Shown: one piece after another, positions 1-64,000 of the stretch | How positions within the stretch are numbered: position 1 is the first letter of the stretch | How the letters are laid out: every line of letters starts with the position of its first letter | Assembly (NCBI GenBank): GCA_050084985.1 | Contig: JBITNC010000001.1 | Coordinates: 100,998,001 to 101,062,000 of the forward strand | Origin: Nageia nagi | Taxonomy: Eukaryota > Plantae > Pinophyta | Reading direction: 5' to 3' | Length of the DNA stretch: 64,000 nt | Notes under the pieces: generated by a model | The model's input: only the letters and a program-made list of their open reading frames with translations | Told to the model about the DNA's origin: nothing | Database searches by the model: none | Position numbers and translations under genes: made by a program

Positions 1-984
1 CTCTATTGGATCAGATTATGGAGATATTGGGAGTTAAATTATAGGGTTATGTGGTCTAACAAGACTTCTATCTATATCCACTCATGGGACACTCGCATAT
101 CTCCAATGGCTATTCAAGTTGGGTTACATTCATACCAACTACCAAAATCTTACCATGAGGTTTGAATTGGATGGGATGGAATACACCTTGCAAGGGATAC
201 AAGATGAGGAAATGCAATGAACTAATAATAAGTTAGAGTTGGTTGATCTGAGTTTGGATAGAACCAAGTTAGCTACATTAAGGGGGAAAGGAGGAGGAAC
301 CCCCATGTTGAGCTTAGACAAGGCCAAGATGGCCACATTAAGGGGGAAAGGATAAGACAACCCCATGTTGATCATAAATATAGATAGGGTGACCATGTTG
401 AAGGGATAAGGAGTTGGGAATCCCATGTCGGGTAGGAGACCATATGAAAAAGTCATGTTGGGTGTCCAAGGAGATAGGGACCCTATGTTGGACATGCTAA
501 CACCAAAGGGAACTTCATTGGGTTTCCAAGGAGGAGGGGATACCATGTTGAGTATGAGGAGAGAAGAAGTGACCTTACAGAGTGTTTGGTAGTTTTGGAA
601 CCTCATGTTATAGATTAGGGAATCACTCCTTGATGGGATCAGTAGGAATCCTAAAGGGGGCCTAGGTCTAATACATTTTGTGTTGATAATGATTTTTTAC
701 ATGATAGTGTAGGTATAATTCCTTATAAGAGAACACTTAGTTCCATGGCTAGAGAGAGTCATCCATGTATATATTTTGAGGAGTTATGGCCATGGACACA
801 TCATATGTTCATAGGATAGTAGACTAGTTAGTACTAAAGACTCACCTCAACCAAAGGGACATGATATCTAGGTGGTTTTCCATAGAGGCAAAGTGCAGAT
901 GAAGATACCAAAGGATTCTTGGAAGAAAACATTTAGCTATCTCCTATCATTACTTAAGGGTAAGCAATTTGAGAGGGGAGGCTT
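1..984 (+). mobile_element. Internal 3' part of a deleted (non-autonomous) Ty3/Gypsy element: protease C-terminal remnant, 30-bp repeat block, PPT
   Basis: ~45-216 translates to QDFYLYPL...QWLFKLGYIHTNYQNLTMRFELDGMEYTLQG, typical of the end of a Gypsy aspartic protease. No RT or integrase follows. Purine tract GAGAGGGGAGG at 971-981 lies just before an LTR start. Confidence 0.65.
270..612. repeat. Degenerate 30-bp tandem array (core CCA[C/T][G/A]TTG)
   Basis: ccatgttg/ccacatta recurs every 30 bp (303, 333, 363, 393, 423, 453, 483, 543). Explains the 10-aa periodic spurious ORF 139..606. Confidence 0.8.
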
Positions 985-2251
985 TGATACATCCCATTTG
1001 GACCATTAATAAAATGTGTCATGGTCACTTTGTAATCTAGTGTTTATCCATGGTCTTATTGTACATGTGTAACTCAACCAAGAGCTTATGGTCTATGAAT
1101 CCCACTATGAGCCTAGTAATTAAATGTCTCCCCTTGAGTAATGTTGTATTAGTTTGTAATGGGTTATACTAGATTATGGGAATCCCTAGATAGGTATGAG
1201 TCTTATAAATTCTACAATGAGCATAAGGGTACACCAATGTTGGGAGGGTCCCACTTACCCCACATTGGCTTATGAGGTCACCTCGACCCCCATGTTAACT
1301 TAAGGAGGCCCATTAAACCCCACATTAGCTTAAGGAGGCCCATTAGATACCAAATCAACCTTGAGGACCTTTATTACCTCCAAATTGGCACACTAGGTGC
1401 ATGGGATCCCCACATTAGCATACTAGGCCAATATGAGCCCCACATTGGTATGGGTGACCTGTTGACCCCAAAATTGGAATAGAATTGGATTGGGATGATA
1501 ACAAGGTATGATAAATAGATAAGTGAGGCTATATATGAGGATGGAGCTCCATGAGTAGGTTAGATATTGATTATACATATTTTATATTGAACCTAATTGG
1601 GCATTCAAATCTTGATGATGGTGAACATTATTCTTAGATGATGTCTAGAGGAGTGATAAGGTTGGAAGCCTAGCATTGTAAAACTTAGGTGGTTCACCTA
1701 GTCCATCTGGTGGTATTCCAAGGGAAATCTTTTACCTTCATTGTTCATCTAGGTTCAAGGAGACTTCTTCATAGGAGAGGATTTAGATACTGAGGGAGTG
1801 AGTCTTTCCTATAATGTGTTTAGCTTGAAGAGGGTTTGGAACACTAGATTTGATCTATTAATATTCTCATTATATTCCATCTTCATATCATGATAAATAT
1901 ACATCTTTTACTTCTCATCATTTTGTTTTCCATTGTATGTGTGTCATGTATCTTATATAATGGTGTTGGGAGCTTCATACTTGTGTTGTTTAGTTTGTGT
2001 TGTATTCATGGTTGTTCAAGCATTGCATATTTAGTTGTGAGGTATTTGTTGAGGTACCAAGTGTTGGATAAATCCCTATAGGGATAACATTAGGGTATAG
2101 GGGTCATGTGGAAGCCTTAGGAGGCTCATGTATACATTGTAATAGGTTTAAGAGCCCTAGGGACCCAATATGGGTGTGTTTACATCATTGGTTGAGGGTT
2201 TGAATATCATAGGTGGAGTTATTTTTTAAAGGTTGATTTTAGGTCATCACA
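985..2251 (+). mobile_element. 3' LTR (~1.27 kb) of the Gypsy element, inserted in the integrase of an older element
   Basis: Starts TGATACATCCC after the PPT and ends CATCACA. TATA-like ctatatatg ~1529. 30-bp CCACATTGG array at ~1250-1480. Same family layout as the LTRs at 40426, 53128 and 54808. Confidence 0.75.
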
Positions 2252-2730
2252 AATACCACTTGGAAGTAAATTATAGGCTGCTCTCCTTTTGAGATTTTTT
2301 ATGGAAAGAAACCTTGATGCCCATTGAATTTGAGATTCATACTTTACAAATAGCCATCCACATCAGCATTGATCTATCAACAGCACAACATGATTGTCTA
2401 CACCAACTTGTCCACTTAGATGAAATATTTCTATAGGCATTACACCATACAAATGTTGTTCAAGCTTAAAGGAAGCATTACCAAGATAAGCTCATCCACA
2501 TTAGGTAGTTTGTAGTTAGTGATTGGGTGCTCCTCTTCAACTCTAAATACTAGGAATTTAATGTAAAGCTACACACTCGATGGCTTGGGCCTTATGAAAT
2601 CCTCCAACTATTTGATAATGGTATTGTATGAATCCAACTAATTATTTCTAGCTAATATAATTTGTTGGTCAATGGACATCGATTAAAGCTTTATCATTGT
2701 CCACCATTAAGAGAGGATTCCTATGTAAAG
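2252..2730 (+). pseudogene. Ty3/Gypsy (non-chromovirus, Athila/Tat-like) integrase C-terminus, decayed
   Basis: Translates TTWK..GCSPFE.FYGK..LMPIEFEI...DWVLLF...KLHTRWLGPYEI...LVNGHRLKLY, with stops and frameshifts. Confidence 0.85.
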
Positions 2731-2902
2731 TTCAAGATCTTGAAAACTTGCATGTGATAGAAGGATACTCCTCCTCTTTATCAGCCTAAGTATGTTAAAA
2801 AAAGAAAAATTTCATATGTGAAAATCAAAAGGTACATGTGGAGAAAGTAAGGTGTAAAAACTAAAGTCTTTGGCACATCCTACTTTGGAAAAAAAATGTA
2901 TG

Positions 2903-2929
2903 TATATATATAATATATATATATATATA
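2903..2929. repeat. (AT)n microsatellite
   Basis: Near-perfect TA run. Confidence 0.8.
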
Positions 2930-3069
2930 ATTTTCTAACTTGGATGTTTATTGGAGGAGTACATATGCAAATGGATAATCCTACACACCCAAAAAGAAGT
3001 AATAATCATGTTCAAAAATGCTCTATATGGATTTTTGATAAGTAATGATGATAGCTATCACCATCAATA

Positions 3070-3545
3070 ATTGCTAGTAACAATCTTCTTAGAGCTACAA
3101 CTGAGTCCTATGCTAGGATGTGACCCACATTTCCCATTGGTAACACTGCATCACATGTCATACCACAACCCAATTCTCATTATACTTGCATGCCCACAAA
3201 TAGCACTATGCTACAACACAACTCTTGTTGTACCTACATTCCCACTAGTAACATTGCACCATATGCCACATCACAACTCCCATGTGACCTATGTTTCTAT
3301 CAGTAACACCATGCTACACATGGTATTGCAATGCAACTCACATTATGACCAGTGTTCTTACTAATATCATCGCATCATCAGATCATATCATCATATGTAC
3401 CTTGCTATAATCTATACCACTACTAGTAACAACTCACCTACTATGTTGCACCATGTCTACTAGATAGATCTGCACCATCACTAATAACACCTTGCCAAAC
3501 ATCACATCTCCACTACCATCAACCACTTCACTTCATACTATTTTA
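3070..3545. repeat. Degenerate ~60-bp tandem repeat in the Gypsy post-pol spacer
   Basis: (c)actagtaaca...ca(t/c)cac motif recurs at ~3074, 3135, 3243, 3300, 3360, 3422, 3480. Confidence 0.65.
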
Positions 3546-3986
3546 CTAACATATACTTTGCTAGCTATCCTTATCATTTGACTTTTGATAAGCAATCTTT
3601 CCCACCCATGCTCCACTCTCTAGGTAATTATGAAAGTACATGTAAGATCCACTTCACTCAATTTTTCTATCACTACATCTTACATCTTTAAATTAGGTGG
3701 AGTTGAGTCATCTTTTCCTAACCTCCATTCGAGGACACCTACCATTTTTTAGTTGGGGGGAGGACTATTTTTATATCATTGATAACATTTTGATTTAGCC
3801 TAATTATCAAGAAAAGTATAAAATTAGGTCAAGGTAAGTTGTATAACCATATTAGGTCACATGAATCATCATAAACATCAATTAATCTCATAATAGCATA
3901 TTAGGGCCATGTCACATCAAGGAAAGCATAAACTAACTCATAACCCTATTTATTTTCTAAATTCATTATGCAAGTTATCTATAGCC

Positions 3987-6050
3987 ATGTTGAGAGTGAA
4001 ACACATTGAGCCCAAAACCCATTCTGAATTGTTGGCATATCAAGCAGTGAGAGACATCTTTGATAGGGAACACCTTTTGAACTACCACCAATAACTGAGT
4101 GGATATGATGAGATGATAACCCAATATTTTTCCCTTGAATGGAAGGATGGGATAGTATATCTCCATGGACTATAGATATTAGTTAACCCCCATGAAATTT
4201 TGATAATTACTAGAATCCCAAATGAAGGAAAGCATTGAGAGTATGATGTTGTGAGCATGTAGGAGGTAGCCAATATCTTTTGTTTAGAGGGTGAAGAACT
4301 CTAGTTCATGCCACATGAGAGTATTAAATTGATTAATTTACCATAACCATGGCCTATTGTTGCTTACTTTGTGCTACATTACTTGTGAAGGAAGATTCAC
4401 ATATGTGAGGGGGTTCCATATCAAGCTGTTTGCACATATGGGACATCAAAGCATCAAATAATCAAGGGTTAATTTAGTAATTTTTCACTTTAAGGTCCTA
4501 CAAACAATGACTAGATGCTATCGAGAGTACAAAGGAAGTAGCAACATAAGGATATGAGATGAACCATTAGATAGAAGAGACAAAAGCATGGTATGGAATC
4601 ATCTTCAACGTAATCCATAAGCTACCCCCAAACTAAGGCATCAGTGCCACAAGAGGTAGAGTAAGGGTCACAACTACATGTAGCTTTGAGTGAGAATAAG
4701 GAGTTAATGAAGACTATTGATTGAATTCACAAAATGCTTTGAAGAATTAAGTTCAAATATGGGAAGCAAATGGTTAGTGTAGTGGATGAAGGGGGTCCCT
4801 CTCAAGAAGTAGTGATACATGTTTATGACTTGGAGGAAGAAATTGGCCATATTATGATAGAAAATGAAGCACTATGATGTGAGTTCACTGCTACACCTCA
4901 AGAAGCACTACCACACCTATTGGAGGGCATCCCCTAAGATTTTATTAACCTTTTTCCATCATTCAATTATTCATCTCAAACTATTCTTAATAGATATGCA
5001 GTAATAGAATTTTTACAACTAGTTCATGGTGGCATGAAGACATTTTCTCATGTGCAAGATGACCTATTCTTCTTAAATATAAATAATGTAGTTGTACTAG
5101 AGGATTTGGAGGTGGTTAAAGCCCAAAACAAATAAATTATGAAGGAATTGGAGTTAGCCAACTAGAAGTTGGAATACACCAAGGATAGATTAGATATTCT
5201 TGAGGCATTGATCCTACTTGTACAAGAATGCATACCTCTTCCTAGGTTATATGCTTTCATGTTAAAGGAACAATATTATTTGTTTCACATCTCTTATATT
5301 TTTGTTGGTCAAAAATATGATATTTCCATCTAAGAAGATTTTCATAATGTGTTTTGTGATAGCACTAACTCCTAGTAGGACCTCATGTTAGAATTGTTTA
5401 ATTAGGCACAACCTGACTATAATCCAGGACCCTAGGTTGGTGATTTCTAATTACATGCTTTCTTATCAACACTTATAATGGAAGTGACATGCTATCATAG
5501 GCTATAAGAGTATGAGAAGAGGGAAAAGTGAGAAGGCTTAACGTTGTGAGCAGAATGCCCTTGTACTACAATAGTAATTATTAATTGGAGAGACTAAACT
5601 TAGGGACCATGGTATCATGAAGAATTAAAACAAATATGGGAGGAGTTCCTTATTCATGCCAAACATATGTTTCTTTATGTTATTTATGATGCTCTCATTA
5701 GAGTTATGGACCATTATCAGTACTTATCCATTTTCCTTCAAAAGAGAGAGCTGATCTCTTAGCCAAATTTTGAGAGGGTACATGGATGAGCTTAAAGAGG
5801 ATGAAGAATTAGGTTGGCTTAGTGCAAAATATTAGTAGCCAAACTTTTGGACTCTTGAACTAAAATTTGATGTAAGGTGATTTCCTACCCCAAAGTCTAT
5901 TTCTACTAAGTGGGAGGACACTATGACATTTCATGGATTCTACTTGACCAATAGTCCACTACAAGCAAATCCTATAGATTGGAGTACCCAAGTTTAGATG
6001 AAGAATTAACAAGGTATGAGGAAATGCCTTACCTTAGTTGGGGGGGTGAT
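3987..6050 (+). pseudogene. Decayed extra (non gag-pol) ORF of the Gypsy element, plant-transposon/PMD-like N-terminus
   Basis: MLRVKHIEPK...LSGYDEMITQYFSLEWKDGIVYLHGL..LVNP...ITRIPNEGK resembles the N-terminus of conifer retroelement accessory ORFs (recognition from memory). Later blocks YNPGP.VGDF.LHAFLS and NFWTLELKFDVR.FPTPK. Many stops. Confidence 0.55.
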
Positions 6051-7077
6051 GAGTCCTCTATTTGTCTACTTGTGATTGGTTTTTATGGGCATTACCTATG
6101 ATTTTAGGTGTTTTATGATCATGATTTCTTAATCCATGATTTACTCCATAATAATTGTTGGTGTAAAATATTTATATATGAATTTGGCTAAGTTTAGTGC
6201 ATTTTGTATGTATTTTTTATGAATTTCATGTGTGTAGATTATCCACTTAGATCTATGAGGTACTGTATGTGTGTCAGTAATAGCCTACAACATGGGATGT
6301 TTGACAATAGCCTTGTTACAGTTTCATCCAACTAATTTCTACATGGGGCATATTTTGATCACTAGTATTATTTAGGTAGCTTATGAGAAAGTTGTTCAAG
6401 GAATCTATTTTGTATCATTGGCATGACTTGTAATCAGTTAGGAAACTAGTATTTTGAGATTACCTAAAGGACATGCAAGTAGTTTCATTTTGTTATAGGC
6501 TCTATTGGAAATTCTTATGCATAAATTGATTACTTATAGTTAAGAATAACAATGAATACTTTTATTGAAGATTAATACATACTTTAGCTTTCTCAAAAAT
6601 TTCATGATTCAAAGGTTGAGTTGAATTCTTATATGTGTTAAATATGATTTTAAGTCTTTTTTGCTTTTAGTAGATCAATAAGAATATTTCTAACTTGAGC
6701 ACAGATCCACCCTTGCTAGAATTATTATCTGTGTGCATTTCTTATTTTAATTTATTTCTCATAAATTTATGTTTCAAGTGTGATTAATTCTATTACTAGC
6801 ATATTTCATATTCCTTGTTATTCGATAGTACTCTATGAAAAGAAAATACCAAAAAGAATTCCTATTTCAATCTTGCTTTCCTTTCAACAAGTTTCCTATC
6901 CTGCAAGTGTGTTTCCTTTCAGCAATTTACTTTCCTACAAGTGTGTTTCCTTCTTGCAAAATTTCTTGCTTTAGTATTCTTTTCCAATTTTATTACCTAA
7001 CTTTTGTTACTTGCAAACTATTTGTTACCTACAAATCCACTTAGGATCATAGAACACCCCAAAAAATAAAACCATCA
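6047..7077 (+). mobile_element. Probable 3' LTR, or distal part of a longer LTR starting at 3766
   Basis: G-run AGTTGGGGGGG directly followed by TGATG; end ...AAAACCATCA gives TGATG/CATCA termini. An alternative PPT AGTTGGGGGGAGGAC sits at 3751-3765. Confidence 0.45.
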
Positions 7078-7129
7078 ACCTTGGATTAATAATTAAATTA
7101 TATAGTAAAAAATAGTCAATGTTTATTGG

Positions 7130-8029
7130 TGTTGATTTTCAAAATCCACCTCTATCCTATAATTAATAGACCTAGATATTAAAAAACTACCTCCCTCTTA
7201 ACCCCCATTCAATACATTTAATCCTTTAACCAAAGATAACAGACAAAAGGGTCGAGAAGGTAATCTACTCAACTTACCTCAAGATATCACAGGTTGAACT
7301 AAAAAAATCACTTCCACCAAAGCTCTTGCATTTTCTTTAGGTTTTTATCTATAATAATATTTTACAACATACATATTATTTAAATTTTACCTTGTTTTCT
7401 CATGTATAAAAGCAATAAATTTCCAAGTGTATTAGCAAAATAAAAGAAAATGGAAAATAAATACACCACAAAAGATTTTAACCCAACGCTCTCTTTTATT
7501 CTATGGAGTTATTCCAATTTCTCCTCTTTTTCTCATTATTTACAACACTTAGTATTTTTCTCACACTATCTCTTAACTCCTTTTCCTCTCGTAGACTAGC
7601 AAAATTTTGACTAAAAAGAAAAATATTGACTAGTCTTCTTTTTATAAATTTAAGGAAGCTAGCCCATAATAATGTGAATACCACTAATTAATTAGCATCA
7701 CACCACATAGAGATCATTGTGGTTATGACCATCAACCAATCTCATCTCTGCTTGGTCTCCTCCAAATTAGCTATAACCACTAACCACATTACAAACAATA
7801 AAATTTGCCACCTTTTACAAATTTAAAAATACTAAACACGAGATAATATTATCTCCCCCTTTTATAGAGGAATAAAAACCATGCCCTATTTTTAAAATAT
7901 CTCACAATATTTTAAAAAATACTAAACTAATTTTAAGCCTAAAATACTCAATAAATAAAAACCCAAAATAACATAAAAATACCTAACACCCCTAAAATAA
8001 CCCATAACATGCAAATTTGGGTGCCATCA
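7130..8029 (-). mobile_element. LTR-like fragment
   Basis: TGTTGA...CCATCA ends and LTR-like composition. No matching TSD found. Confidence 0.3.
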
Positions 8030-8101
8030 AATACAAGGTGCCACTTGGTATACAACAAGTGGTCAACCTCCCTTTGACATTCAACATGAGATCCAAAACC
8101 T

Positions 8102-8622
8102 TGTTGGGAACTTAGCACACATCGTGAGGTATTTTTTATATTTTCCAAGTTCACTAACTAGTTAGTACCCTACAAATTGGCCATATGGCTCCCAAATGTC
8201 AATCAGTTCTCATCCAACTAATTAGGCCTATCTAATCGATTTTTACCACACCAATTAGACCTAGATTTGTAATGCCTCAAAACTTAAAATCTTGAGGCAT
8301 TTTCTTTTTCTTTTTTATGCATTTTCTTGGTTTTTCCAAGTCATACTAAAGGATATGACATGTGTATCACTTCTTAGGATCCGTTACTAGGTTAGTGACT
8401 TAGTAATTGAGTTAGTCTACTCATAATTATTAGTATGTGTGAGTGTAGTTTTACTTTTGTCTACATTTTTCACCATTATTGGATTATTGAAGCTTCATAC
8501 TTGAAGCTCATGGTATTTAATTATGTTCATTACTATACTTGAGTTGTTTCTACTTCAATCTATATGATTATTACTGTAATTCAACTCCATTTGGGTTTAC
8601 TGCAAATAGTTTAAATTGTTCA
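8102..8622 (+). repeat. copia 5' LTR
   Basis: TGTTGGGAACTT...AATTGTTCA; aligns with 12926-13446. Confidence 0.95.
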
Positions 8623-8624
8623 TT

Positions 8625-8636
8625 TGGTATCAGAGC
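8625..8636 (+). promoter_or_regulatory. Primer binding site (tRNA-iMet)
   Basis: TGGTATCAGAGC, 2 nt after the LTR. Confidence 0.95.
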
Positions 8637-8731
8637 TATCTATCTAATCTTTGTTATGTTTGACAAAGCCTATGGCTTCTTGCAATTGCAAAAGTTACTT
8701 GTAGAGTCTTGGTTTCTTATTTGCAGGTATA

Positions 8732-11700
8732 ATGACTAGTAACACAAGCTCATCAATTCCCATTCTAGATTTTGATGGAAGTGATTATAGATATTGGAGC
8801 ATTAAAATACAAACATTGCTCACTGGAAAAGATTTGTGGAACATTGTTGATGATGGCTACACAAAGCCAATAGATTGGACCACTCTTTCAACTTATGATA
8901 AGAAGGTTAAGAAAGAATCTAGGAGCAAGAATTATCTTGCCTTATCTCACCTCCAACCAAATCTTAACAAGAGCATATTTCTTAGAATTGTTGGTTGTAA
9001 GATAGCTAAAGAAGCTTGGATAGTGTTGAAGGAACGCTTCCAATGGAGTGACAAAGTTAAGGAGGTGAAATTGCAAACTCTAAGAACTAAATTTGAGACT
9101 CTCAAGATGAAGGAAATTGAGAAAGATTCATATTACTATGTTAGAGTGAAGGAGATAGCTAACAAGATGGCAACTCTTTGAGAGAACTTGGAAAAAGTAG
9201 TAATAATTTTTAAAAAAAAATAAACATATCTTACCAAGAGATGGAATCACATTGTTGTAATCTTGATAGAGACTAAATACATCTCCTAGATGGATATTGA
9301 TTCTCTCATTGGCTCTCTTATGTCTCATGAAGATATGATAGGTGAAGACCAACCCAATCTAGTAAAGAGGAGAAAACCTTTGCTACAAAAGAAAGGGAAT
9401 CTAGTTCAAATGTATATGGAAAAGGAAGAAGAAGAAGCCAATAAAGATGGAGAGGTAAAAGTAGAGGAAGAGGAGGCTACTCCAACTCAAGGAGAAGAGG
9501 TAGAGGCACAAGTGATAAGAAGAATGCTTAATGCTTCTATTGTAACAAGTATGGGCATTATGAGAGGGAGTGTAGAGCAAAATAAGTAGAAAATAGTGAA
9601 GGAAAAGCAGCAAATTATGGAGAGGAACAAGAGTATGTTGAAACTCTCTGTCTTTCCATGGAGGAGATAGCTAATGTGGCTGAAACAAATAAAGAAGAAA
9701 TATGGTTGCTAGACATCAAGTGTTCAAATCATATGATCAGAAAGGGGGAGCTTCTCTCATCCATGGATCATTCTTACAAGTCAAGCAGCAAACATAGCAA
9801 CAACTCAACAATTGAAATGGCTGGTAAAGGTATGCTTATGGTGCCTACCAAACATGGAATGAAGAAGGTACATAATGTCTATAGCACTCCAGATATAGCT
9901 CATAGTTTACTTAGTGTTTGACAAATTATGGAGAATAACTATAAAATAGTTTTTGAAGATGGAAAATGTGAAATTTTTTATAAGAATCATGGGAACAAAC
10001 TTGTTACTACTATCCAAATGACTACAAATATATTATTTCCAATGAAGCTTGGGGATAAAGGGGATAGTATTCTTACAAATATGGCTATGAATGATGTGTT
10101 TTGGTTGTGGCATATTATATTTGGTCATATAAATTTTAACATCCTGAAATTGTCTCATGAACTTGTTCATGGTTTACCTTTTATTGAAGACCCCAAATTA
10201 GTTTATGAAGCTTGTGTTTTGGGTAAGCAAACAAGATAAAAATTTGATCATGGGAAATCATGGAGGGACTTATTACCACTAAAGCTAGTGTATACTAATT
10301 TATGTATACCAATGCAAACCAAAAGTATTGGTATGAATTCCTATTCCCTCACTTTCATTGATGATTTTAGTAGAATGTGTTGGGTATATTTTTTCAAAAA
10401 TAAAGATGAGGCATTTTATTACTTCAAGAAATTCAAAGAGTTGGTTGAAAATGAGAGTGAACACAAGATCAAATATGTGAGAAGTGATAGAAGGGGAGAG
10501 AATGCTTCAATTGCATTTACTAATTTTTGTAAAGAACATTGCATTAAATGGCAATACATTATAGCATATACTCCTCAACAAAAGGGAGTGGTTGAGAGGA
10601 AAAATTGCACTCTCATGGAGATGGAAAGATGATTGATGCAATCCAAAAAATTGCATCACATGTATTGGGTTGAAGTAGTATGAACAACCAACTACATATT
10701 AAATAGATGTTCTACTACAACTGTTGAAGGGAAGACACCATTTGAAGCTTGGTTTGATAAGAAACCTACTATCCAACATTTTAGAATTTTTGGGTGCTTG
10801 GCCTATGTACATGTGCCCAAATAAAATTATAAAAAGTTATATGCCAAGAGTGAACCATGTGTAGTCATTAGATATAATGAAGAAAGTAAAGTATATAGGC
10901 TCTAAAATCTAAAGAGCAGGAAAGTGATTATTTCTAGAGATGTCATTTTTGAGGAGGGGAGTATTTATGGAAATAAGCAAAAATGCACTATTAATGTTGG
11001 AGTATAAGTTCCAATCCATGATAACACTTAAAAATTAAGAAATGTGCAACCTATGAGATCAAATTCTCTTCCCAATATTCAAGTGGCACCTCAAAGTCCT
11101 CCATCAAGTCCCTCCACTAGCTCCAACAAATGCAAATCTACTCCTACTTCTTATTCAAGTGGTGGCTCTCCAAATGTAATTCAAGAGGTGATGATAAAAA
11201 AAAAGAGGTAAAATGAATTTCAAAAGCCATCCTCCTTCTCAAGTTTTAGATCCAAACTTTCATCAAAGACTTACTAGAAGTCAATTTCATGAAATGGAGA
11301 AGTTTGTAAAATAATTTAATGATATGGAAATTGATGAAGAGACAAAGTGAGACATGGTTAATTTTGCATTGTGTGCAGCCCAAAATACTATTTTTTCTGA
11401 TTTTGATCCATCTTGTTATGAGGAAGCTTGCACCAAAAAAGTGTGGTTGAAGGCCATAAAAGAAGAGCTTCACTTGATTGAGAAGAACGACACATGGGAG
11501 CTTTGTGAGTTGCCAAAGGAAAGAGATGTGTAGGCTCCAAGTGGGTCTACAAAACTAAATACAATAGTGATGGAACAATAGAGAGACATAAAGCAAGACT
11601 GGTTACTAAAGGCTTCACAAAAAAAATGGTGTAGATTTTGAAGAGACTTTTGCACCAGTTGCAAGGCAAGAAATAGTGAGAATGCTTCTTTTAGTGGATA

Positions 11701-12900
11701 CCCAAAAGCATTGGAGTGTACATCACATTGATATCAAGCGTGCATTCTTAAATGGCTACTTGGATGAAGAGGTGTATGCACAACAACCTTAAGGATTTCA
11801 AGTGCAAGGTAAAGATCAGTATGTATACAAGCTCAAGAAGGCCTTGTATGGTCTTAAGCAAGATCCAAGAGCTTGGTACACTCGGATTGATGGATATTTC
11901 TAAAATTTTAGACTCATGAGGAGCAAGAATGAGCCAACACCCTACATCAAGAGAGAAGGTAATCAAATGTTTCTTTTTTCTATTCATGTTGATGATTTGA
12001 TCTATATGGGAAGTGATTCCTTCTTTAATGATAAATTCAAAGTTGATTTGATGAATGAGTTTGATATGAAGGATCTAGGCCTCATGAGGTACTTTCTTGG
12101 CATGGAGGTCCACTAATGTCAAGAATAAATTTTTGTTTGCCAAAGCAAGTATGCAAGAGACATGCTCAAGAAATATGGCATGGATAATTATACTAGTTTT
12201 TAAAATCCTATAGCTTATGGAGAGTTGCTATGTAAAGATGATGGTGCTCCAAAATAAGTGTAATAGAATTTAGGAGCATTGTTGGTAGTCTCATGTTTCT
12301 TTGCAATACTAGGCTTGATGTTTAATTTTTTATCTCTATGGTGTCTAGATATATGAATGATCCTTCCATTTTGCATATGTATTCTCAGATATGTTAAAGG
12401 CACCATTAATTATGATCTTGATTATTCTCATGTGGAGAATATGGAACTAGTTGGTCTTAGTGAAAGTGATTGGGGCAGCAATTTAGATGAAAAGAAATCC
12501 ACTTTTGGATATTATTTCTCACTTGGTTTAGGTATGATTACATGGAGATCCAAGAAGCAATCTACAGTAGCTCTTTCCTCTTGTGAAGTAGAGTACATTT
12601 CTCTTACTACAGCTAGTACTCAAGCATTATAGTTGAGGAAGTTACTGGATGAAATTGGTGAGAAACAACTTGGACCAACAACTCTTTTTTGTGATAATTA
12701 GAGTGATATTCAATTGGCACATAATTCCATCCACCATAGTAGGTCAAACCACTTCTACCTCAAGTATCATTTCATACATGACATGGTGGAGAAGAACTAG
12801 ATTGAGCTTCAATATTGCAACACCAAGACTAATTTGGATGATATCTTTACAAAAGGTGTTGTCAAGGCTTAATATATAATGCTTGAATACTCCCTAGTGA
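8732..12900 (+). pseudogene. copia gag-pol (gag, zinc knuckle, protease, integrase, RT, RNaseH), many stops and frameshifts
   Basis: FDGSDYRYWS, WLLDIKCSNHM, FIDDFSRMCWVYF, YTPQQKGVVERKN, HVDDLIYMG, SKKQSTVALSSCEVEY. Confidence 0.95.
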
Positions 12901-12925
12901 GTCCCTTTTGCATCAAGAGGGAGGA

Positions 12926-13446
12926 TGTTGGGAACTTATCACACAATGTGAGATATTTTTCATGTTTTCCAAGTTTGCTAACTAGCTAGTACCTTACATA
13001 TCGACCATTTGGCTCTAAAATGTTAATTAGTTATCATCTAACTAGTTATGCCTATCTAATTGATATGTAACACACTAGCTAGACCTATATTTGTAATACC
13101 TTGATACTTAAAATCTTGAGGCATTTTATTTTTCTTTCTTATGCATTTTCATAATTTTTCTAGTTCTCCCTAAAGGATATGACATGTATATCACTTCTTG
13201 GGATCTATTACTAGGTTAGTGAGTTAGTAATTGAGTTAGTCTACTTATAATTATTAGTATGTGTGAGTGTAGTTTTACTTTTATCTGCATTTTATATCAT
13301 TATTATATTATTAAAGCTTCATACTTGAAGCTCATGGTCTATAATTGTGTTCATTACTATACTTGAGGTGTTCCTAGTTCAATTTATATGACTATTACTG
13401 TAATTCAGCTCCTTTTGGATTTACTACAAATAGTTTAAATTATTCA
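12926..13446 (+). repeat. copia 3' LTR (PPT AAGAGGGAGGA at 12915-12925)
   Basis: Direct repeat of 8102-8622. Confidence 0.95.
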
Positions 13447-13470
13447 AGCCCCATGTCCTCCCTATTGGCA

Positions 13471-13525
13471 TTGGGTAGCAACACATTGGGTAGCAACACA
13501 TTGGTTAGCAACACATTGGGCAGCA
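13471..13525. repeat. 15-bp tandem repeat x3.7 (TTGGGTAGCAACACA)
   Basis: Directly visible. Confidence 0.9.
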
Positions 13526-13589
13526 TAGATTGCACCAATGATCCCATCATCAGCTATGATTACTGAAACTAAGGATCCATCTTCCCCAA

Positions 13590-14310
13590 CTATGATGATT
13601 GAGTTAGGGAAGAGTATTTCATTTCCATCACAATGTTGGTCATGGGTCCATTATTGCATTCATAAATACCTATAGTAAGAACCTCTTTAGATTCCCTAAT
13701 CATAGGGGGATGTTTTTCTTCTAGAGTCTTTAGAAACCAAACCTTTTGTGCAAGGAAAGAGCCCATAGCATGCCTAACCTGATTGCATGAGGAACAAAGG
13801 CAATTATTCATTTCAAACCAAATTTCTTGAACCCACTCCCCTAATTCATATTCAAGAGTTACAGTATTGAGTAGCAAAAATCAAATTCAACCATTATGTA
13901 GAATCTTGTTTTAATGAGTCTTGATCAAACTTTTATGACATTATTAGGAAAAATAAAATTCCTAAAGGAACTTGCAATGCCCTCAAAAACTTTTTGATGC
14001 CAAAATACAAAAGGAAAATTTGGGAAAGAGAACCAAATTAGAGCATTCATTAGCTTCTTAGCCTTAGAAGGATTGAATCCTAGTTGCCACTTATCCAAGA
14101 ATAATCCTCTCTTTCCATAAAACTAGGGCAAGATCAAAATATAGTCCTAATCTTTTGCATTATCAAAGATAAATATAATAAAATCATTTGGCATGGTGAT
14201 TACCACAATATTGCATTTGATTTTCTATTTGTACTTTACCCACTTGAGAACAAATTCAATATTTGGATGTGTATCATGTAATCTATAGACAAGAATGTAT
14301 CTATAATGTC
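13590..14310 (-). pseudogene. L1-type LINE ORF1 remnant (DUF4283 + zinc knuckle)
   Basis: Minus strand reads KWQLGFNP...IWFSFPNFPFVFWHQKVFEGIAS...CSSCNQVRH (degenerate CX2CX4H). Confidence 0.7.
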
Positions 14311-15461
14311 AACTTTTTAAACTAAGTGTTTTTATTTCATATCTTTCATAAAATTGTATAAAAAGATCTATATCTCTGAAATCTATATGTTTTATGCAAA
14401 GTTCACTATTTAAGTTATTATGAATTGAAATATCTTCTAAAATTATCATTTTTGTAATTACCATATTTTATCTTTGAAATCATAAATAAAAAATATTGTT
14501 GTTGTATTATCACTTCCAAATTTGCATTTCTACATTGATCATGTAGAAAACTACATTTCTACATTATCATTCCTACAATTATTGTTTTGAAATTATTATT
14601 TCTACAATTATAATTTTGAAATATCTTATAAATTATAATTTTTTATATTATCATTTTTGTAATTATCATTCTAAAATATTTTTATGATCCTACAACCAAA
14701 ATATTACACAACTTGTAAACTTTAAAATTTTATGTTGTTGGGGACTTAGATTATTGTTAATACTTTGGAAACTATAGTTACAAATATGTTGAGCCAAATG
14801 AACTCCTTCAAGCTTGAGTAAGCTTTTTCTAAAATTCAATGCATGCTCCTTCTCCTTCAAAAGGCCCAACAAACTCCCTAGAAGTGTCACACAGGTCTCC
14901 ATGTTCTACAATGCCTGAACGAATTGCCTCTAACTCTCAACATCAAATTTCACCTTTCAAAAATGATGTGCTCTCCTAGCACTCCAACATATGTCTTTAT
15001 AGTGTCTCAAAAATATTTAAAGTTTTCTTTTCACATTTGCATCTTACTTTCCCTTCATTTAAAATTAAACTCTTTGTTTCTCTTAATTTAATTTGCTTGT
15101 CAAATTAAACTAAATAAAAAAAAATTCCATATTTAATTTTTATTTCCTCCTTATTCCTTCTACTTAAAAATAAATTAAATCCACAAATATTTTTCTAGAT
15201 CCAAATTAAATTACATAATTAAAATATCTCAAACCTAAAATTTAATTCCTTCCATGGTGGAAATTCTATTCCAGGTGTCAAATCGATTAAGCCTATGGGT
15301 TATGGGCTTGCAAATCAACATTAATTAAATTTGTGCCTCATCTAAAATCAAATATCACACAAACAACCTAAAACACTATATATAATGCAAAATAACTCCA
15401 AATATTATCAATGCATGCTAAGATCCTCAAATGTCCCAACTCTTATGACTAAATTCTGTAA

Positions 15462-18325
15462 TATGATGAGCTATTTCTAGGCTCACTCCTTAAATGTTCC
15501 CTAGGAGAGGGACATTTAGCTTCTAGCTTCTAAACTAGTCAACACAAGCTCAAACATGCACCAAATATGCAATGACTTACTAGGAATGAAAGATACAAAG
15601 TAAACTTGTAGAAAATACCTTCAAATCCCAACATCTAGGTATGATGAGCAATTACAAAATAAATGCAAACAAATATCTCCAATATTCTAATAACTTGATC
15701 AGGAGGCAAAATGATACTTCAACAATGTAAAAATGCTCCATAAACTTAACATCCTAGTTGGAGAGATGAAATAAAAATTGAACAATGAAAATAGCAGTTC
15801 AAATACAACATTACAACCAAGAAGGATAAATAGCAATTCAACAATGAAACAATGCTTCCAAATCCAACATCCAAGCATATGGAGACAAATAGCAATATTT
15901 TAATAATAAAAATTAATTGTATTGATAAGCAATGATAAAGCATAACTACAATATTTTTTTCAAACTATAGAGTCTGTACTAGGACTATCTTCTATAGGGT
16001 TATTTTGGATAGCTCTAGGGCCTCACCAATCCTAGAAGCAGTGAGGTAAGACTAGGTCTCTTTTGTAACAACTATGATGGAATCAGTAGTGTTCCTCTCA
16101 AGATGGCTAGTGTAAGTTCGAAGGTAGCCTCCTCTCCCCTTGATACCTCAAATGTAGGTCACCCAAGAAGTGGCTAAGATAAAGTCTCAAATCAATCTAA
16201 GATAAAGGGATTATGATACAATTTAACATATCTCATTATGGTTACAATTTCTCCTTTTATAGGTGAGGGTGATCATCCTTTAGTCTTGCATTGAGATGAT
16301 CTAACAATGGAGAGATGTGATTCGTATGCTCATGTATGCAACATCCAAAATGAGGAATCTTAGGATAAGTGAAATTGCATCCAAGGGCCAAGAAATCCAA
16401 TGTCCATGATATGTAAACCCTGCTCAAGATTTTTATTTTGGATATCACACTTTATTTATTCTAGTGCTTGTAAAAATAAAAATGCACACCAAATAAAGCA
16501 CACAAAATTATGTACACACATAGTTACCTTGGTTCGACCAAGGTGGTATACATATATAAAATAACAATCCATTATTATAGACTCCATTTTACAATATCAC
16601 TTGTAGGATCCTTCTTGCTTCACTCTTTTATTTGTCGAAGTCGAATCACATGATCATTGTAGGCTCTCCATTGAATCCTTTTCTTGAAGATGACTCTATT
16701 TCCAACAAAAGTCCTTGAGCATAGTTCCATATCTTTTATCCTAGGATGACATATTTAGAACTACTCTTTGTATTTTTTTTTCATCATGAAGATTATGTCA
16801 TCCAATTCTTTCTCCATGGCAATAATAAAATCCATGTTCTTTTTCTTCTTCTATGCAAGCTTGAAATGCACCTTCAATATTACTCCCATGATTTTGTTAT
16901 TTTTCATGGAGTTTACAATAAAATGGAGTCTTCTACATTCTTTTCAAATGTACACTAACTCCCTCTCATGAGGAAAACCCACTAAAAGGAATTAACTTTT
17001 TCCATACTCCATGTTCCCTTTTATAACATTAAGGGATTACAAATTTGGAGTTTATGGTTACATGATGATAAGATAATATCTATCATTTTTCCTTCTTTAC
17101 AATATGTTCTCTCACCCTTAAAACAATAATCTCCCTCATTTGTATTCATGGAACATTGTTTTGGCCTCCTATGGTTATATTCTCCTATTTTTTTGAATTT
17201 TGCAAAACTATCAAAATTACTTCTAGTGCCATTTTGTCATGACCATAATTCCAAATGTCATGAAATTTCATCCAAGTGTTCTTGGATAATTGTAGCTTAA
17301 TTAGTACAAAGTTCATACTTTAACTCGTTGGTATCTCTCATCATCATCATCAAGTTGCCTCCAACATAGATTTGCACCTAGTAGTTGTTAAAATTGACTA
17401 TCATGAATGCATAATAAGAATTTACCATTTTGTGAGCATCATAACATTCAATTTTTTAATCCAAATGCCTTAAATTTTTAATCACATGTTCAACATAATA
17501 CAAGTTACCAATAATTTAAATTTAAAGCTATTAATCAACTCGAGATGCTCTTGGTGAGTCCATCAATAGAGCCTTTTATGCATATTTTGCATTTTTTATA
17601 TTTCAAATTCAAATTTTGAAAAGCCATAACTTACAAATCATAGCTCCATTTTATTTATCATTTGAAGCATTGGAATCATGGAAGAGAGCTCTTTAATATG
17701 GAAAAGAATAATCAATAAAATTATAAACTTAAAAAATCACCTTTGTATAAGACTCTAAAATCCATTTTGAATCAGTCCAAGAGGGGGTGATAATGGAGCA
17801 CCTCATGATTAGTGCCATCATTCCATGTGTCAAGGAAGGAAAACATGCAATATTGGGATGCTCCCATTCCCAAGTTTCATGCTCTAATGTCATCCACTTG
17901 CCATGATATTTCCAACACCTAGTTCAATGTGTCAGGTCCATCCTTGGAGCTCCAAATGATCTCATAGTCGATGAAATCACTTGGGGGTATTCTCTACCTC
18001 AAAGATGGGAGAACTAATGACTAGATACATATTTAATATCAATATTACAATCATAAGGATAAAAAGTGAGATTAATATTCCATTTACAATTATAATTACC
18101 TTGGTATCACAAATACAACATTTATTGGTATTTTGGTAAATAACTAAATAAAAATAAATAAATAAATAAATCATTTATTCCATAATTAGAGATTTATTAA
18201 GTATCTAATTAGAATTTACATAATTTTGGCCAATTATACAAAAATAGCCTAAAATACTCTTAAATTAATGTTCCCATTTATCAAAGGTGTAATGGAAAAA
18301 GCACCCAAAAAATGAGGATATTACA
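15462..18325 (-). repeat. F1 3' LTR, interrupted by solo LTR G
   Basis: Aligns with 21752-23254 on both sides of 16407-17774. Confidence 0.85.
16407..17774 (-). mobile_element. Solo LTR G (1368 bp)
   Basis: TGAT...ATCA termini with perfect TSD GTCCA (16402-16406/17775-17779). Empty site visible in the sister LTR near 22688. Homologous to 53942-54709. Confidence 0.9.
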
Positions 18326-20389
18326 AGTCAAGCAATTTGAAAAATCTAATATTGCTAACATATTTTCTTGGCTGGTCTAAGAATCTTCATTCTTTGATGC
18401 AACAACCAATCATTAACCATGCCTTAGCTAAATACCTTTGATGCACAAGTCAAGATTTTGTATAGCTACCATGTGTTTCCCATGCCATGATGGTGCTCTT
18501 TTCCTCCAGGTAACCTTGAAGTCAAGAGTAGGTGCAAGAGCAAAGAGTGTTACCCAAGTTGTAGTTGTATATTCCTTCATAATCTTCTTAGCACCATCCA
18601 TATGTGTTTCCATTCTACATGACACATGAGCACTCATGAAACCTACCCATTAGTGTTTACTAACACTTTCCTTTGTAGTAGTTTTAGCTTTGATTTTGTT
18701 GTAATGGACAATCCTTATCACCATAATTGTGAAGATACTTCCTTCAAATATTGATTCCTCTTTGTCAATTATTATTGTACACCACATTAGATGTTTTCGT
18801 TATTGAAATTCATACATGTTTCTTCTCGAAATGTTGTTGTGTCTCTGTTTGGTATAGGATTTATGCCAACATCCTTCCAATGAGTTGTCCAAAGCTTTTT
18901 CACCTTATCCATAAACAATATTCTATTATTTCCAAAGTCTGTGAATAGGTAAATTGGCTTGTCTTCTTTATCATCTTCTGTATTTGAAATATTGTTGTTA
19001 TTAATTTTAAAATTACCAACAAACCTTAGAAATCTATCCTCCTAAGTGTTCCATTATCCCTTATAATGCAAATGTTGCTTTCATGAGGGACATTATCTTC
19101 ATGAGTCTTCATATTGTTGTAATGGCCAACATATCTATCCTCTCTTTTATTTTGGTGGATATTTTCTTGAACCCTCTTTGGGCCCTTAAAAAGAACATGA
19201 AGGCATTCTAAGTATCCTTCACATTCATCATTGGAAGCATCATCTCCTTGACTAGGTGTATCTTCATTAGCATGAATCTCATCAATACAAATCTCATCAA
19301 CACTTTTCTTGAGTAGTCATTTGTTGCTATGCCATTCCAAAAATTGATGAAATAAAATTTATTTTTTGAATAATTTTGATCATGTTTTGTATTCCATTAA
19401 TAGCTCATCTTCTATCTCAATTGGCAATTTAAGTCTTCATTCTACATGGCAAACAAATCGATGAAGAGGTACTCCAACTCTTTTAATTCTCTCCAGATGG
19501 AATGTGCAATAGTCAGGAGTATAAGTGCACCCATGGTCATCATTCAGATTGAAATATGAATGGGTTGAGTTCAAATCCATCATTTTGGCATAAATTCTTT
19601 CAAATTTTCTAATTTAGCCCATAGTAGAATATATAATTCCAAAAATACACCTTATCACTCCTATTTTATCTTGCTTGTCAAAATAAATAAATTAAATTTC
19701 CTAAAACTTCTACAAATAATTTTATTTTTCTCTAATGATAAAAATAAAAATATTTTTTATATTTTTCCAAATATTTATCCTAAAAAATATATATATTTTT
19801 GTATCTTTTTTCTCCATATTTCTCCTATTCGAAAATAATATGAAAATACTCAAATTACTCAAACATGGAATTTTGGTCCTACCATGATGGAATGAGATAA
19901 GTAAATTTTGAGCCTATGGGTTATGGGTCCAAAGAACAAACTTTAAATTTGTAAGTGTCTCCTTAAAGCTCAACGTTCACACACACAAGCTAAATGATGC
20001 AAAGCAAATTCTAAATTTTGAAATTTGGCCAAGATACCTTAAGGGATGAATTTTTACAATCTCATAGTAGATGGAGCTTCTTACGCTCCCAACATCTCAC
20101 TTCTAACCTCAAATATTAATCACAGCAACAAAATAACTCCCAATGTATCCTCCTTAGACTTTCTTGGTGTAGATACCATCATGAAATTTAGTCAATAACA
20201 ACAAATTGACTCCCTTATTTCCAACATCCTCCTTCCAGTGACTTGTGGCTTCAAGTTTGCCAAAAAATAGTGGTTAATATGTCCAAAAAAACCCTACAAA
20301 TTTATCAAGACTCATCTTTCATGATGAAAATGGTTTAATACTTACAAGTAATGATACTCATGATGCAAATCAAATACCTAATTAACCTC

Positions 20390-21200
20390 AATAAGCCAAC
20401 ACCCCACTTTAGGGGTCTCAAAAATGTAGCAAAAGTTTTGAAAAACCTCCAATAACTCAATGCCTAGTTTCTAATGAATTTGAAATGCAACAAAGAGTCT
20501 GAAAACTCTTCCAAAATCCCAATGTTAGGCCTTGAATGCCCTTAAAAGCTAAACTAACTTCAAAATAAATCTCAATTTTCTATTCTTGCCTCAAAATAGT
20601 CTCAAAATATAGCTAAAGCTTAGGAATCCTCCTCAATATGTCAATATCCACTTCAAGATAGCTCCAAAATGCAAATTGATCTTTGAGAATGCCATCAAAT
20701 TTCTAACATTTGGCTTAGGGGACCCTCAAAATGCAAATATATCCTTTGAAACAACTTTAGTATGCTAATGTTTGGTCTCAAATAGTCTTAAAAAGTAGAA
20801 TGAGCCTTCAAATTCCTCCAATGTACCAATGTCTAGCTTCATGTGGACTCTAAATGCAACTTGAACCTTTGAAAAACACTTAAAACTCTAATGAATGCCT
20901 CCCAAAGAGCTTAAAATGTAGAAACAAGCTTAAAATTACAAGTCATTCATGTTACATCCAACCTCTAATGACCTAGAAATACGATGTCTAGCTTCAAATA
21001 TTCCCAAAATGCAACTTTAGACACAAAAACCATCTCAAAATATTAGCATCTAACTTATGACGATCCCAAAATGTAGCTTTAGGCACTAAAATACCGTTAT
21101 AATACCAACATCCTCCTTAAAGGACCCTTAAAATGTTGAATGAGATAGAAAATAACTCCTAAAACACTAATGTCTAACTCTAGATGGGTTCAAACTCTCC
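20390..21200. repeat. Degenerate ~61-62-bp tandem array in the F1 leader
   Basis: C(C/T)AA(C/T)(A/G)T core at ~20397, 20458, 20519, 20641, 20703, 20765, 20826, 20888, 21106, 21167. Confidence 0.7.
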
Positions 21201-21751
21201 AAACAATCATTATTCCTCCCTCGAACTCAAAAGTAAATCGAGATGAACTTCAACTTGAAAAAAAAATCAAATTTTTGAAAGTGTACCTTTTCAAGCTGAC
21301 CAGACCTCCTCAAAGCTTTATAATTTGAAATCAATTCCAAGAGATGTCCAATGACTTTCTAGAAGGATTATATGGGCTTCAAGATCCCTAATGACCTGCT
21401 CCAAGCATCCATATCCTCCAAAATTCCTTTGAAATGATCACTGTAATGCTAGGTCAAATCCTCTCTTTAGTAGGATAGCAAGAACTCTCTATAAATAGCA
21501 CTATGATCTAGAAGAATATCACAATAAGTCTTTTACAAATCCTCCAACAATATCCTTCAACAAAAACTTCTTAATTGTTACCTAGTAGCAAAGGAGAGAT
21601 CTCTAACTTTACTTAGTAATTATCCCATGTGTGATACCATTGTGATGTGGGTATCCCAATCTTTAATATTTCTTTAGCTCTAATTCGAAACCCTCCATGA
21701 ATGATATCCTTGATTCCCAATAGTATGGAAAAATCATGGCTCTAATACCAT

Positions 21752-23254
21752 TATGATGAATCATTTTTGAGATCACTCCTCAAACATGCCCTAGGAGAGA
21801 TATTTTTTTTCTAGAATTTAAACTAATACAAATAAGCTTAAACATGCACCAAATATCCAATAACTTACTAGGAATGAAAGATACAAAGTAAACTTGCAGA
21901 AAATACCTTCAAACCCCAACACTTAGCTATGATGAGCCATTACAAAATAAATGCAAGTAAATATCTCCAATATTCCAATGACTTGATTAGGAGGTAAACT
22001 GATACTTCAATAATGAAAAAATGCTCCGAAAACCTAACCTTACAGTTGGAGAGCTGAAATAAGAATTAAACAATAAAAAATGCATTCCAAATCTAATGTT
22101 GCAAATGGGAAGGATAAATAGCAATTTGATTATGAAATAATGTTTTCAAATCCAACATCCAAGCATAAGGAGACAAATAGCAATATTTCGATAATAAAAA
22201 GTAATTGTATTGTTATGTAATGATAAAGCATAATTATGATATTTTTCTAACCTACAAAATTTGTACCGAGATTATCTCCTATAGGGTTATTTCAAATGGC
22301 TCTAGGGCTTTACCAATCCCATAAGCAGTGAGGTAAGACCAAGTCTCCATTGTAGCAACTATGATAGAACTATCAATGTTCCTCTCAAGATAGCTAGAGT
22401 AAGTTTGAAGGTAGCCTCCTCTCCCCTCGATACCTCAAATGTATGTCACCCCATAAGTGGCTAAGATAGAGTCTCCACTCAATCTAAAATATATGATTTA
22501 TAATCAAATTCAGCATATCTCATGATGGTTACAAGTTCTCCTTTTATATGTGAGGTTTATCATCCTTTAATCTTGCATTGATATGATCTGATGATGGAGA
22601 GATGTGATTTATGTGCTCATGTATGCAACATCCAAGATGGAGAGCCTTAGGATAAGTGAAATCATATCTAAGGGCTAGGAAAGCCAATGTCTAAGAGGGG
22701 GTGATAACGGAGCACCTTGTTATCAATACCATTGGTCCATATGCCTAGAAAGGCCAATATGGGGTATTGGGATGCTCCAATGCCCAACATCCATGCTCTA
22801 GGGCCATCTACTTGCCTCAATATTATCAACACCTAGTTCAAAGTGTTAGGTCCATCCTTGGAGCTCTAAATGACCTCGTAGTTGGTGCAATCATTTAGGG
22901 GGATGCTCTACCTCTAAGATGGGAGAACTAATGATTGGAGATATATTTAATTCCAATATTAAATCATCAAGGCTAAAATATGCAAGACCTTGTTTAATAA
23001 AACTAATATTGCATTTATAATTATATTTGCCTTGGTATCACAAATACAACATTTATTGGTATTTTGGTAAATAACTAAATATAAATAAGTAAAAGGATTA
23101 TTTATTCTATAATTAGAGTTTTATTAATTCTCTAAGTGGAATTTACATCATTTTTACCAAATTATACAAAAAATAGCCTAAAACACTCCTAAATTAATGT
23201 TCCCATTTATCAGAGGTGAAATGGGGAAAATACCTAAATAATGGGGATATTACA
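21752..23254 (-). repeat. F1 5' LTR
   Basis: TATGATG(TGTGATG)...ATTACA, adjacent to the PBS. Confidence 0.85.
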
Positions 23255-24123
23255 TGCATATCCATTGTAAATTAAACCTCCTCAAGGCTCAATGTTTTCT
23301 CTTAAGCCTTCATTATACCATTGGCAAGGCAAAAATATAGATAATTTCAAATTTTGACTTCCCTAAAAGCCAAACATTCACCTCCAAAATGAAGAATGAT
23401 TTCTCTAGAATGTAGACAAACCCTTAAATGGTCTGAAAAATGCCAAATATCCTTTAGATATTTCAAAAGTATCAAATAGTCTTCAAAATACCATCATTGG
23501 CCTCAAAATGGCCAAATGAACTCGAATCTAGGCCTCCTTAGCCCAAACGAACTACCTTTTTATCCTCAAACTCATATCTTGGCTCTTTAAAGCAATAATG
23601 AACCTCAAACTTGATGGGAAATAAACTAAATTTTGAAAATTAACACTCACTAAGCTAGATGATCCTCCTTGAAGCCTTTAAAATAAAAAATGTAATCAAG
23701 TCAGGTCCAACAAACTACTAGAAGGTGAGATCTATTCTTCTATACCTCTAATGCAGGCCTTCTAGTGATAAGATCCAATAGAAATGGTACTAAAACCTCA
23801 ACATCAACCCTCTAGTATCCAAATGAACCAAATCCAAGCTTCAAAATTATCTCTTCACCTCTAGATCTCATCTTAGATATCCTCAATTCTTTGATACCAC
23901 TATGATCTCAAGTCAATACCATTGTGATGTCTCACTCCTCTTTATATCTTCCATCAGGATGACAAGATCTCATCAACAACTTCTCTCTTGTAGGATGGAG
24001 AGATAACCCTCAGTCTTCTTCATAATAAACTCTAATAATCCTCTTTGAATTCTCCCTCCAGCAACTAAAAATTCCTCCAATATTTAAGCCGACAAGATAG
24101 CAAGATCTTGGCTCTAATACCAT

Positions 24124-25546
24124 TGTGATGAGCCTAACTTGGGGTCACTAAGATTTCTCCTAAATCCCTCAAGTCTATAACAACCAAAACTACCAAACAT
24201 GCCCTAAGAGAGGGATGTTGGCCTTCACAACTTTGGATCTCACCAATCAAGCTCTAATAATGAAAGTAAATCCAACATCTATATAAATATTGGTAATTAA
24301 CCATGAAATAACCAACAAATATCTAATGCAATAGTGATGGAAGCCAAATAGTATTGAAAGGACTAAATATGTACTAAGTATCCAATGTCCAAGCAAGGAG
24401 GGCAATTATCCAATAACACACTCACAATTATGCCATATATCCAACATCTAGATAATATGAGACAATAACAGGTATATAGAAAATAATGTAATTATTTTTG
24501 AATGTAGAAATAATAGTGAATCTTAATTACAATATTGATGCTAAAGATTGATGCTCCAAGGCTTGGTATCTGTAGTGTGGTGAAGCATTCACTAGGGCTT
24601 CCTTTGTTAGCAATTATGGTGGGATCTCATATACCCACTACTAGTATTATGATAATCTAGGGTAATGTGAATATCCCTAGATAACTAGCTGACAAGTTGG
24701 GTTGCACCAACCCCAAGTATGTGCCCACTTAAGTCTTGTATTGCATCCCACTATATGTACCTCACTCCAAAGAAGTGGAATTTTGGAAGAGACAAGATCT
24801 AACCAAGAAGAGAATACGTAACTATAATTGCATGTCTTTGGTCTTCTAGTAGTCCTCCTTATATAGATGAGGTAGCTTATCTTCTAATCATGTGTTGGGG
24901 TTAATCCAAGGGTGATCCATATGCTCTTGAGAAATGGGGAGTCTTAGGATGAGAGTTAACACATATAAGGACTCCTAATTGCAATATCTTTCAAAAGGGG
25001 ATTCCCAAGCACCTTGGGATACATGAAATCATCATTTATGCCTCCTAGTATGATGTTGGATCTTAGTCTCCTCCTTAGTGCTTCAAGATGACAAACAATG
25101 GTCTAATCCTATAAGAATGCCATGTACAAGCTAAGATGCCTTCTTTTTTCCTCGTGATGGGTGAAATCACCTAGGTTTGTGCTCTACCTCAAAAGGGGAG
25201 TAATTATGATAAGAGAGGCCCATTAATGCCAATATTACACTCATCAAGGTTGAATATATGTAACATTCCAGTAATGATGACTAATATTGCATTTACAATA
25301 TACATTTTCCTTGGTATTTTAATTACACAATTATTGGCATAAAAAATATAAAATAATTCCTAAAATGCTAAAATAGGCCCCAACATCCCATAATTGGAGT
25401 AATTAATTATTCTCCAAGTGGAATTCAACAATAATTGGGGATCAAATCTAATAAATTGCCAAAATTAATTAAAAATACTCCTAATCCAATATTCCCATTT
25501 ATCAAAGGTGAAATGGGAAAAAGGCCATAAAAATGGAGACATTACA
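24124..25546 (-). repeat. F2 5' LTR (related family)
   Basis: TGTGATG...ATTACA, adjacent PBS. More diverged from the F1 LTRs than they are from each other. Confidence 0.85.
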
Positions 25547-26169
25547 TCAAAGAAACCTAAATAAAAAAGAGTAATCAATACCAATCGCTTCACTTGAAAA
25601 GAACACATTCATCCAAGCTTGCATCATCCTTTTCAATCTTTAACATAAAAATAGGTATCCGATCATATATCAATAGGTGTGATTATTTCATGTTTCAAAA
25701 TTACCTTTTATTTTGTATGACATATAACAAGATCATCTAATGGGCAAAAATGCAAGGTATTACTAAAATTTTGTATCCTTTATCATTTTCAAATGTGGTC
25801 TTGTGTTCTCTCTCTTAACAACATCCCTAATAAGGGAAAATTGTACACACTAAAATTTGCATTTTAGCTTATTCAAAATGATTTTGTTTAAGGATTTTTT
25901 CCTACTTTGAATAAATCAAAGCACATTTAAATGAATTTATCTAATTTACCATTTTCTTTTATGCACATTGTTTTAAGTGAGTCTATCTAGACGAACTCAA
26001 AAGTAAATTTGTAAATTATTTTTACACATTTTAGTTCTTGAAAGATTCATATGCAATCATCATTATAATTCATCACAAGAAAATAATAATGCAAGATTAT
26101 CTTTCATAATCATAATAATATCATCAAAGTTGTTGAAAGAGCAAAGAACAAACCAAAAAGGGTGTTCAA

Positions 26170-26440
26170 GCTAGAATAATCAACATTCTAGCACTTGAAC
26201 ATTGAATGCCCAATGTTATGGCATCCAAACCCAAAATGCCTAACATTCTAGCATTGCAAGCTTGAACCCTAAACCCAAAATGCTCAACATTCTAGAATCT
26301 ACATTTAGAACACCCAATGTTAAGATAGTCAAACCCAAAATGCCTAACATTTTAGCACCTAAATCCATAATGTCCAAAGTTACGATATTTAAGCTCAAAA
26401 TGCCTAATGTTCTAGGACTACAAATCTACAACATGAAGAC
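26170..26440. repeat. Degenerate 30-bp tandem array (AAACCCAAAATGCCTAACATTCTAGCACCT)
   Basis: Units visible at ~26330, 26360, 26390. Produces the KPKMPNIL pseudo-ORF. Confidence 0.75.
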
Positions 26441-27524
26441 TTTGATCTAAAAGCTCGATAGCTCCTATGACTAAACAAAATTATTTTGAAGTATCTACAT
26501 ATCAATTCTAGTATCATTCCAAGAAAAATTATCTTAAATAATCTTCCAAACTATCATCTTATGATTATCTCCAAAAATCTCCTACTTGAATATAACTAAA
26601 ATTCTTCCCTCAAGAAAACAAGTTATCCACTAGCAAACTTTTAACCCCAACCAAATAAATGCACTCTTAATACATTACAAAATCCTAATTACTAAATCTC
26701 TATATTACATTCAAATATTAATTTACTTTCATTTGTAGATGTAATAAATACTATTTTAATACATTATTCCATTGTTAAGATCTCATTGATAGTCTATGGT
26801 CAACTGTAGATCACACTACAAAATAGCATACCTATTGACATGGCAAGCCCTAGGAACAACGAAACCTTTTAACTTACATCAATTAGTTCCAAATTGTAAT
26901 TTTGTAAATTTTGACACTTATGGGAACTATTTAATTTATTCAAATTTATACCTTTGCATGTTTTGAAAAAAAATAGCCCTTTGAAGACATGTGAAATGAT
27001 AAAACTAACATGGAGACCTTTTGTAATAGCCATTATTGCATTCTTGAAATCACAATTCCATTTTTTTATGTCAAGTTTTTGTATCCTACACATTGTTCAT
27101 GCGCATTAAATTTAGTAACTTCACTTTCATAATCTCAATAGATAGTGATTCTGAACAAGAAACAATGAGATCTTTTTTAAGCAGAAGCATTAAGCCTATG
27201 ACCATAAACTAGTTTGTTGTTGTTCATCTTGGTTGATAGTTTAGACTTAAAAAAAATTTCTTTCACAATTTGAGTGCTTTAGATACAAAAGGATGTTAAA
27301 AGTATCTAGTCTTATTTCTATATTGTTTGTAGCTTTAAGGATGTGATGTGCCTACACAACTCCCCCCCACCTAAATGTTAGCATTTTTGAGGACCCTCAT
27401 ATAACTAAAAAAGCATGACATGAAAATTTTCAAGTCAAATGCATGAGTGTCAAGCAAGAATGAGGATAAAAGTGGTAAAAATTGCATATTTTGATGAAAA
27501 CAAGTCCAAAACCCATTTTTCACC

Positions 27525-29273
27525 TTAGGCGCATGGTTTTGAGTGAGTCGTTTTGTACTCACCAAAAATTATGCATCTAGCCTTGTGTTGCATCTACCAT
27601 GGCTAACTCTGGATTTGTGCACTTAAAATCATGCATTTTCATGTCCTATTAACCCCCCATCATTAAAAGCATAACATTTTCCTCATTAGATATCATTTTA
27701 GGAACATTTTGGTCATTTTCAAAAAGTTTTGACATGTATCGACCTTAGGCGCATGGATTTTGTGTAGTGAAAAAGCACCCTCCTAAATTGGTGCACCCAA
27801 GGGATGGAACATTTTTACACTTAGCATTTTTTTCGAAAAAATAGCTTAAGTGCATGGTTTTTGAGAAGTGCTTTTGCACTCACCGAAAATGGTGTGCCTA
27901 CCCTTCATGAGCCTAAAAATTGGTTGTGTCGAAAATCTAGAGCATTCATTGTGGGATAAACAAGTGTTTCACCATGCATTAGGCCTTCATTTACATCAAT
28001 CAACATGTGACACCTATCCATTTGGAGGCACGGGCTATAAAAGGGGGGTCATGTTCATTTTATATGCATTTTGGGTCAAATGTTTCATGTACACCATCTT
28101 TTACATGTTAAGAGAGAAGGCACTACTTGAAATTGGTGGACCTCACTCCATAAGTTATTTTTGAACCATTTTTCCTATAAATTCACTTGATTTTGCACAA
28201 TTTAAGGCACCATAGAAGTTGTGTGCATGTTTCTTAACGGGTGAAAAAGCACCCATCCAAATTGGTGTGCCAACCTCCTGGATGTCCAAATCTAGGACCA
28301 AGGATTTTTTACTAAGTGTGAAATATTATATCTTGAGCCTAGGCACATGTTTTCTAAGGAGTGCAAAAGCACTCATTGAATTTGATGTGCCCAGATCCTG
28401 AGAGTGTGATTCAAGTAATTCTCTAATTGCTCCTAGACCCCAGGCACAAGGATTTGAAGGAGGGCAAAAGCACATGTTAAAAATGGTGCACCCATGATAA
28501 AAGGATCATTTTTATGAAAGTTTGAAATTGGCCAAGTCTTGAAACATAAGAAGCCTAGGCACATGGATCTAGAGGGATGAAAAAGAACTCATCCAAAAGG
28601 AGCAACCCCATTTCTTGCACATGTAGTGGACCCTACTTTTGACCAATCTCAAGATGATACATAGTAGGACCCAAAATCTATAAATACAAGGTCATCCTTT
28701 GCATTTCATTACTCAAAATCATTTTTTCCCAGACTCCCAAGTCGCAACATTTCCACAATGAAAAAGGATTGCCCAATAACGATGCGCCAAGGAGGAATAA
28801 GGATTTTTGGGATCATTTAACATCATTCTAAGCCATTTTTTTCTGGTAAGATGAGGGTAAGCTTGATCTAGTAAGGCATTTTCTAAAAATTACTTCATTT
28901 TTTTTTATACATCCCTACCCAACTTACCTAGCATGATTTCTACATAGTGCAAAAGGACTCATCCTAAATGGTGCACCTAAGCCTAGAGTGAGAAAGTTTG
29001 GTTAAGTATCAAAATTTTAGGTGCATTTCATCCCCCTTTCCTTCATACATTATAATTGATAAAAATTTAGGGTGCAATTTTTTTGTGTAGCGAAAAGGGA
29101 TTTATCCAAAATGTTGCAACCTAGCATGAAGTAATGACCAAACCATTCTAAATGATAAATTTTGTCCAAAGCAAGGATAAAAATTGATTGAAGTAATGTG
29201 TTCCTTTACCAGGTACCCAAGAGCATAATTTTCTGAGTGTGAAAAGGCACCCTCCCAGATTGGTGTATCCCAA
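27525..29273. repeat. Array of ~10-11 56-bp palindromic units with variable spacers (element A)
   Basis: Units at ~27525, 27745, 27846, 28219, 28339, 28440, 28555, 28925, 29068, 29218. Consensus CTAGGCGCATGG...GAGTGC(AAAA/TTTT)GCACTC...TGGTGCGCCTAG. Confidence 0.8.
28679..28686 (+). promoter_or_regulatory. TATA box for the element A ORF
   Basis: CTATAAATA followed ~25 nt later by pyrimidine-rich TCATT. GTAAG donor-like sites at 28846 and 28857 suggest a 5'UTR intron. Confidence 0.55.
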
Positions 29274-29581
29274 GAAAATTGACCTCAAAATTGGCTAAGT
29301 GTTGGATAGTCAAGAGTGAAGATATCAAGTAGACAAGTGGCACCCATGCATTATCCCAAGCATTTACACTCCATGCATCCTCTATAAAGGGGTTTTTCAC
29401 CATTTTATGCATGACATTTCATCCATCCCAACCTGGACATTTGGTCAACTCCCACTACCATAAGGATACATCCAAGATAGTGCACCTAACCTAGTTTGGC
29501 CCTTTTCAACCATTTTTTACTAGAATTTAAACCTGTTTTCACTCATTTGCCACCATTTCAAGAGAATTTTGTTGATTTAAG

Positions 29582-32500
29582 ATGAGTTCCAGGGTAAATC
29601 CCACCTCATCCAAGAGCAAAAAACTCTAAAAGTAGTTATTCAAGAAGCATGTGATTGAAGATCAAATGGAAAGGCTTCTAGAGACAACCATATAGAATTT
29701 TAAGAAAGAGAGAAACAAGAGCTCCTTGAAGCCAAATTCAAAGGAAGATTCACCTTTGTAAGTGACACAGATTAGGGTAACATGGATCATGTGCACACCA
29801 TTACGTCCACCTCTGATATCAACAAGGAAGATTTACAAGATGAAATTGTGCACACTTGTGGGTTTTTAATGTTGCCATGATAACATTTGTTGTTTCCTTT
29901 CCTGATGTGTGCTATGAAATGGTCAAGCACTATAAATTAGATAAGAGACGTCTCTTGGATACCAAAGGTAATGTGATCATGGACTTCACTTCAGCAGGGA
30001 TTGAAACTAATTTTGGGTGGAGAAGATACAAATATGAATACATTGAAACCCAATCTATTGAGTATCATGATAGTACAACTGAGCCCAGAGACTACAAAAT
30101 AAATTGGTTTTATGATGATTATCAAGGCATTCAAGGTCAAAAATTCGTTAGTGCTTGCAAGGAGGAATTCATCCCCACGGTGTCTAAGTTGATCACTCTT
30201 CTATCTTGGGTCACTGGATAGAAAAATGATACCAAGTAAAAGGAGTTTATTGGCGTCATAGTCATGATTAGCTCTGGGAGGGCTATAAGATGGAGTAGAG
30301 TAATCAGTGATGCTTTGTGCCACCAATTAGCTTATTTGGGCTCATCCAGAAGATTTTACATGAATTCTTACTTTGGTTTATTTACTGTTACATGGTAAAT
30401 TTAGATCCAAATCACATGCTAATGAAAGGCAATTGAGAAAGCAAGGCATCCCAGTGTGGAATGTCTATCCCAAGTGGTGGTATCACAACAGATTCAAGCA
30501 CTTTTACTTGAGGAATGATAAGAGGGAATGTGCTATATATAAGTTGATCAATGGAGAGTCTATAGTAAAGAGAATTTATGATTTAGTTTTCCAGGCCATT
30601 AGTGGGCATGCATATTTTTACCTACAGTATGTCGAACACACTTATATCAGACTATATGGCTCTAAGGAGTAAACTTTTCTTTTGCCCAAGTATGCTAGTG
30701 ACAGGCTAGTCCTCATGGAATTTTCTAGGCAATTGTTATTTTTGAAGGAAATAAGGTGCACAAAGAAGGATGCAATCATCAACCTATCAATTTCTATCAA
30801 CCTATCAAGCATGAGAAAGGAGCTGCAATAATATATCTTCTATAAGGATATCATTGTCAGATACTATGATCCCAGAGGTGTCATGGCCCATTTTTATAAT
30901 ACTGCTTTCCCAAAACCAATAGCATTCAAACTCTTATCTTTGGTAAATATGGAGAGAGAGGAATTTGAAGGATAAGAAGAAAATTGAGGAAATTTGTGCT
31001 CCTTTGAATAAGAACAAGTCTCTCCTCAAGCCTATGAGTAGAAATGTTGGACTACCTATATCCCAAAGGACCAAAAGTGTTAAGGAGAGACCCAAAGAGG
31101 TTCCACTCAAAATCAAGACATCTCCACCTAGCAACAATATACCAGCTTCATTGGTTAAGTTGTCTCCCTTACCTTCTCTTGGGAAGAGACATGAAACCCT
31201 TGGCCAACATGCTACAATGGGCATCACTAAACACAAGGAAGAGGCTAACATAGTGAAAATAAGTCAAGAGGTGGCTGATCTAAGAGATATTGGCTATATT
31301 AATGTCCCTTTGAGCATGTTAGAGCAAGTTTTTGTGCACCCCAAGGGCATTTGTGCTAATGACTCCCCTATCACAAAGACCAATGATGCTCCATAACAAT
31401 CTTCATACCTTCAAGGACACAAAAAGAAGATTCCCCCACTACAACCAAGTTACAATTCTTTCAATTCCTCCTCTTCTTCCTCAGATGAAGAAGATTTTGA
31501 TGAGTTAGGCTCTCATGATGAAGAGAGCCAAGATGAAGAAGGCCATAATGAGGAATATGGTGATGGAAAGAAGAGCTATGATGATGATGTTGAATCCAAT
31601 CCCTAAGATGATGAGTTTTACCTCTCATAGGAACAAAATGTAGTTGTAGGTGCTTTTGCACTAGATGACATGAAGAATGATACTCTCCCAAATGATGATG
31701 TAATTTTTGATGTAGAAAAGATGGATGAGGATGTCCAAGTCATTGGAGTGAAATATGCTAAAGAGGTGGGCACATCTCGAACTCATCCCACAAATCATAG
31801 GAAGAAATCACCCTCATCGTCGCAAAAGACCTGGTCTAAGAGGACCAACAATGAGATCCCCTCAGCCTCGCAGAAAAGTTCTATCATTAGGAGGAGGTGG
31901 TGGAGATGAAGAAAATGAAGGTGAGACAAAATAAGAAAAGAAGAAAAGGAAGCAAGATGTACACCAAGTAAAAGACGTTATCGTCATCTAGAACACTCCC
32001 ACAAAAGGGTTATTAAAAAGGTAAGAGTAGAATGCTAGTGCCAAGGCTCCCCTCTAATCCATCTACTGAACTACTCGAGCTTGACTTGGATGCCTGCTTA
32101 AGAGCTTTAAGCATGAGTACCGATCATGATGAGGATATAGATCCATATTTGAAGTCTAAGGATGAGAAGAGCTCTTTGATGGTGAGAAAGTATGAAGAGT
32201 GAATACTTATATTTCCACTAATAGGAAAGAGATCCTTGTCATCCATTGCTACTCCAAGGTGAAGCAACCAAGAGGACCCAAAGATTGCTTGATTGAAACT
32301 TTCAATATGCCTACTAAGTTAGGATTATCAACCAGAAAGCATATTGTTTCCCAAAATGCATTTAAAGTGGAGTAAAAAGGCTTTAAAGCCAAACATGAAG
32401 TAAAGAGATTGAAGAAGGAACTCACCGCCAATAAAAAAATGCTTAAGGAGTTTGAGGCTATGAGTATGACTCCTGTGGAACTTAGAAGACAGGCTTCATT

Positions 32501-33266
32501 CAATGTAGATTGGGAGGTAATGAAAGAATCCTTAACGAAGGAGATGATGGAAACCATTCAAAAACTAGCTTCTCAAACATATGGGCTCATCGAGGAAGGA
32601 GCTGAGTTGAGAGAGCTTAAGACACAAATATCCACCCTCCTCGAGAAGCTAGATGCTCATCTCCCTACTATTATCAATCTTCAAAGGATGTTTGTTGATA
32701 AGCCTAAGAAACTAGTCTACTGCCATGAATTTATGTACCAACATGACTAACTAAAGCATGCTTTTGACAAATGTCAAGTGGTGCTTAAAGCCATGGTGCC
32801 CTTGAAGGACATAAAAGAACAAATGACCTAGTATACTAATCAATTGAAGTTTTAAGGGGGAAATGGTGTACGAAAGAAGGAATCAAGCTTGGCCAAGACA
32901 CACAACCTAATCAAGGAGAATCTCAAGGTTGAAAACCTCAATCTTCTGAAGGTGGGGAAGCCTATCTATCATTAGAGATAGATGGTCATTCAAAGATTCC
33001 AAATGTAGGCTACATCTCAACAGATAAAGGGATTCTATAAGGAGAATAGTATCATTGTAAGCATGCTCTCTAGAGGTGTGAGGGAGGTCTTCGATTTCCT
33101 AAAAGAAACTATGGAATCTTACAGACTCACTAACGAGGAGAAAATTCTATGGGCCCCGAATCAAATCAGGCATAGATTTGATTTGCTTGCAGATTTTGTT
33201 TGCAATAGTCTTTTCAATTTGAATGCATATTGTTCATGGTTCTCAGATTTCATTTATTTGGTCTAA
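29582..33266 (+). pseudogene. Element A long ORF (~1200 codons, decayed): plant-transposon-like N-terminal domain, acidic/basic linker, coiled-coil C-terminus
   Basis: Consecutive + strand ORF fragments 29856-33266 are collinear with the element B protein (DFT..GI..F.W; RFYM.SYLV; TYIR.YGS; LP.YASD...MEF.R.L; YYDP.GV; YCH.F.YQ.D.L..A..KCQ). Confidence 0.8.
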
Positions 33267-34942
33267 CCAATGCAGGGATGAGTTTTTGCTCCCATTGGCT
33301 CAAATGTCAAACTTTATTCCGTATCTAATTTTATTTTGCATTGGTTAGAGATATATTAAACATTTTGCGGCTATGACATTTATGTTTTGTTAGCTTTTAA
33401 ATGTATCTTGCATAGATAGATGTGATGTGATTTTATTTGCATAGATATATCTATTGTGTGAGCATACCATATTAGATTTTATGCCTTTAGGGCAAAGCTG
33501 CATTTATTGCAGCTACTTTTGTGATCCCATACATATCCCACTTCAATCATTTAGAAGGGGATTTTTACTATTGAAAGAACGGAATGCTCAATTATGTTGT
33601 TGAAAGTATTTTGCAAAGATGATTTCTTTCTATAATAGTGCTTTGAAGAATGATATGAATAGTTCATTTCCTAAGATTATACATGTTATCTTGTAAGATT
33701 TTCTTACCAATTTGAATAATTTTTCTTGCTTAAGTGCATTCTCTTTGAAAACTTTTAGGGGAAGATAGTTGAATATCTTGTGAAGTAGTCTAAATTATTC
33801 ATTGCATAATTTGCACATAAGTATATGTATTATGGGGCAAATGTTTATCTCTATGTCATTCAGTTAGAATATGCATTCACAATGTTGGTCATTTCCCATC
33901 ATCTTCACTTCCATTGAGTAGTCCATCATAGACTGAACAACTTCATGCTCTCGTCTAGTAGCAACTTGAGCTTTGGTATTTGCTGCTAGGCTTGAAAAGT
34001 GAATACAAAATTTCTTAAGGAATTTGGGGGTGAACTATCAAGACACTGCATCATTGGTGAACATTTCATATGCTTATTTCTCATTCCATGCATGTATCCT
34101 CACATTTGTGATCTTTCTTTGTTTTCGTTCACATTTGTGATCTTTACTTGCTTTTAAGCACATTACTCGTGATTTAAGTCAGTCATGGAATCTCAACTAT
34201 ATAAAGGTTGACAGTATGCATCTCTTGCGATTGTGCATGAACCATATTCCATATGAGTGCTTAGGATGTAAAGTCCTTTCAGACAGAAACATGTAACGTT
34301 GTTTCCTCCAAATTGATTGGATGTTTTTGAAGAAAAGAAAAACATACCAACAAGATGTACAGGAGAATGAGTACGGCCTGTAATGTTAAAATCTTCTTTT
34401 TAGACCCTCGGAGAAAAGGTAAAGGACATGTTTGTTTCGACAATAGTACCAATGCTTACATGAAAAACATTTTCCAAAACAATTGGTCTTGGAACAACCA
34501 GGCATAATTTGATACACACTTCAAACATAATTTAAAGTTTAAACCACCTGCTATTGACCGCAAATTTGACCAAATTACAACTACTGTAACATGAGTATTT
34601 ATTAACTATTTTATCTTTAAGAAGGGGACACATAAGCTGAGAATAAATTTAATGAAAGAAATGGATTACTCTAGATTTCTTTCTGTTCAAAAAAGTATTT
34701 CATGATTGTAACAGAAAATGGCCACACCATTTACTTATATTAGTTTACAAGCTCATGACTACAGTACAGAAAGATACAATACAAAAAGGAAAGCCAGAAA
34801 CCCAAGGCCAAGGAAAGGTTAAATTTTCCATTCTCTCTCTCCATTTTTCTTTTTCTTTTTCTTCCCTGTTTAGACAATTTGATTTATATGGCCTCATTTG
34901 TTTCACCATATTCTTGTCTCCAACTAATTCTTCTTTCATTTT

Positions 34943-35039
34943 CTACTTCTGTTTTGAAGAAAGCAGCTGATCAATTTCTCCCTTCTCATTATACATGTCA
35001 ACAATCTTCTTTGCATAAGAGGGAATATGCTTTTCTGCC
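34943..35039 (-). CDS. HCAR: HCAR last coding exon
   Basis: AG acceptor at 35040-35041; (R)AEKHIPSYAKKIVDMYNEKGEIDQLLSSKQK*. Confidence 0.93.
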
Positions 35040-35270
35040 CTGCAACCACATAATACACAATTTGTAGAAATATGTTACACTCGAATACACTTTCTTGTAG
35101 TATATATACAAGGATTTACTGTTGAAGGCAAGGTGGAGGAGGTCACCATCAATTTACTACCAAGTTTTTTACAAAGGGGAGTAGCCAAACATGCTTACTA
35201 GACTAGAGGCACATTGACTGCTGTAAATATTAACATAATTGACAAAAATATAGCATCTGGCTGGCCTAAC

Positions 35271-35365
35271 CTTTGTTTTCCCCAATTACGGCATACGTGT
35301 AAGTAATTACGTATAGTGTGATAGTCAAGGGAATAGCGCCCAAACTCCAAACCCTTGGGTCCAAT
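35271..35365 (-). CDS. HCAR: HCAR exon
   Basis: IGPKGLEFGRYSLDYHTIRNYLHVCRNWGKQ(R); AG/GT borders, phase consistent. Confidence 0.95.
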
Positions 35366-35673
35366 CTGCATTAAACAAGAATAAAATAGATTACATACTT
35401 AACACAGTACTATTTGAAAAGGATTCTTGGCACACAGAGTACTCCATGTCTATTGTTCAGATGTTCTCCATCCTTGCCCAGAGGGTTGCACTATTATAGT
35501 GTTTGGCTGGATTTGCATCGTTTACATGGTGCACTTTGTGAGGTATCTTATTCCATCTAATATAATTGATGTTTTCCATTGCAGAAGACAAAAGTTGCGA
35601 ATGACAGTTAATTATATTCATTCAAAAGAACAAGTAAAATTATCTCGAAAGCACCAAACTAAAGAATACTCAC

Positions 35674-35738
35674 CAAGTTTAGAAGAAAGGCAATGATGTT
35701 TCCAACAAATCTGGGAGCTGGTTGGGAATTTCCTTTAC
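35674..35738 (-). CDS. HCAR: HCAR exon
   Basis: (G)KGNSQPAPRFVGNIIAFLLNL; AG/GT borders. Confidence 0.95.
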
Positions 35739-36086
35739 CTGTATAAAGATTAGCATAAGTTTCTAACTGTGCACCATATTAGCGGTTTATCACAGAAGTT
35801 GACATGGACACTAAAAATAAAAATAAAAAATATCAATTAAACAGAACTCATGATAGTCATCATGAATCTAATAACATGCATGATAGCCATTTAGATGCAT
35901 TAGGAATATGCTTGGCATGGAGATGTGGGAATGTGCTACATAATATTTATCTGATACTACGTAGCCAATTGGAAAGCTTCATCTAAAGAACTGGAGACTT
36001 TTTCCAGCACAAGATTCAGAGGTCGTTCTATGTGTACGCTCTCTGGCCATGTTGCCAGTCAATTGAGGACAAAGGGCAAGTTATAC

Positions 36087-36144
36087 CAGTTTTCGCCCTG
36101 TCGTCGGCTTTAACTGTCTCCATAACAAATGAATGCCGCTTTCC
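36087..36144 (-). CDS. HCAR: HCAR exon
   Basis: GKRHSFVMETVKADDRAKT(G); AG/GT borders. Confidence 0.93.
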
Positions 36145-36305
36145 CTGTAGAAAGCAAATCTACCGTTGTGAATATATAATCTTTGTATATACATTGAATA
36201 CCTGACTGCCTGAAATTGCATCCCAGACGTGTAGAAAAGGATACTAATGCAAACATTAATTTCATGTTCACAGAGAAACTAACTTCGAGAAATTGCGTGA
36301 CATAC

Positions 36306-36375
36306 AGTGCTGACAGTTGGAGCGATTTCCAAGAGTTCACGCACTAAATTAAACATTTGCCTTCCCCGTTTATTC
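36306..36375 (-). CDS. HCAR: HCAR exon
   Basis: (R)NKRGRQMFNLVRELLEIAPTVST; AG/GT borders. Confidence 0.92.
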
Positions 36376-36660
36376 CTGCCATCAAGAAAAACAACATGAA
36401 GCTCAAATTATCCTCTAAAAGTATTTTATTCATAGGTTTATATCCTCTATACAAATAGTTGAACACAGAATTAGAAGTACAACTTGAACTAAATACTTCA
36501 AACATTTATTTCATATCTTGAACTTTCTTAAGCATCTTTCTCCACTGTTGATTCCTAGCATTGAGATTAGCTCGGCGTGAATATAACGAGTTCATATTCT
36601 ATGGCTACATCAACTTTCTAAAAACGTGGAAAAAAAAATTATAAATAAGCAAATACTTGC

Positions 36661-36740
36661 CGAATGGTAATGTACTGAGGATGTTGAGTCATGCTTATTC
36701 CTGGGTATTTCGGCACTCCCATGTAACCTACAACCAAATC
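36661..36740 (-). CDS. HCAR: HCAR exon (GC donor)
   Basis: DLVVGYMGVPKYPGISMTQHPQYITI(R); acceptor TTACAG, donor GCAAGT. The six exons join in one stop-free frame matching the C-terminus of 7-hydroxymethyl chlorophyll a reductase. Confidence 0.93.
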
Positions 36741-39700
36741 CTGTAAAATTCGTAAAAATCTAATATCTTGCATAAATATTAGAATAAGTAATGTTTATAC
36801 AATCTCGGTTTCAAATATAAAACAAGCAATAAAGAAGCATATTGCAAGTCTCTTGCATTTTTGAGGAAAGCATTCTGCATGATCCATACTAGCTACGCAA
36901 AAAAGTGTTTTACATGGCTATCACCAAAACATCAACTGTGGAATGGAATGCTTCTGAACTGTTAAATAAAATATTTTTTCTATGGAAAAATCATTTGTGA
37001 ATCATTCAACATATTTGAGCTCAAATTTCTAATTAAGGAATAGTATTAGGATATGATTGACTCAAAGTGGAGCTTTGAAATCAGTGGATCATCCTTCACA
37101 CTTGTTACACTGCAGCCTGTTTGGTGTGGGTTAGTGGCATCCTTGCTAACCTGGTACGCTATTATCATGCTTGCTTCTACGCACTACTCGTTGCAGTGAT
37201 GTCCTCAATCTAATTTCTTTCTTTCAAACTTATCATAAAAAATTTTGCATCTAGGCTTTAGGCAGCAAACCAGTTGCTAAATTATTTTTGTTGTGTTCAA
37301 ACTTCAATAATATTTGGCATTTCATTCGGATCAGAATTGATTTTCTTATGGAAAACAAGGTGCAAAGCTACCTTTGAAGATCACGTTACGCAGTTTACGT
37401 TGACAACAAGAAAGGTTTCAAAAAGGATATTACCTACCTGGTCAAATCACATTTTGCTCAGATGCAGAAAGATATTAAGACCCCCCAATTGGTGCCAAAT
37501 ATCAGGTACTTTCTTTCCTTTCATTCAATTCTATAGACTTGTCATGCTAATCATATGTTCAGATTTTGTAATATTCTTGCCAATTTGAAGTAATATAAGA
37601 TGCATTTTTTCAAAAAAGAGAAAAATAAAATTGCCTTGTACTGGTATACAGTTTCTAAAGGTAGAAGGTGAAACTATCAATGTAAAATCGAAAGTATTTT
37701 TTGAGAAGAAAATTGGCATGTAAGATGGTATTCCTCTGTTTTGCTATTATCTTTTTATACATTTGTATTTATTTGTTTGGGCTGTTGATGATGATGTACG
37801 CTTTAGATTTAAATTGCAAAAACTAATATCATGTCAAAACAAGAATGTTTCTCTTCTTTTAGAGCTAAGAAGAAAAATGTAAGTGTGAAACATGTTGCAC
37901 TGACCTTTTCCATGGCCTTACATTTCTTCTGCCCATCTCCCTCCTCATAGATTTTTGCTAATGAATCCTGGAAATATTGGGGTATTTGGCAGGTGAACAC
38001 ACAGAAAAATCAGCAGACTCTTGAAGAATTAACTGTGGAAATAATATTCCAGTTTGCTTGCAAGCTGAATGTCCATCCTGGGGAAGCCTAAATTTTTTGG
38101 ACCCTGCTTAGTCCAGATCTTCTTCTGAAGGTACAGCAGATTGTGTACATGCAAACACAAGTTCACCAATTTGTTTCTGGTTTTTATATTGAATCATCTA
38201 CTGGTACAGCTGATGATGGAATAACTCTGGATAATATTGAAGATGATGGATATTTATATTGCTTCTTCAACTGATAAGAAGCATTCCTTAATTGCTTAAA
38301 GTTTTCAAACACTTCTGATATTACTCTGAAAGCCATGAAGCATGACTCCATACGTAAGTAATGCTTGCTGTAATAAACTCTTAATATTCTTATGCTGGAA
38401 TTGGAGTCGGGCATTCAACAAGTTGATAGAAGAAGTGGACCATTGCACACAAAGTATGTAGAATTGAATAAACAAGATAAAACCAGATTTATTTGGAGCA
38501 ATAGCACTGCTAAAACCACTTATCAAATACTTTGTATTCTACACAACTTATTCACTTCTATTTTTGTATTTACTTTTTTGTTTTTTTAACTTGAAAAATA
38601 CACAACCAAAATAAAGATAAATCTAGCAATTCCAACATCCTCCCTTAATCCTTATTTATAGTAGGATGAGATACAAGAAATCGCAGAGTTTATTTAGAAG
38701 AGAGATGAGGAAGTTGACATTACTACAAAGATCCTCTCTTAATTTCAACTTCCATGAGACACACTGTCACAAAAAGTAGTCAATTGCACCAACAGCAACG
38801 GTTTGGTGCATATTAACCATTTATTTTTCAGTTTTGCAATAATTCAACTCTACCTCAGCACCTTCTATTCGAACAAAGTGATAATAGGATTCTTTGCTAA
38901 TTTGATGGATTTTTGTTTATCACAAAAATGATTGTTATATGCCTTTGTGGTAGGTTCACCTTAGTAAGCAACACAGCTTCTTGAAATCCCTTTGATGAAC
39001 CAATATACTTGTTTTCTACAGTTGAAAATGTTGTAGACTGCATCCTGCTAATCCATGTAATTGGTAGAGATCCTATGTGAAAGACAGCCCAAAGTAGATC
39101 TTCTACGAACAACATCACCTGCACAATTTGAGTCTATATCCTACAAGTGTAGACTCTCAATCAAACTTGTATTCAATTCCAAAATTATGTCTACCTCTTA
39201 TATATCTCAAAATAATTGTCAATATCTTCCAATGGTCTTCACATACATTTGCTAATGTAATGTTCCAAAATTTGTCCAACATTGTAAATATTTTCTTTTG
39301 TGTTTTGTATGTGTTTGAGCATTATTTAAGGTGTTTTGTCATATTTTGTAGTTAAAATGGAAGTTATATGGATTAATAAGTGTGTTTTGACAAGTTTAAT
39401 ATTAGTATATGGGTTAGGGGAGTTATTTAAGTATTTGGGAAGAGTTTTGAAATAAAAAAAAGCATTATTTAATGCTTTTAGATTGGTATACGTTTTTGAA
39501 ATATGTTTGAGTGTGGACAAAGTCTCTTCCTTCATTGTGTGGATCCCGATATCACTTAGGTGATTTCAACATAAGATTATATCACAACACTTAGATCATA
39601 AGTGAATGAGATCTAATCTTAGCCATCCATAGTCAAATCTAAGGCTGAGATCTATCCTCACATTAGGGTGTGAATATAGAAATGCTTTAGGGTTTCATTC

Positions 39701-40100
39701 AGACGATGTGATTTTGGAATTGAGAATTGGAGAATACTGAGTATTTTGGGGCTATTGGAAACTTCTGGTAGTGTCTCTAGAGAGATTTGGGGTTCCCATT
39801 GGAGGGAGCAATTTCATTGGAGGCTAGACCAGCTAGCTATCTACCCATTGGATCTAACAAATTTATTTCAGAATTTGTGATTTGTGCTTAAATTGTGAAG
39901 AGCAATTGGAGCTTAAGTGCAAATCTGCCATTGAGGGCAAGATAGAGGGCATTTTGATAAGGGTTTCAATCTGATCTCAACATCAAAGTGAGACGTTAGC
40001 TCTAGGAGGAGTGTTTGGAAGCTTTTGGAGGCATTTTGTGCCCTAACCACCATTCTAAAATGTGGCGTTTAGCATCATAAATATTGGGTTGGCAATTTTG

Positions 40101-42342
40101 TGTAATGTACCAAAATGCAAAAACAAACACCCAAAACAGATTTCTATGCAAAACAACATATCTGAAATATTTTTGGATTTTTTTTTTATTAATTTTTCTC
40201 TCACATGCAAAACCCTAACTGAAATTACAATAATTGGAAATGACATATCTTACATAATACAAACTGAAAATCACATCCAAATGATGAAACCAACCGTACA
40301 AACTCTAGATTTGCAACTTTGATCCCACAAGATGACTCCCAATTACTCCCTCCTATGACATCTGGCTTCCTGGTTGTAGATCTGCATCTCAAATCTGCAA
40401 AATTGGGCTTTTAGGGCTAACATCTTGTGACGTCCTTTTTGTGTTCCGAACAACTTTAGTGGATTCTTGAGAATCCCATTGTAATATAGGTTTATGTTAT
40501 GTTATTCTTCCATATTGTAACTCGGGATAGGAGACTATTGGGTCATTGACCCCCATTGTGAGCCCCAAGTGGGACGCCTTCCTCCTGTGGAATAGCATAG
40601 GAGATTTATTAGTGTAGGCTCATTATGCATGCGTCAAGCCAAGAGTGGCCCCACGTCCACCCTAGGAGACCTAGCAACACCTTGAGGCCCCACGTCAGCC
40701 TTCCTGTGACCTCCGTGCATGCATGGCACTTCCGAGGCACACGCTAGCTGTTTGAGCATAAGGAGGACCCACTTGGTATGTTTGGACACTTGAACACCCA
40801 CGTTGGGCATTATGGGCCCCTTAGTTGGTCAACGTTGGAAATAAAGGAGAATTGGTGACTTTGAGGCAGGAACACAACGTGAGATTATAAATAGATCTTG
40901 GAGGCTCATTTAAGGACAGCTATTAATGATTACTTCTTTTATTTGACTTCCGGACCGCAAGTCTTAGCCAGGGATGAGCAATTCTACCTAGACGGAGCAT
41001 CTAAAGGATGATTTGGCTCAGGGATCCTAATTGTCTTGACTTGGTGTAGCATCAAGTCCATCCATTGGCATCCGAGGGTTCCATTCCTTCCATTCAATTG
41101 GATTTCCAATGTTTGAGAGCCCCTTCGTTGGGAAGGAGTCGAGGGCTAAGGGAGTGAATTTGTCCCATTTTTCTGAGTTGCCTTTGTGATTGATTGTGTA
41201 TATCCGGCCGTTTTGAAGAGGCCACAATTGCCATTTGGCTAATGTAATTGTCTCCATTGAATAAACATATCATTGAGGATTCCTATCCATTCTTGTGTTA
41301 TGAATGATCATTGCATGCATGCATTGGTATGGGGTGAATGCGTTATTTGTATTGCTCTTATTAATGATTGATTAGTAAGGAGGGCTGACGTCAAGCTTGT
41401 GGAGTTCTTGGGAGCCCTAGAGTCTCAACATTGGATCTTGGAAGATGTGTTGAGGGTTTTGGAAACCCTAGCCAGGTTTAAATTGATGTATTTGGCACGA
41501 GTGTTCATTTGGAACATTACACATCCCTCCGTCTAGGGTTATTTTGACCCTCCAATATGAAAATAGCCCTCTCCTAGGGCTAACGTCCCTCTCCAAGGAC
41601 TTCTTTCAGCTAAATCAATGCTCAAAATACATCAATCTTGCCCTCCAATTGGTTGATATGATCTTTGTTCCTGTTATGCTTTGCCCTCCAGTAGGCAGAA
41701 TTGCACTTATCCTCATTGTTGCTCCAAGTTTATGCTCAAATCACAAACCCTGAAATGAATATGTCAGATATGGATGGGTAGAAAGCTAGTTGGCCTAGCC
41801 TCCACTGGAATAAATCCAATGGGAACCTCGAAAACTCAAAGAGATACTTCCAACTATCTCCAAGAGCCCAAGAATTCTTCGAAATCCTTCCAATTCAATA
41901 TCTAACAACAACAAAAATGAAGTGTTAGATTTCTTTTATTCTCTTACCCTAATGCCAAGATAAATCCCAAGCTTAGATCTAATCATGAAGGGTTGAGATT
42001 AGATCTCGCATACACAAGATCTAAGGGCTACGATATAATCTTGCATTGAGGTCACTTAAACATATTACAAAAACGTCTACCCAACTAAAAGCATAAATTA
42101 ATGGCCTTTTCTAACCCAAAACACTCCCAAATACTTAAATAATTCTCCTAACCCATATACTAAGATTTGACTTGCCAAAACACATCTATTAACCCTTATA
42201 ACCCCCATTTTAACCACAAAATATGATAAAATACCCTATATGATGCCCAAAGGCTAGACAACCCTTGCCAAGAGACCCACAAATACATAATAAACACAAA
42301 AGAAATTATTTTACAATGCTAGAAATAATTGGGGACATTACA
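40101..42342 (-). mobile_element. Solo LTR Y nested in B
   Basis: TGTAATGT...ACATTACA 8-bp TIR; TSD TTTTG/TTTTA; reverse-complement relative of X. Confidence 0.88.
40426..41521 (+). mobile_element. Solo LTR Z (1096 bp) nested in Y
   Basis: TGTGAC...ATTACA; TSD CATCT/CATCC; TATAAATA ~40887; CCACGT motifs. Confidence 0.9.
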
Positions 42343-42819
42343 TTTTAGGTGTTTTTGGAGAGTTTTGAGGTGTCCAGGAGCTTATTTTCTATCTTAGCAG
42401 CCACACGTCCAGCCTAGGGGAAGAGAAATTTCAGATCTAGGGTTTTTGGGACAGACATTGACATCTCAACCTTTGAGAAGACATGTTTTGACAAGCTGGA
42501 GATGTTTTGAGGTGCTTTTGTGTTTAAGATACCTTTTGTTGTGCCCACACAACACACCCCAAGATGCAACATTTTGGGAACCCTACTGTTTTTGAATGCA
42601 ATGGATGACAGTACCTAGAGGTGACTATACAACGGCTAGAGAAAAGAGTCAAAGCGGCCAAGTGATGAAGCAGTGCACACAAATACCCATAGAGGCACCA
42701 AGTCAGTTCAGTGTGTCCAAGGGCCATTCATGGTTCGGTTTCAAGCAACATCAAGTAGGATGCAGTTTTGGATCACGGCAGCGACTAGGAAAGAAGTTTT
42801 TCACCAAGCGACCAACAAA

Positions 42820-43480
42820 GCGTAAAAAGGCGCATTTTCACAACATTTTAGAGCAAGACTGGCAGAGTTGATGAAAAAGAACATTTTTTCAAGAAATGAG
42901 CTCATAGGTGCCTAGCATCACAAAAGGCATTTTTTTGCAAAATTGGAGCACAAAGGTACCTAAGTAGCAAAAATGAGCATTTTTGTCACTTTTGGGTCCG
43001 GGTGCCTTGAAAATGACAAGGATGACAAAAATGGACATTTTTGTCAAAGTTGACCTTGGAAAGCTAGAAAAGGGCAAGGTAGAAAAGTGCGTTTTGGTCA
43101 CTTTTGGGCCCGAAAATGCTCAATATGGTAAAAAAGGTGCATTTTGCACGATTTGAGTCTAGAAAGCTCAGAAATGACTAAAAGTAGTGAGTTGAGCCAT
43201 AATGGCCAGAAATGCTCAAAAATGTCAGAAATGCCAGAAAAGGTCATTTTTTCACACTAAGGGCCTGGAAATGCCGGAAATGGGCAGAATTGAATACTTT
43301 GAGCCCGGAAAGGTAGAAATGGTCGTTTTTTCACCATTTGAGTTCGAAAATCATTGAAAATGCAAAGTTTGAGCTTTGACGGTGTCAGAAAACGCGTTTT
43401 GATCGAGTTTGAGCTCGGAAACGCCGAGAGTGATCGAAAATGCATAGATTGAATCTAGAATGTTCGAAAATGCAAGTTTG
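42820..43480. repeat. Degenerate ~45-55-bp repeats with AAAA-N4-5-CATTTT motif and phased A/T tracts
   Basis: Motif at ~42825, 42873, 42920, 42969, 43027, 43083, 43131. Confidence 0.6.
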
Positions 43481-43489
43481 AGTAGCCTT

Positions 43490-44975
43490 AGCCCCAGGCA
43501 CATTTTCCCAAGGTGTTGAAGATCCAAGTGAGAAAAATGGTGCATGTTTCTTATAGATAACTACAAATGATATCAAAATTCGAGTCTAAGAGTGTATTCG
43601 GACAAAAAAGGTGAATTCTATCACAGTTTAGGCTCAAAATTTTCAATTTTGACCAAGTCTATGGCACTCTGAAGCTACGCGCAGTTTTTCAAGCCTATTG
43701 GAAATCCATAGAGATGCATTTTGGTGCCTAGATAGTAAATAAAAAGTGGAAATGCATCAAAAATAAAATCTAAATGCATGAATGAGTGGAAAAAATGGTT
43801 TTAAGCCACATTAGGTCTCAAAATTTTTGGTTTTGAGCAAGTAAAGACCCCCAATTTGCTAGGCGCAAGTTTTTAGATGTTTCCAAAACCATTGAAGTGA
43901 AAAATGGCACCTAGGTTGACAAGATAGGATCATTTTTTACCAAAAATCAAGTTTAAGTGCTTGGGAACAAGGAAAACGTGATTGCAAACACATTTAGGTC
44001 TCAAAATTTTCGATTTTGAGCACATTTGGCCACCCTAAAGGCTACGCACAAGTTTTGAGAGCTATGGAAATCCAATGAGGTGAAAAATGGTGCCTAGGAT
44101 CAAGGAATTTGATAAATTGTGGTCAAAATTCAAGTTTTAGGGGTCTACAAGGTGTAAAATGTGATTTCTAGCACATTTAAGTCTTGAAAAATTCGAAAAT
44201 GAGCAAGTTTTGACCCTCCAAATGCTAAGCGCAAGTTTGCAAATGTTTCAAATTCCATAGGGATGAAAAATGGCGCCTAGCTTGGAGGGATAAGTGAAAA
44301 ATGCACTAAAATTTGATCCCAAGGTGTCAATTGCATGGAAAACCCCATTTGGAGCACATTTGTAACTACAAAATTCGAATTTTGAGCAATGGAAAGGCAC
44401 CTAAAGGCTAGGCACAGGTTTTCATGCCATTGGAAATCCAATGGAGTGAAATCTAGCACCTAAGATGGAAATATTTTGCAAATTTTGCTCAAAACTCAAG
44501 TGTGAAGGGTCCATTGGGTCAAAAACATCATTCTAAACACATTTAAACTTGCAAACTTCCAAATTTGAGCAAGGGAAGTGGCCCAAAATCCTAGGCGCAG
44601 GTTTGCTAATTTTTCTAAAACCAATAAAGTGAAAATCAGCGCCTAGCATGAAGAGTGAAAATTTTGCAAACAAATCAAATTTTTTTCACATGGTTGCATG
44701 GAAAAGGGCATTCTAAGCATGTTTAAACTTACAAATTTTCAAAATTGAGCACTAGAAATGCCCCAAAAAGTCAAGTGCAGGTTTCCAAGCCATTGGAGAA
44801 CCCAAAAATGAAAATTGGTGCCTAGATGCAAGGAGAAAGCCCCAAAAGCCATCAAAATTCAATTTTGGGCATATAGATGGGTGAAGGAAGTGATTTGAAT
44901 CACATTTAAACTTTGAATTTTTCCATTTTGACCCAAGGAAGTGCCTCAAAAAGCCAGGCGCAGGTTTGCAATCCT
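43490..44975. repeat. 183-bp tandem array (8 full units + 1 partial), each with CTAGGCGC-N40-GCGCCTAG
   Basis: Left arms at 43494, 43675, 43859, 44042, 44225, 44408, 44591, 44771, 44954; alternating subtypes. Confidence 0.9.
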
Positions 44976-45083
44976 ATGAAGTGTTTAAAGGCTCCAAAAA
45001 CTTAAAAACTATGCAAAATGCACCCCTAGAGCATTTTTTAGGTCACAAACCCACTAAGAAGCATGCAAAAGGCACAAAAAAAC

Positions 45084-45089
45084 TATAAA
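45084..45089 (+). promoter_or_regulatory. TATA box for the element B ORF
   Basis: CTATAAA then CTCATTTG ~20 nt later. Branch-like CTAAC (45810) and CAG acceptor (45831-45833) just before ATG 45843. Confidence 0.5.
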
Positions 45090-45842
45090 CACCCCCCTAA
45101 GCCTCTCATTTGCTCCACAAACACTCTCCTTGAACCTCCATGCACCCATTTTTGAGTAAAATCCTCACAAACCCTTACAAAATTGCTCAAAAACTTCAAA
45201 ATTGCTCACAAGATCCAAAATAAGCCAAAACCTTGTCAAAATTTTTCAAGGATCTTAGAATTCCATTCTCTATCCACCCATTAGGTCAAATCCATTTTTT
45301 AAAAAATTTCAAAATTTCAAACCCCCTTAACTTTTGGCCATTTTCAAACTTTTTGAAAAAAGGTGAAAAAACACAAAAAAACACTTTTTTCAAGGCTAAA
45401 AACTCCAAAATTTTGAATGATCCAAACTTTGAAGTGAATACCATAGTGATAGATCCCATACAAGAGAGTAGCCTCCATCATTCACTTCTCCCGAACAAAG
45501 CTTGAAAACCCACTTTGCATCCCCATATTTCCAAGCTTTGAAGCTGCAAAAACTTGTCAAAAAACGAATACATGGGCTAAAAAAACAACGAGCTAATTCA
45601 AACCCCGAAAACTCAAAATTTTTCTCAGAGACTTGGCCACAAGCCTCCTAGATTTATTAGCCAACATCCCATGTACTTGTTTCCCACTTTCGAAGAACTT
45701 CAAAATTCTCGAAAATCCACACTTGAAATCTAAAAAAACTAAAAATAAGCCAAAAATTTGACTCTGTTTTTTTGCTCCAAAATCACTCCGGAGATACCCA
45801 ATACCACTCCTAACACCTTGTTGTACTCCACAGGTTTGAATC

Positions 45843-48800
45843 ATGAGCATTGATAAGAAAAACAAAGAGCTCCAGATGGAGAAGCTCATGAAGACTAGCC
45901 TGATCACCCTAGAAAAACGAGGCAAGGCTCTCTTCCCTACAGCTATGCTAGTAGATGGCCTTGGACAAATCAGGGACATAGATTGGGCAAACACTGACCC
46001 CGTTAAGTCATTAGAGAAGATGGCCAAGATCCCACACGAACGACTATTCAATGATACACTTGCTCAATGCAGGATCGTTGAAGCTTCTTTGATCCCTTTT
46101 ACCGCTCCATTCCCAGAACTATGCCTCGAGGTAGCAAGATATTGCGACACAAAGGAGAGAGTCCTCAACAATGAAGGCACAAAGATACTAGATTTCACAA
46201 TGGAAGGAATAGATAGCGCATTTGCATGGAGTAACGAAGGCATCATATTCTCCATGAAAGAGTTCGTCAGATTCTATAACAGCTTGACCAAGCTGGGGAA
46301 TTTGATAAGAGACTAGCTAGTTGACGAGTGCAAAGATTAAAAGGCAAAGGCCTTAAGTCAACCCAAAAGGATAGACTTCTATCCTACAATCTCAACCATT
46401 ATCAGTATGTTGTGCAGAATCATGGACAAGAAAATGATCAAGATTCAGAAAGGAGTTTGTGGGTTTCATACATCATATCAACAGAGGCAAAGGGATCAGA
46501 TGGAGTAAGGTGATCAGCAACTGCTTAACTCAACAATTGTTTAGAATTGTAGAAACAAAGAGATTCTACATGAGCTCTTACTTAGTATTCCTGTTCTACA
46601 TGGCAAGAACAGAAAATCCACCATAGCAGATACCAAGTACCTCTTTGACCCAGGAATGCCAATATCGTGGACTTACCCTAGATTCATGTTGGAAAACTAG
46701 TGGGACGAATTCAAAATGATGAATGAAGGATTTGAGTGCTATATATATATAGAGGTAAAGGGGACCGTCAATATGACCAAGATATCACAAGCAGCAATCC
46801 AAGTTCTTCAAGGACATGCAGATTTTTATCTTGAAGAAACAAATGCCACATATATCAGGGTTTACGGGTCAATTGAGCCACCTTACAAACTTCCTCGTTA
46901 TGCAAGTGATTGGTTCATCTTGATGGAATTTTGCAGACACTTGTCGTACTTACATGAAAAAGTTTGGTGCAAAAAAGGTGGCACCACGTGCAAATTACCT
47001 ATCCACATAGGGGAGTACGAATGCACGTCATGGCATCAAGTCAAGACAATGAAGATGGAGTTGGCATATTACGGCTTCACAGTAGAACATGCAGTAGAGT
47101 ACTATGATCCTGAAGGTGTAATCGATGCATTCTACAAAAAACCTGGCAAACCGATTACCCTCACAAGTCCCTAGGAAAACTCGAAAGATACAGAAATATA
47201 GATGACATTGAGCAAATCAGCAAGATAAACAGGGACTTGGCAGCAGAAGAGAAGCTCAAGCAGACCGTGACCAAGAAGAAGAAGAAAAGAGGTCTGCAAG
47301 AGGAGAATGCAATAGCCAAGATACATCCTTTGATAATCCTTAAAAAGAATCCCCTGATTCCGTGTGAACCGCCACCAATTTCACCTTCAGTGAGATTGAC
47401 ACTGGGGTAGTTTGGTCAATATGCCACACTCATTGTTCAACAAAGGAAAACTATTGATCAGACCATACAGGGATTATTGCAAGAGATAAGAAGCACTAAA
47501 GAGACTGGAAGCACTTCGCATCCATACAAACGCTTAAAAAAGTAGGTGGAAGTCCCTCCCAAATGTCCATCCCAAGATGGACAATTATATTATCTTGGCC
47601 CTAGTTCTCTTACTTCTCCTCCTTCTAGTGACAGCGAGGATGAATATGACATTGACGAAGGAGACCTCTTGAGAGAACCCTTAGAAGATGGCCAGACATC
47701 TGAAATACCTTACATCTCACGCAATGAATCAGATTCATCAGTCGAAGAGATACAGACCATAAGTCCTCTTACCATGGCAGAACTCGCTCAAGCAACAAAA
47801 CCTACACCTACACGAGCTTCCACACCTCAACAACCAAAGAAGACACCTCCACCTTAGAGAAAACCTACATCACTTGCTTCAAGAAGGACCCCATCATCCA
47901 AGGCAATAGCTTCCTCATCAAGAGGGGACGAAGGAAATGAAGAGAATGAAGGTGAAGATGAAGACCAGAGGAAGAAAAAGAGAGAGGAAGAACATCAAGG
48001 GAATCCAAAGAGACAAGTGACTATAGTTGCCAATCCTGGGCTGAGTTACAATTTCGACATGGCGGTGCTCTTAAAAAACTTAAGAGCATAGCATCCATCC
48101 AAATCCCTTGCCGACCTTGAAACCGATCAAGAATCAGAGAATGAACTTGAGCATGTAGCCACTTACATCTCGATGAAGGGTAATTCCATTGTCACAGATA
48201 CTATTGCTGCAAGAAGGAAAAAGAATGTTGATGGAGAATTTGCATTAGTGGTGGAAACACGAGAAGAGCCATGTAAAGCAATCGGAACTTTGGGCAGGCA
48301 ACATGCAATAGTTTCTAATGTTGCAGCGCTGACAGAGGAGAACACATCACAGAAGGTAAATTGGTTGAAAAGAGGAAGTTGAAAGTTGATATCCAAGCTG
48401 CTAACCTAACAGTTGAAGACATCAAGAAGTAGATCTCGTTGAATACGGGGATTCAAGCGGTCAAACAAGAGTGGATTAATCAGACCAAAGAGGCTATTCA
48501 AGAGTTATTCCTAAGAATAACTAATTTCTTTATTGAAGACAATGGATCGTTCGTCACTCAAGATAGGATCCGTGAACTGATTGCTAGTTGAGGCAATAGT
48601 TATCAGGTGATGCATGAGCTAAGAAGGAAAGCTGTCGGCATGCCAATAATACCGGAGTACTGTCATCCATTCTTTTACCAATATGATTGGCTATTCTATG
48701 CTATTTCAAAATGTCAGGATTTCATCCAAGTCCAAACAAATTTCAAAGCGGACATGAAGAAACAGCTAGCAAAATACCAATTTGATCTAAGGTTGATCGA

Positions 48801-49107
48801 GGAAGATGGACGCAGCAGGGACTATTCCACAATAATAAATGAGGTCCAGCTGATGATCAACACTTACCTCGAAACTGAAGATATTAATGTCCTCAAATCT
48901 AGCAAACGGCTCAAATATGGTAGCAATATGGCAGTATGGTGTAGCGAAATGAAGAAGACTTCAAAGACCATCACCACATATCTGTTGGCAAATAAAGGGA
49001 TAATGGAGATCCTCAACACCGGAGTCAAGAACAAAGAAATCTTCATTGGCACAAACTTCAAGGCCACCATCGCATCACATGTGCAAACCACAAATCAGCC
49101 ATCGTAA
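45843..49107 (+). pseudogene. Element B long ORF (~1090 codons, several stops and frameshifts)
   Basis: Fragments 45843-46316, 46716-47174, 47546-47857, 48173-48382, 48607-49107 are collinear with the element A ORF. Confidence 0.85.
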
Positions 49108-49308
49108 TTTTTGTCATTTTCGAAAATTTTGTAAATCAGTCAACCAGGAAAGTTGAGCACCAAAACTCGATTAACTTTGCTCACATGATCAGTCAGCCTG
49201 GTAAGTAGATCACCAAAAGTCAGCAGACTTAGTTGTAGCAGGCAACTATGTAATATTTTAATATATTTTTATAGAATTAGGGCAACACTTGGGAAACCCT
49301 AGAAATTC

Positions 49309-49316
49309 TATAAATA
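49309..49316 (+). promoter_or_regulatory. Second TATA box (LTR U3-type promoter) of element B
   Basis: AAACCCTAG...CTATAAATAG, preceded by a ~35-bp direct repeat (49134/49187) and followed by an R/U5-like 1-kb tail ending in CA. Confidence 0.6.
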
Positions 49317-52300
49317 GACCCAATGGGGTCACTTTTATAGAGATTGAAAGTTTGGATCTTTTCAAGGAATGAAAATTTTGGGAACAAGTTCAAATTTTTT
49401 GTAGGAGAAAAATTGTGAAAACTTTTTATGTAACTCTTGTACAAAGAAAATACAAAGTGGTTAATGCAAAGACTTGAGTTTGACACTCTTCATATTGATG
49501 ATATGAATTGATTCTTTGAGGGCACTCATAGTTGGTTTGTTTACTTTCATTATATTACTTTGAAAGCTCTTGGGCTTTAGGGAATTTATCTCTGAAAAAC
49601 ATTAAAAAGTGCTTGAAGCCTACCTATGTTTGTTGCTTGGTACTTAGCGTGCAAGTTTATTGGGTATTCTATGTCAGTTTCTACTTCTATGACATCTTGT
49701 TAGGTCCTTCATCCAAAACTATGATCCATTCACTTTGAGACCTTCCATTTCCATTCAATTGAATTGATCCTATTCGTAGAGAACCGACAATTGGCATTCC
49801 TCCCTGCTCCTCTTTGAAGCATTTCGAACGTGAAGTTGTTTGCTTGCAAGGTTGGATGAATTGGATGAAGAGTCCTTAATCGATCCAGAAGACATTAACT
49901 CTTAGACACTTTCCCATCAGTGAACCTCAACCTCATATCTAACCAGGTATTCTTTCCTTCTCCAAGCTATTTTCCATCACCTCTTTATAGTATTTACCTT
50001 TATGCTTTCATACCAAATATGATTGTTAAATACACACACAAAAGCTCCGAACAAACTCTATACATCAAAGAATAAAACATCATTGGTTAACAGACTATAT
50101 ACCTCTCATTCCATTCCATTGAGGCTGATTCCAAAGAGGGATACCGCACATTATTTCTATATCTATCCCTATTCAGAAAACACACCAGGTGAACAAACCT
50201 TACAATATCACGACGTTGGGGTCGTTGGCAAAGTGTTTCAACAAGAGCCTTGGACGTACACAATCCTTTTCAACCGGGGGAATTGGTAATGCATTCCCAA
50301 CTATGTTGCTCGAGATCTCGTAAGTTCCGCCCGCGATATTCAGAGTGTCCTGTACGGGAAAGAAAAGCATCCCAACACCTTCTTTTCATGTTGTTATTTG
50401 TTGTAGGTTGCAATAAGGGTTTTTGTTGAAGGAAAAATAAATAAAAAATTTAGAGTTTCATATCTATGTTTGTTTGCTATTTTCTTGTGTTTGGAATTTT
50501 TGTATTTGGTGTGTTTCAGCTATGTACTTAGAAATAACACATTTTACTGAAAGATACACAAGGCTACCAACAAGTTGTCTACACAATGTGCCATTGACTT
50601 TCTTTGAAGAAGACATAACACTCAACTTCATCCCAACCTTAGAAGGTGTAGTTACAGGCTTACAATCAAGCATTGTAAATTTCTTCAACACATTTAAGGC
50701 ATACATAGATTTAGAAAGCATAGGTCTACCTTATTACTACCAAACTTGCATAGTCAAAAAATAGTGCATCAATCCCAAGCCTCTCATCTTAAAAGTTTTC
50801 TCCAATTGTGCTTTAGTGTCAATAATAAGTGGCAAATAACTACCTATAATTATCAAATCATTGACATACAAGGCAATCATAAGGATGTGGCCATCACAGT
50901 TCATCGCATACAAATCGAGATTCTTGCTCCTAAATCCTACATGCAATAAATCCTCATTAGTTTTATAGTACCAAGCGCTTGGAGCTTGTTTGAGGCCATA
51001 TAATGATTTCTTCAACCTAAAGACAAATGTCTTCACCATGTTGCATATAAATATCCCCTACTAAATCATCATTCAAGAAAACAATCTTCATATCTATTTG
51101 ATGAATTTCCTTGCCAAATTTTGGAGCTAAAGCATTAGTACAAATTGTAGTCATCATTGCAATAGAAGTAAAAGTCTATCAAATCTATACATTCCTTTCA
51201 TGAGAAACCATTGGCCACCACTCATGCTTCTCCACTTCTCCTTCAGATGTGAATTTGGTCTGATAATGCCACTAGCTAAGTTTTCACCCTTCCAAAGTGT
51301 TGTCCATATCATTCTTCATCAAAGAACTGTAATCATCCTCCATTGTTGATTCCCATTTGAGATTTCATATTGCTGCCTAGTATGCTTGTAAATTTCTTGA
51401 ATACTCCTTGCTTTACTAGAGATTCAACATCATCATATTGTATATCTTTAGGAAAACTTGATTCGCCTAAAGAATAAGTCTCTACAAGATTTTAGTTGGT
51501 GTCACTCTAGACTCTAAACAAATTCATTTTAAGCAACCATTATAGGAAAGGAAGAGTGTTTTCTTTGAGAAATGTTATCATCAAGAAAAATAGAATCTTC
51601 ATCAGACAACACATCTCTCTTAATAAGAATTTATTTTGTTTGAGGATAATGCAACTTACATGCTTTGGACTTCTCACTATATCTAGTCATAATGAACTTC
51701 ACTCTTCTAATCTAGCTTTGATCTTTTCTTATCTGGAATAATGATGTAAGCACCAGAACGAGAGACTCGAAAATATGAAACATGTGTTATTGTATTGTTT
51801 GCTTCAAGCCAAAATTTAAGATCCATTTCTTAAAGGGCAACATGCACCTAGCAATCTCCATAAAGTGCCATTTTTTCTTTCTACCACCCATTTTGTTGTG
51901 GTGTACAAGCAATAATGGATTCTATTTTATTCCTTTATCTTAATTCAAGAAGGCACATATTCTCCACTAATATCTGTTCTAATTATCGTGACAAATTTTC
52001 CACTTTGGTTCTCAACTAGTGCAATGAATTCTTTGAATCAATCAAACAATTTACTCTTTAGGAAATAAACCCATATGTTTCTACTATAATTGTCAATGAA
52101 TGAATGTATGAACATATCATGAACCTATAAGTGATTTTGCATTGGACCTAATCGAATCACTGTGCACTAATATTGAGGAATAATGGCTCTTCCGTATGAT
52201 TTTCCATGCACGTAACTCTTGACATGTTTTCCCATGGCAAAACCTTTACAAACAAGCCTTTGTAATATTCTTGGAAAACCATGAACCATATTTCTTCGAC

Positions 52301-53509
52301 ATAAGCTTGCGACTTCAATAGTTCACATGTCCTGTACACTCATGCCATAACTTGCTCATATCACCAAATTTTGCAATTGTACATATATATTGATCATTTC
52401 CATTCTTAGAAATAAATTTGCTAAATTTATACAACTTATCCTCAACTTTACATGTTCCAATCACCCTAAGTTTTTGACTTGTATCCTTAATAAAGTATGT
52501 ATCAACATCAACCTTATAACCCTAAGTACCAATTTGGAAAACTAAAAATAAGTTTTTCTTCAATCCTAGAACTAATTTCACATTTCTGAATACTTTATTC
52601 TAAGCTTTGACATTCCCAATTCCCTCGACTTCTAAGAAAGTATTATCTTTCAGAAAAAATAGTTTATTCTCATTGAAAGATATTCTATCCAACCTCATCG
52701 ATAGATACTTGATAGAAGTATTATCGATAGTCTATTCTCAATTCCATTCCTTTGACATCTTTGGCCAACATTTCGATTTAGATTGATAGACATCCTCGTT
52801 ATTCCCTGGTAGTCCCTTAGCTCCTAACTCAGAATAAGATGGCAAAGACACTCCACAAGATCCAGAAAGACATCAAGCTCCAACATAGCACCTGCACATG
52901 GATCTCTCACATCACACCTCGCCCCCAAGTTATCGATCTATCATGAGCACTTTTTTCAAACCTAAGATGGTCATATAGTCCCTCCATAGTAGTTGAAGCT
53001 TCAACAACCTATGATGCATAGTGCATAGGTCTCCATTGTACAACTTAGAGTGTACTCTCACTAGCTTCGTGTTGTGTCAGATCACCACCTACTGAGGGAG
53101 GAGCAAATCTACCTATTTTTCTCCCTATGTAACATCCCCTTTTTCGTAAAAAATAAATAATTTTGGAATCCTAAGGATTCCCTTTTTGTAAATATTTATT
53201 TATTCATCTATTTGTTGTCAGTTACTTCGGATAAAACTATAAAGGTCCATTGGACCCACTTTGTGAGCCCCATGAGGAACATTTTCCTCCCAAGCTAGGA
53301 TGTGTTATTTAATTTGTCATTAATGCACTTGGAGATCCTAAAGATGATTGTGGGAATCCCAAGCGTTGCATAGATACACTAGAGCACTGGAGATAAACAC
53401 CTATTTGCCCCAACGTTCGATTTGGGAGCACTTGTGTACATGCACCAACCTTGGGGAGACTCCTAGACCCCTACATTGGCCCATGATGATCCCCTAGCAC
53501 CCTCGCATG

Positions 53510-53765
53510 ACTCTTAGACCCACGTGGCACCTTGGACTCCAACATTGGCATGCATGGCAAGTTGGACACCCAAGTTGGCATGCATAGCACGTTGGACACC
53601 CACATTGGCAACCATGGCACCTTGGACTCCCACATTGGCAACCATGGCACCTTGGACTCCCACATTGGCATTTATGACCTCTAGGTAACCACGTTGGGCA
53701 TGCTTGACCCCTAGGCACCCATGTTGGAGATCTTGGGCCTCCAAGAGGCTAACGTTGAGATTAGG
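53510..53765. repeat. 30-bp tandem array in the LTR H promoter region
   Basis: ACCATGGCACCTTGGACTCCCACATTGGCA is repeated exactly at 53611 and 53641 (first 30 nt), with degenerate copies on both sides. Confidence 0.9.
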
Positions 53766-53941
53766 GAGGTTGGGGATGACTCCTAGGTGAGATCCAAATC
53801 CAATGATGAGCTATATAAGGCTAAGAAGCCTCATTGATGAGATAGACTTGATTTTATATTGAAACCCTTCTCTTCAAAGTGACGAAAGACTTGGCGGTGT
53901 CAAGCACCCTTGAGCGCAACACACAAGGAGAGTTCAGGAGG

Positions 53942-54709
53942 TGTGGAAGATCCAACCTTTTCACGAGTTCACTATCGAATCATCACACTTTGTTTATTTT
54001 AGTGGTTGCGGAAATAAAAATCAATCACACAAAAAGATTGCACAATTTTACCCTATTTCAACCGATGTGGTCTACATCCAGTAAAAGTCAATCCATTATC
54101 ATAGAGTCCATTTTACAATGTCATTTGTATGAACCATCTTGCTTCGCTCTTTGAAGCCGAAACACACAATCACTGTGGGCTCTCCACTGAATCCCTTCAT
54201 TGAAGATGACTCTCTTTCCAATGAAAGTGTTGAAGCATAATTCCATGTCTTTTGTCCTAGGTTGACATCTTTGGAAACACTGTCTTTTTTTTTCTACATG
54301 CATCATGGCAATTATTTTTTCCACTTCTTTTTTTTTTTTACAAACACTACACATTATCCCATTTTCGGAGCCCTATCCCTCAAAGGGGAATTTTTTTCAT
54401 TTTTATTCTCCAAGTACCCTTTTATAAAATAAGGGTTACAAATTTGGAGTTTTAAGGTTGCAACAAAAATTATTCTAAACTTACAATATTTGCTCTCTCC
54501 ACCTCTCTTCCCTCCCTTGCCAAGTTTTCAATTTCCATACCCTTCCATCTCCTTGATTTTAGGGTCTAGATAAGATTTAGTTTGATCTAGGTCTAACGTT
54601 TTTTTTTTAATAGTGAGTTTCATTTACTATTAAAAACTTTACAACCATATTTAAATCCATATAATCTTAACCAATAAATATTAGCCACCCTTTAATACCT
54701 ATTCCCATA
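53942..54709 (-). mobile_element. Solo LTR I (family of G)
   Basis: Clear similarity to ~16445-17110. Boundaries approximate; TSD not cleanly resolved. Confidence 0.65.
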
Positions 54710-54807
54710 AGTGTTGGACAACATGGATGGCAAGAGGATAGCTTTCCAAGTCGGCAGTCTCTTCATTCCCTAGCTGGTGGTTGTGTTGTCTAGCTCACAA
54801 ATGCAGG

Positions 54808-56090
54808 TATAATGACCCAAAAACCAAATTTAGGGCAAGTAAGCAATTTCCAATCAATCCAACCCTGACGTCAAGCGTAGGCCATCCACAACAACCATTC
54901 AAACCCTCAAAGGTGCAACGTTAGGGTTAGGGCATCAATATTCCACATTCACAATGCAATCATGCCAACATCTGAGCTAGGGTTACAACATTAACCGATC
55001 ACAACATCCAATCTCCAACGTCTATCCAGTATATGCAATTAACAATGAATAACATTCCACAATGCCAACATTTTGCTAGAACAAGTATAAATAAGCAATA
55101 ACTTGCAACGCATGCACTAAAATGATATAGACAATCCAAATGATGAAATCCAATGCGCTTGGTAATAAATAATGCTCAATGCTTAATAAATACAATACCA
55201 AACCCTAAGAGGGCTGACATTGGCCTCTCTAGAGCCAACTAGGGCACAATGCAATGACAACTCAATCTTTGGATGAACTTTGGAACAATGGGACAATATG
55301 TCTCCTCAGAATAAGAATCCTCCCCACCGAAGAGGCCCTCCTTGGATCTTGGAAACCACCGAAAGTAGAAGCAATTTCTTGGAATACCACTGAATAGGCA
55401 AAGGTGCTACACCAGTGCCGTAGACAGACAGGATCCCTCAACTTGAATGCCCTCTAGATGTTGCACCTAGGGAAGGTTGCTTAGCACCACTAAGACTTGT
55501 TGTCTAATGGACTGTGGTAGAAATAATAATCAATGTATATCTAGTAATGAGCCTCCAAGGATTAATATAACCTTCTTTGGTCCAGATTACACCTCGAAGT
55601 CATCACCTAATCACCTCATGGCCCAACGTTGGTACCTAGGGATCAATCCAAGCTCAACGTGGGTGTCTGGGCCTCCCCTATGCTCCATGTGGACCCAGGA
55701 ATGCATGCGTGGGTCTAGAAGGCATGTGTGGGCACTTAGAGGGGCAATGTGGGTCTCAAGATCCAATGTGGGGGTCTAAAAGCCACCCCCAAGCTTGTGC
55801 AGGTGTCTACATGTCCCCAATCTCAACATTGGGTCATTAAGTGCTCATCCTACCATTAAGTGCTAACTAGGCCTTGGGATTCCCACAATCAAGTCTTAGG
55901 ATCTCCAAGTATACTAAATACACCTATTCTAACCTAAGGAGGGAGACGTCCCACTTGGGGCTCATAGTGGGGTCCATTAACCCATTAAGTCTCCTATCCT
56001 AAGTAACAACAATGAAATTGCAAATACATAAATAAAGTATATTACAAAGATGAGCCTGTTGGACCCACTAACTTAACAAGGGATGTCACA
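54808..56090 (-). mobile_element. LTR J (H/Z family, inverted)
   Basis: TATAATG(TGTAATG)...GTCACA. Its reverse complement aligns with the starts of H and Z. TSD unclear. Confidence 0.8.
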
Positions 56091-56624
56091 ATGTAGCTCC
56101 CCCTTGTAACAGTCTGGCGTTTATACAATGGCATATTCCATGGAGGGGAACTTTCTCTACGTGGTGATTGATGGATCCTCTATAAGACTGTCATCCACCT
56201 CTACGTCATTAGCTCCTCATTCCCATGACAACTTTCTCCATATGTTGGCATTTTAGTAGATCCTCCCCTTTACTAGCTCCATGTTGGCAAACAATGTTGA
56301 TTAGCGGACTAGCAGGTGACCTCCTCACGTCAGCGCACTCAACTTTACAAGACAGTTAGTTTTGTCTCACGTCTATCGTCAATGGTCTTTACCTCCATAT
56401 TCTATTCGTAAGGCCGCCACCTCCTTTGTTGCACAGGCTCCACGTCGATCTCTCTCCACATAGACTTCCTTATGCTGATTTTGCCTTCACAAGTCCCATA
56501 AATGAATGCTTTTTACAAAACATCCTCCTCCATTTGTACGACATCCAGATGGTTAGCTGTTGACATTTCTTCCACTTCGTATACGTCGGGTCCATTGCAA
56601 AAACTCAAATGTGTTGGTGGAGAG

Positions 56625-59600
56625 CTAGATCACATGGTACGGCGATATGCAAATATGAGTACCCAGTACGTGGTACATTGCGTGCTGAAAATTTGGTACA
56701 TTGGTGCGGCATATATATATATATATTTTCTAAAAAACTATATTAACTTGCAATTTGCAAAAAATAAAATGATATCAGATACATAGTACACTCATATACA
56801 TAAATTAAAATAACATTTTAGAAGGAAAACCATGTCGAGTCTATATTAACTCCCAATGTCCATACATGATAAGTATAACATGATCCAATATCCAAAATAA
56901 GCCTTTACAGATGAGGCTTTACAAGTAAAACAACAAGAAATAGTTTGTCTGACTATCTCAAAACATGAACAAAATGTAATGCCAAACATGACTAATAGAC
57001 AAAATCAAATATTGTCTCTAGTAGGAAAATAGTCTATATCAAAATCATCAAGGTCAAAGGCATCAGTATCCTCTCCTTCATGGTTGTCACCGCCATGCTT
57101 TCCTGCCATCTCTGACTCTAGGTAGTTATCCATAGATGCTGCAACTGTAGTTGATGATCCAATAGTATCCTCACTGGCTCTAGAGATGGTACATCGATAT
57201 CTAGATTGGTTAATTGCAACTCAAATGAGTTGTCCAATGCCATCTCATCTAGTAACACATCCCACAATTTGGTACGGCCCCTCTGATACTCCTACCCTGC
57301 CTGTATAAAAGACGAAGATTGGTGCGCACATACACCAAGTCTGCTGCCCACTTTTGATCAAGTTTGCTACGCTCAACACTATACACCTTGGAGTATATAC
57401 TCCAATTCCTCTCACAGCAAGAGGATGAGGTCACCTATGATAGAAGTTGTAGGGCTAACTGCTGCAAAGGTGGACATGCTGATCCATGCAATGCCCAAAA
57501 TGTATGGGGCTTCTTCAAACACCTATCCTTGATGATATCATAAAAACCAAACCTGCTTCTACCTGTAGAGAACTCAGCAAATGCCTTCTCAATTATATTC
57601 AATGTACCGTGATCAGGAAACAACTGCTTCAGAGCTATCTTCCTCCCATCTGAAACCTCCTTATCCATGTGTGGAGGGAACCGTCGACTAGGACTAGAAG
57701 TAGAATTCAGCCATTCATCACTATAGTATTTGGGATTCAATGAGTGTGCTAAGCAATGAAGTGGTGTACAATTTTTCTCCCATCTATTAAAAAGGGTGCT
57801 GCTAATAGCTGAATAGATCTCATCAACAGAAGCATTAGCAATATTAGTTGCCAATGAAGCGGGCTCATCAATTAGATGTTTTACCTTTTCAATGAGACTA
57901 TCCCATGCCTCATAAACCTCACCAAGAACAACATCTAAATCAGCAAAACGGAGTAAAGATATGATTGGCTCAACAATGAGCAAGGTAAAGTATATCCTCT
58001 CCCACCATGTGTCATCAACCACAAGCTCCTTGATCTCCTTGAATGTGTTTATCTCAATCTTTCTCCAAAAAGTCCACATCTCATCTATAACCATCGCCTC
58101 TAATGCTTTTCTCACTTCCTTTATCCTCTTTAACATGATAAAAGAGATAAAACGAGTGTCTGCCACTCTAAGAAGGGAAAGGTGGCTATGTTTGCGATAG
58201 ATGGTGAGTGAATGTGTATGATTTTGTACAAAATCTTTATCAACTTTGCATCCTCAATTATTTTAGACATCCAAGGCAAGTTAGATGCAATTGATTTTAG
58301 TGCAAGGTTTAGACTATGCACTATGCATGGTGCCCAAAATACACTAGGGTACTTAGTCTCTAAAATCATCCTTGCTACCTTACAAATAGGTGCATTATTA
58401 GTAATCAGTTGCACAATGTTATCAACTCTCACTTGCTCAACAATGTTGATAAATAACTCACCTGCATAGTGCATCATTACATAGTCATACAACAATTGAA
58501 AAGATGGAATATGGAAAAGAAAATATAAATAAGTAATTATTAATTTAAATTAAGTATTGTGACTAGTCTATATTTTGTTCAAAGAATAAAAAGTACCTAA
58601 GTATGCATGGTCTTTTTATTTTCCTGCTGCATTCACACATTTGATGAAAACTAGACCATTGGGAGATGAAACAATGAAATTAATCAATGGATGGTAAGTT
58701 GGATCAGTCCACCCATCTGATACTATGCTCACTCCTGATTGTGGCCAAGTTGCCTTAATGGTTTCCAATTCTTCTTCTACCTTCCTCTTACCTTTATCCA
58801 AAATGGTGGTCCTCAATCTATCAAAGATGGGAGGAACATAATTGGAAGGTGCACGCTGAATTAACCCCTTCACCATTTCTGAAAAAAAGGGGGAACGTGC
58901 AGTATTGAAAGAAAGGCAATTACCAAAGTGATACATACCAACAAGAAGGTCAATTTCCTCCTCCAACTCCCTCTGAAACATCCTATCCATGCTACAGCCA
59001 GCAGCTGTTCTTTTTTTATTAGATGTGCTATTGGTGTGTTTCTGGTTCAAATTCATGTCTTGAGACTTGACCACTGGGTCAACCATTGGTGTCTTACGAG
59101 CAGCCACTACTTGTCCTTTCTTGTCTTCATTTTGCAATCCAAACAATTGGTTGGCTGAGATAATAGGACAAGCAATAATCCCATGTCCAAACATTTTCAA
59201 TAAATGAAATCTCACCCTTGAATAATTGACACTATATTTCTTTTTACAAAAACTCACAAACCCGTGTGGCATTGGAATGGGCATGTGTCCTTTGTGTTTC
59301 AACTATCACATACCTCCACAATGGGGTTTTATTCACTTCTTCTACTTCAACTTGTTGATTTTCAATAGCTGATTCACAAGTAGAAGCTTTTCTTGCTGGT
59401 GCTTTTCCTTTTCCCCTTTGCCTGGAAGAAGCCTCTTGAGAGGAGCTATCCATGTGAATTTTTTGCCTTTTCCCCTTTTGCTCAAATGGCCAATGCTCAA
59501 TGTTGGAATGCTAAAACCCTTGAAACTTGAGAGCTGAATGTGTGTGAGAGAGTGTTTGTGTTAGAAATGAGAGAAGGCAGCTTGAAACACGAAAAGCAAG

Positions 59601-59736
59601 TATGTTTTTTTATTTTTTTAAGTGTTTTTGGCCCCCAACCACCCGGTACGAGCATGGTACACAACTGCGCATACCCATGTACCCCGTACATATAGTACAT
59701 GGTATGTGAGGGTTTGGGGCATACCCTGTATGCTAG
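56625..59736 (-). mobile_element. Complete hAT DNA transposon (3.1 kb)
   Basis: Perfect 8-bp TSD GTGGAGAG (56617-56624/59737-59744). Imperfect TIRs CTAGATCACATGGTACG / CTAGCATACAGGGTATG. Subterminal GTAC repeats. Confidence 0.95.
57040..59453 (-). pseudogene. hAT transposase (BED finger, DUF659, dimerisation domain), frameshifted; intron 58462-58596
   Basis: PLWRYV, SDGWTD, WAPCIVHSLNL, TPLHCLAHSLNPKYY, SSSCCERNWS; GT..AG intron between YLG and ELF. Confidence 0.92.
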
Positions 59737-61199
59737 GTGGAGAGTACTTCAACCTTGAAGAGATTATTCACAACTTTTGAGATTATTATTTTTCACCTCT
59801 GAAATTCCATTTCAAATCAATGGAACACCTTCTCTCTTACGGTTGAGGTGCGTGTTCGTGTTGTGAGGTTGCCCTACCCTGAGACGTCCACAAGCAATCT
59901 ACACCTTTGAATCCATCTGGTAGCATTCCGGAATCACATCCATTCTATTCACCAGGAGCTAGCCTGTGAGGGAGCCCTTGACTTAGGCATCCACAAAACT
60001 AGTAGTGTGCGATTGTTCTTCAACAATTTCAGGATCTATCTCAACATATTGTATGCCTTAGTTGGCTCCTTGGAGGCCAACTTTGAGCCCTCTTGGGCCT
60101 ATTCGGTATTGTACTCTTCATTTATCATTAATTGAGGCCATGGTATACTTGGATCTCATAATTGTGTGCATTTGGTGCAATATTGTCTCATTGTGCATTA
60201 TGTTGGGCATTTGAGTGATATTCTTGCTTGTAGAGTGAGTCATTGGCATTCCTAGTTCATTTTTATGTGTATTTGACACTCTAGATTAGACGTGGCATGC
60301 TTGAAGGGGAATTTTGATATTGTTTGATAACTATTTGGCTAACTTCTACATTGAGCATATTTGGGAATATTACACCCTAGGAGTAGAAACCCTACACAAC
60401 TATATTTTTCAATGTTCCATCTATTATGAGGTCTGAGACAAATTCCATCTTTTTAGGGGTGATTCACAATCTCTATCCACTTTCTTCAGATATTTGAATT
60501 AATAATGGCTTCAACTTTATTTTATAGAGACAACTCAATTCTATTGATAGAGAAGCTCTCCTCTAGGCAACTCTTTCCCCCACCACTCTCAACCCATCAC
60601 AACCTACTTCCTTGCTCAAATGGATCGAGGGGGATATTGATAAAAGACAATAGACATTGGACTATTCAACCATAGGCAAGGCCACTAGACAATGCACCCA
60701 TGGATCTTTGGGGCTTTAGATCAATGACAAGTAGAGACATATCATTGATTTCTTCAGCAGAGATTCTTCAACTTTGAATATTAAGAGATACTAGTACAAA
60801 GGTAGAGGGAAAGTGGCCCTTAGGACCACCCCCTCCTCTCTTTCCCTATCCCCATAGAGAACTTATTTACAAATGCCTTGTATTTATATTTGTTTCTTTA
60901 TTTGTTGGACACTTTTGGTCTTTCCACTTGTTATTGTTGTGCCCTTTTCACAGTCCCTTGGGTCACTTTTGGCCCACCATGGACATTAATAATATTTCAT
61001 TTCATCTTTATATAATAACTCAAAAAGCTCTTTACTATGATGCAAGAACTGGAATCAATAACCTCTTCATCACTAAAATAATTATTTGCTTAAAAGGTAA
61101 GACAAAGAGCAATACCTTTGAATTGTGTTCATTGTTGTTGGATGTTTTTTGTATTTATTCCATATCCACAATCATCTTGCAACATTTAAAAGACTTGTG

Positions 61200-61410
61200 A
61201 TCCAATATCTTTGGAAGTTTGTCTTAGGCTCATACTCCTTCATACTTCTATTAGCTAAGAATAGACTTTCTATACTGAGAGCCAAGAAGATCCTATCTAC
61301 CCTTCCAAACTACATCTTTGTAGATGAGGATCTCACACATCTACAATCACAACAGTTTGCTTCAACCAGGAAGTTACTGTAGCAAGAAAACTAGGTAAAT
61401 GGGTCATCAT
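61200..61410 (+). pseudogene. Possible LINE ORF1 C-terminal fragment
   Basis: ILRAKKIL...IFVDEDLT..Q...ARKLGKW resembles the ORF1p 'I.eDLT' motif. Confidence 0.4.
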
Positions 61411-64000
61411 CAAGGTTCCACCATGGGTCGCGAGCGGCGGAGGTCATTTTTAGGGAGCGGCTCCAACTCGACAGGCGAAGCAGCTAGTAAAAAAATCCCT
61501 TAGAATTTTTAGATTTTTCTTGTTCATTGTTTCTAATTCATTTTTACTATCAAATATGAATTTAAATTACAAAACATAATCAAATATGAATCTAAAGGTA
61601 GAAACGAGAAATGAAAGCGAGCCATAATGTCATTAAGTGACAAACAAGTCTGAATCAGTAGTTCGTAATGTCATAATATCAAAATGAGTCATAATGGCAT
61701 AGTAGCAAAAAGCCAAAGGCTCAAAATGACAAAACCATAACTATCAAGTATCAATACTATCAAACTATGGCTCTAGCCTCTAAGACTCTTAATCCTTAGC
61801 TCTAAGGGCTCATGTGCCCCTCATATATTTCAATTGTAGTCAAAATCAACATTCTCCTCATCCATATCATGATCATCTGATGGCTACCCTCATCATCCAA
61901 CTAGATACCTTCCATGTCCAATGGTAATCCTATCAACCCATGAGCATCATCATCAACCTCTTGACTAGCTACCTTCACAGGATCAATATCCCATCATGAA
62001 AATGGACTAGCTCTATACTTTGGTTTCACCCTCTCATGAAGGCGAAGATAGCTATGCACTGCTACTAGCTTCTTTGCTCTCTCTAGGGTAAGCATGTTCC
62101 TCCTCATGCTGTGGATGAAGCCATATGTGGACCAATTCCTCTCTACAGCAGAGGAACTACCAACCTACAATCAAATTTGTTATTTGATAAAATTAGAATT
62201 AAAAACATGAAACATCCAAGTTCAAAGTTCAAACAATTATTCAAATTTGAAATTTCTTCAACTAACCTGAGAAAAAAGCCTAATTGCAAGTTGCCTCAAT
62301 TCAGGAGCATCATCCCCATATAGATCCCACCATCCAATGGGATCACTATCCTCCCTACACTCTGGTGTGCTAAAATGAGGACCCCCAAGTCTCGAAAATT
62401 GCATGAATTGTTTTCTACGGATGGCAACTTCCTCTGATGTATACACCTTTTTCAAGAACTTCATGAATCCATTTTTCACCTCTGACATTAATAGGTATAT
62501 TTTTTCCTTTCTTGAGCACATACCATTTTGGATTCAGAGCATAGGTAGCCATATGCATTGGGGTGTTCATCTTATTCCACCTATAAGAAATTAAAAAATA
62601 AAGTTCAAAACTTAAAGCTACAAAGTATAAATTACAAACAACAATAAATCAACATTTTTTATGGTTATCTCTTAATTACAATGGGAAGAATGTAATTTGT
62701 ATAAAATGAGGGATCTTTGGCACTAATGATATTTTTTATTTGCTCAACTATGCTGTGAAAAGTCTCATATATTTCTCCTAAATTAGGAGAATCTTTATCA
62801 CCATACCTAATGACATCATGGATTGGAGCAATGAAACTTACCATATACCTACAAAGATTAAAAAAACTAAAAGTTAAAAAGCTACATAGTAATATAAACA
62901 ATTAATAACAAAAAAAATAAAATTAAAATTTAAAATGAAACTTCAATTACCTAATTTCATCCCACCATCATTTAAGATTTTCAATCTGTGTTTTTCCCTC
63001 ATTTGACTCATTCCTTCCACTTCTTCCATTTTGATGACACTACCATGGATTGGAGTGACTTCTGTAACTCAAGCATCCTCTCCAAAAGAAGCTAATAAGT
63101 GGCATATCTTGTTTCGACAGGTTTGATGAACTCCTCCTTTGAGAAGCAACGAAACAAGGCCATTGAAGTGATGGTTGCAAATAAATAGTTGCATCTTTCT
63201 AACATTTTGAACTATATCCATCACCCATTCTATCTTTCCAATATCTTTCAATGCATTGATTAAAGCATGCACACAACATGAAATCCAATAAATATGTCTA
63301 AAAGTGGACTCTACCAATTTACCTGCTCTCTTACAAATAGGGTTTGCATCTGTAATGACCAACAAGACAACAAAAAATTAAAATTAAAATATTTAATATT
63401 TAAAAATTAAAAGTAAAACAAATCAAATGAAACATTGAAAAGTATAAAATTAAAAATAAAATAGCAAAATAATTTTACCTGCAACACATTGGATGGGCCA
63501 ACATCCTTAATAGCTTGCTTCAAGAGATGAAATTGAAACTCAAAATTCTTTTTCTTCTCAAAGCAATCAATAGCTCGAAGAAAAAAAAAGACCATCTAGA
63601 CATGTAACAATTATATTGATGAATGGATGCTGACAAATGTCAGTCCAACCATCCATCACTATGAAACACCCATTATGCACCTATAATGCTTTCATTGTAT
63701 GCATCATCAAAGAACACTTCGCATATTGTTTCTCCAAAAGACTAGTATGAAGTCTACTCTCCTCGAGAAAAACATATGAAGGCCCCACTTCCCTTACCTT
63801 TTCAAATGCATATTTGAAATAGGGTGACCATGCAAAATGGAAGGGAAGCCCATGTGCATAAAAAAATAAACTCATAGCATCATCAGCAATTTCTTTTGCT
63901 TGTATATTCAATGCATCATTATGTTCTCTCTTTTTCTTGATGGGGGCAATGTAGGACTCGGTAAACTAGAAGAAGCAAGGTGTGTGGAAGAAGATGCATA
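61411..64000 (-). mobile_element. Second hAT element (runs off the window); decayed multi-intron transposase ~61800-64000
   Basis: Terminus CAAGGTTC with CpG-rich subterminal region. MDGWTD, CCVHALINAL, GWWDLYGDDAPEL, VERNWSTY. AT-rich introns at ~62165-62266, 62581-62669, 62848-62950, 63360-63478. Confidence 0.9.

Follow-up and report, generated by a model that had tools for sequence, protein, structure and literature searches.

Two elements, A and B, within the analysed window (the whole stretch of DNA, 64,000 nucleotides) each carry an array of imperfect 56-bp palindromes ahead of a broken reading frame. The span of the palindrome is kept, its symmetry is maintained family by family, and the encoded protein is predicted to fold like VANC21; taken together, these features point to a self-targeting anti-silencing or activating module of the VANC/PMD type in a gymnosperm retrotransposon as the best reading. 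In its explicit form, modeled on the predicted fold and on analogy with VANC, the protein of the element would bind the cassette symmetrically and shield the adjacent promoter from silencing, so sustaining its own expression. We put the probability of this mechanism at about one half.

VANC proteins are described as binding short motifs that tandem repetition has multiplied within their own elements, and as removing methylation (PMC5735166). A structural relationship links them to MAIN, a PMD protein (PMC13547354), which together with MAIL1 was first described as a silencing factor (PMC5418596). MAIL2 is reported to occupy a palindromic promoter motif and to oppose Polycomb silencing (bioRxiv 2024.09.27.615353), and PMD-A proteins are retrotransposon-encoded (PMC5418596; bioRxiv 2024.09.27.615353). 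A regulatory role has been proposed for the extra ORFs of Retand/Tat and Ogre elements (PMC11963269); the function of such ORFs in plant LTR retrotransposons, including PMDs, is stated as unknown in the accounts consulted (PMC11963269, PMC6317226, PMC5418596).

Results

Ends and layout of elements A and B

TG...CA termini together with a target duplication in the 4-6-bp range of LTR elements were found at both A and B (Table 1); the duplications are 5 bp long, with one mismatch each. The first ~50 bp of A and B align with each other (z 8.8), as do the last ~20 bp (z 7.0), levels reached in 0 of 500 shuffles. The empty site of B was recovered from contigs in all four sequencing runs, which join position 42530 to 50377 with 5 shared letters and skip 7,846 bases. 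The B family is high-copy (4,928-16,510 contigs per sequencing run); none of the runs listed as containing the sequence is of RNA, which has no bearing on expression. A metagenome scan yielded 216 pattern matches, of which three loci were confirmed. L001 is an independent B-family copy, 80% identical to B; L002 ends short of the array; and in L003, another B copy, the array has been lost and is thus not retained in every copy. The matches of L003 and L002 to B end at the termini of B. Array and ORF thus co-occur in three copies (A, B and L001) of two families.

Table 1. Features of elements A and B (positions in the window)
Feature	Position	Strand	Description
Element A	27344..34352	+	7,009 bp, TGATG...CAACA; flanks GGATG/AGATG (4/5 match); likely solo LTR
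A units	27525-27580, 27745-27800, 27846-27901, 28339-28394, 28440-28495	+	56 bp; from the list of 10
A cluster 1	27525..27901	+	3 palindromic 56-bp units: 27525, 27745, 27846
TATA-like CTATAAA, after A cluster 1	28035..28041	+	consensus match only
A cluster 2	28219..28610	+	4 units: 28219, 28339, 28440, 28555
TATA-like CTATAAA, after A cluster 2	28678..28684	+	consensus match only
A cluster 3	28925..29272	+	3 heavily decayed units: 28925, 29068, 29217
TATA-like CTATAAA, after A cluster 3	29382..29388	+	~200 bp 5' of ORF A; consensus match only
ORF A	29582..33260	+	stops and frameshifts; ends approximate; by homology
Element B	42537..50377	+	7,841 bp, TGTTG...CAACA; flanks CCTTT/CCTTC; likely solo LTR
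B array	43675..44961	+	183-bp tandem repeat; 7 paired units and a left half-site at 44954
B units	43859-43914, 44042-44097, 44225-44280, 44408-44463, 44591-44646	+	56 bp; from the list of 10
TATA-like CTATAAA, B	45083..45089	+	129 bp past last left arm, 760 bp before ATG
ORF B	45843..49107	+	broken; by homology; domain layout from P0001 model
Second TATA-like CTATAAA, B	49308..49314	+	3' of ORF; consensus match only

In A, B and L001 the array precedes the TATA-like boxes and the ORF, which is followed in A and B by a tail of 1.1-1.3 kb. Element A contains four CTATAAA words in 2.4 kb (0.45 expected), one of them after each of its three unit clusters. The box of L001 is placed equivalently to that of B, 132 bp past the last left arm of the array and 757 bp before the ATG. 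Judging from its sequence, the second box of B is a candidate promoter of the element's own transcript; A has no counterpart at that place. Direct or long inverted terminal repeats, gag or pol, and stop-free stretches of more than 99 codons outside the ORF were all absent within A and B.

We consider A and B most likely to be giant solo LTRs from two gymnosperm retrotransposon families that have diverged. This is the simplest reading because of the 5-bp duplications, the precedents for long LTRs and the abundance of solo LTRs in gymnosperms: 93.4% of plant LTR elements had 5-bp duplications in a survey that limited LTRs to 6 kb (PMC6317226), Ogre LTRs are given as 1.9-6.5 kb (PMC6431247), and solo LTRs are reported to outnumber intact elements in Taxus and Ginkgo (PMC9364684). 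Alternatively, A and B may be whole LTR-less units moved in trans by an integrase or transposase, a question separate from that of function and a lesser but substantial possibility. Neither window copy has terminal repeats, and at 7.0-7.8 kb both lie above the Ogre range. Contigs that extend past the right end of B (22, 9, 5 and 4) enter unlike flanks (agreement 0.40-0.59) that yield no common primer-site consensus, but this consensus counts contigs, and a single collapsed primer-site contig would be outvoted. The TG...CA ends and 5-bp duplications suit plant LTR elements, and the excess of solo over intact LTRs in Taxus and Ginkgo also argues against LTR-less units. Neither A nor B showed a primer-binding site, a polypurine tract or a second LTR, and none of the three loci L001-L003 is a full-length element with a pair of LTRs around gag-pol. 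Longer forms of the protein (1,769-5,000 residues) were absent among 2,543 candidates, which is weak evidence against fusion to gag-pol; a 'near' profile search added none. The retrotransposon nature of the elements, claimed by the sequence-only reading, is likely from the termini and duplications, with a full-length element absent among the loci found.

Spacing and conservation of the 56-bp unit

Ten units had been listed beforehand; all were recovered where they had been placed, and the claimed arm-to-arm span of 56 nt held in each. The bipartite motif proposed with them survives as a fixed span rather than as a fixed sequence: one of the ten units (44591-44646, in B) matches it exactly, and the 64-kb window contains two exact left and two exact right arms. 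In total, element A has 10 units at irregular distances of 101-373 bp, and element B has 7 paired units and a terminal left half-site. The spacers of B are, in order, 41, 40, 40, 40, 40, 40 and 39; a variation of 1-2 bp had been claimed for a few other units. L001 has 8 paired units, with a spacer of 40 in seven and 41 in one.

Spacers were counted with an arm model that tolerates deamination. In this local test, the peak at spacer 40 that had been proposed as a check was present in A (5 arm pairs), B (5) and L001 (7), against means of 0.34-0.55 at other spacings, and none of 100 shuffles of A and none of 100 of B reached 5 pairs at any spacing. The 49 kb of the window outside A and B showed no spacer peak (2 pairs at 40, mean 2.3). 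In viral contigs, the exact motif occurred at 11 loci; because their spacers are flat (38 three times, 39 once, 40 three times, 41 once and 42 three times), each has at most one pair and none has the family ORF, these matches are chance background.

Among the 10 units of A, identity is 0.54-0.71 within the 56 bp and falls to 0.33 and 0.26 just beyond the edges, and the inter-unit spacers are mostly unrelated to one another. The cassette itself, not a larger repeat, has therefore been kept. The 56-bp span is common to the A and B families, although their DNA otherwise does not align and their proteins are 25-40% identical, and the first 8 interior bases are partly common to both (identity 0.54, versus ~0.3 elsewhere). 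Three trivial origins were rejected. Chance matching fails because no shuffle of A or B reaches their counts at spacer 40; a by-product of one tandem repeat would fit the spacers of B but not those of A; and independent insertions of a tiny element do not agree with A units that all share one orientation and are confined to 1.8 kb. Column counts exclude the gapped units at 43675 and 44771 in B and 456 in L001. The L001 unit at 1553, whose interior is shifted by one base, is included in the spacing, symmetry and wobble counts and excluded from alignment A5, which also excludes the three most decayed units of A.

Palindromic symmetry and decay

The unit is an imperfect 56-bp palindrome, not two arms around arbitrary DNA. 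Watson-Crick symmetry of the interior on the dyad of the arms is 0.53 in A, 0.53 in B and 0.48 in L001, versus 0.19-0.42 on shifted axes; across 18 units, the fraction of paired cells is 67.7% on the dyad versus 31-43% with slid partners. The symmetric patches lie at unit positions 1-8, 12-16 and 21-26, a spacing of about one turn of the helix, and the units contain symmetric T and A tracts phased ~10 bp apart. Family-specific two-sided changes keep the symmetry at pairs 16/41, 21/36, 22/35 and 23/34, as expected from a symmetric binder changing its specificity; they represent one event per family, not many. About a third of the interior pairs are mismatched. The interiors had been claimed to differ between the elements, which is so for a family-specific inner patch, but they are symmetric on the dyad of the arms and share part of their first 8 bases.

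The arms of A are far more decayed than those of B. L001 keeps arms close to the proposed motif, with 13 of 14 arm CpGs intact, and across sequencing runs most differences between the window copy and its family are A in place of G or T in place of C. Both observations support decay through methyl-cytosine deamination. Reading the variants GGCAC and GTGCC as CpG-deamination products thus agrees with L001 and does not extend to the right arms of A, 5 of 10 of which have C in place of the motif T; deamination does not explain this change. The copies A and B in the window are dead relics.

The protein family and its predicted fold

ORFs A and B, of ~1,100 codons, are both interrupted by stops and frameshifts. 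They are homologous, with 24-52% identity in the N-terminal part and 25% in the C-terminal part of the protein, despite DNA that barely aligns. ORF A is 36-41% identical over the folded domain to P0003, a natural uninterrupted homologue of 838 aa, and 53-64% identical to P0007, P0026 and P0040; ORF B is 76% identical to P0001, a natural uninterrupted homologue of 758 aa. The family comprises 186 representatives at E <= 0.001; three C-terminal-only matches are excluded from A1. The alignments show long-term conservation of the ORF across families. Taxus chinensis names are attached to 2 of the 22 clusters examined, in support of the gymnosperm family that had been claimed. Viral contigs contained no relative of the ORF.

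Pfam searches of the window frames, P0001, P0002 and 149 family members, a large share of them fragments, matched no family, PMD (PF10536), Transposase_32, TRP28 (PF04195) and DUF1985 included, so the suggested identity as PMD or Transposase_32 finds no match in the Pfam models. A profile search of PDB sequences returned nothing below E 0.44.

ORF B is predicted to consist of a VANC/PMD-like domain (approximately the first 450 codons), a long helix, an acidic disordered linker and a helical C-terminal part. The AlphaFold model of P0001 has a confident domain of ~450 residues (pLDDT ~80-98 at residues 41-250 and mostly >80 up to 490), followed by a long helix and disorder; a further ~130 residues (304-430) appear to form a second part. 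The model of P0020, a natural homologue 23-26% identical to P0001, has a mean pLDDT of 91. DNA-bound VANC21 ranked first among 48,161 solved chains for P0001 (Z 7.1, rmsd 4.7 A, 240 aligned residues) and again for P0020 (Z 7.7, rmsd 4.7 A, 239 aligned), for which it was the sole chain with Z >= 5, the next match having 2.9; a second VANC21 crystal gave Z 8.1. The lower-ranked rows of the P0001 search are helices of ~46 residues. Overall, the VANC21 matches have an rmsd of 4.4-4.7 A across 234-240 residues at 5-9% identity. A Z of 7-8 falls in the range typical of the tool for models without a clear match and may reflect a common arrangement, and the two models share one family alignment and are thus not fully independent. 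In Foldseek, neither PDB nor viral models gave a match at E <= 0.001, and VANC21 ranked second for P0020 (E 1.8).

We trust the match to VANC21 because it spans the greater part of the solved chain, scores well clear of the other rows, and was guessed before the fold search; the family protein is thereby predicted to have the VANC21/PMD fold. The guess of a VANC-like factor is supported structurally to the extent that VANC21 is the top match of two homologues, at a moderate Z and with a Foldseek score short of significance. A shared fold is not proof of function.

Discussion

Comparison with known systems

Arabidopsis VANDAL elements, Mutator-like DNA transposons, are the closest parallel. VANC21 (PDB 9LNK/9LNJ) has a predicted likeness of fold to the A/B family over ~240 residues, and in both the domain adjoins long stretches that are helical or disordered. 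VANC motifs, like the units of A, B and L001, form arrays in the non-coding parts of the element that also carries the gene. The differences are equally clear. The A/B family has no Pfam match to DUF1985 and is 5-9% identical to VANC; VANDAL elements encode a transposase, whereas A and B have no other long reading frame and carry TG...CA ends with a 5-bp duplication. VANC has been called dicot-specific (PMC13547354), whereas the A/B family is from gymnosperms, and its reported site is 8-9 bp, against a candidate palindrome of 56 bp. The A/B module thus resembles VANDAL/VANC in modeled fold and in layout and is not a VANC member by profile or element type.

PMD-A (Ty3/Ogre), MAIN, MAIL1 and MAIL2 would belong to the same structural superfamily through the published VANC-PMD homology. 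The palindromic promoter motif reported for MAIL2 recalls the A/B palindromes, and PMD-A is retrotransposon-encoded, as the A/B family probably is. However, none of the 149 A/B family members matches PMD PF10536, and A and B have gene and candidate target inside one LTR-like unit; for PMD-A, the literature searched gave no target site in the parts consulted. Retand/Tat and Ogre elements are described with an extra ORF of unassigned function beside repeat arrays, as in A/B (PMC11963269), but there both ORF and arrays occupy the internal region and each family has its own repeats, whereas those of A and B lie inside a TG...CA unit and share a cassette between two families; unlike the Retand/Tat extra ORFs, the A/B family does not match TRP28. 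In Retand elements, an antisense ORF and repeats lie internally, between pol and the 3' LTR; such a region was rejected as an identity for A and B, which are bounded by their own target duplication and lack pol. By profile, the A/B protein family is not a Pfam PMD.

Alternative readings of the array

In Sirevirus LTRs, the TATA box is preceded by several palindromes that contain CpG and have arms more conserved than the centre (PMC4728375), and A and B likewise have a palindrome array upstream of a TATA-like box. The array might therefore be a palindromic LTR cis-region read by host transcription factors, or a source of hairpins or small RNAs, with the VANC-fold protein acting elsewhere. As RNA, 8 of 12 units fold better than shuffles (z below -2.8), which would suit the hairpin variant. 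We regard this reading as unlikely. The Sirevirus palindromes, found in angiosperm Ty1/copia LTRs, are 17 bp long, and one host factor does not readily account for a constant 56-bp span whose inner symmetry is family-specific; the account consulted describes neither a gene inside the LTR nor an element-encoded binder (PMC4728375). In addition, the sole structural match of the neighbouring protein binds motif arrays of its own element.

A repressive or organising role for an array-bound element protein, through self-limiting control, nucleosome placement or looping, is improbable. The nucleosome repeat length is similar to the 183-bp period of B, and the T and A tracts phased ~10 bp apart would fit such a role, as would the action of MAIN and MAIL1 in silencing (PMC5418596). 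However, A lacks the 183-bp period (spacings 101-373), and the nearest match among solved structures acts against silencing.

Similarly improbable is a hairpin of RNA or single-stranded DNA (TAR-like, or a packaging or export signal), perhaps bound by an element protein: pairing on the dyad and two-sided changes between families would agree with it, but wobble bias is inconsistent (G-U versus A-C pairs, 39 versus 21 in the interior and 10 versus 22 in the arms), other mismatches affect about a third of interior pairs, the arrays of B and L001 lie upstream of the TATA-like box and so outside that transcript, an Rfam search of the units matched no family, and the fold match is a binder of double-stranded DNA. 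A tRNA search also found none.

Proposed mechanism and significance

In the self-targeting anti-silencing reading, each palindrome would be occupied symmetrically by at least two copies of the protein. Their contacts would fall on the outer arms, which contain CpG, and on the symmetric patches located ~14 and ~24 bp in from either end and separated by roughly one turn of the helix. A single domain of ~300 residues is too small to span 56 bp, so that more than two copies, a coiled-coil bridge or bending of the DNA at the T/A tracts may be required. Once bound, the protein would counteract DNA methylation or Polycomb marks in the manner of VANC and MAIL proteins, and by feeding back on the promoter of its gene it would sustain transcription and prevent silencing of the element. 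Among the points that weigh against this mechanism, VANC sites are reported to be 8-9 bp and non-palindromic (PMC5735166), Sirevirus LTRs also place palindrome arrays before a TATA box (PMC4728375), and the co-occurrence of array and ORF comes from three copies of two families, with L003 having lost its array.

A full-text literature search, with the VANC21 structure paper, Sasaki et al. 2022 and supplements outside its scope, returned no account of such a module, and the part of a meeting report consulted (PMC12859917) has nothing on gymnosperms. A wider proposal, which we hold to be doubtful, is that the 7-8 kb LTRs of gymnosperm retrotransposons house a whole anti-silencing circuit (a VANC/PMD-fold protein with its own 56-bp palindromic targets), which would be doubled at each transposition, survive as trans-acting solo LTRs and be missed by surveys with LTRs <=6 kb; anti-silencing of the VANC type would then be seed-plant-wide and retrotransposon-borne, not an invention of eudicot Mutator elements. 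If true, sequence-specific anti-silencing would extend from eudicot DNA transposons to the retrotransposons of giant gymnosperm genomes, with a bearing on whether the VANC/PMD fold arose in host or transposon. A protein family without a Pfam name is here provided with a precise candidate target common to two diverged families, which reduces the question of its function to a simple binding assay with cross-family controls built in.

Sequence context of element B and rearranged family copies

Near the right end of element B, the summed depth of contigs from sequencing run X1 reached about 20,000 over window positions 50264-50311, versus less than 1,600 just downstream. Because this depth is far above that of the terminus, the stretch, which occurs only once within the window, is suggested to be a motif common to many families. 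The sequence that hosts the B insertion is a further high-copy repeat, belonging to a nest of insertions (Table).

Transposon-derived features of the window around and beyond element B
Feature	Position	Strand	Remarks
Nested insertions	38640-52000		Copia-like pieces flanking, B inside
Copia-like reverse transcriptase piece, right of B	50737-51054	-	Pfam RVT_2
Copia-like reverse transcriptase piece, left of B, in the 38640-52000 nest		-	Judged by eye
LTR-like pieces	39257-40100 and 40479-42342		Inverted orientation
hAT-like transposase remnant	57435-59302	-	DUF659, E 8e-19
hAT-like transposase remnant, second piece	63069-63377	-	By eye
Copia element	8100-13230		Gag and integrase matches; two terminal repeats, 83% alike

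Two metagenome loci carry rearranged copies of the B family. In L003 (910-1663), the equivalents of window positions 42851 and 44995 are joined, and the copy is devoid of the array of 56-bp imperfect palindromes. The rearrangement in L002, for which the whole locus is concerned, consists of a B right end that sits reversed inside another B copy.

Numerous short tandem repeats containing CTAGGCGC were found in a viral-collection contig (L010, 1505-4308); neither the family ORF nor arm pairs at spacer 40 were found alongside them. In the window, a different repeat family holds a 30-bp tandem repeat at 53495-53734, and a repeat of 44/60 bp, degenerate in sequence, lies at 26168-26417, immediately outside element A. 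Between element A and the copia nest, positions 34353-38600 gave the impression, on reading, of containing few repeats; exons of a host gene may be present there, likewise as an impression from reading only.

Follow-up and report, generated by a model that had tools for sequence, protein, structure and literature searches.

A probable solo LTR of the conifer Nageia nagi carrying a decayed gene for a predicted VANC-like protein and an array of candidate binding sites

Genes lodged in LTRs are known from retroviruses, where an accessory gene in U3 (sag of MMTV, nef of HIV, bel of foamy viruses, the last with an internal promoter) is copied into both LTRs. VANDAL and other Mutator-like DNA transposons have TSDs of about 9 bp, longer than those described below, and a MuDR transposase. 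In Arabidopsis VANDAL21, an element-encoded gene is accompanied by a short motif that recurs in tandem arrays within the non-coding part of the element, and VANC binds motifs in tandem repeats within its own element (PMC5735166, available in excerpt). The DUF1985 domain of VANC resembles PMD, according to excerpts of 10.1101/2024.09.27.615353 and PMC13547354, and VANC is described in the latter as dicot-specific and MuDR-encoded. Among retrotransposons, Ogre/Tat/Athila (OTA) Gypsy elements resemble the element reported here by their long LTRs, tandem arrays, PMD-type extra ORFs and 5-bp TSD (excerpt of PMC6317226), PMD being present in 57% of Ogre elements. Their extra ORFs have been reported inside the element, either ahead of gag or in the stretch that separates pol from the 3′ LTR (PMC7264820, PMC11963269), and their LTRs reach about 5 kb, or 6.5 kb (PMC6431247). 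Rice Retrosat2/RIRE3/RIRE8 elements are also similar, with LTRs above 3 kb and an extra ORF of unknown function. Compared by description, in the excerpt of PMC3485330, this ORF0 is placed ahead of gag-pol, with no report of it within the LTR, and there are 2.6 solos per complete element. What extra ORFs and tandem arrays do for plant LTR retrotransposons has yet to be settled (PMC7264820, PMC11963269).

The element studied here, B, occupies positions 42537..50377 of a 64,000-nucleotide stretch of N. nagi DNA (the window); B and its features, as well as element A and LTR X below, are on the + strand. It measures 7,841 bp, runs from TGTTG to CAACA and begins with TGTTGTGCCCACAC. The likeliest identity of B is a solo LTR, left by a conifer retrotransposon, that holds in its U3 an accessory, probably anti-silencing, gene and a predicted binding array; we give this reading a probability of about 0.5. 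At 7.8 kb, B is longer than the OTA LTRs, and its ORF is inside the unit whereas theirs are reported from internal regions. Retroviral U3 ORFs are small or merely overlap U3; B, in contrast, is a plant element with a whole gene of ~1,090 codons and its presumed target array.

B was inserted as one unit, bounded by TG...CA and flanked by a TSD of 5 bp. In contigs from 4/4 runs, 42530 is joined to 50377, which gives the empty site, and five letters at the joint fit either side. These letters, shared in 4/4 runs, place the left TSD, CCTTT, at 42532..42536; the right one, CCTTC, was read from the sequence at 50378..50382. In run X1, depth jumps from 9 (42524-31) to 4,503 (42532-39), marking the 5′ end of B. 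Contigs departing from the sequence exactly at 42537 number 18, 16, 13 and 9 across the four runs, and their flanks are mutually unlike (agreement 0.40-0.45; 56 contigs). An earlier note on this DNA had placed B at 40056-50377 (~8.1 kb after removal of the LTRs Y and Z) with TSD CATTC/CCTTC; this start and this TSD are ruled out by the empty-site contigs, the depth and the flank departures. The nesting given there was wrong as well: B sits in host LTR X, and Y and Z are nested in X, outside B. The 5′ part of X spans 39256..42536, and X resumes from 50383 to ~50538, in agreement with the empty-site contigs; it owns 40056-40100 and 42343-42536. Nested within X is its relative Z (40101..42342, - strand, TSD TTTTG/TTTTA), and Z holds Y (40480..41521), which has no clean TSD. 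X and Z also resemble solo LTRs, of ~1.2 kb each. We also ruled out that 49250-50377 alone forms a short, ordinary LTR of an element with the ORF in its interior, because that stretch is not repeated at the 5′ end of B.

B opens with a conserved terminus (42537..42592) that contains a small inverted repeat (42557-42578), is common to element A (see below) and to ORF-less units, and has ~10x the depth of the body of B. A repeat array with a period of 183 bp (second period 366) occupies 43494..44990. Its units, predicted binding sites, consist of inverted arms such as CTAGGCGCA, a spacer of 36-38 nt, then GGCGCCTAG. Using a search pattern picked after the arrays had been seen, we counted 7 such dyads in the 2.56-kb 5′ region of B, as against 0.8 on average in 30 shuffles, none of which exceeded 3. 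A has 8, L121, the closest relative of B, has 7, units C and E have 5 each and D has 1; the ORFs of A and B contain 0 in either case, and the remaining 48.7 kb of the window 5. Between lineages, the arms are kept and the spacers changed. As in the VANC system, the arrays lie in the elements' own non-coding DNA (B, A, L121, C and E) and are candidate targets; the VANDAL21 motif is a 9-mer, whereas the predicted target in B is made of two spaced arms.

TATA 1 (45083..45091), conserved in L121, is the putative promoter of the ORF. Between it and the ORF, a possible 5′ UTR intron (45285..45833) shows a weak GT donor, a CTAAC branch, pyrimidines and a CAG acceptor, the acceptor region being conserved with L121 at 40/40 nt. 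The acceptor is plausible for B only. The start codon of A/L125 and of L128 has a TATA ~200 nt upstream; therefore, the intron is not a common feature. Past the ORF (45843..49107), a candidate LTR promoter made of a TTAGGGCAACAC box and TATA 2 (49308) is found at 49277..49316, ~1.07 kb from the 3′ end of B. The same box occurs in A, C, D, F and L127. The order described in the earlier note, array, TATA, long ORF, second TATA, tail, is seen in B, and the intron acceptor, which the note had included in the shared layout, is no part of that layout. The putative R region (49340..49460) contains a lineage-swap point at ~49440-49449, with AAATACAAAG at 49448. There, ~140 nt past TATA 2, identity of B to L122/L129 leaps from 26-58% to 84-86%, and loose ends occur at 49449 in 2/4 runs. 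The U5-like tail (49450..50377), ending GAAAGAAAAGCATCCCAACA, is 82% identical to the tails of L122 and L129. Such a tail swap downstream of TATA 2 is as a template switch in the R region would give.

The ORF of B is decayed, with 9-10 in-frame stops and frameshifts near 46460, 46630, 47150 and 48380. Unbroken homologues are P0001 (758 aa) and P0009 (838 aa). A search for longer ones, with 855-2,440 residues, gave 0/3,684, which is weak evidence. The product comprises a folded N-terminal domain, an acidic/proline-rich middle and a helical C-terminal region. At least five lineages, with 32-56% identity among them, carry the ORF. Codon comparisons indicate that it evolved under purifying selection. 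For the N-terminal parts of B and L121, dN/dS is 0.09 (CI 0.07-0.13; 434 codons), as compared to 1.42 and 1.15 in shifted-frame controls. Values of 0.23 (L122/L123), 0.22 (L122/L129, C-terminal) and 0.10-0.21 (L125/L126) were obtained with other pairs. Across the N- and C-terminal parts the range is 0.09-0.24, versus 0.54-0.99 in non-coding controls; the middle shows little constraint (0.69, CI 0.39-1.15). The value of 0.24 belongs to the L125-vs-A N-terminal segment, in which a frame change makes a shifted frame the best one. Saturation of dS affects one L125-vs-A segment, L121 vs L122 and A vs B, the ORFs of the last pair differing at 67% of third positions versus 39% of first and 35% of second ones. 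The earlier note had proposed dN/dS as a check on the ORF, and the values of the terminal parts are not near 1. Its idea of an 'old, selected design' agrees with these low values, with the number of lineages and with the position of the ORF before a promoter: the ORF ends ~130-280 nt upstream of a TTAGGG + TATA promoter in 6/6 ORF-bearing groups with a post-ORF region (B, A, L122/L129, L125/L126, L127 and unit F).

Structure models of the N-terminal part reached pLDDT values of 80.5 and 78.5. Among 48,161 chains, 9lnk_A, VANC21 bound to DNA, was the only one with Z ≥ 5 (Z 6.5, rmsd 4.8, 235 residues aligned; next chain Z 3.1). The domain alone, residues 50-315 of the L121 homologue, corresponding to 45990..46790 in B, gave Z 6.8 and rmsd 4.2 with 220/266 residues aligned, the next chain having Z 2.7. 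This match is middling (Z < 8, 9-10% identity) and was missed by Foldseek, which returned nothing at E ≤ 0.001 against the PDB and viral models; none of the top Foldseek chains, when re-examined, had Z ≥ 2, a test blind to folds that Foldseek missed. No match to Pfam PMD (PF10536) or DUF1985 was found in B segments, 41 homologues and 100 aligned members, and none to Transposase_28 or ATHILA in these 100 members. PDB sequence and Rfam searches gave nothing relevant, and an ESM Atlas search with the Taxus homologue P0044 no usable match. The models suggest that the ORF product is a VANC/PMD-like DNA-binding protein, probably anti-silencing. The B family nevertheless differs from VANDAL21 by its TG...CA ends, its 5-bp TSD and the absence of a DUF1985 match, and from the VANC systems described so far in the excerpted PMC13547354 by its conifer-like DNA without transposase. 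Membership in the VANDAL/Mutator-like group was rejected: the TSD is 5 bp, and A and B have no transposase ORF.

The protein of a solo LTR with an ORF in U3 could instead be a transactivator, an RNA export/packaging factor or an integration-targeting factor, the array serving as an enhancer or in nucleosome positioning. The 183-bp period is near the nucleosome repeat length, and a middling fold match to VANC21 says nothing on function. Moreover, direct DNA binding by host PMD proteins is not yet demonstrated in the excerpt of 10.1101/2024.09.27.615353, and plant LTR accessory ORFs have been proposed to resemble retroviral accessory factors (PMC7264820). We hold this alternative for rather unlikely, however, as the only structure matched belongs to an anti-silencer with sequence-specific action, and a gene beside its own array, with ORF-less units that keep the array, is the VANC/VANDAL arrangement.

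Element A (27344..34352; 7,009 bp) has B-like termini, the TSD GGATG/AGATG and a homologous ORF from 29582. Its 5′ end, TGATGTGCCTACAC (27344), overlooked in the earlier note, matches the true 5′ end of B at 12/14 nt, and the 3′ terminus, ~19 nt of which had been said to be common, is shared at 17/19 nt; A and B thus have both termini in common once B starts at 42537. TG...CA termini with a short inverted repeat are present in both (TGTTG/CAACA in B, TGATG/CAACA in A), and in both 4/5 TSD letters match. Besides motif and terminus, DNA similarity is limited, as had been noticed, to three ORF patches of 59-65%; the proteins do align in blocks, four in number (25-51% identity), of which the first is in the N-terminal domain and the last in the C-terminal region. 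Termini like those of B were also found in units C, D, E, F, L122, L125, L126, L127 and L129, and short ORF-less units retain both termini and the array. A metagenome scan gave at least 9 loci from 585 candidates. The JGI contigs may be copies that the assembler has merged. ORF-less LTR-like units, and nested insertions, which are common in these loci, might indicate that the ORF is a cassette of its own (either a DNA transposon of VANC type or a 3′ internal region from some other element) that inserted or recombined into ordinary LTRs repeatedly. This seems very improbable: lineages so divergent agree in where the ORF sits, ahead of a shared promoter box, and no inner TSD or termini were noticed around it on reading the B sequence. 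In addition, the TATA 1 region of C resembles ORF-bearing L128 and its post-ORF part ORF-bearing F, as expected after a deletion.

We favour, short of proof, the placement of the ORF within an LTR. A U3-R-U5 organization may be reflected in the promoter box and TATA, which lie ~1.07 kb inside the 3′ end, and in the tail swap just downstream of them. A PBS followed 0/8 intact 3′ ends, and a PPT preceded 0/5 intact 5′ ends, in a small sample of short contigs from which C (damaged 3′ end) and L128 (truncated nested 5′ end) were left out. A TGG after the 3′ end of L127 is presumably, by motif, gag coding sequence of the element hosting L127. The earlier note had made its reading depend on an element with both ORF and tail duplicated; none with two copies of the unit was found among the contigs examined, which are short. 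Protein scans for a full-length element gave 0/16 and 0/177 in viral contigs and 0/105 confirmed candidates in prokaryote genomes. A 16-nt terminal pattern matched 120 stretches of viral contigs, apparently by chance; a single one passed a longer pattern and was located in an unrelated reading frame, and further longer patterns gave 0 matches. In Picea, solos are rare (1 per 4-5.6 complete elements), and in P. abies LTR length has no effect on their frequency (excerpt of PMC5751070). At the Picea rate, which may not be that of the host, the chance of 0/13 ends is near 5e-4 by hand arithmetic, with ends that are not independent.

These 0/13 ends bear on another possibility, that the TG...CA unit is itself mobile through a Gypsy-type integrase or Ginger-like transposase acting in trans, or through a circular/tandem intermediate. 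Long units would then supply the VANC-like protein, and short ones would have arisen by internal deletion, much as happens within families of DNA transposons. The 56 contigs with mutually unlike flanks at 42537, the ends common to short and long units and the known occurrence of VANC in DNA transposons (in the excerpted sources above) fit this idea. We consider it unlikely, because the terminal inverted repeat is only 5 bp, no unit contains a transposase or integrase, the promoter ~1 kb from the 3′ end and the sharp tail swap fit U3-R-U5, and the ordinary neighbours X and Z also look solo. 5-bp TSDs are found in 93.4% of plant LTR elements (excerpt of PMC6317226).

Under the solo LTR reading, an LTR would have grown to 7.8 kb by keeping the repeat array and the conserved accessory gene in U3. 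U3 would extend from 42537 to ~49340, R over ~49340-49460 and U5 over the remainder. Transcription of the genomic RNA would depend on TATA 2 and that of the accessory mRNA on TATA 1; therefore, the gene would be present in both LTRs after reverse transcription. U3 and U5 of B may derive from different co-packaged RNAs, via strand transfer in R, and the internal region may have been lost through recombination between the giant LTRs. The accessory protein would bind the dyads, act in trans and protect the element's own promoters from silencing, and ORF-less units may retain the array in order to exploit it. Because no pol was seen, an Ogre/Tat/Athila-like Gypsy superfamily is only a guess.

We propose, tentatively and with more doubt than for B itself, a widespread conifer retroelement group with a self-targeting anti-silencing module in its LTR, namely a VANC/PMD-fold protein of ~1,090 residues, a promoter and dyads. 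If this is true, each solo LTR stays a working source of anti-silencing factor, which short ORF-less units parasitise; a gene in U3 would outlast solo-LTR formation, the main host route for removing such elements. In its boldest form, the unit would move alone, without an internal region. VANC-type anti-silencing would be extended from dicot DNA transposons to gymnosperm retrotransposons, with a bearing on why conifer genomes retain so many elements. The B family offers a direct test, since it combines a conserved protein predicted to fold like VANC with a candidate target motif that is repeated beside the gene.

As regards annotation, 7-8 kb units without pol or a Pfam domain likely escape LTR finders. 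As a separate observation, pieces of related ORFs already carry the database label 'hypothetical protein' (Taxus chinensis KAH9296670.1 and others).

The earlier note had placed the start of element B at 40056, but this position falls within X, the host LTR around B. Read from the sequence, B begins with TGTTGTGCCCACAC at 42537, preceded by CCTTT, and ends with CCCAACA up to 50377, followed by CCTTC. In all four sequencing runs compared with the window, contigs joined 42530 to 50377 (2, 2, 1 and 1 contigs per run, with shorter sides of 25-67 letters), five letters fitting both sides. These contigs are copies of X without B. Contig depth in one run, X1, climbed several hundred-fold at 42532-42539, and 18, 16, 13 and 9 contigs in the four runs departed at 42537 with dissimilar flanks. 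From the empty-site joints, the depth step and the departures at 42537, B is therefore a single insertion of 7,841 bp. Upstream of it, X contains two nested LTRs. One is Z, on the minus strand at 40101-42342 and 66% like X; the other, Y, spans 40480-41521, with TG...CA ends and no clean TSD (CCCAT/CATCC). The claimed kinship of B with element A (27344-34352, TSD GGATG/AGATG) was strengthened, as the corrected 5′ end of B agrees with that of A at 12 of 14 positions. The observation of a layout shared by A and B was confirmed in part, though its coordinates needed correcting. In the runs, depth over the first ~45 nt of B (42537-42585) was about tenfold that of its body; as judged from this depth, the 5′ terminus is common to many more families than B's own.

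The ORF of B (45843-49107) carries 9-10 stops and four frameshifts. Intact homologous proteins were found, P0001 (758 aa, 84% to the third segment of the B ORF) and P0009 (838 aa), and 279 representatives, most of them fragmentary, came out of a profile search at a threshold of E <= 0.001. Homologues are also annotated in Taxus chinensis, and the window was on this ground regarded as conifer-like DNA. At least nine loci on metagenome contigs, confirmed out of 585 candidates in the scan, form with A and B at least five groups with 32-56% identity between groups. Selection on the ORF, as the note had proposed, was borne out when natural copies were compared codon by codon in pairs. For B and locus L121, dN/dS over 434 codons of the N-terminal part was 0.09 (CI 0.07-0.13), as compared to 1.42 and 1.15 in shifted frames. 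Values of 0.23 for L122/L123, 0.22 for L122/L129 (C-terminal part), 0.10-0.21 for L125/L126 and 0.19 for L125/A (C-terminal part) were obtained, against 0.54-0.99 for non-coding controls. The acidic middle of the ORF is nearly free of constraint (0.69 and 0.40). Between A and B, synonymous sites are saturated, and 67% of third positions differ as compared to 39% of first and 35% of second positions; contigs possibly merged by the assembler would reduce apparent decay but could not produce this third-position bias. Overall, the data show that the ORF is a real gene under selection.

The ORF protein has no Pfam match and no PDB sequence match. For the L121 homologue, a fold was predicted over its N-terminal 470 residues with a pLDDT of 80.5. 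Comparison with 48,161 solved chains gave a single match at Z >= 5, namely VANC21, the anti-silencing protein of the Arabidopsis transposon VANDAL21, in complex with the DNA that it targets (Z 6.5, rmsd 4.8, 235 aligned; next chain 3.1). With residues 50-315 refolded alone, Z was 6.8 (rmsd 4.2, 220 aligned; next 2.7), a Z under 8 being one that may reflect a common arrangement. The match was absent from Foldseek results, and sequence identity is 9-10%. Because of the gap to the next chain and the alignment coverage, homology of the modelled N-terminal domain to VANC21 is likely. According to the accessible text of the sources, VANC binds short motifs tandemly repeated in its own element and strips methylation (PMC5735166), its DUF1985 domain resembles the plant domain PMD (10.1101/2024.09.27.615353; PMC13547354), and PMD is present in 57% of Ogre elements (PMC6317226). 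In view of the fold match, the DUF1985-PMD likeness and the presence of PMD in Ogre, the ORF product would thus best be placed among the PMD/VANC-type accessory proteins, as a distant member, with anti-silencing as its favoured function.

On the 5′ side of B, the terminus is followed by a low-complexity stretch and then by an array of 183-bp period (366 second), whose units contain two inverted arms spaced by 36-38 nt. With a loose pattern picked after the arrays had been seen, 7 such dyads were counted in this region, as compared to a mean of 0.8 and a maximum of 3 in 30 shuffles. A contains 8, L121 7, the units C and E 5 each and unit D 1; neither the A nor the B ORF contains any, the tail of B has 1, and the remaining 48.7 kb of the window 5. 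Between lineages, the arms are conserved and the spacers divergent. By analogy with VANC, the array is likely the target of the ORF protein, its dyads being putative sites. In unit C (L126 15250-16030), the entire ~48-nt motif including the spacer is a near-perfect palindrome; in B only the arms are inverted.

TATA 1 is located at 45083, before the ORF. The branch-point/acceptor stretch upstream of the ATG is the same in B and L121 over 40 nt. In A/L125 and L128, a TATA lies ~200 nt upstream of the start codon; an intron and its acceptor, previously listed among the shared features, are therefore plausible in B/L121 but no general trait. After the ORF of B come a TTAGGGCAACAC box (49277) and TATA 2 (49308). 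The box is also found downstream of the ORF in A, unit F and L127, as well as in the ORF-less C and D; TATA 2 of A is degenerate.

B has TG...CA ends and a 5-bp TSD, as in LTRs. Its tail matches those of L122 and L129 at 82% identity; in the N-terminal domain, these two loci share only about 52-55% with B. At about 49440, ~140 nt past TATA 2, identity of B to both rises abruptly, from 26-58% before this point to 84-86% after it, while L122 and L129 remain similar to each other across this point; loose contig ends occur at 49449 in two of the four runs. In retroelements, co-packaged RNAs are known to undergo strand transfer in R, with U3 and U5 coming from different sources. Such a transfer would have given B its U3 from one lineage and its U5 from another. 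C and D, an older and noisier pair, show a similar pattern, being alike in the promoter region and diverging about 60-100 nt past the TATA.

Nested within the loci are also short units that lack the ORF but retain the ends, the array and the promoter: C (2.6 kb), D (over 1.7 kb) and E. We estimate at about 0.7 the probability that the ORF sits within an LTR. A unit moving by itself is an unlikely alternative reading. The absence of any element with two copies of the unit, of a PBS after any of the eight intact 3′ ends (C's damaged end left out) and of a PPT before any of the five intact 5′ ends (L128's truncated end left out) speaks against the LTR reading, but the sample is small and made of short-read contigs. 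Likewise, solo LTRs are scarce in Picea, one per 4-5.6 complete elements in the accessible text of PMC5751070, yet X and Z, adjoining B, look solo as well. That the LTR structure and the anti-silencing function hold jointly is an even call.

Group members are nested within others at L126 13744-16326, L126 775-3007, L122 1-1687 and L128 near 2661 (all minus), all four running opposite to the host ORF. At L127 4179, an ORF-bearing unit terminates within the apparent coding region of another element, which we take from its motifs to be the gag-protease of a chromovirus-type element. At L129 3062-3950, a relative is inserted beside exons that, by eye, resemble those of a sulfite oxidase gene at its 3′ end.

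ORFs in U3 have a retroviral parallel. As far as the accessible parts of PMC7264820, PMC11963269, PMC3485330 and PMC6431247 go, extra ORFs of plant elements are placed in the internal region and LTRs reach about 5-6.5 kb; those of PMC12859917 and PMC13477047 contain nothing on an ORF-in-LTR layout. Among the listed titles and abstract beginnings searched, mostly of openly accessible papers, no report was found in which a retroelement of gymnosperms carries a VANC-like gene or a plant LTR contains a whole gene.

The window is AT-rich plant DNA, dense in repeats, with copia and hAT remains. An LTR pair of 86% identity (8102-13446) has a Met-type PBS-like site at 8621 (+) and a copia gag match; another, of 83% identity (15462-22691), has such a site at 21755 (-). 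Remains of a hAT-type transposase (DUF659 match, E 8e-19) lie at 57435-59302 on the minus strand, and a 30-bp tandem repeat of 4.9 copies at 53525-53671 has a motif related to LTR Y-type sequence.
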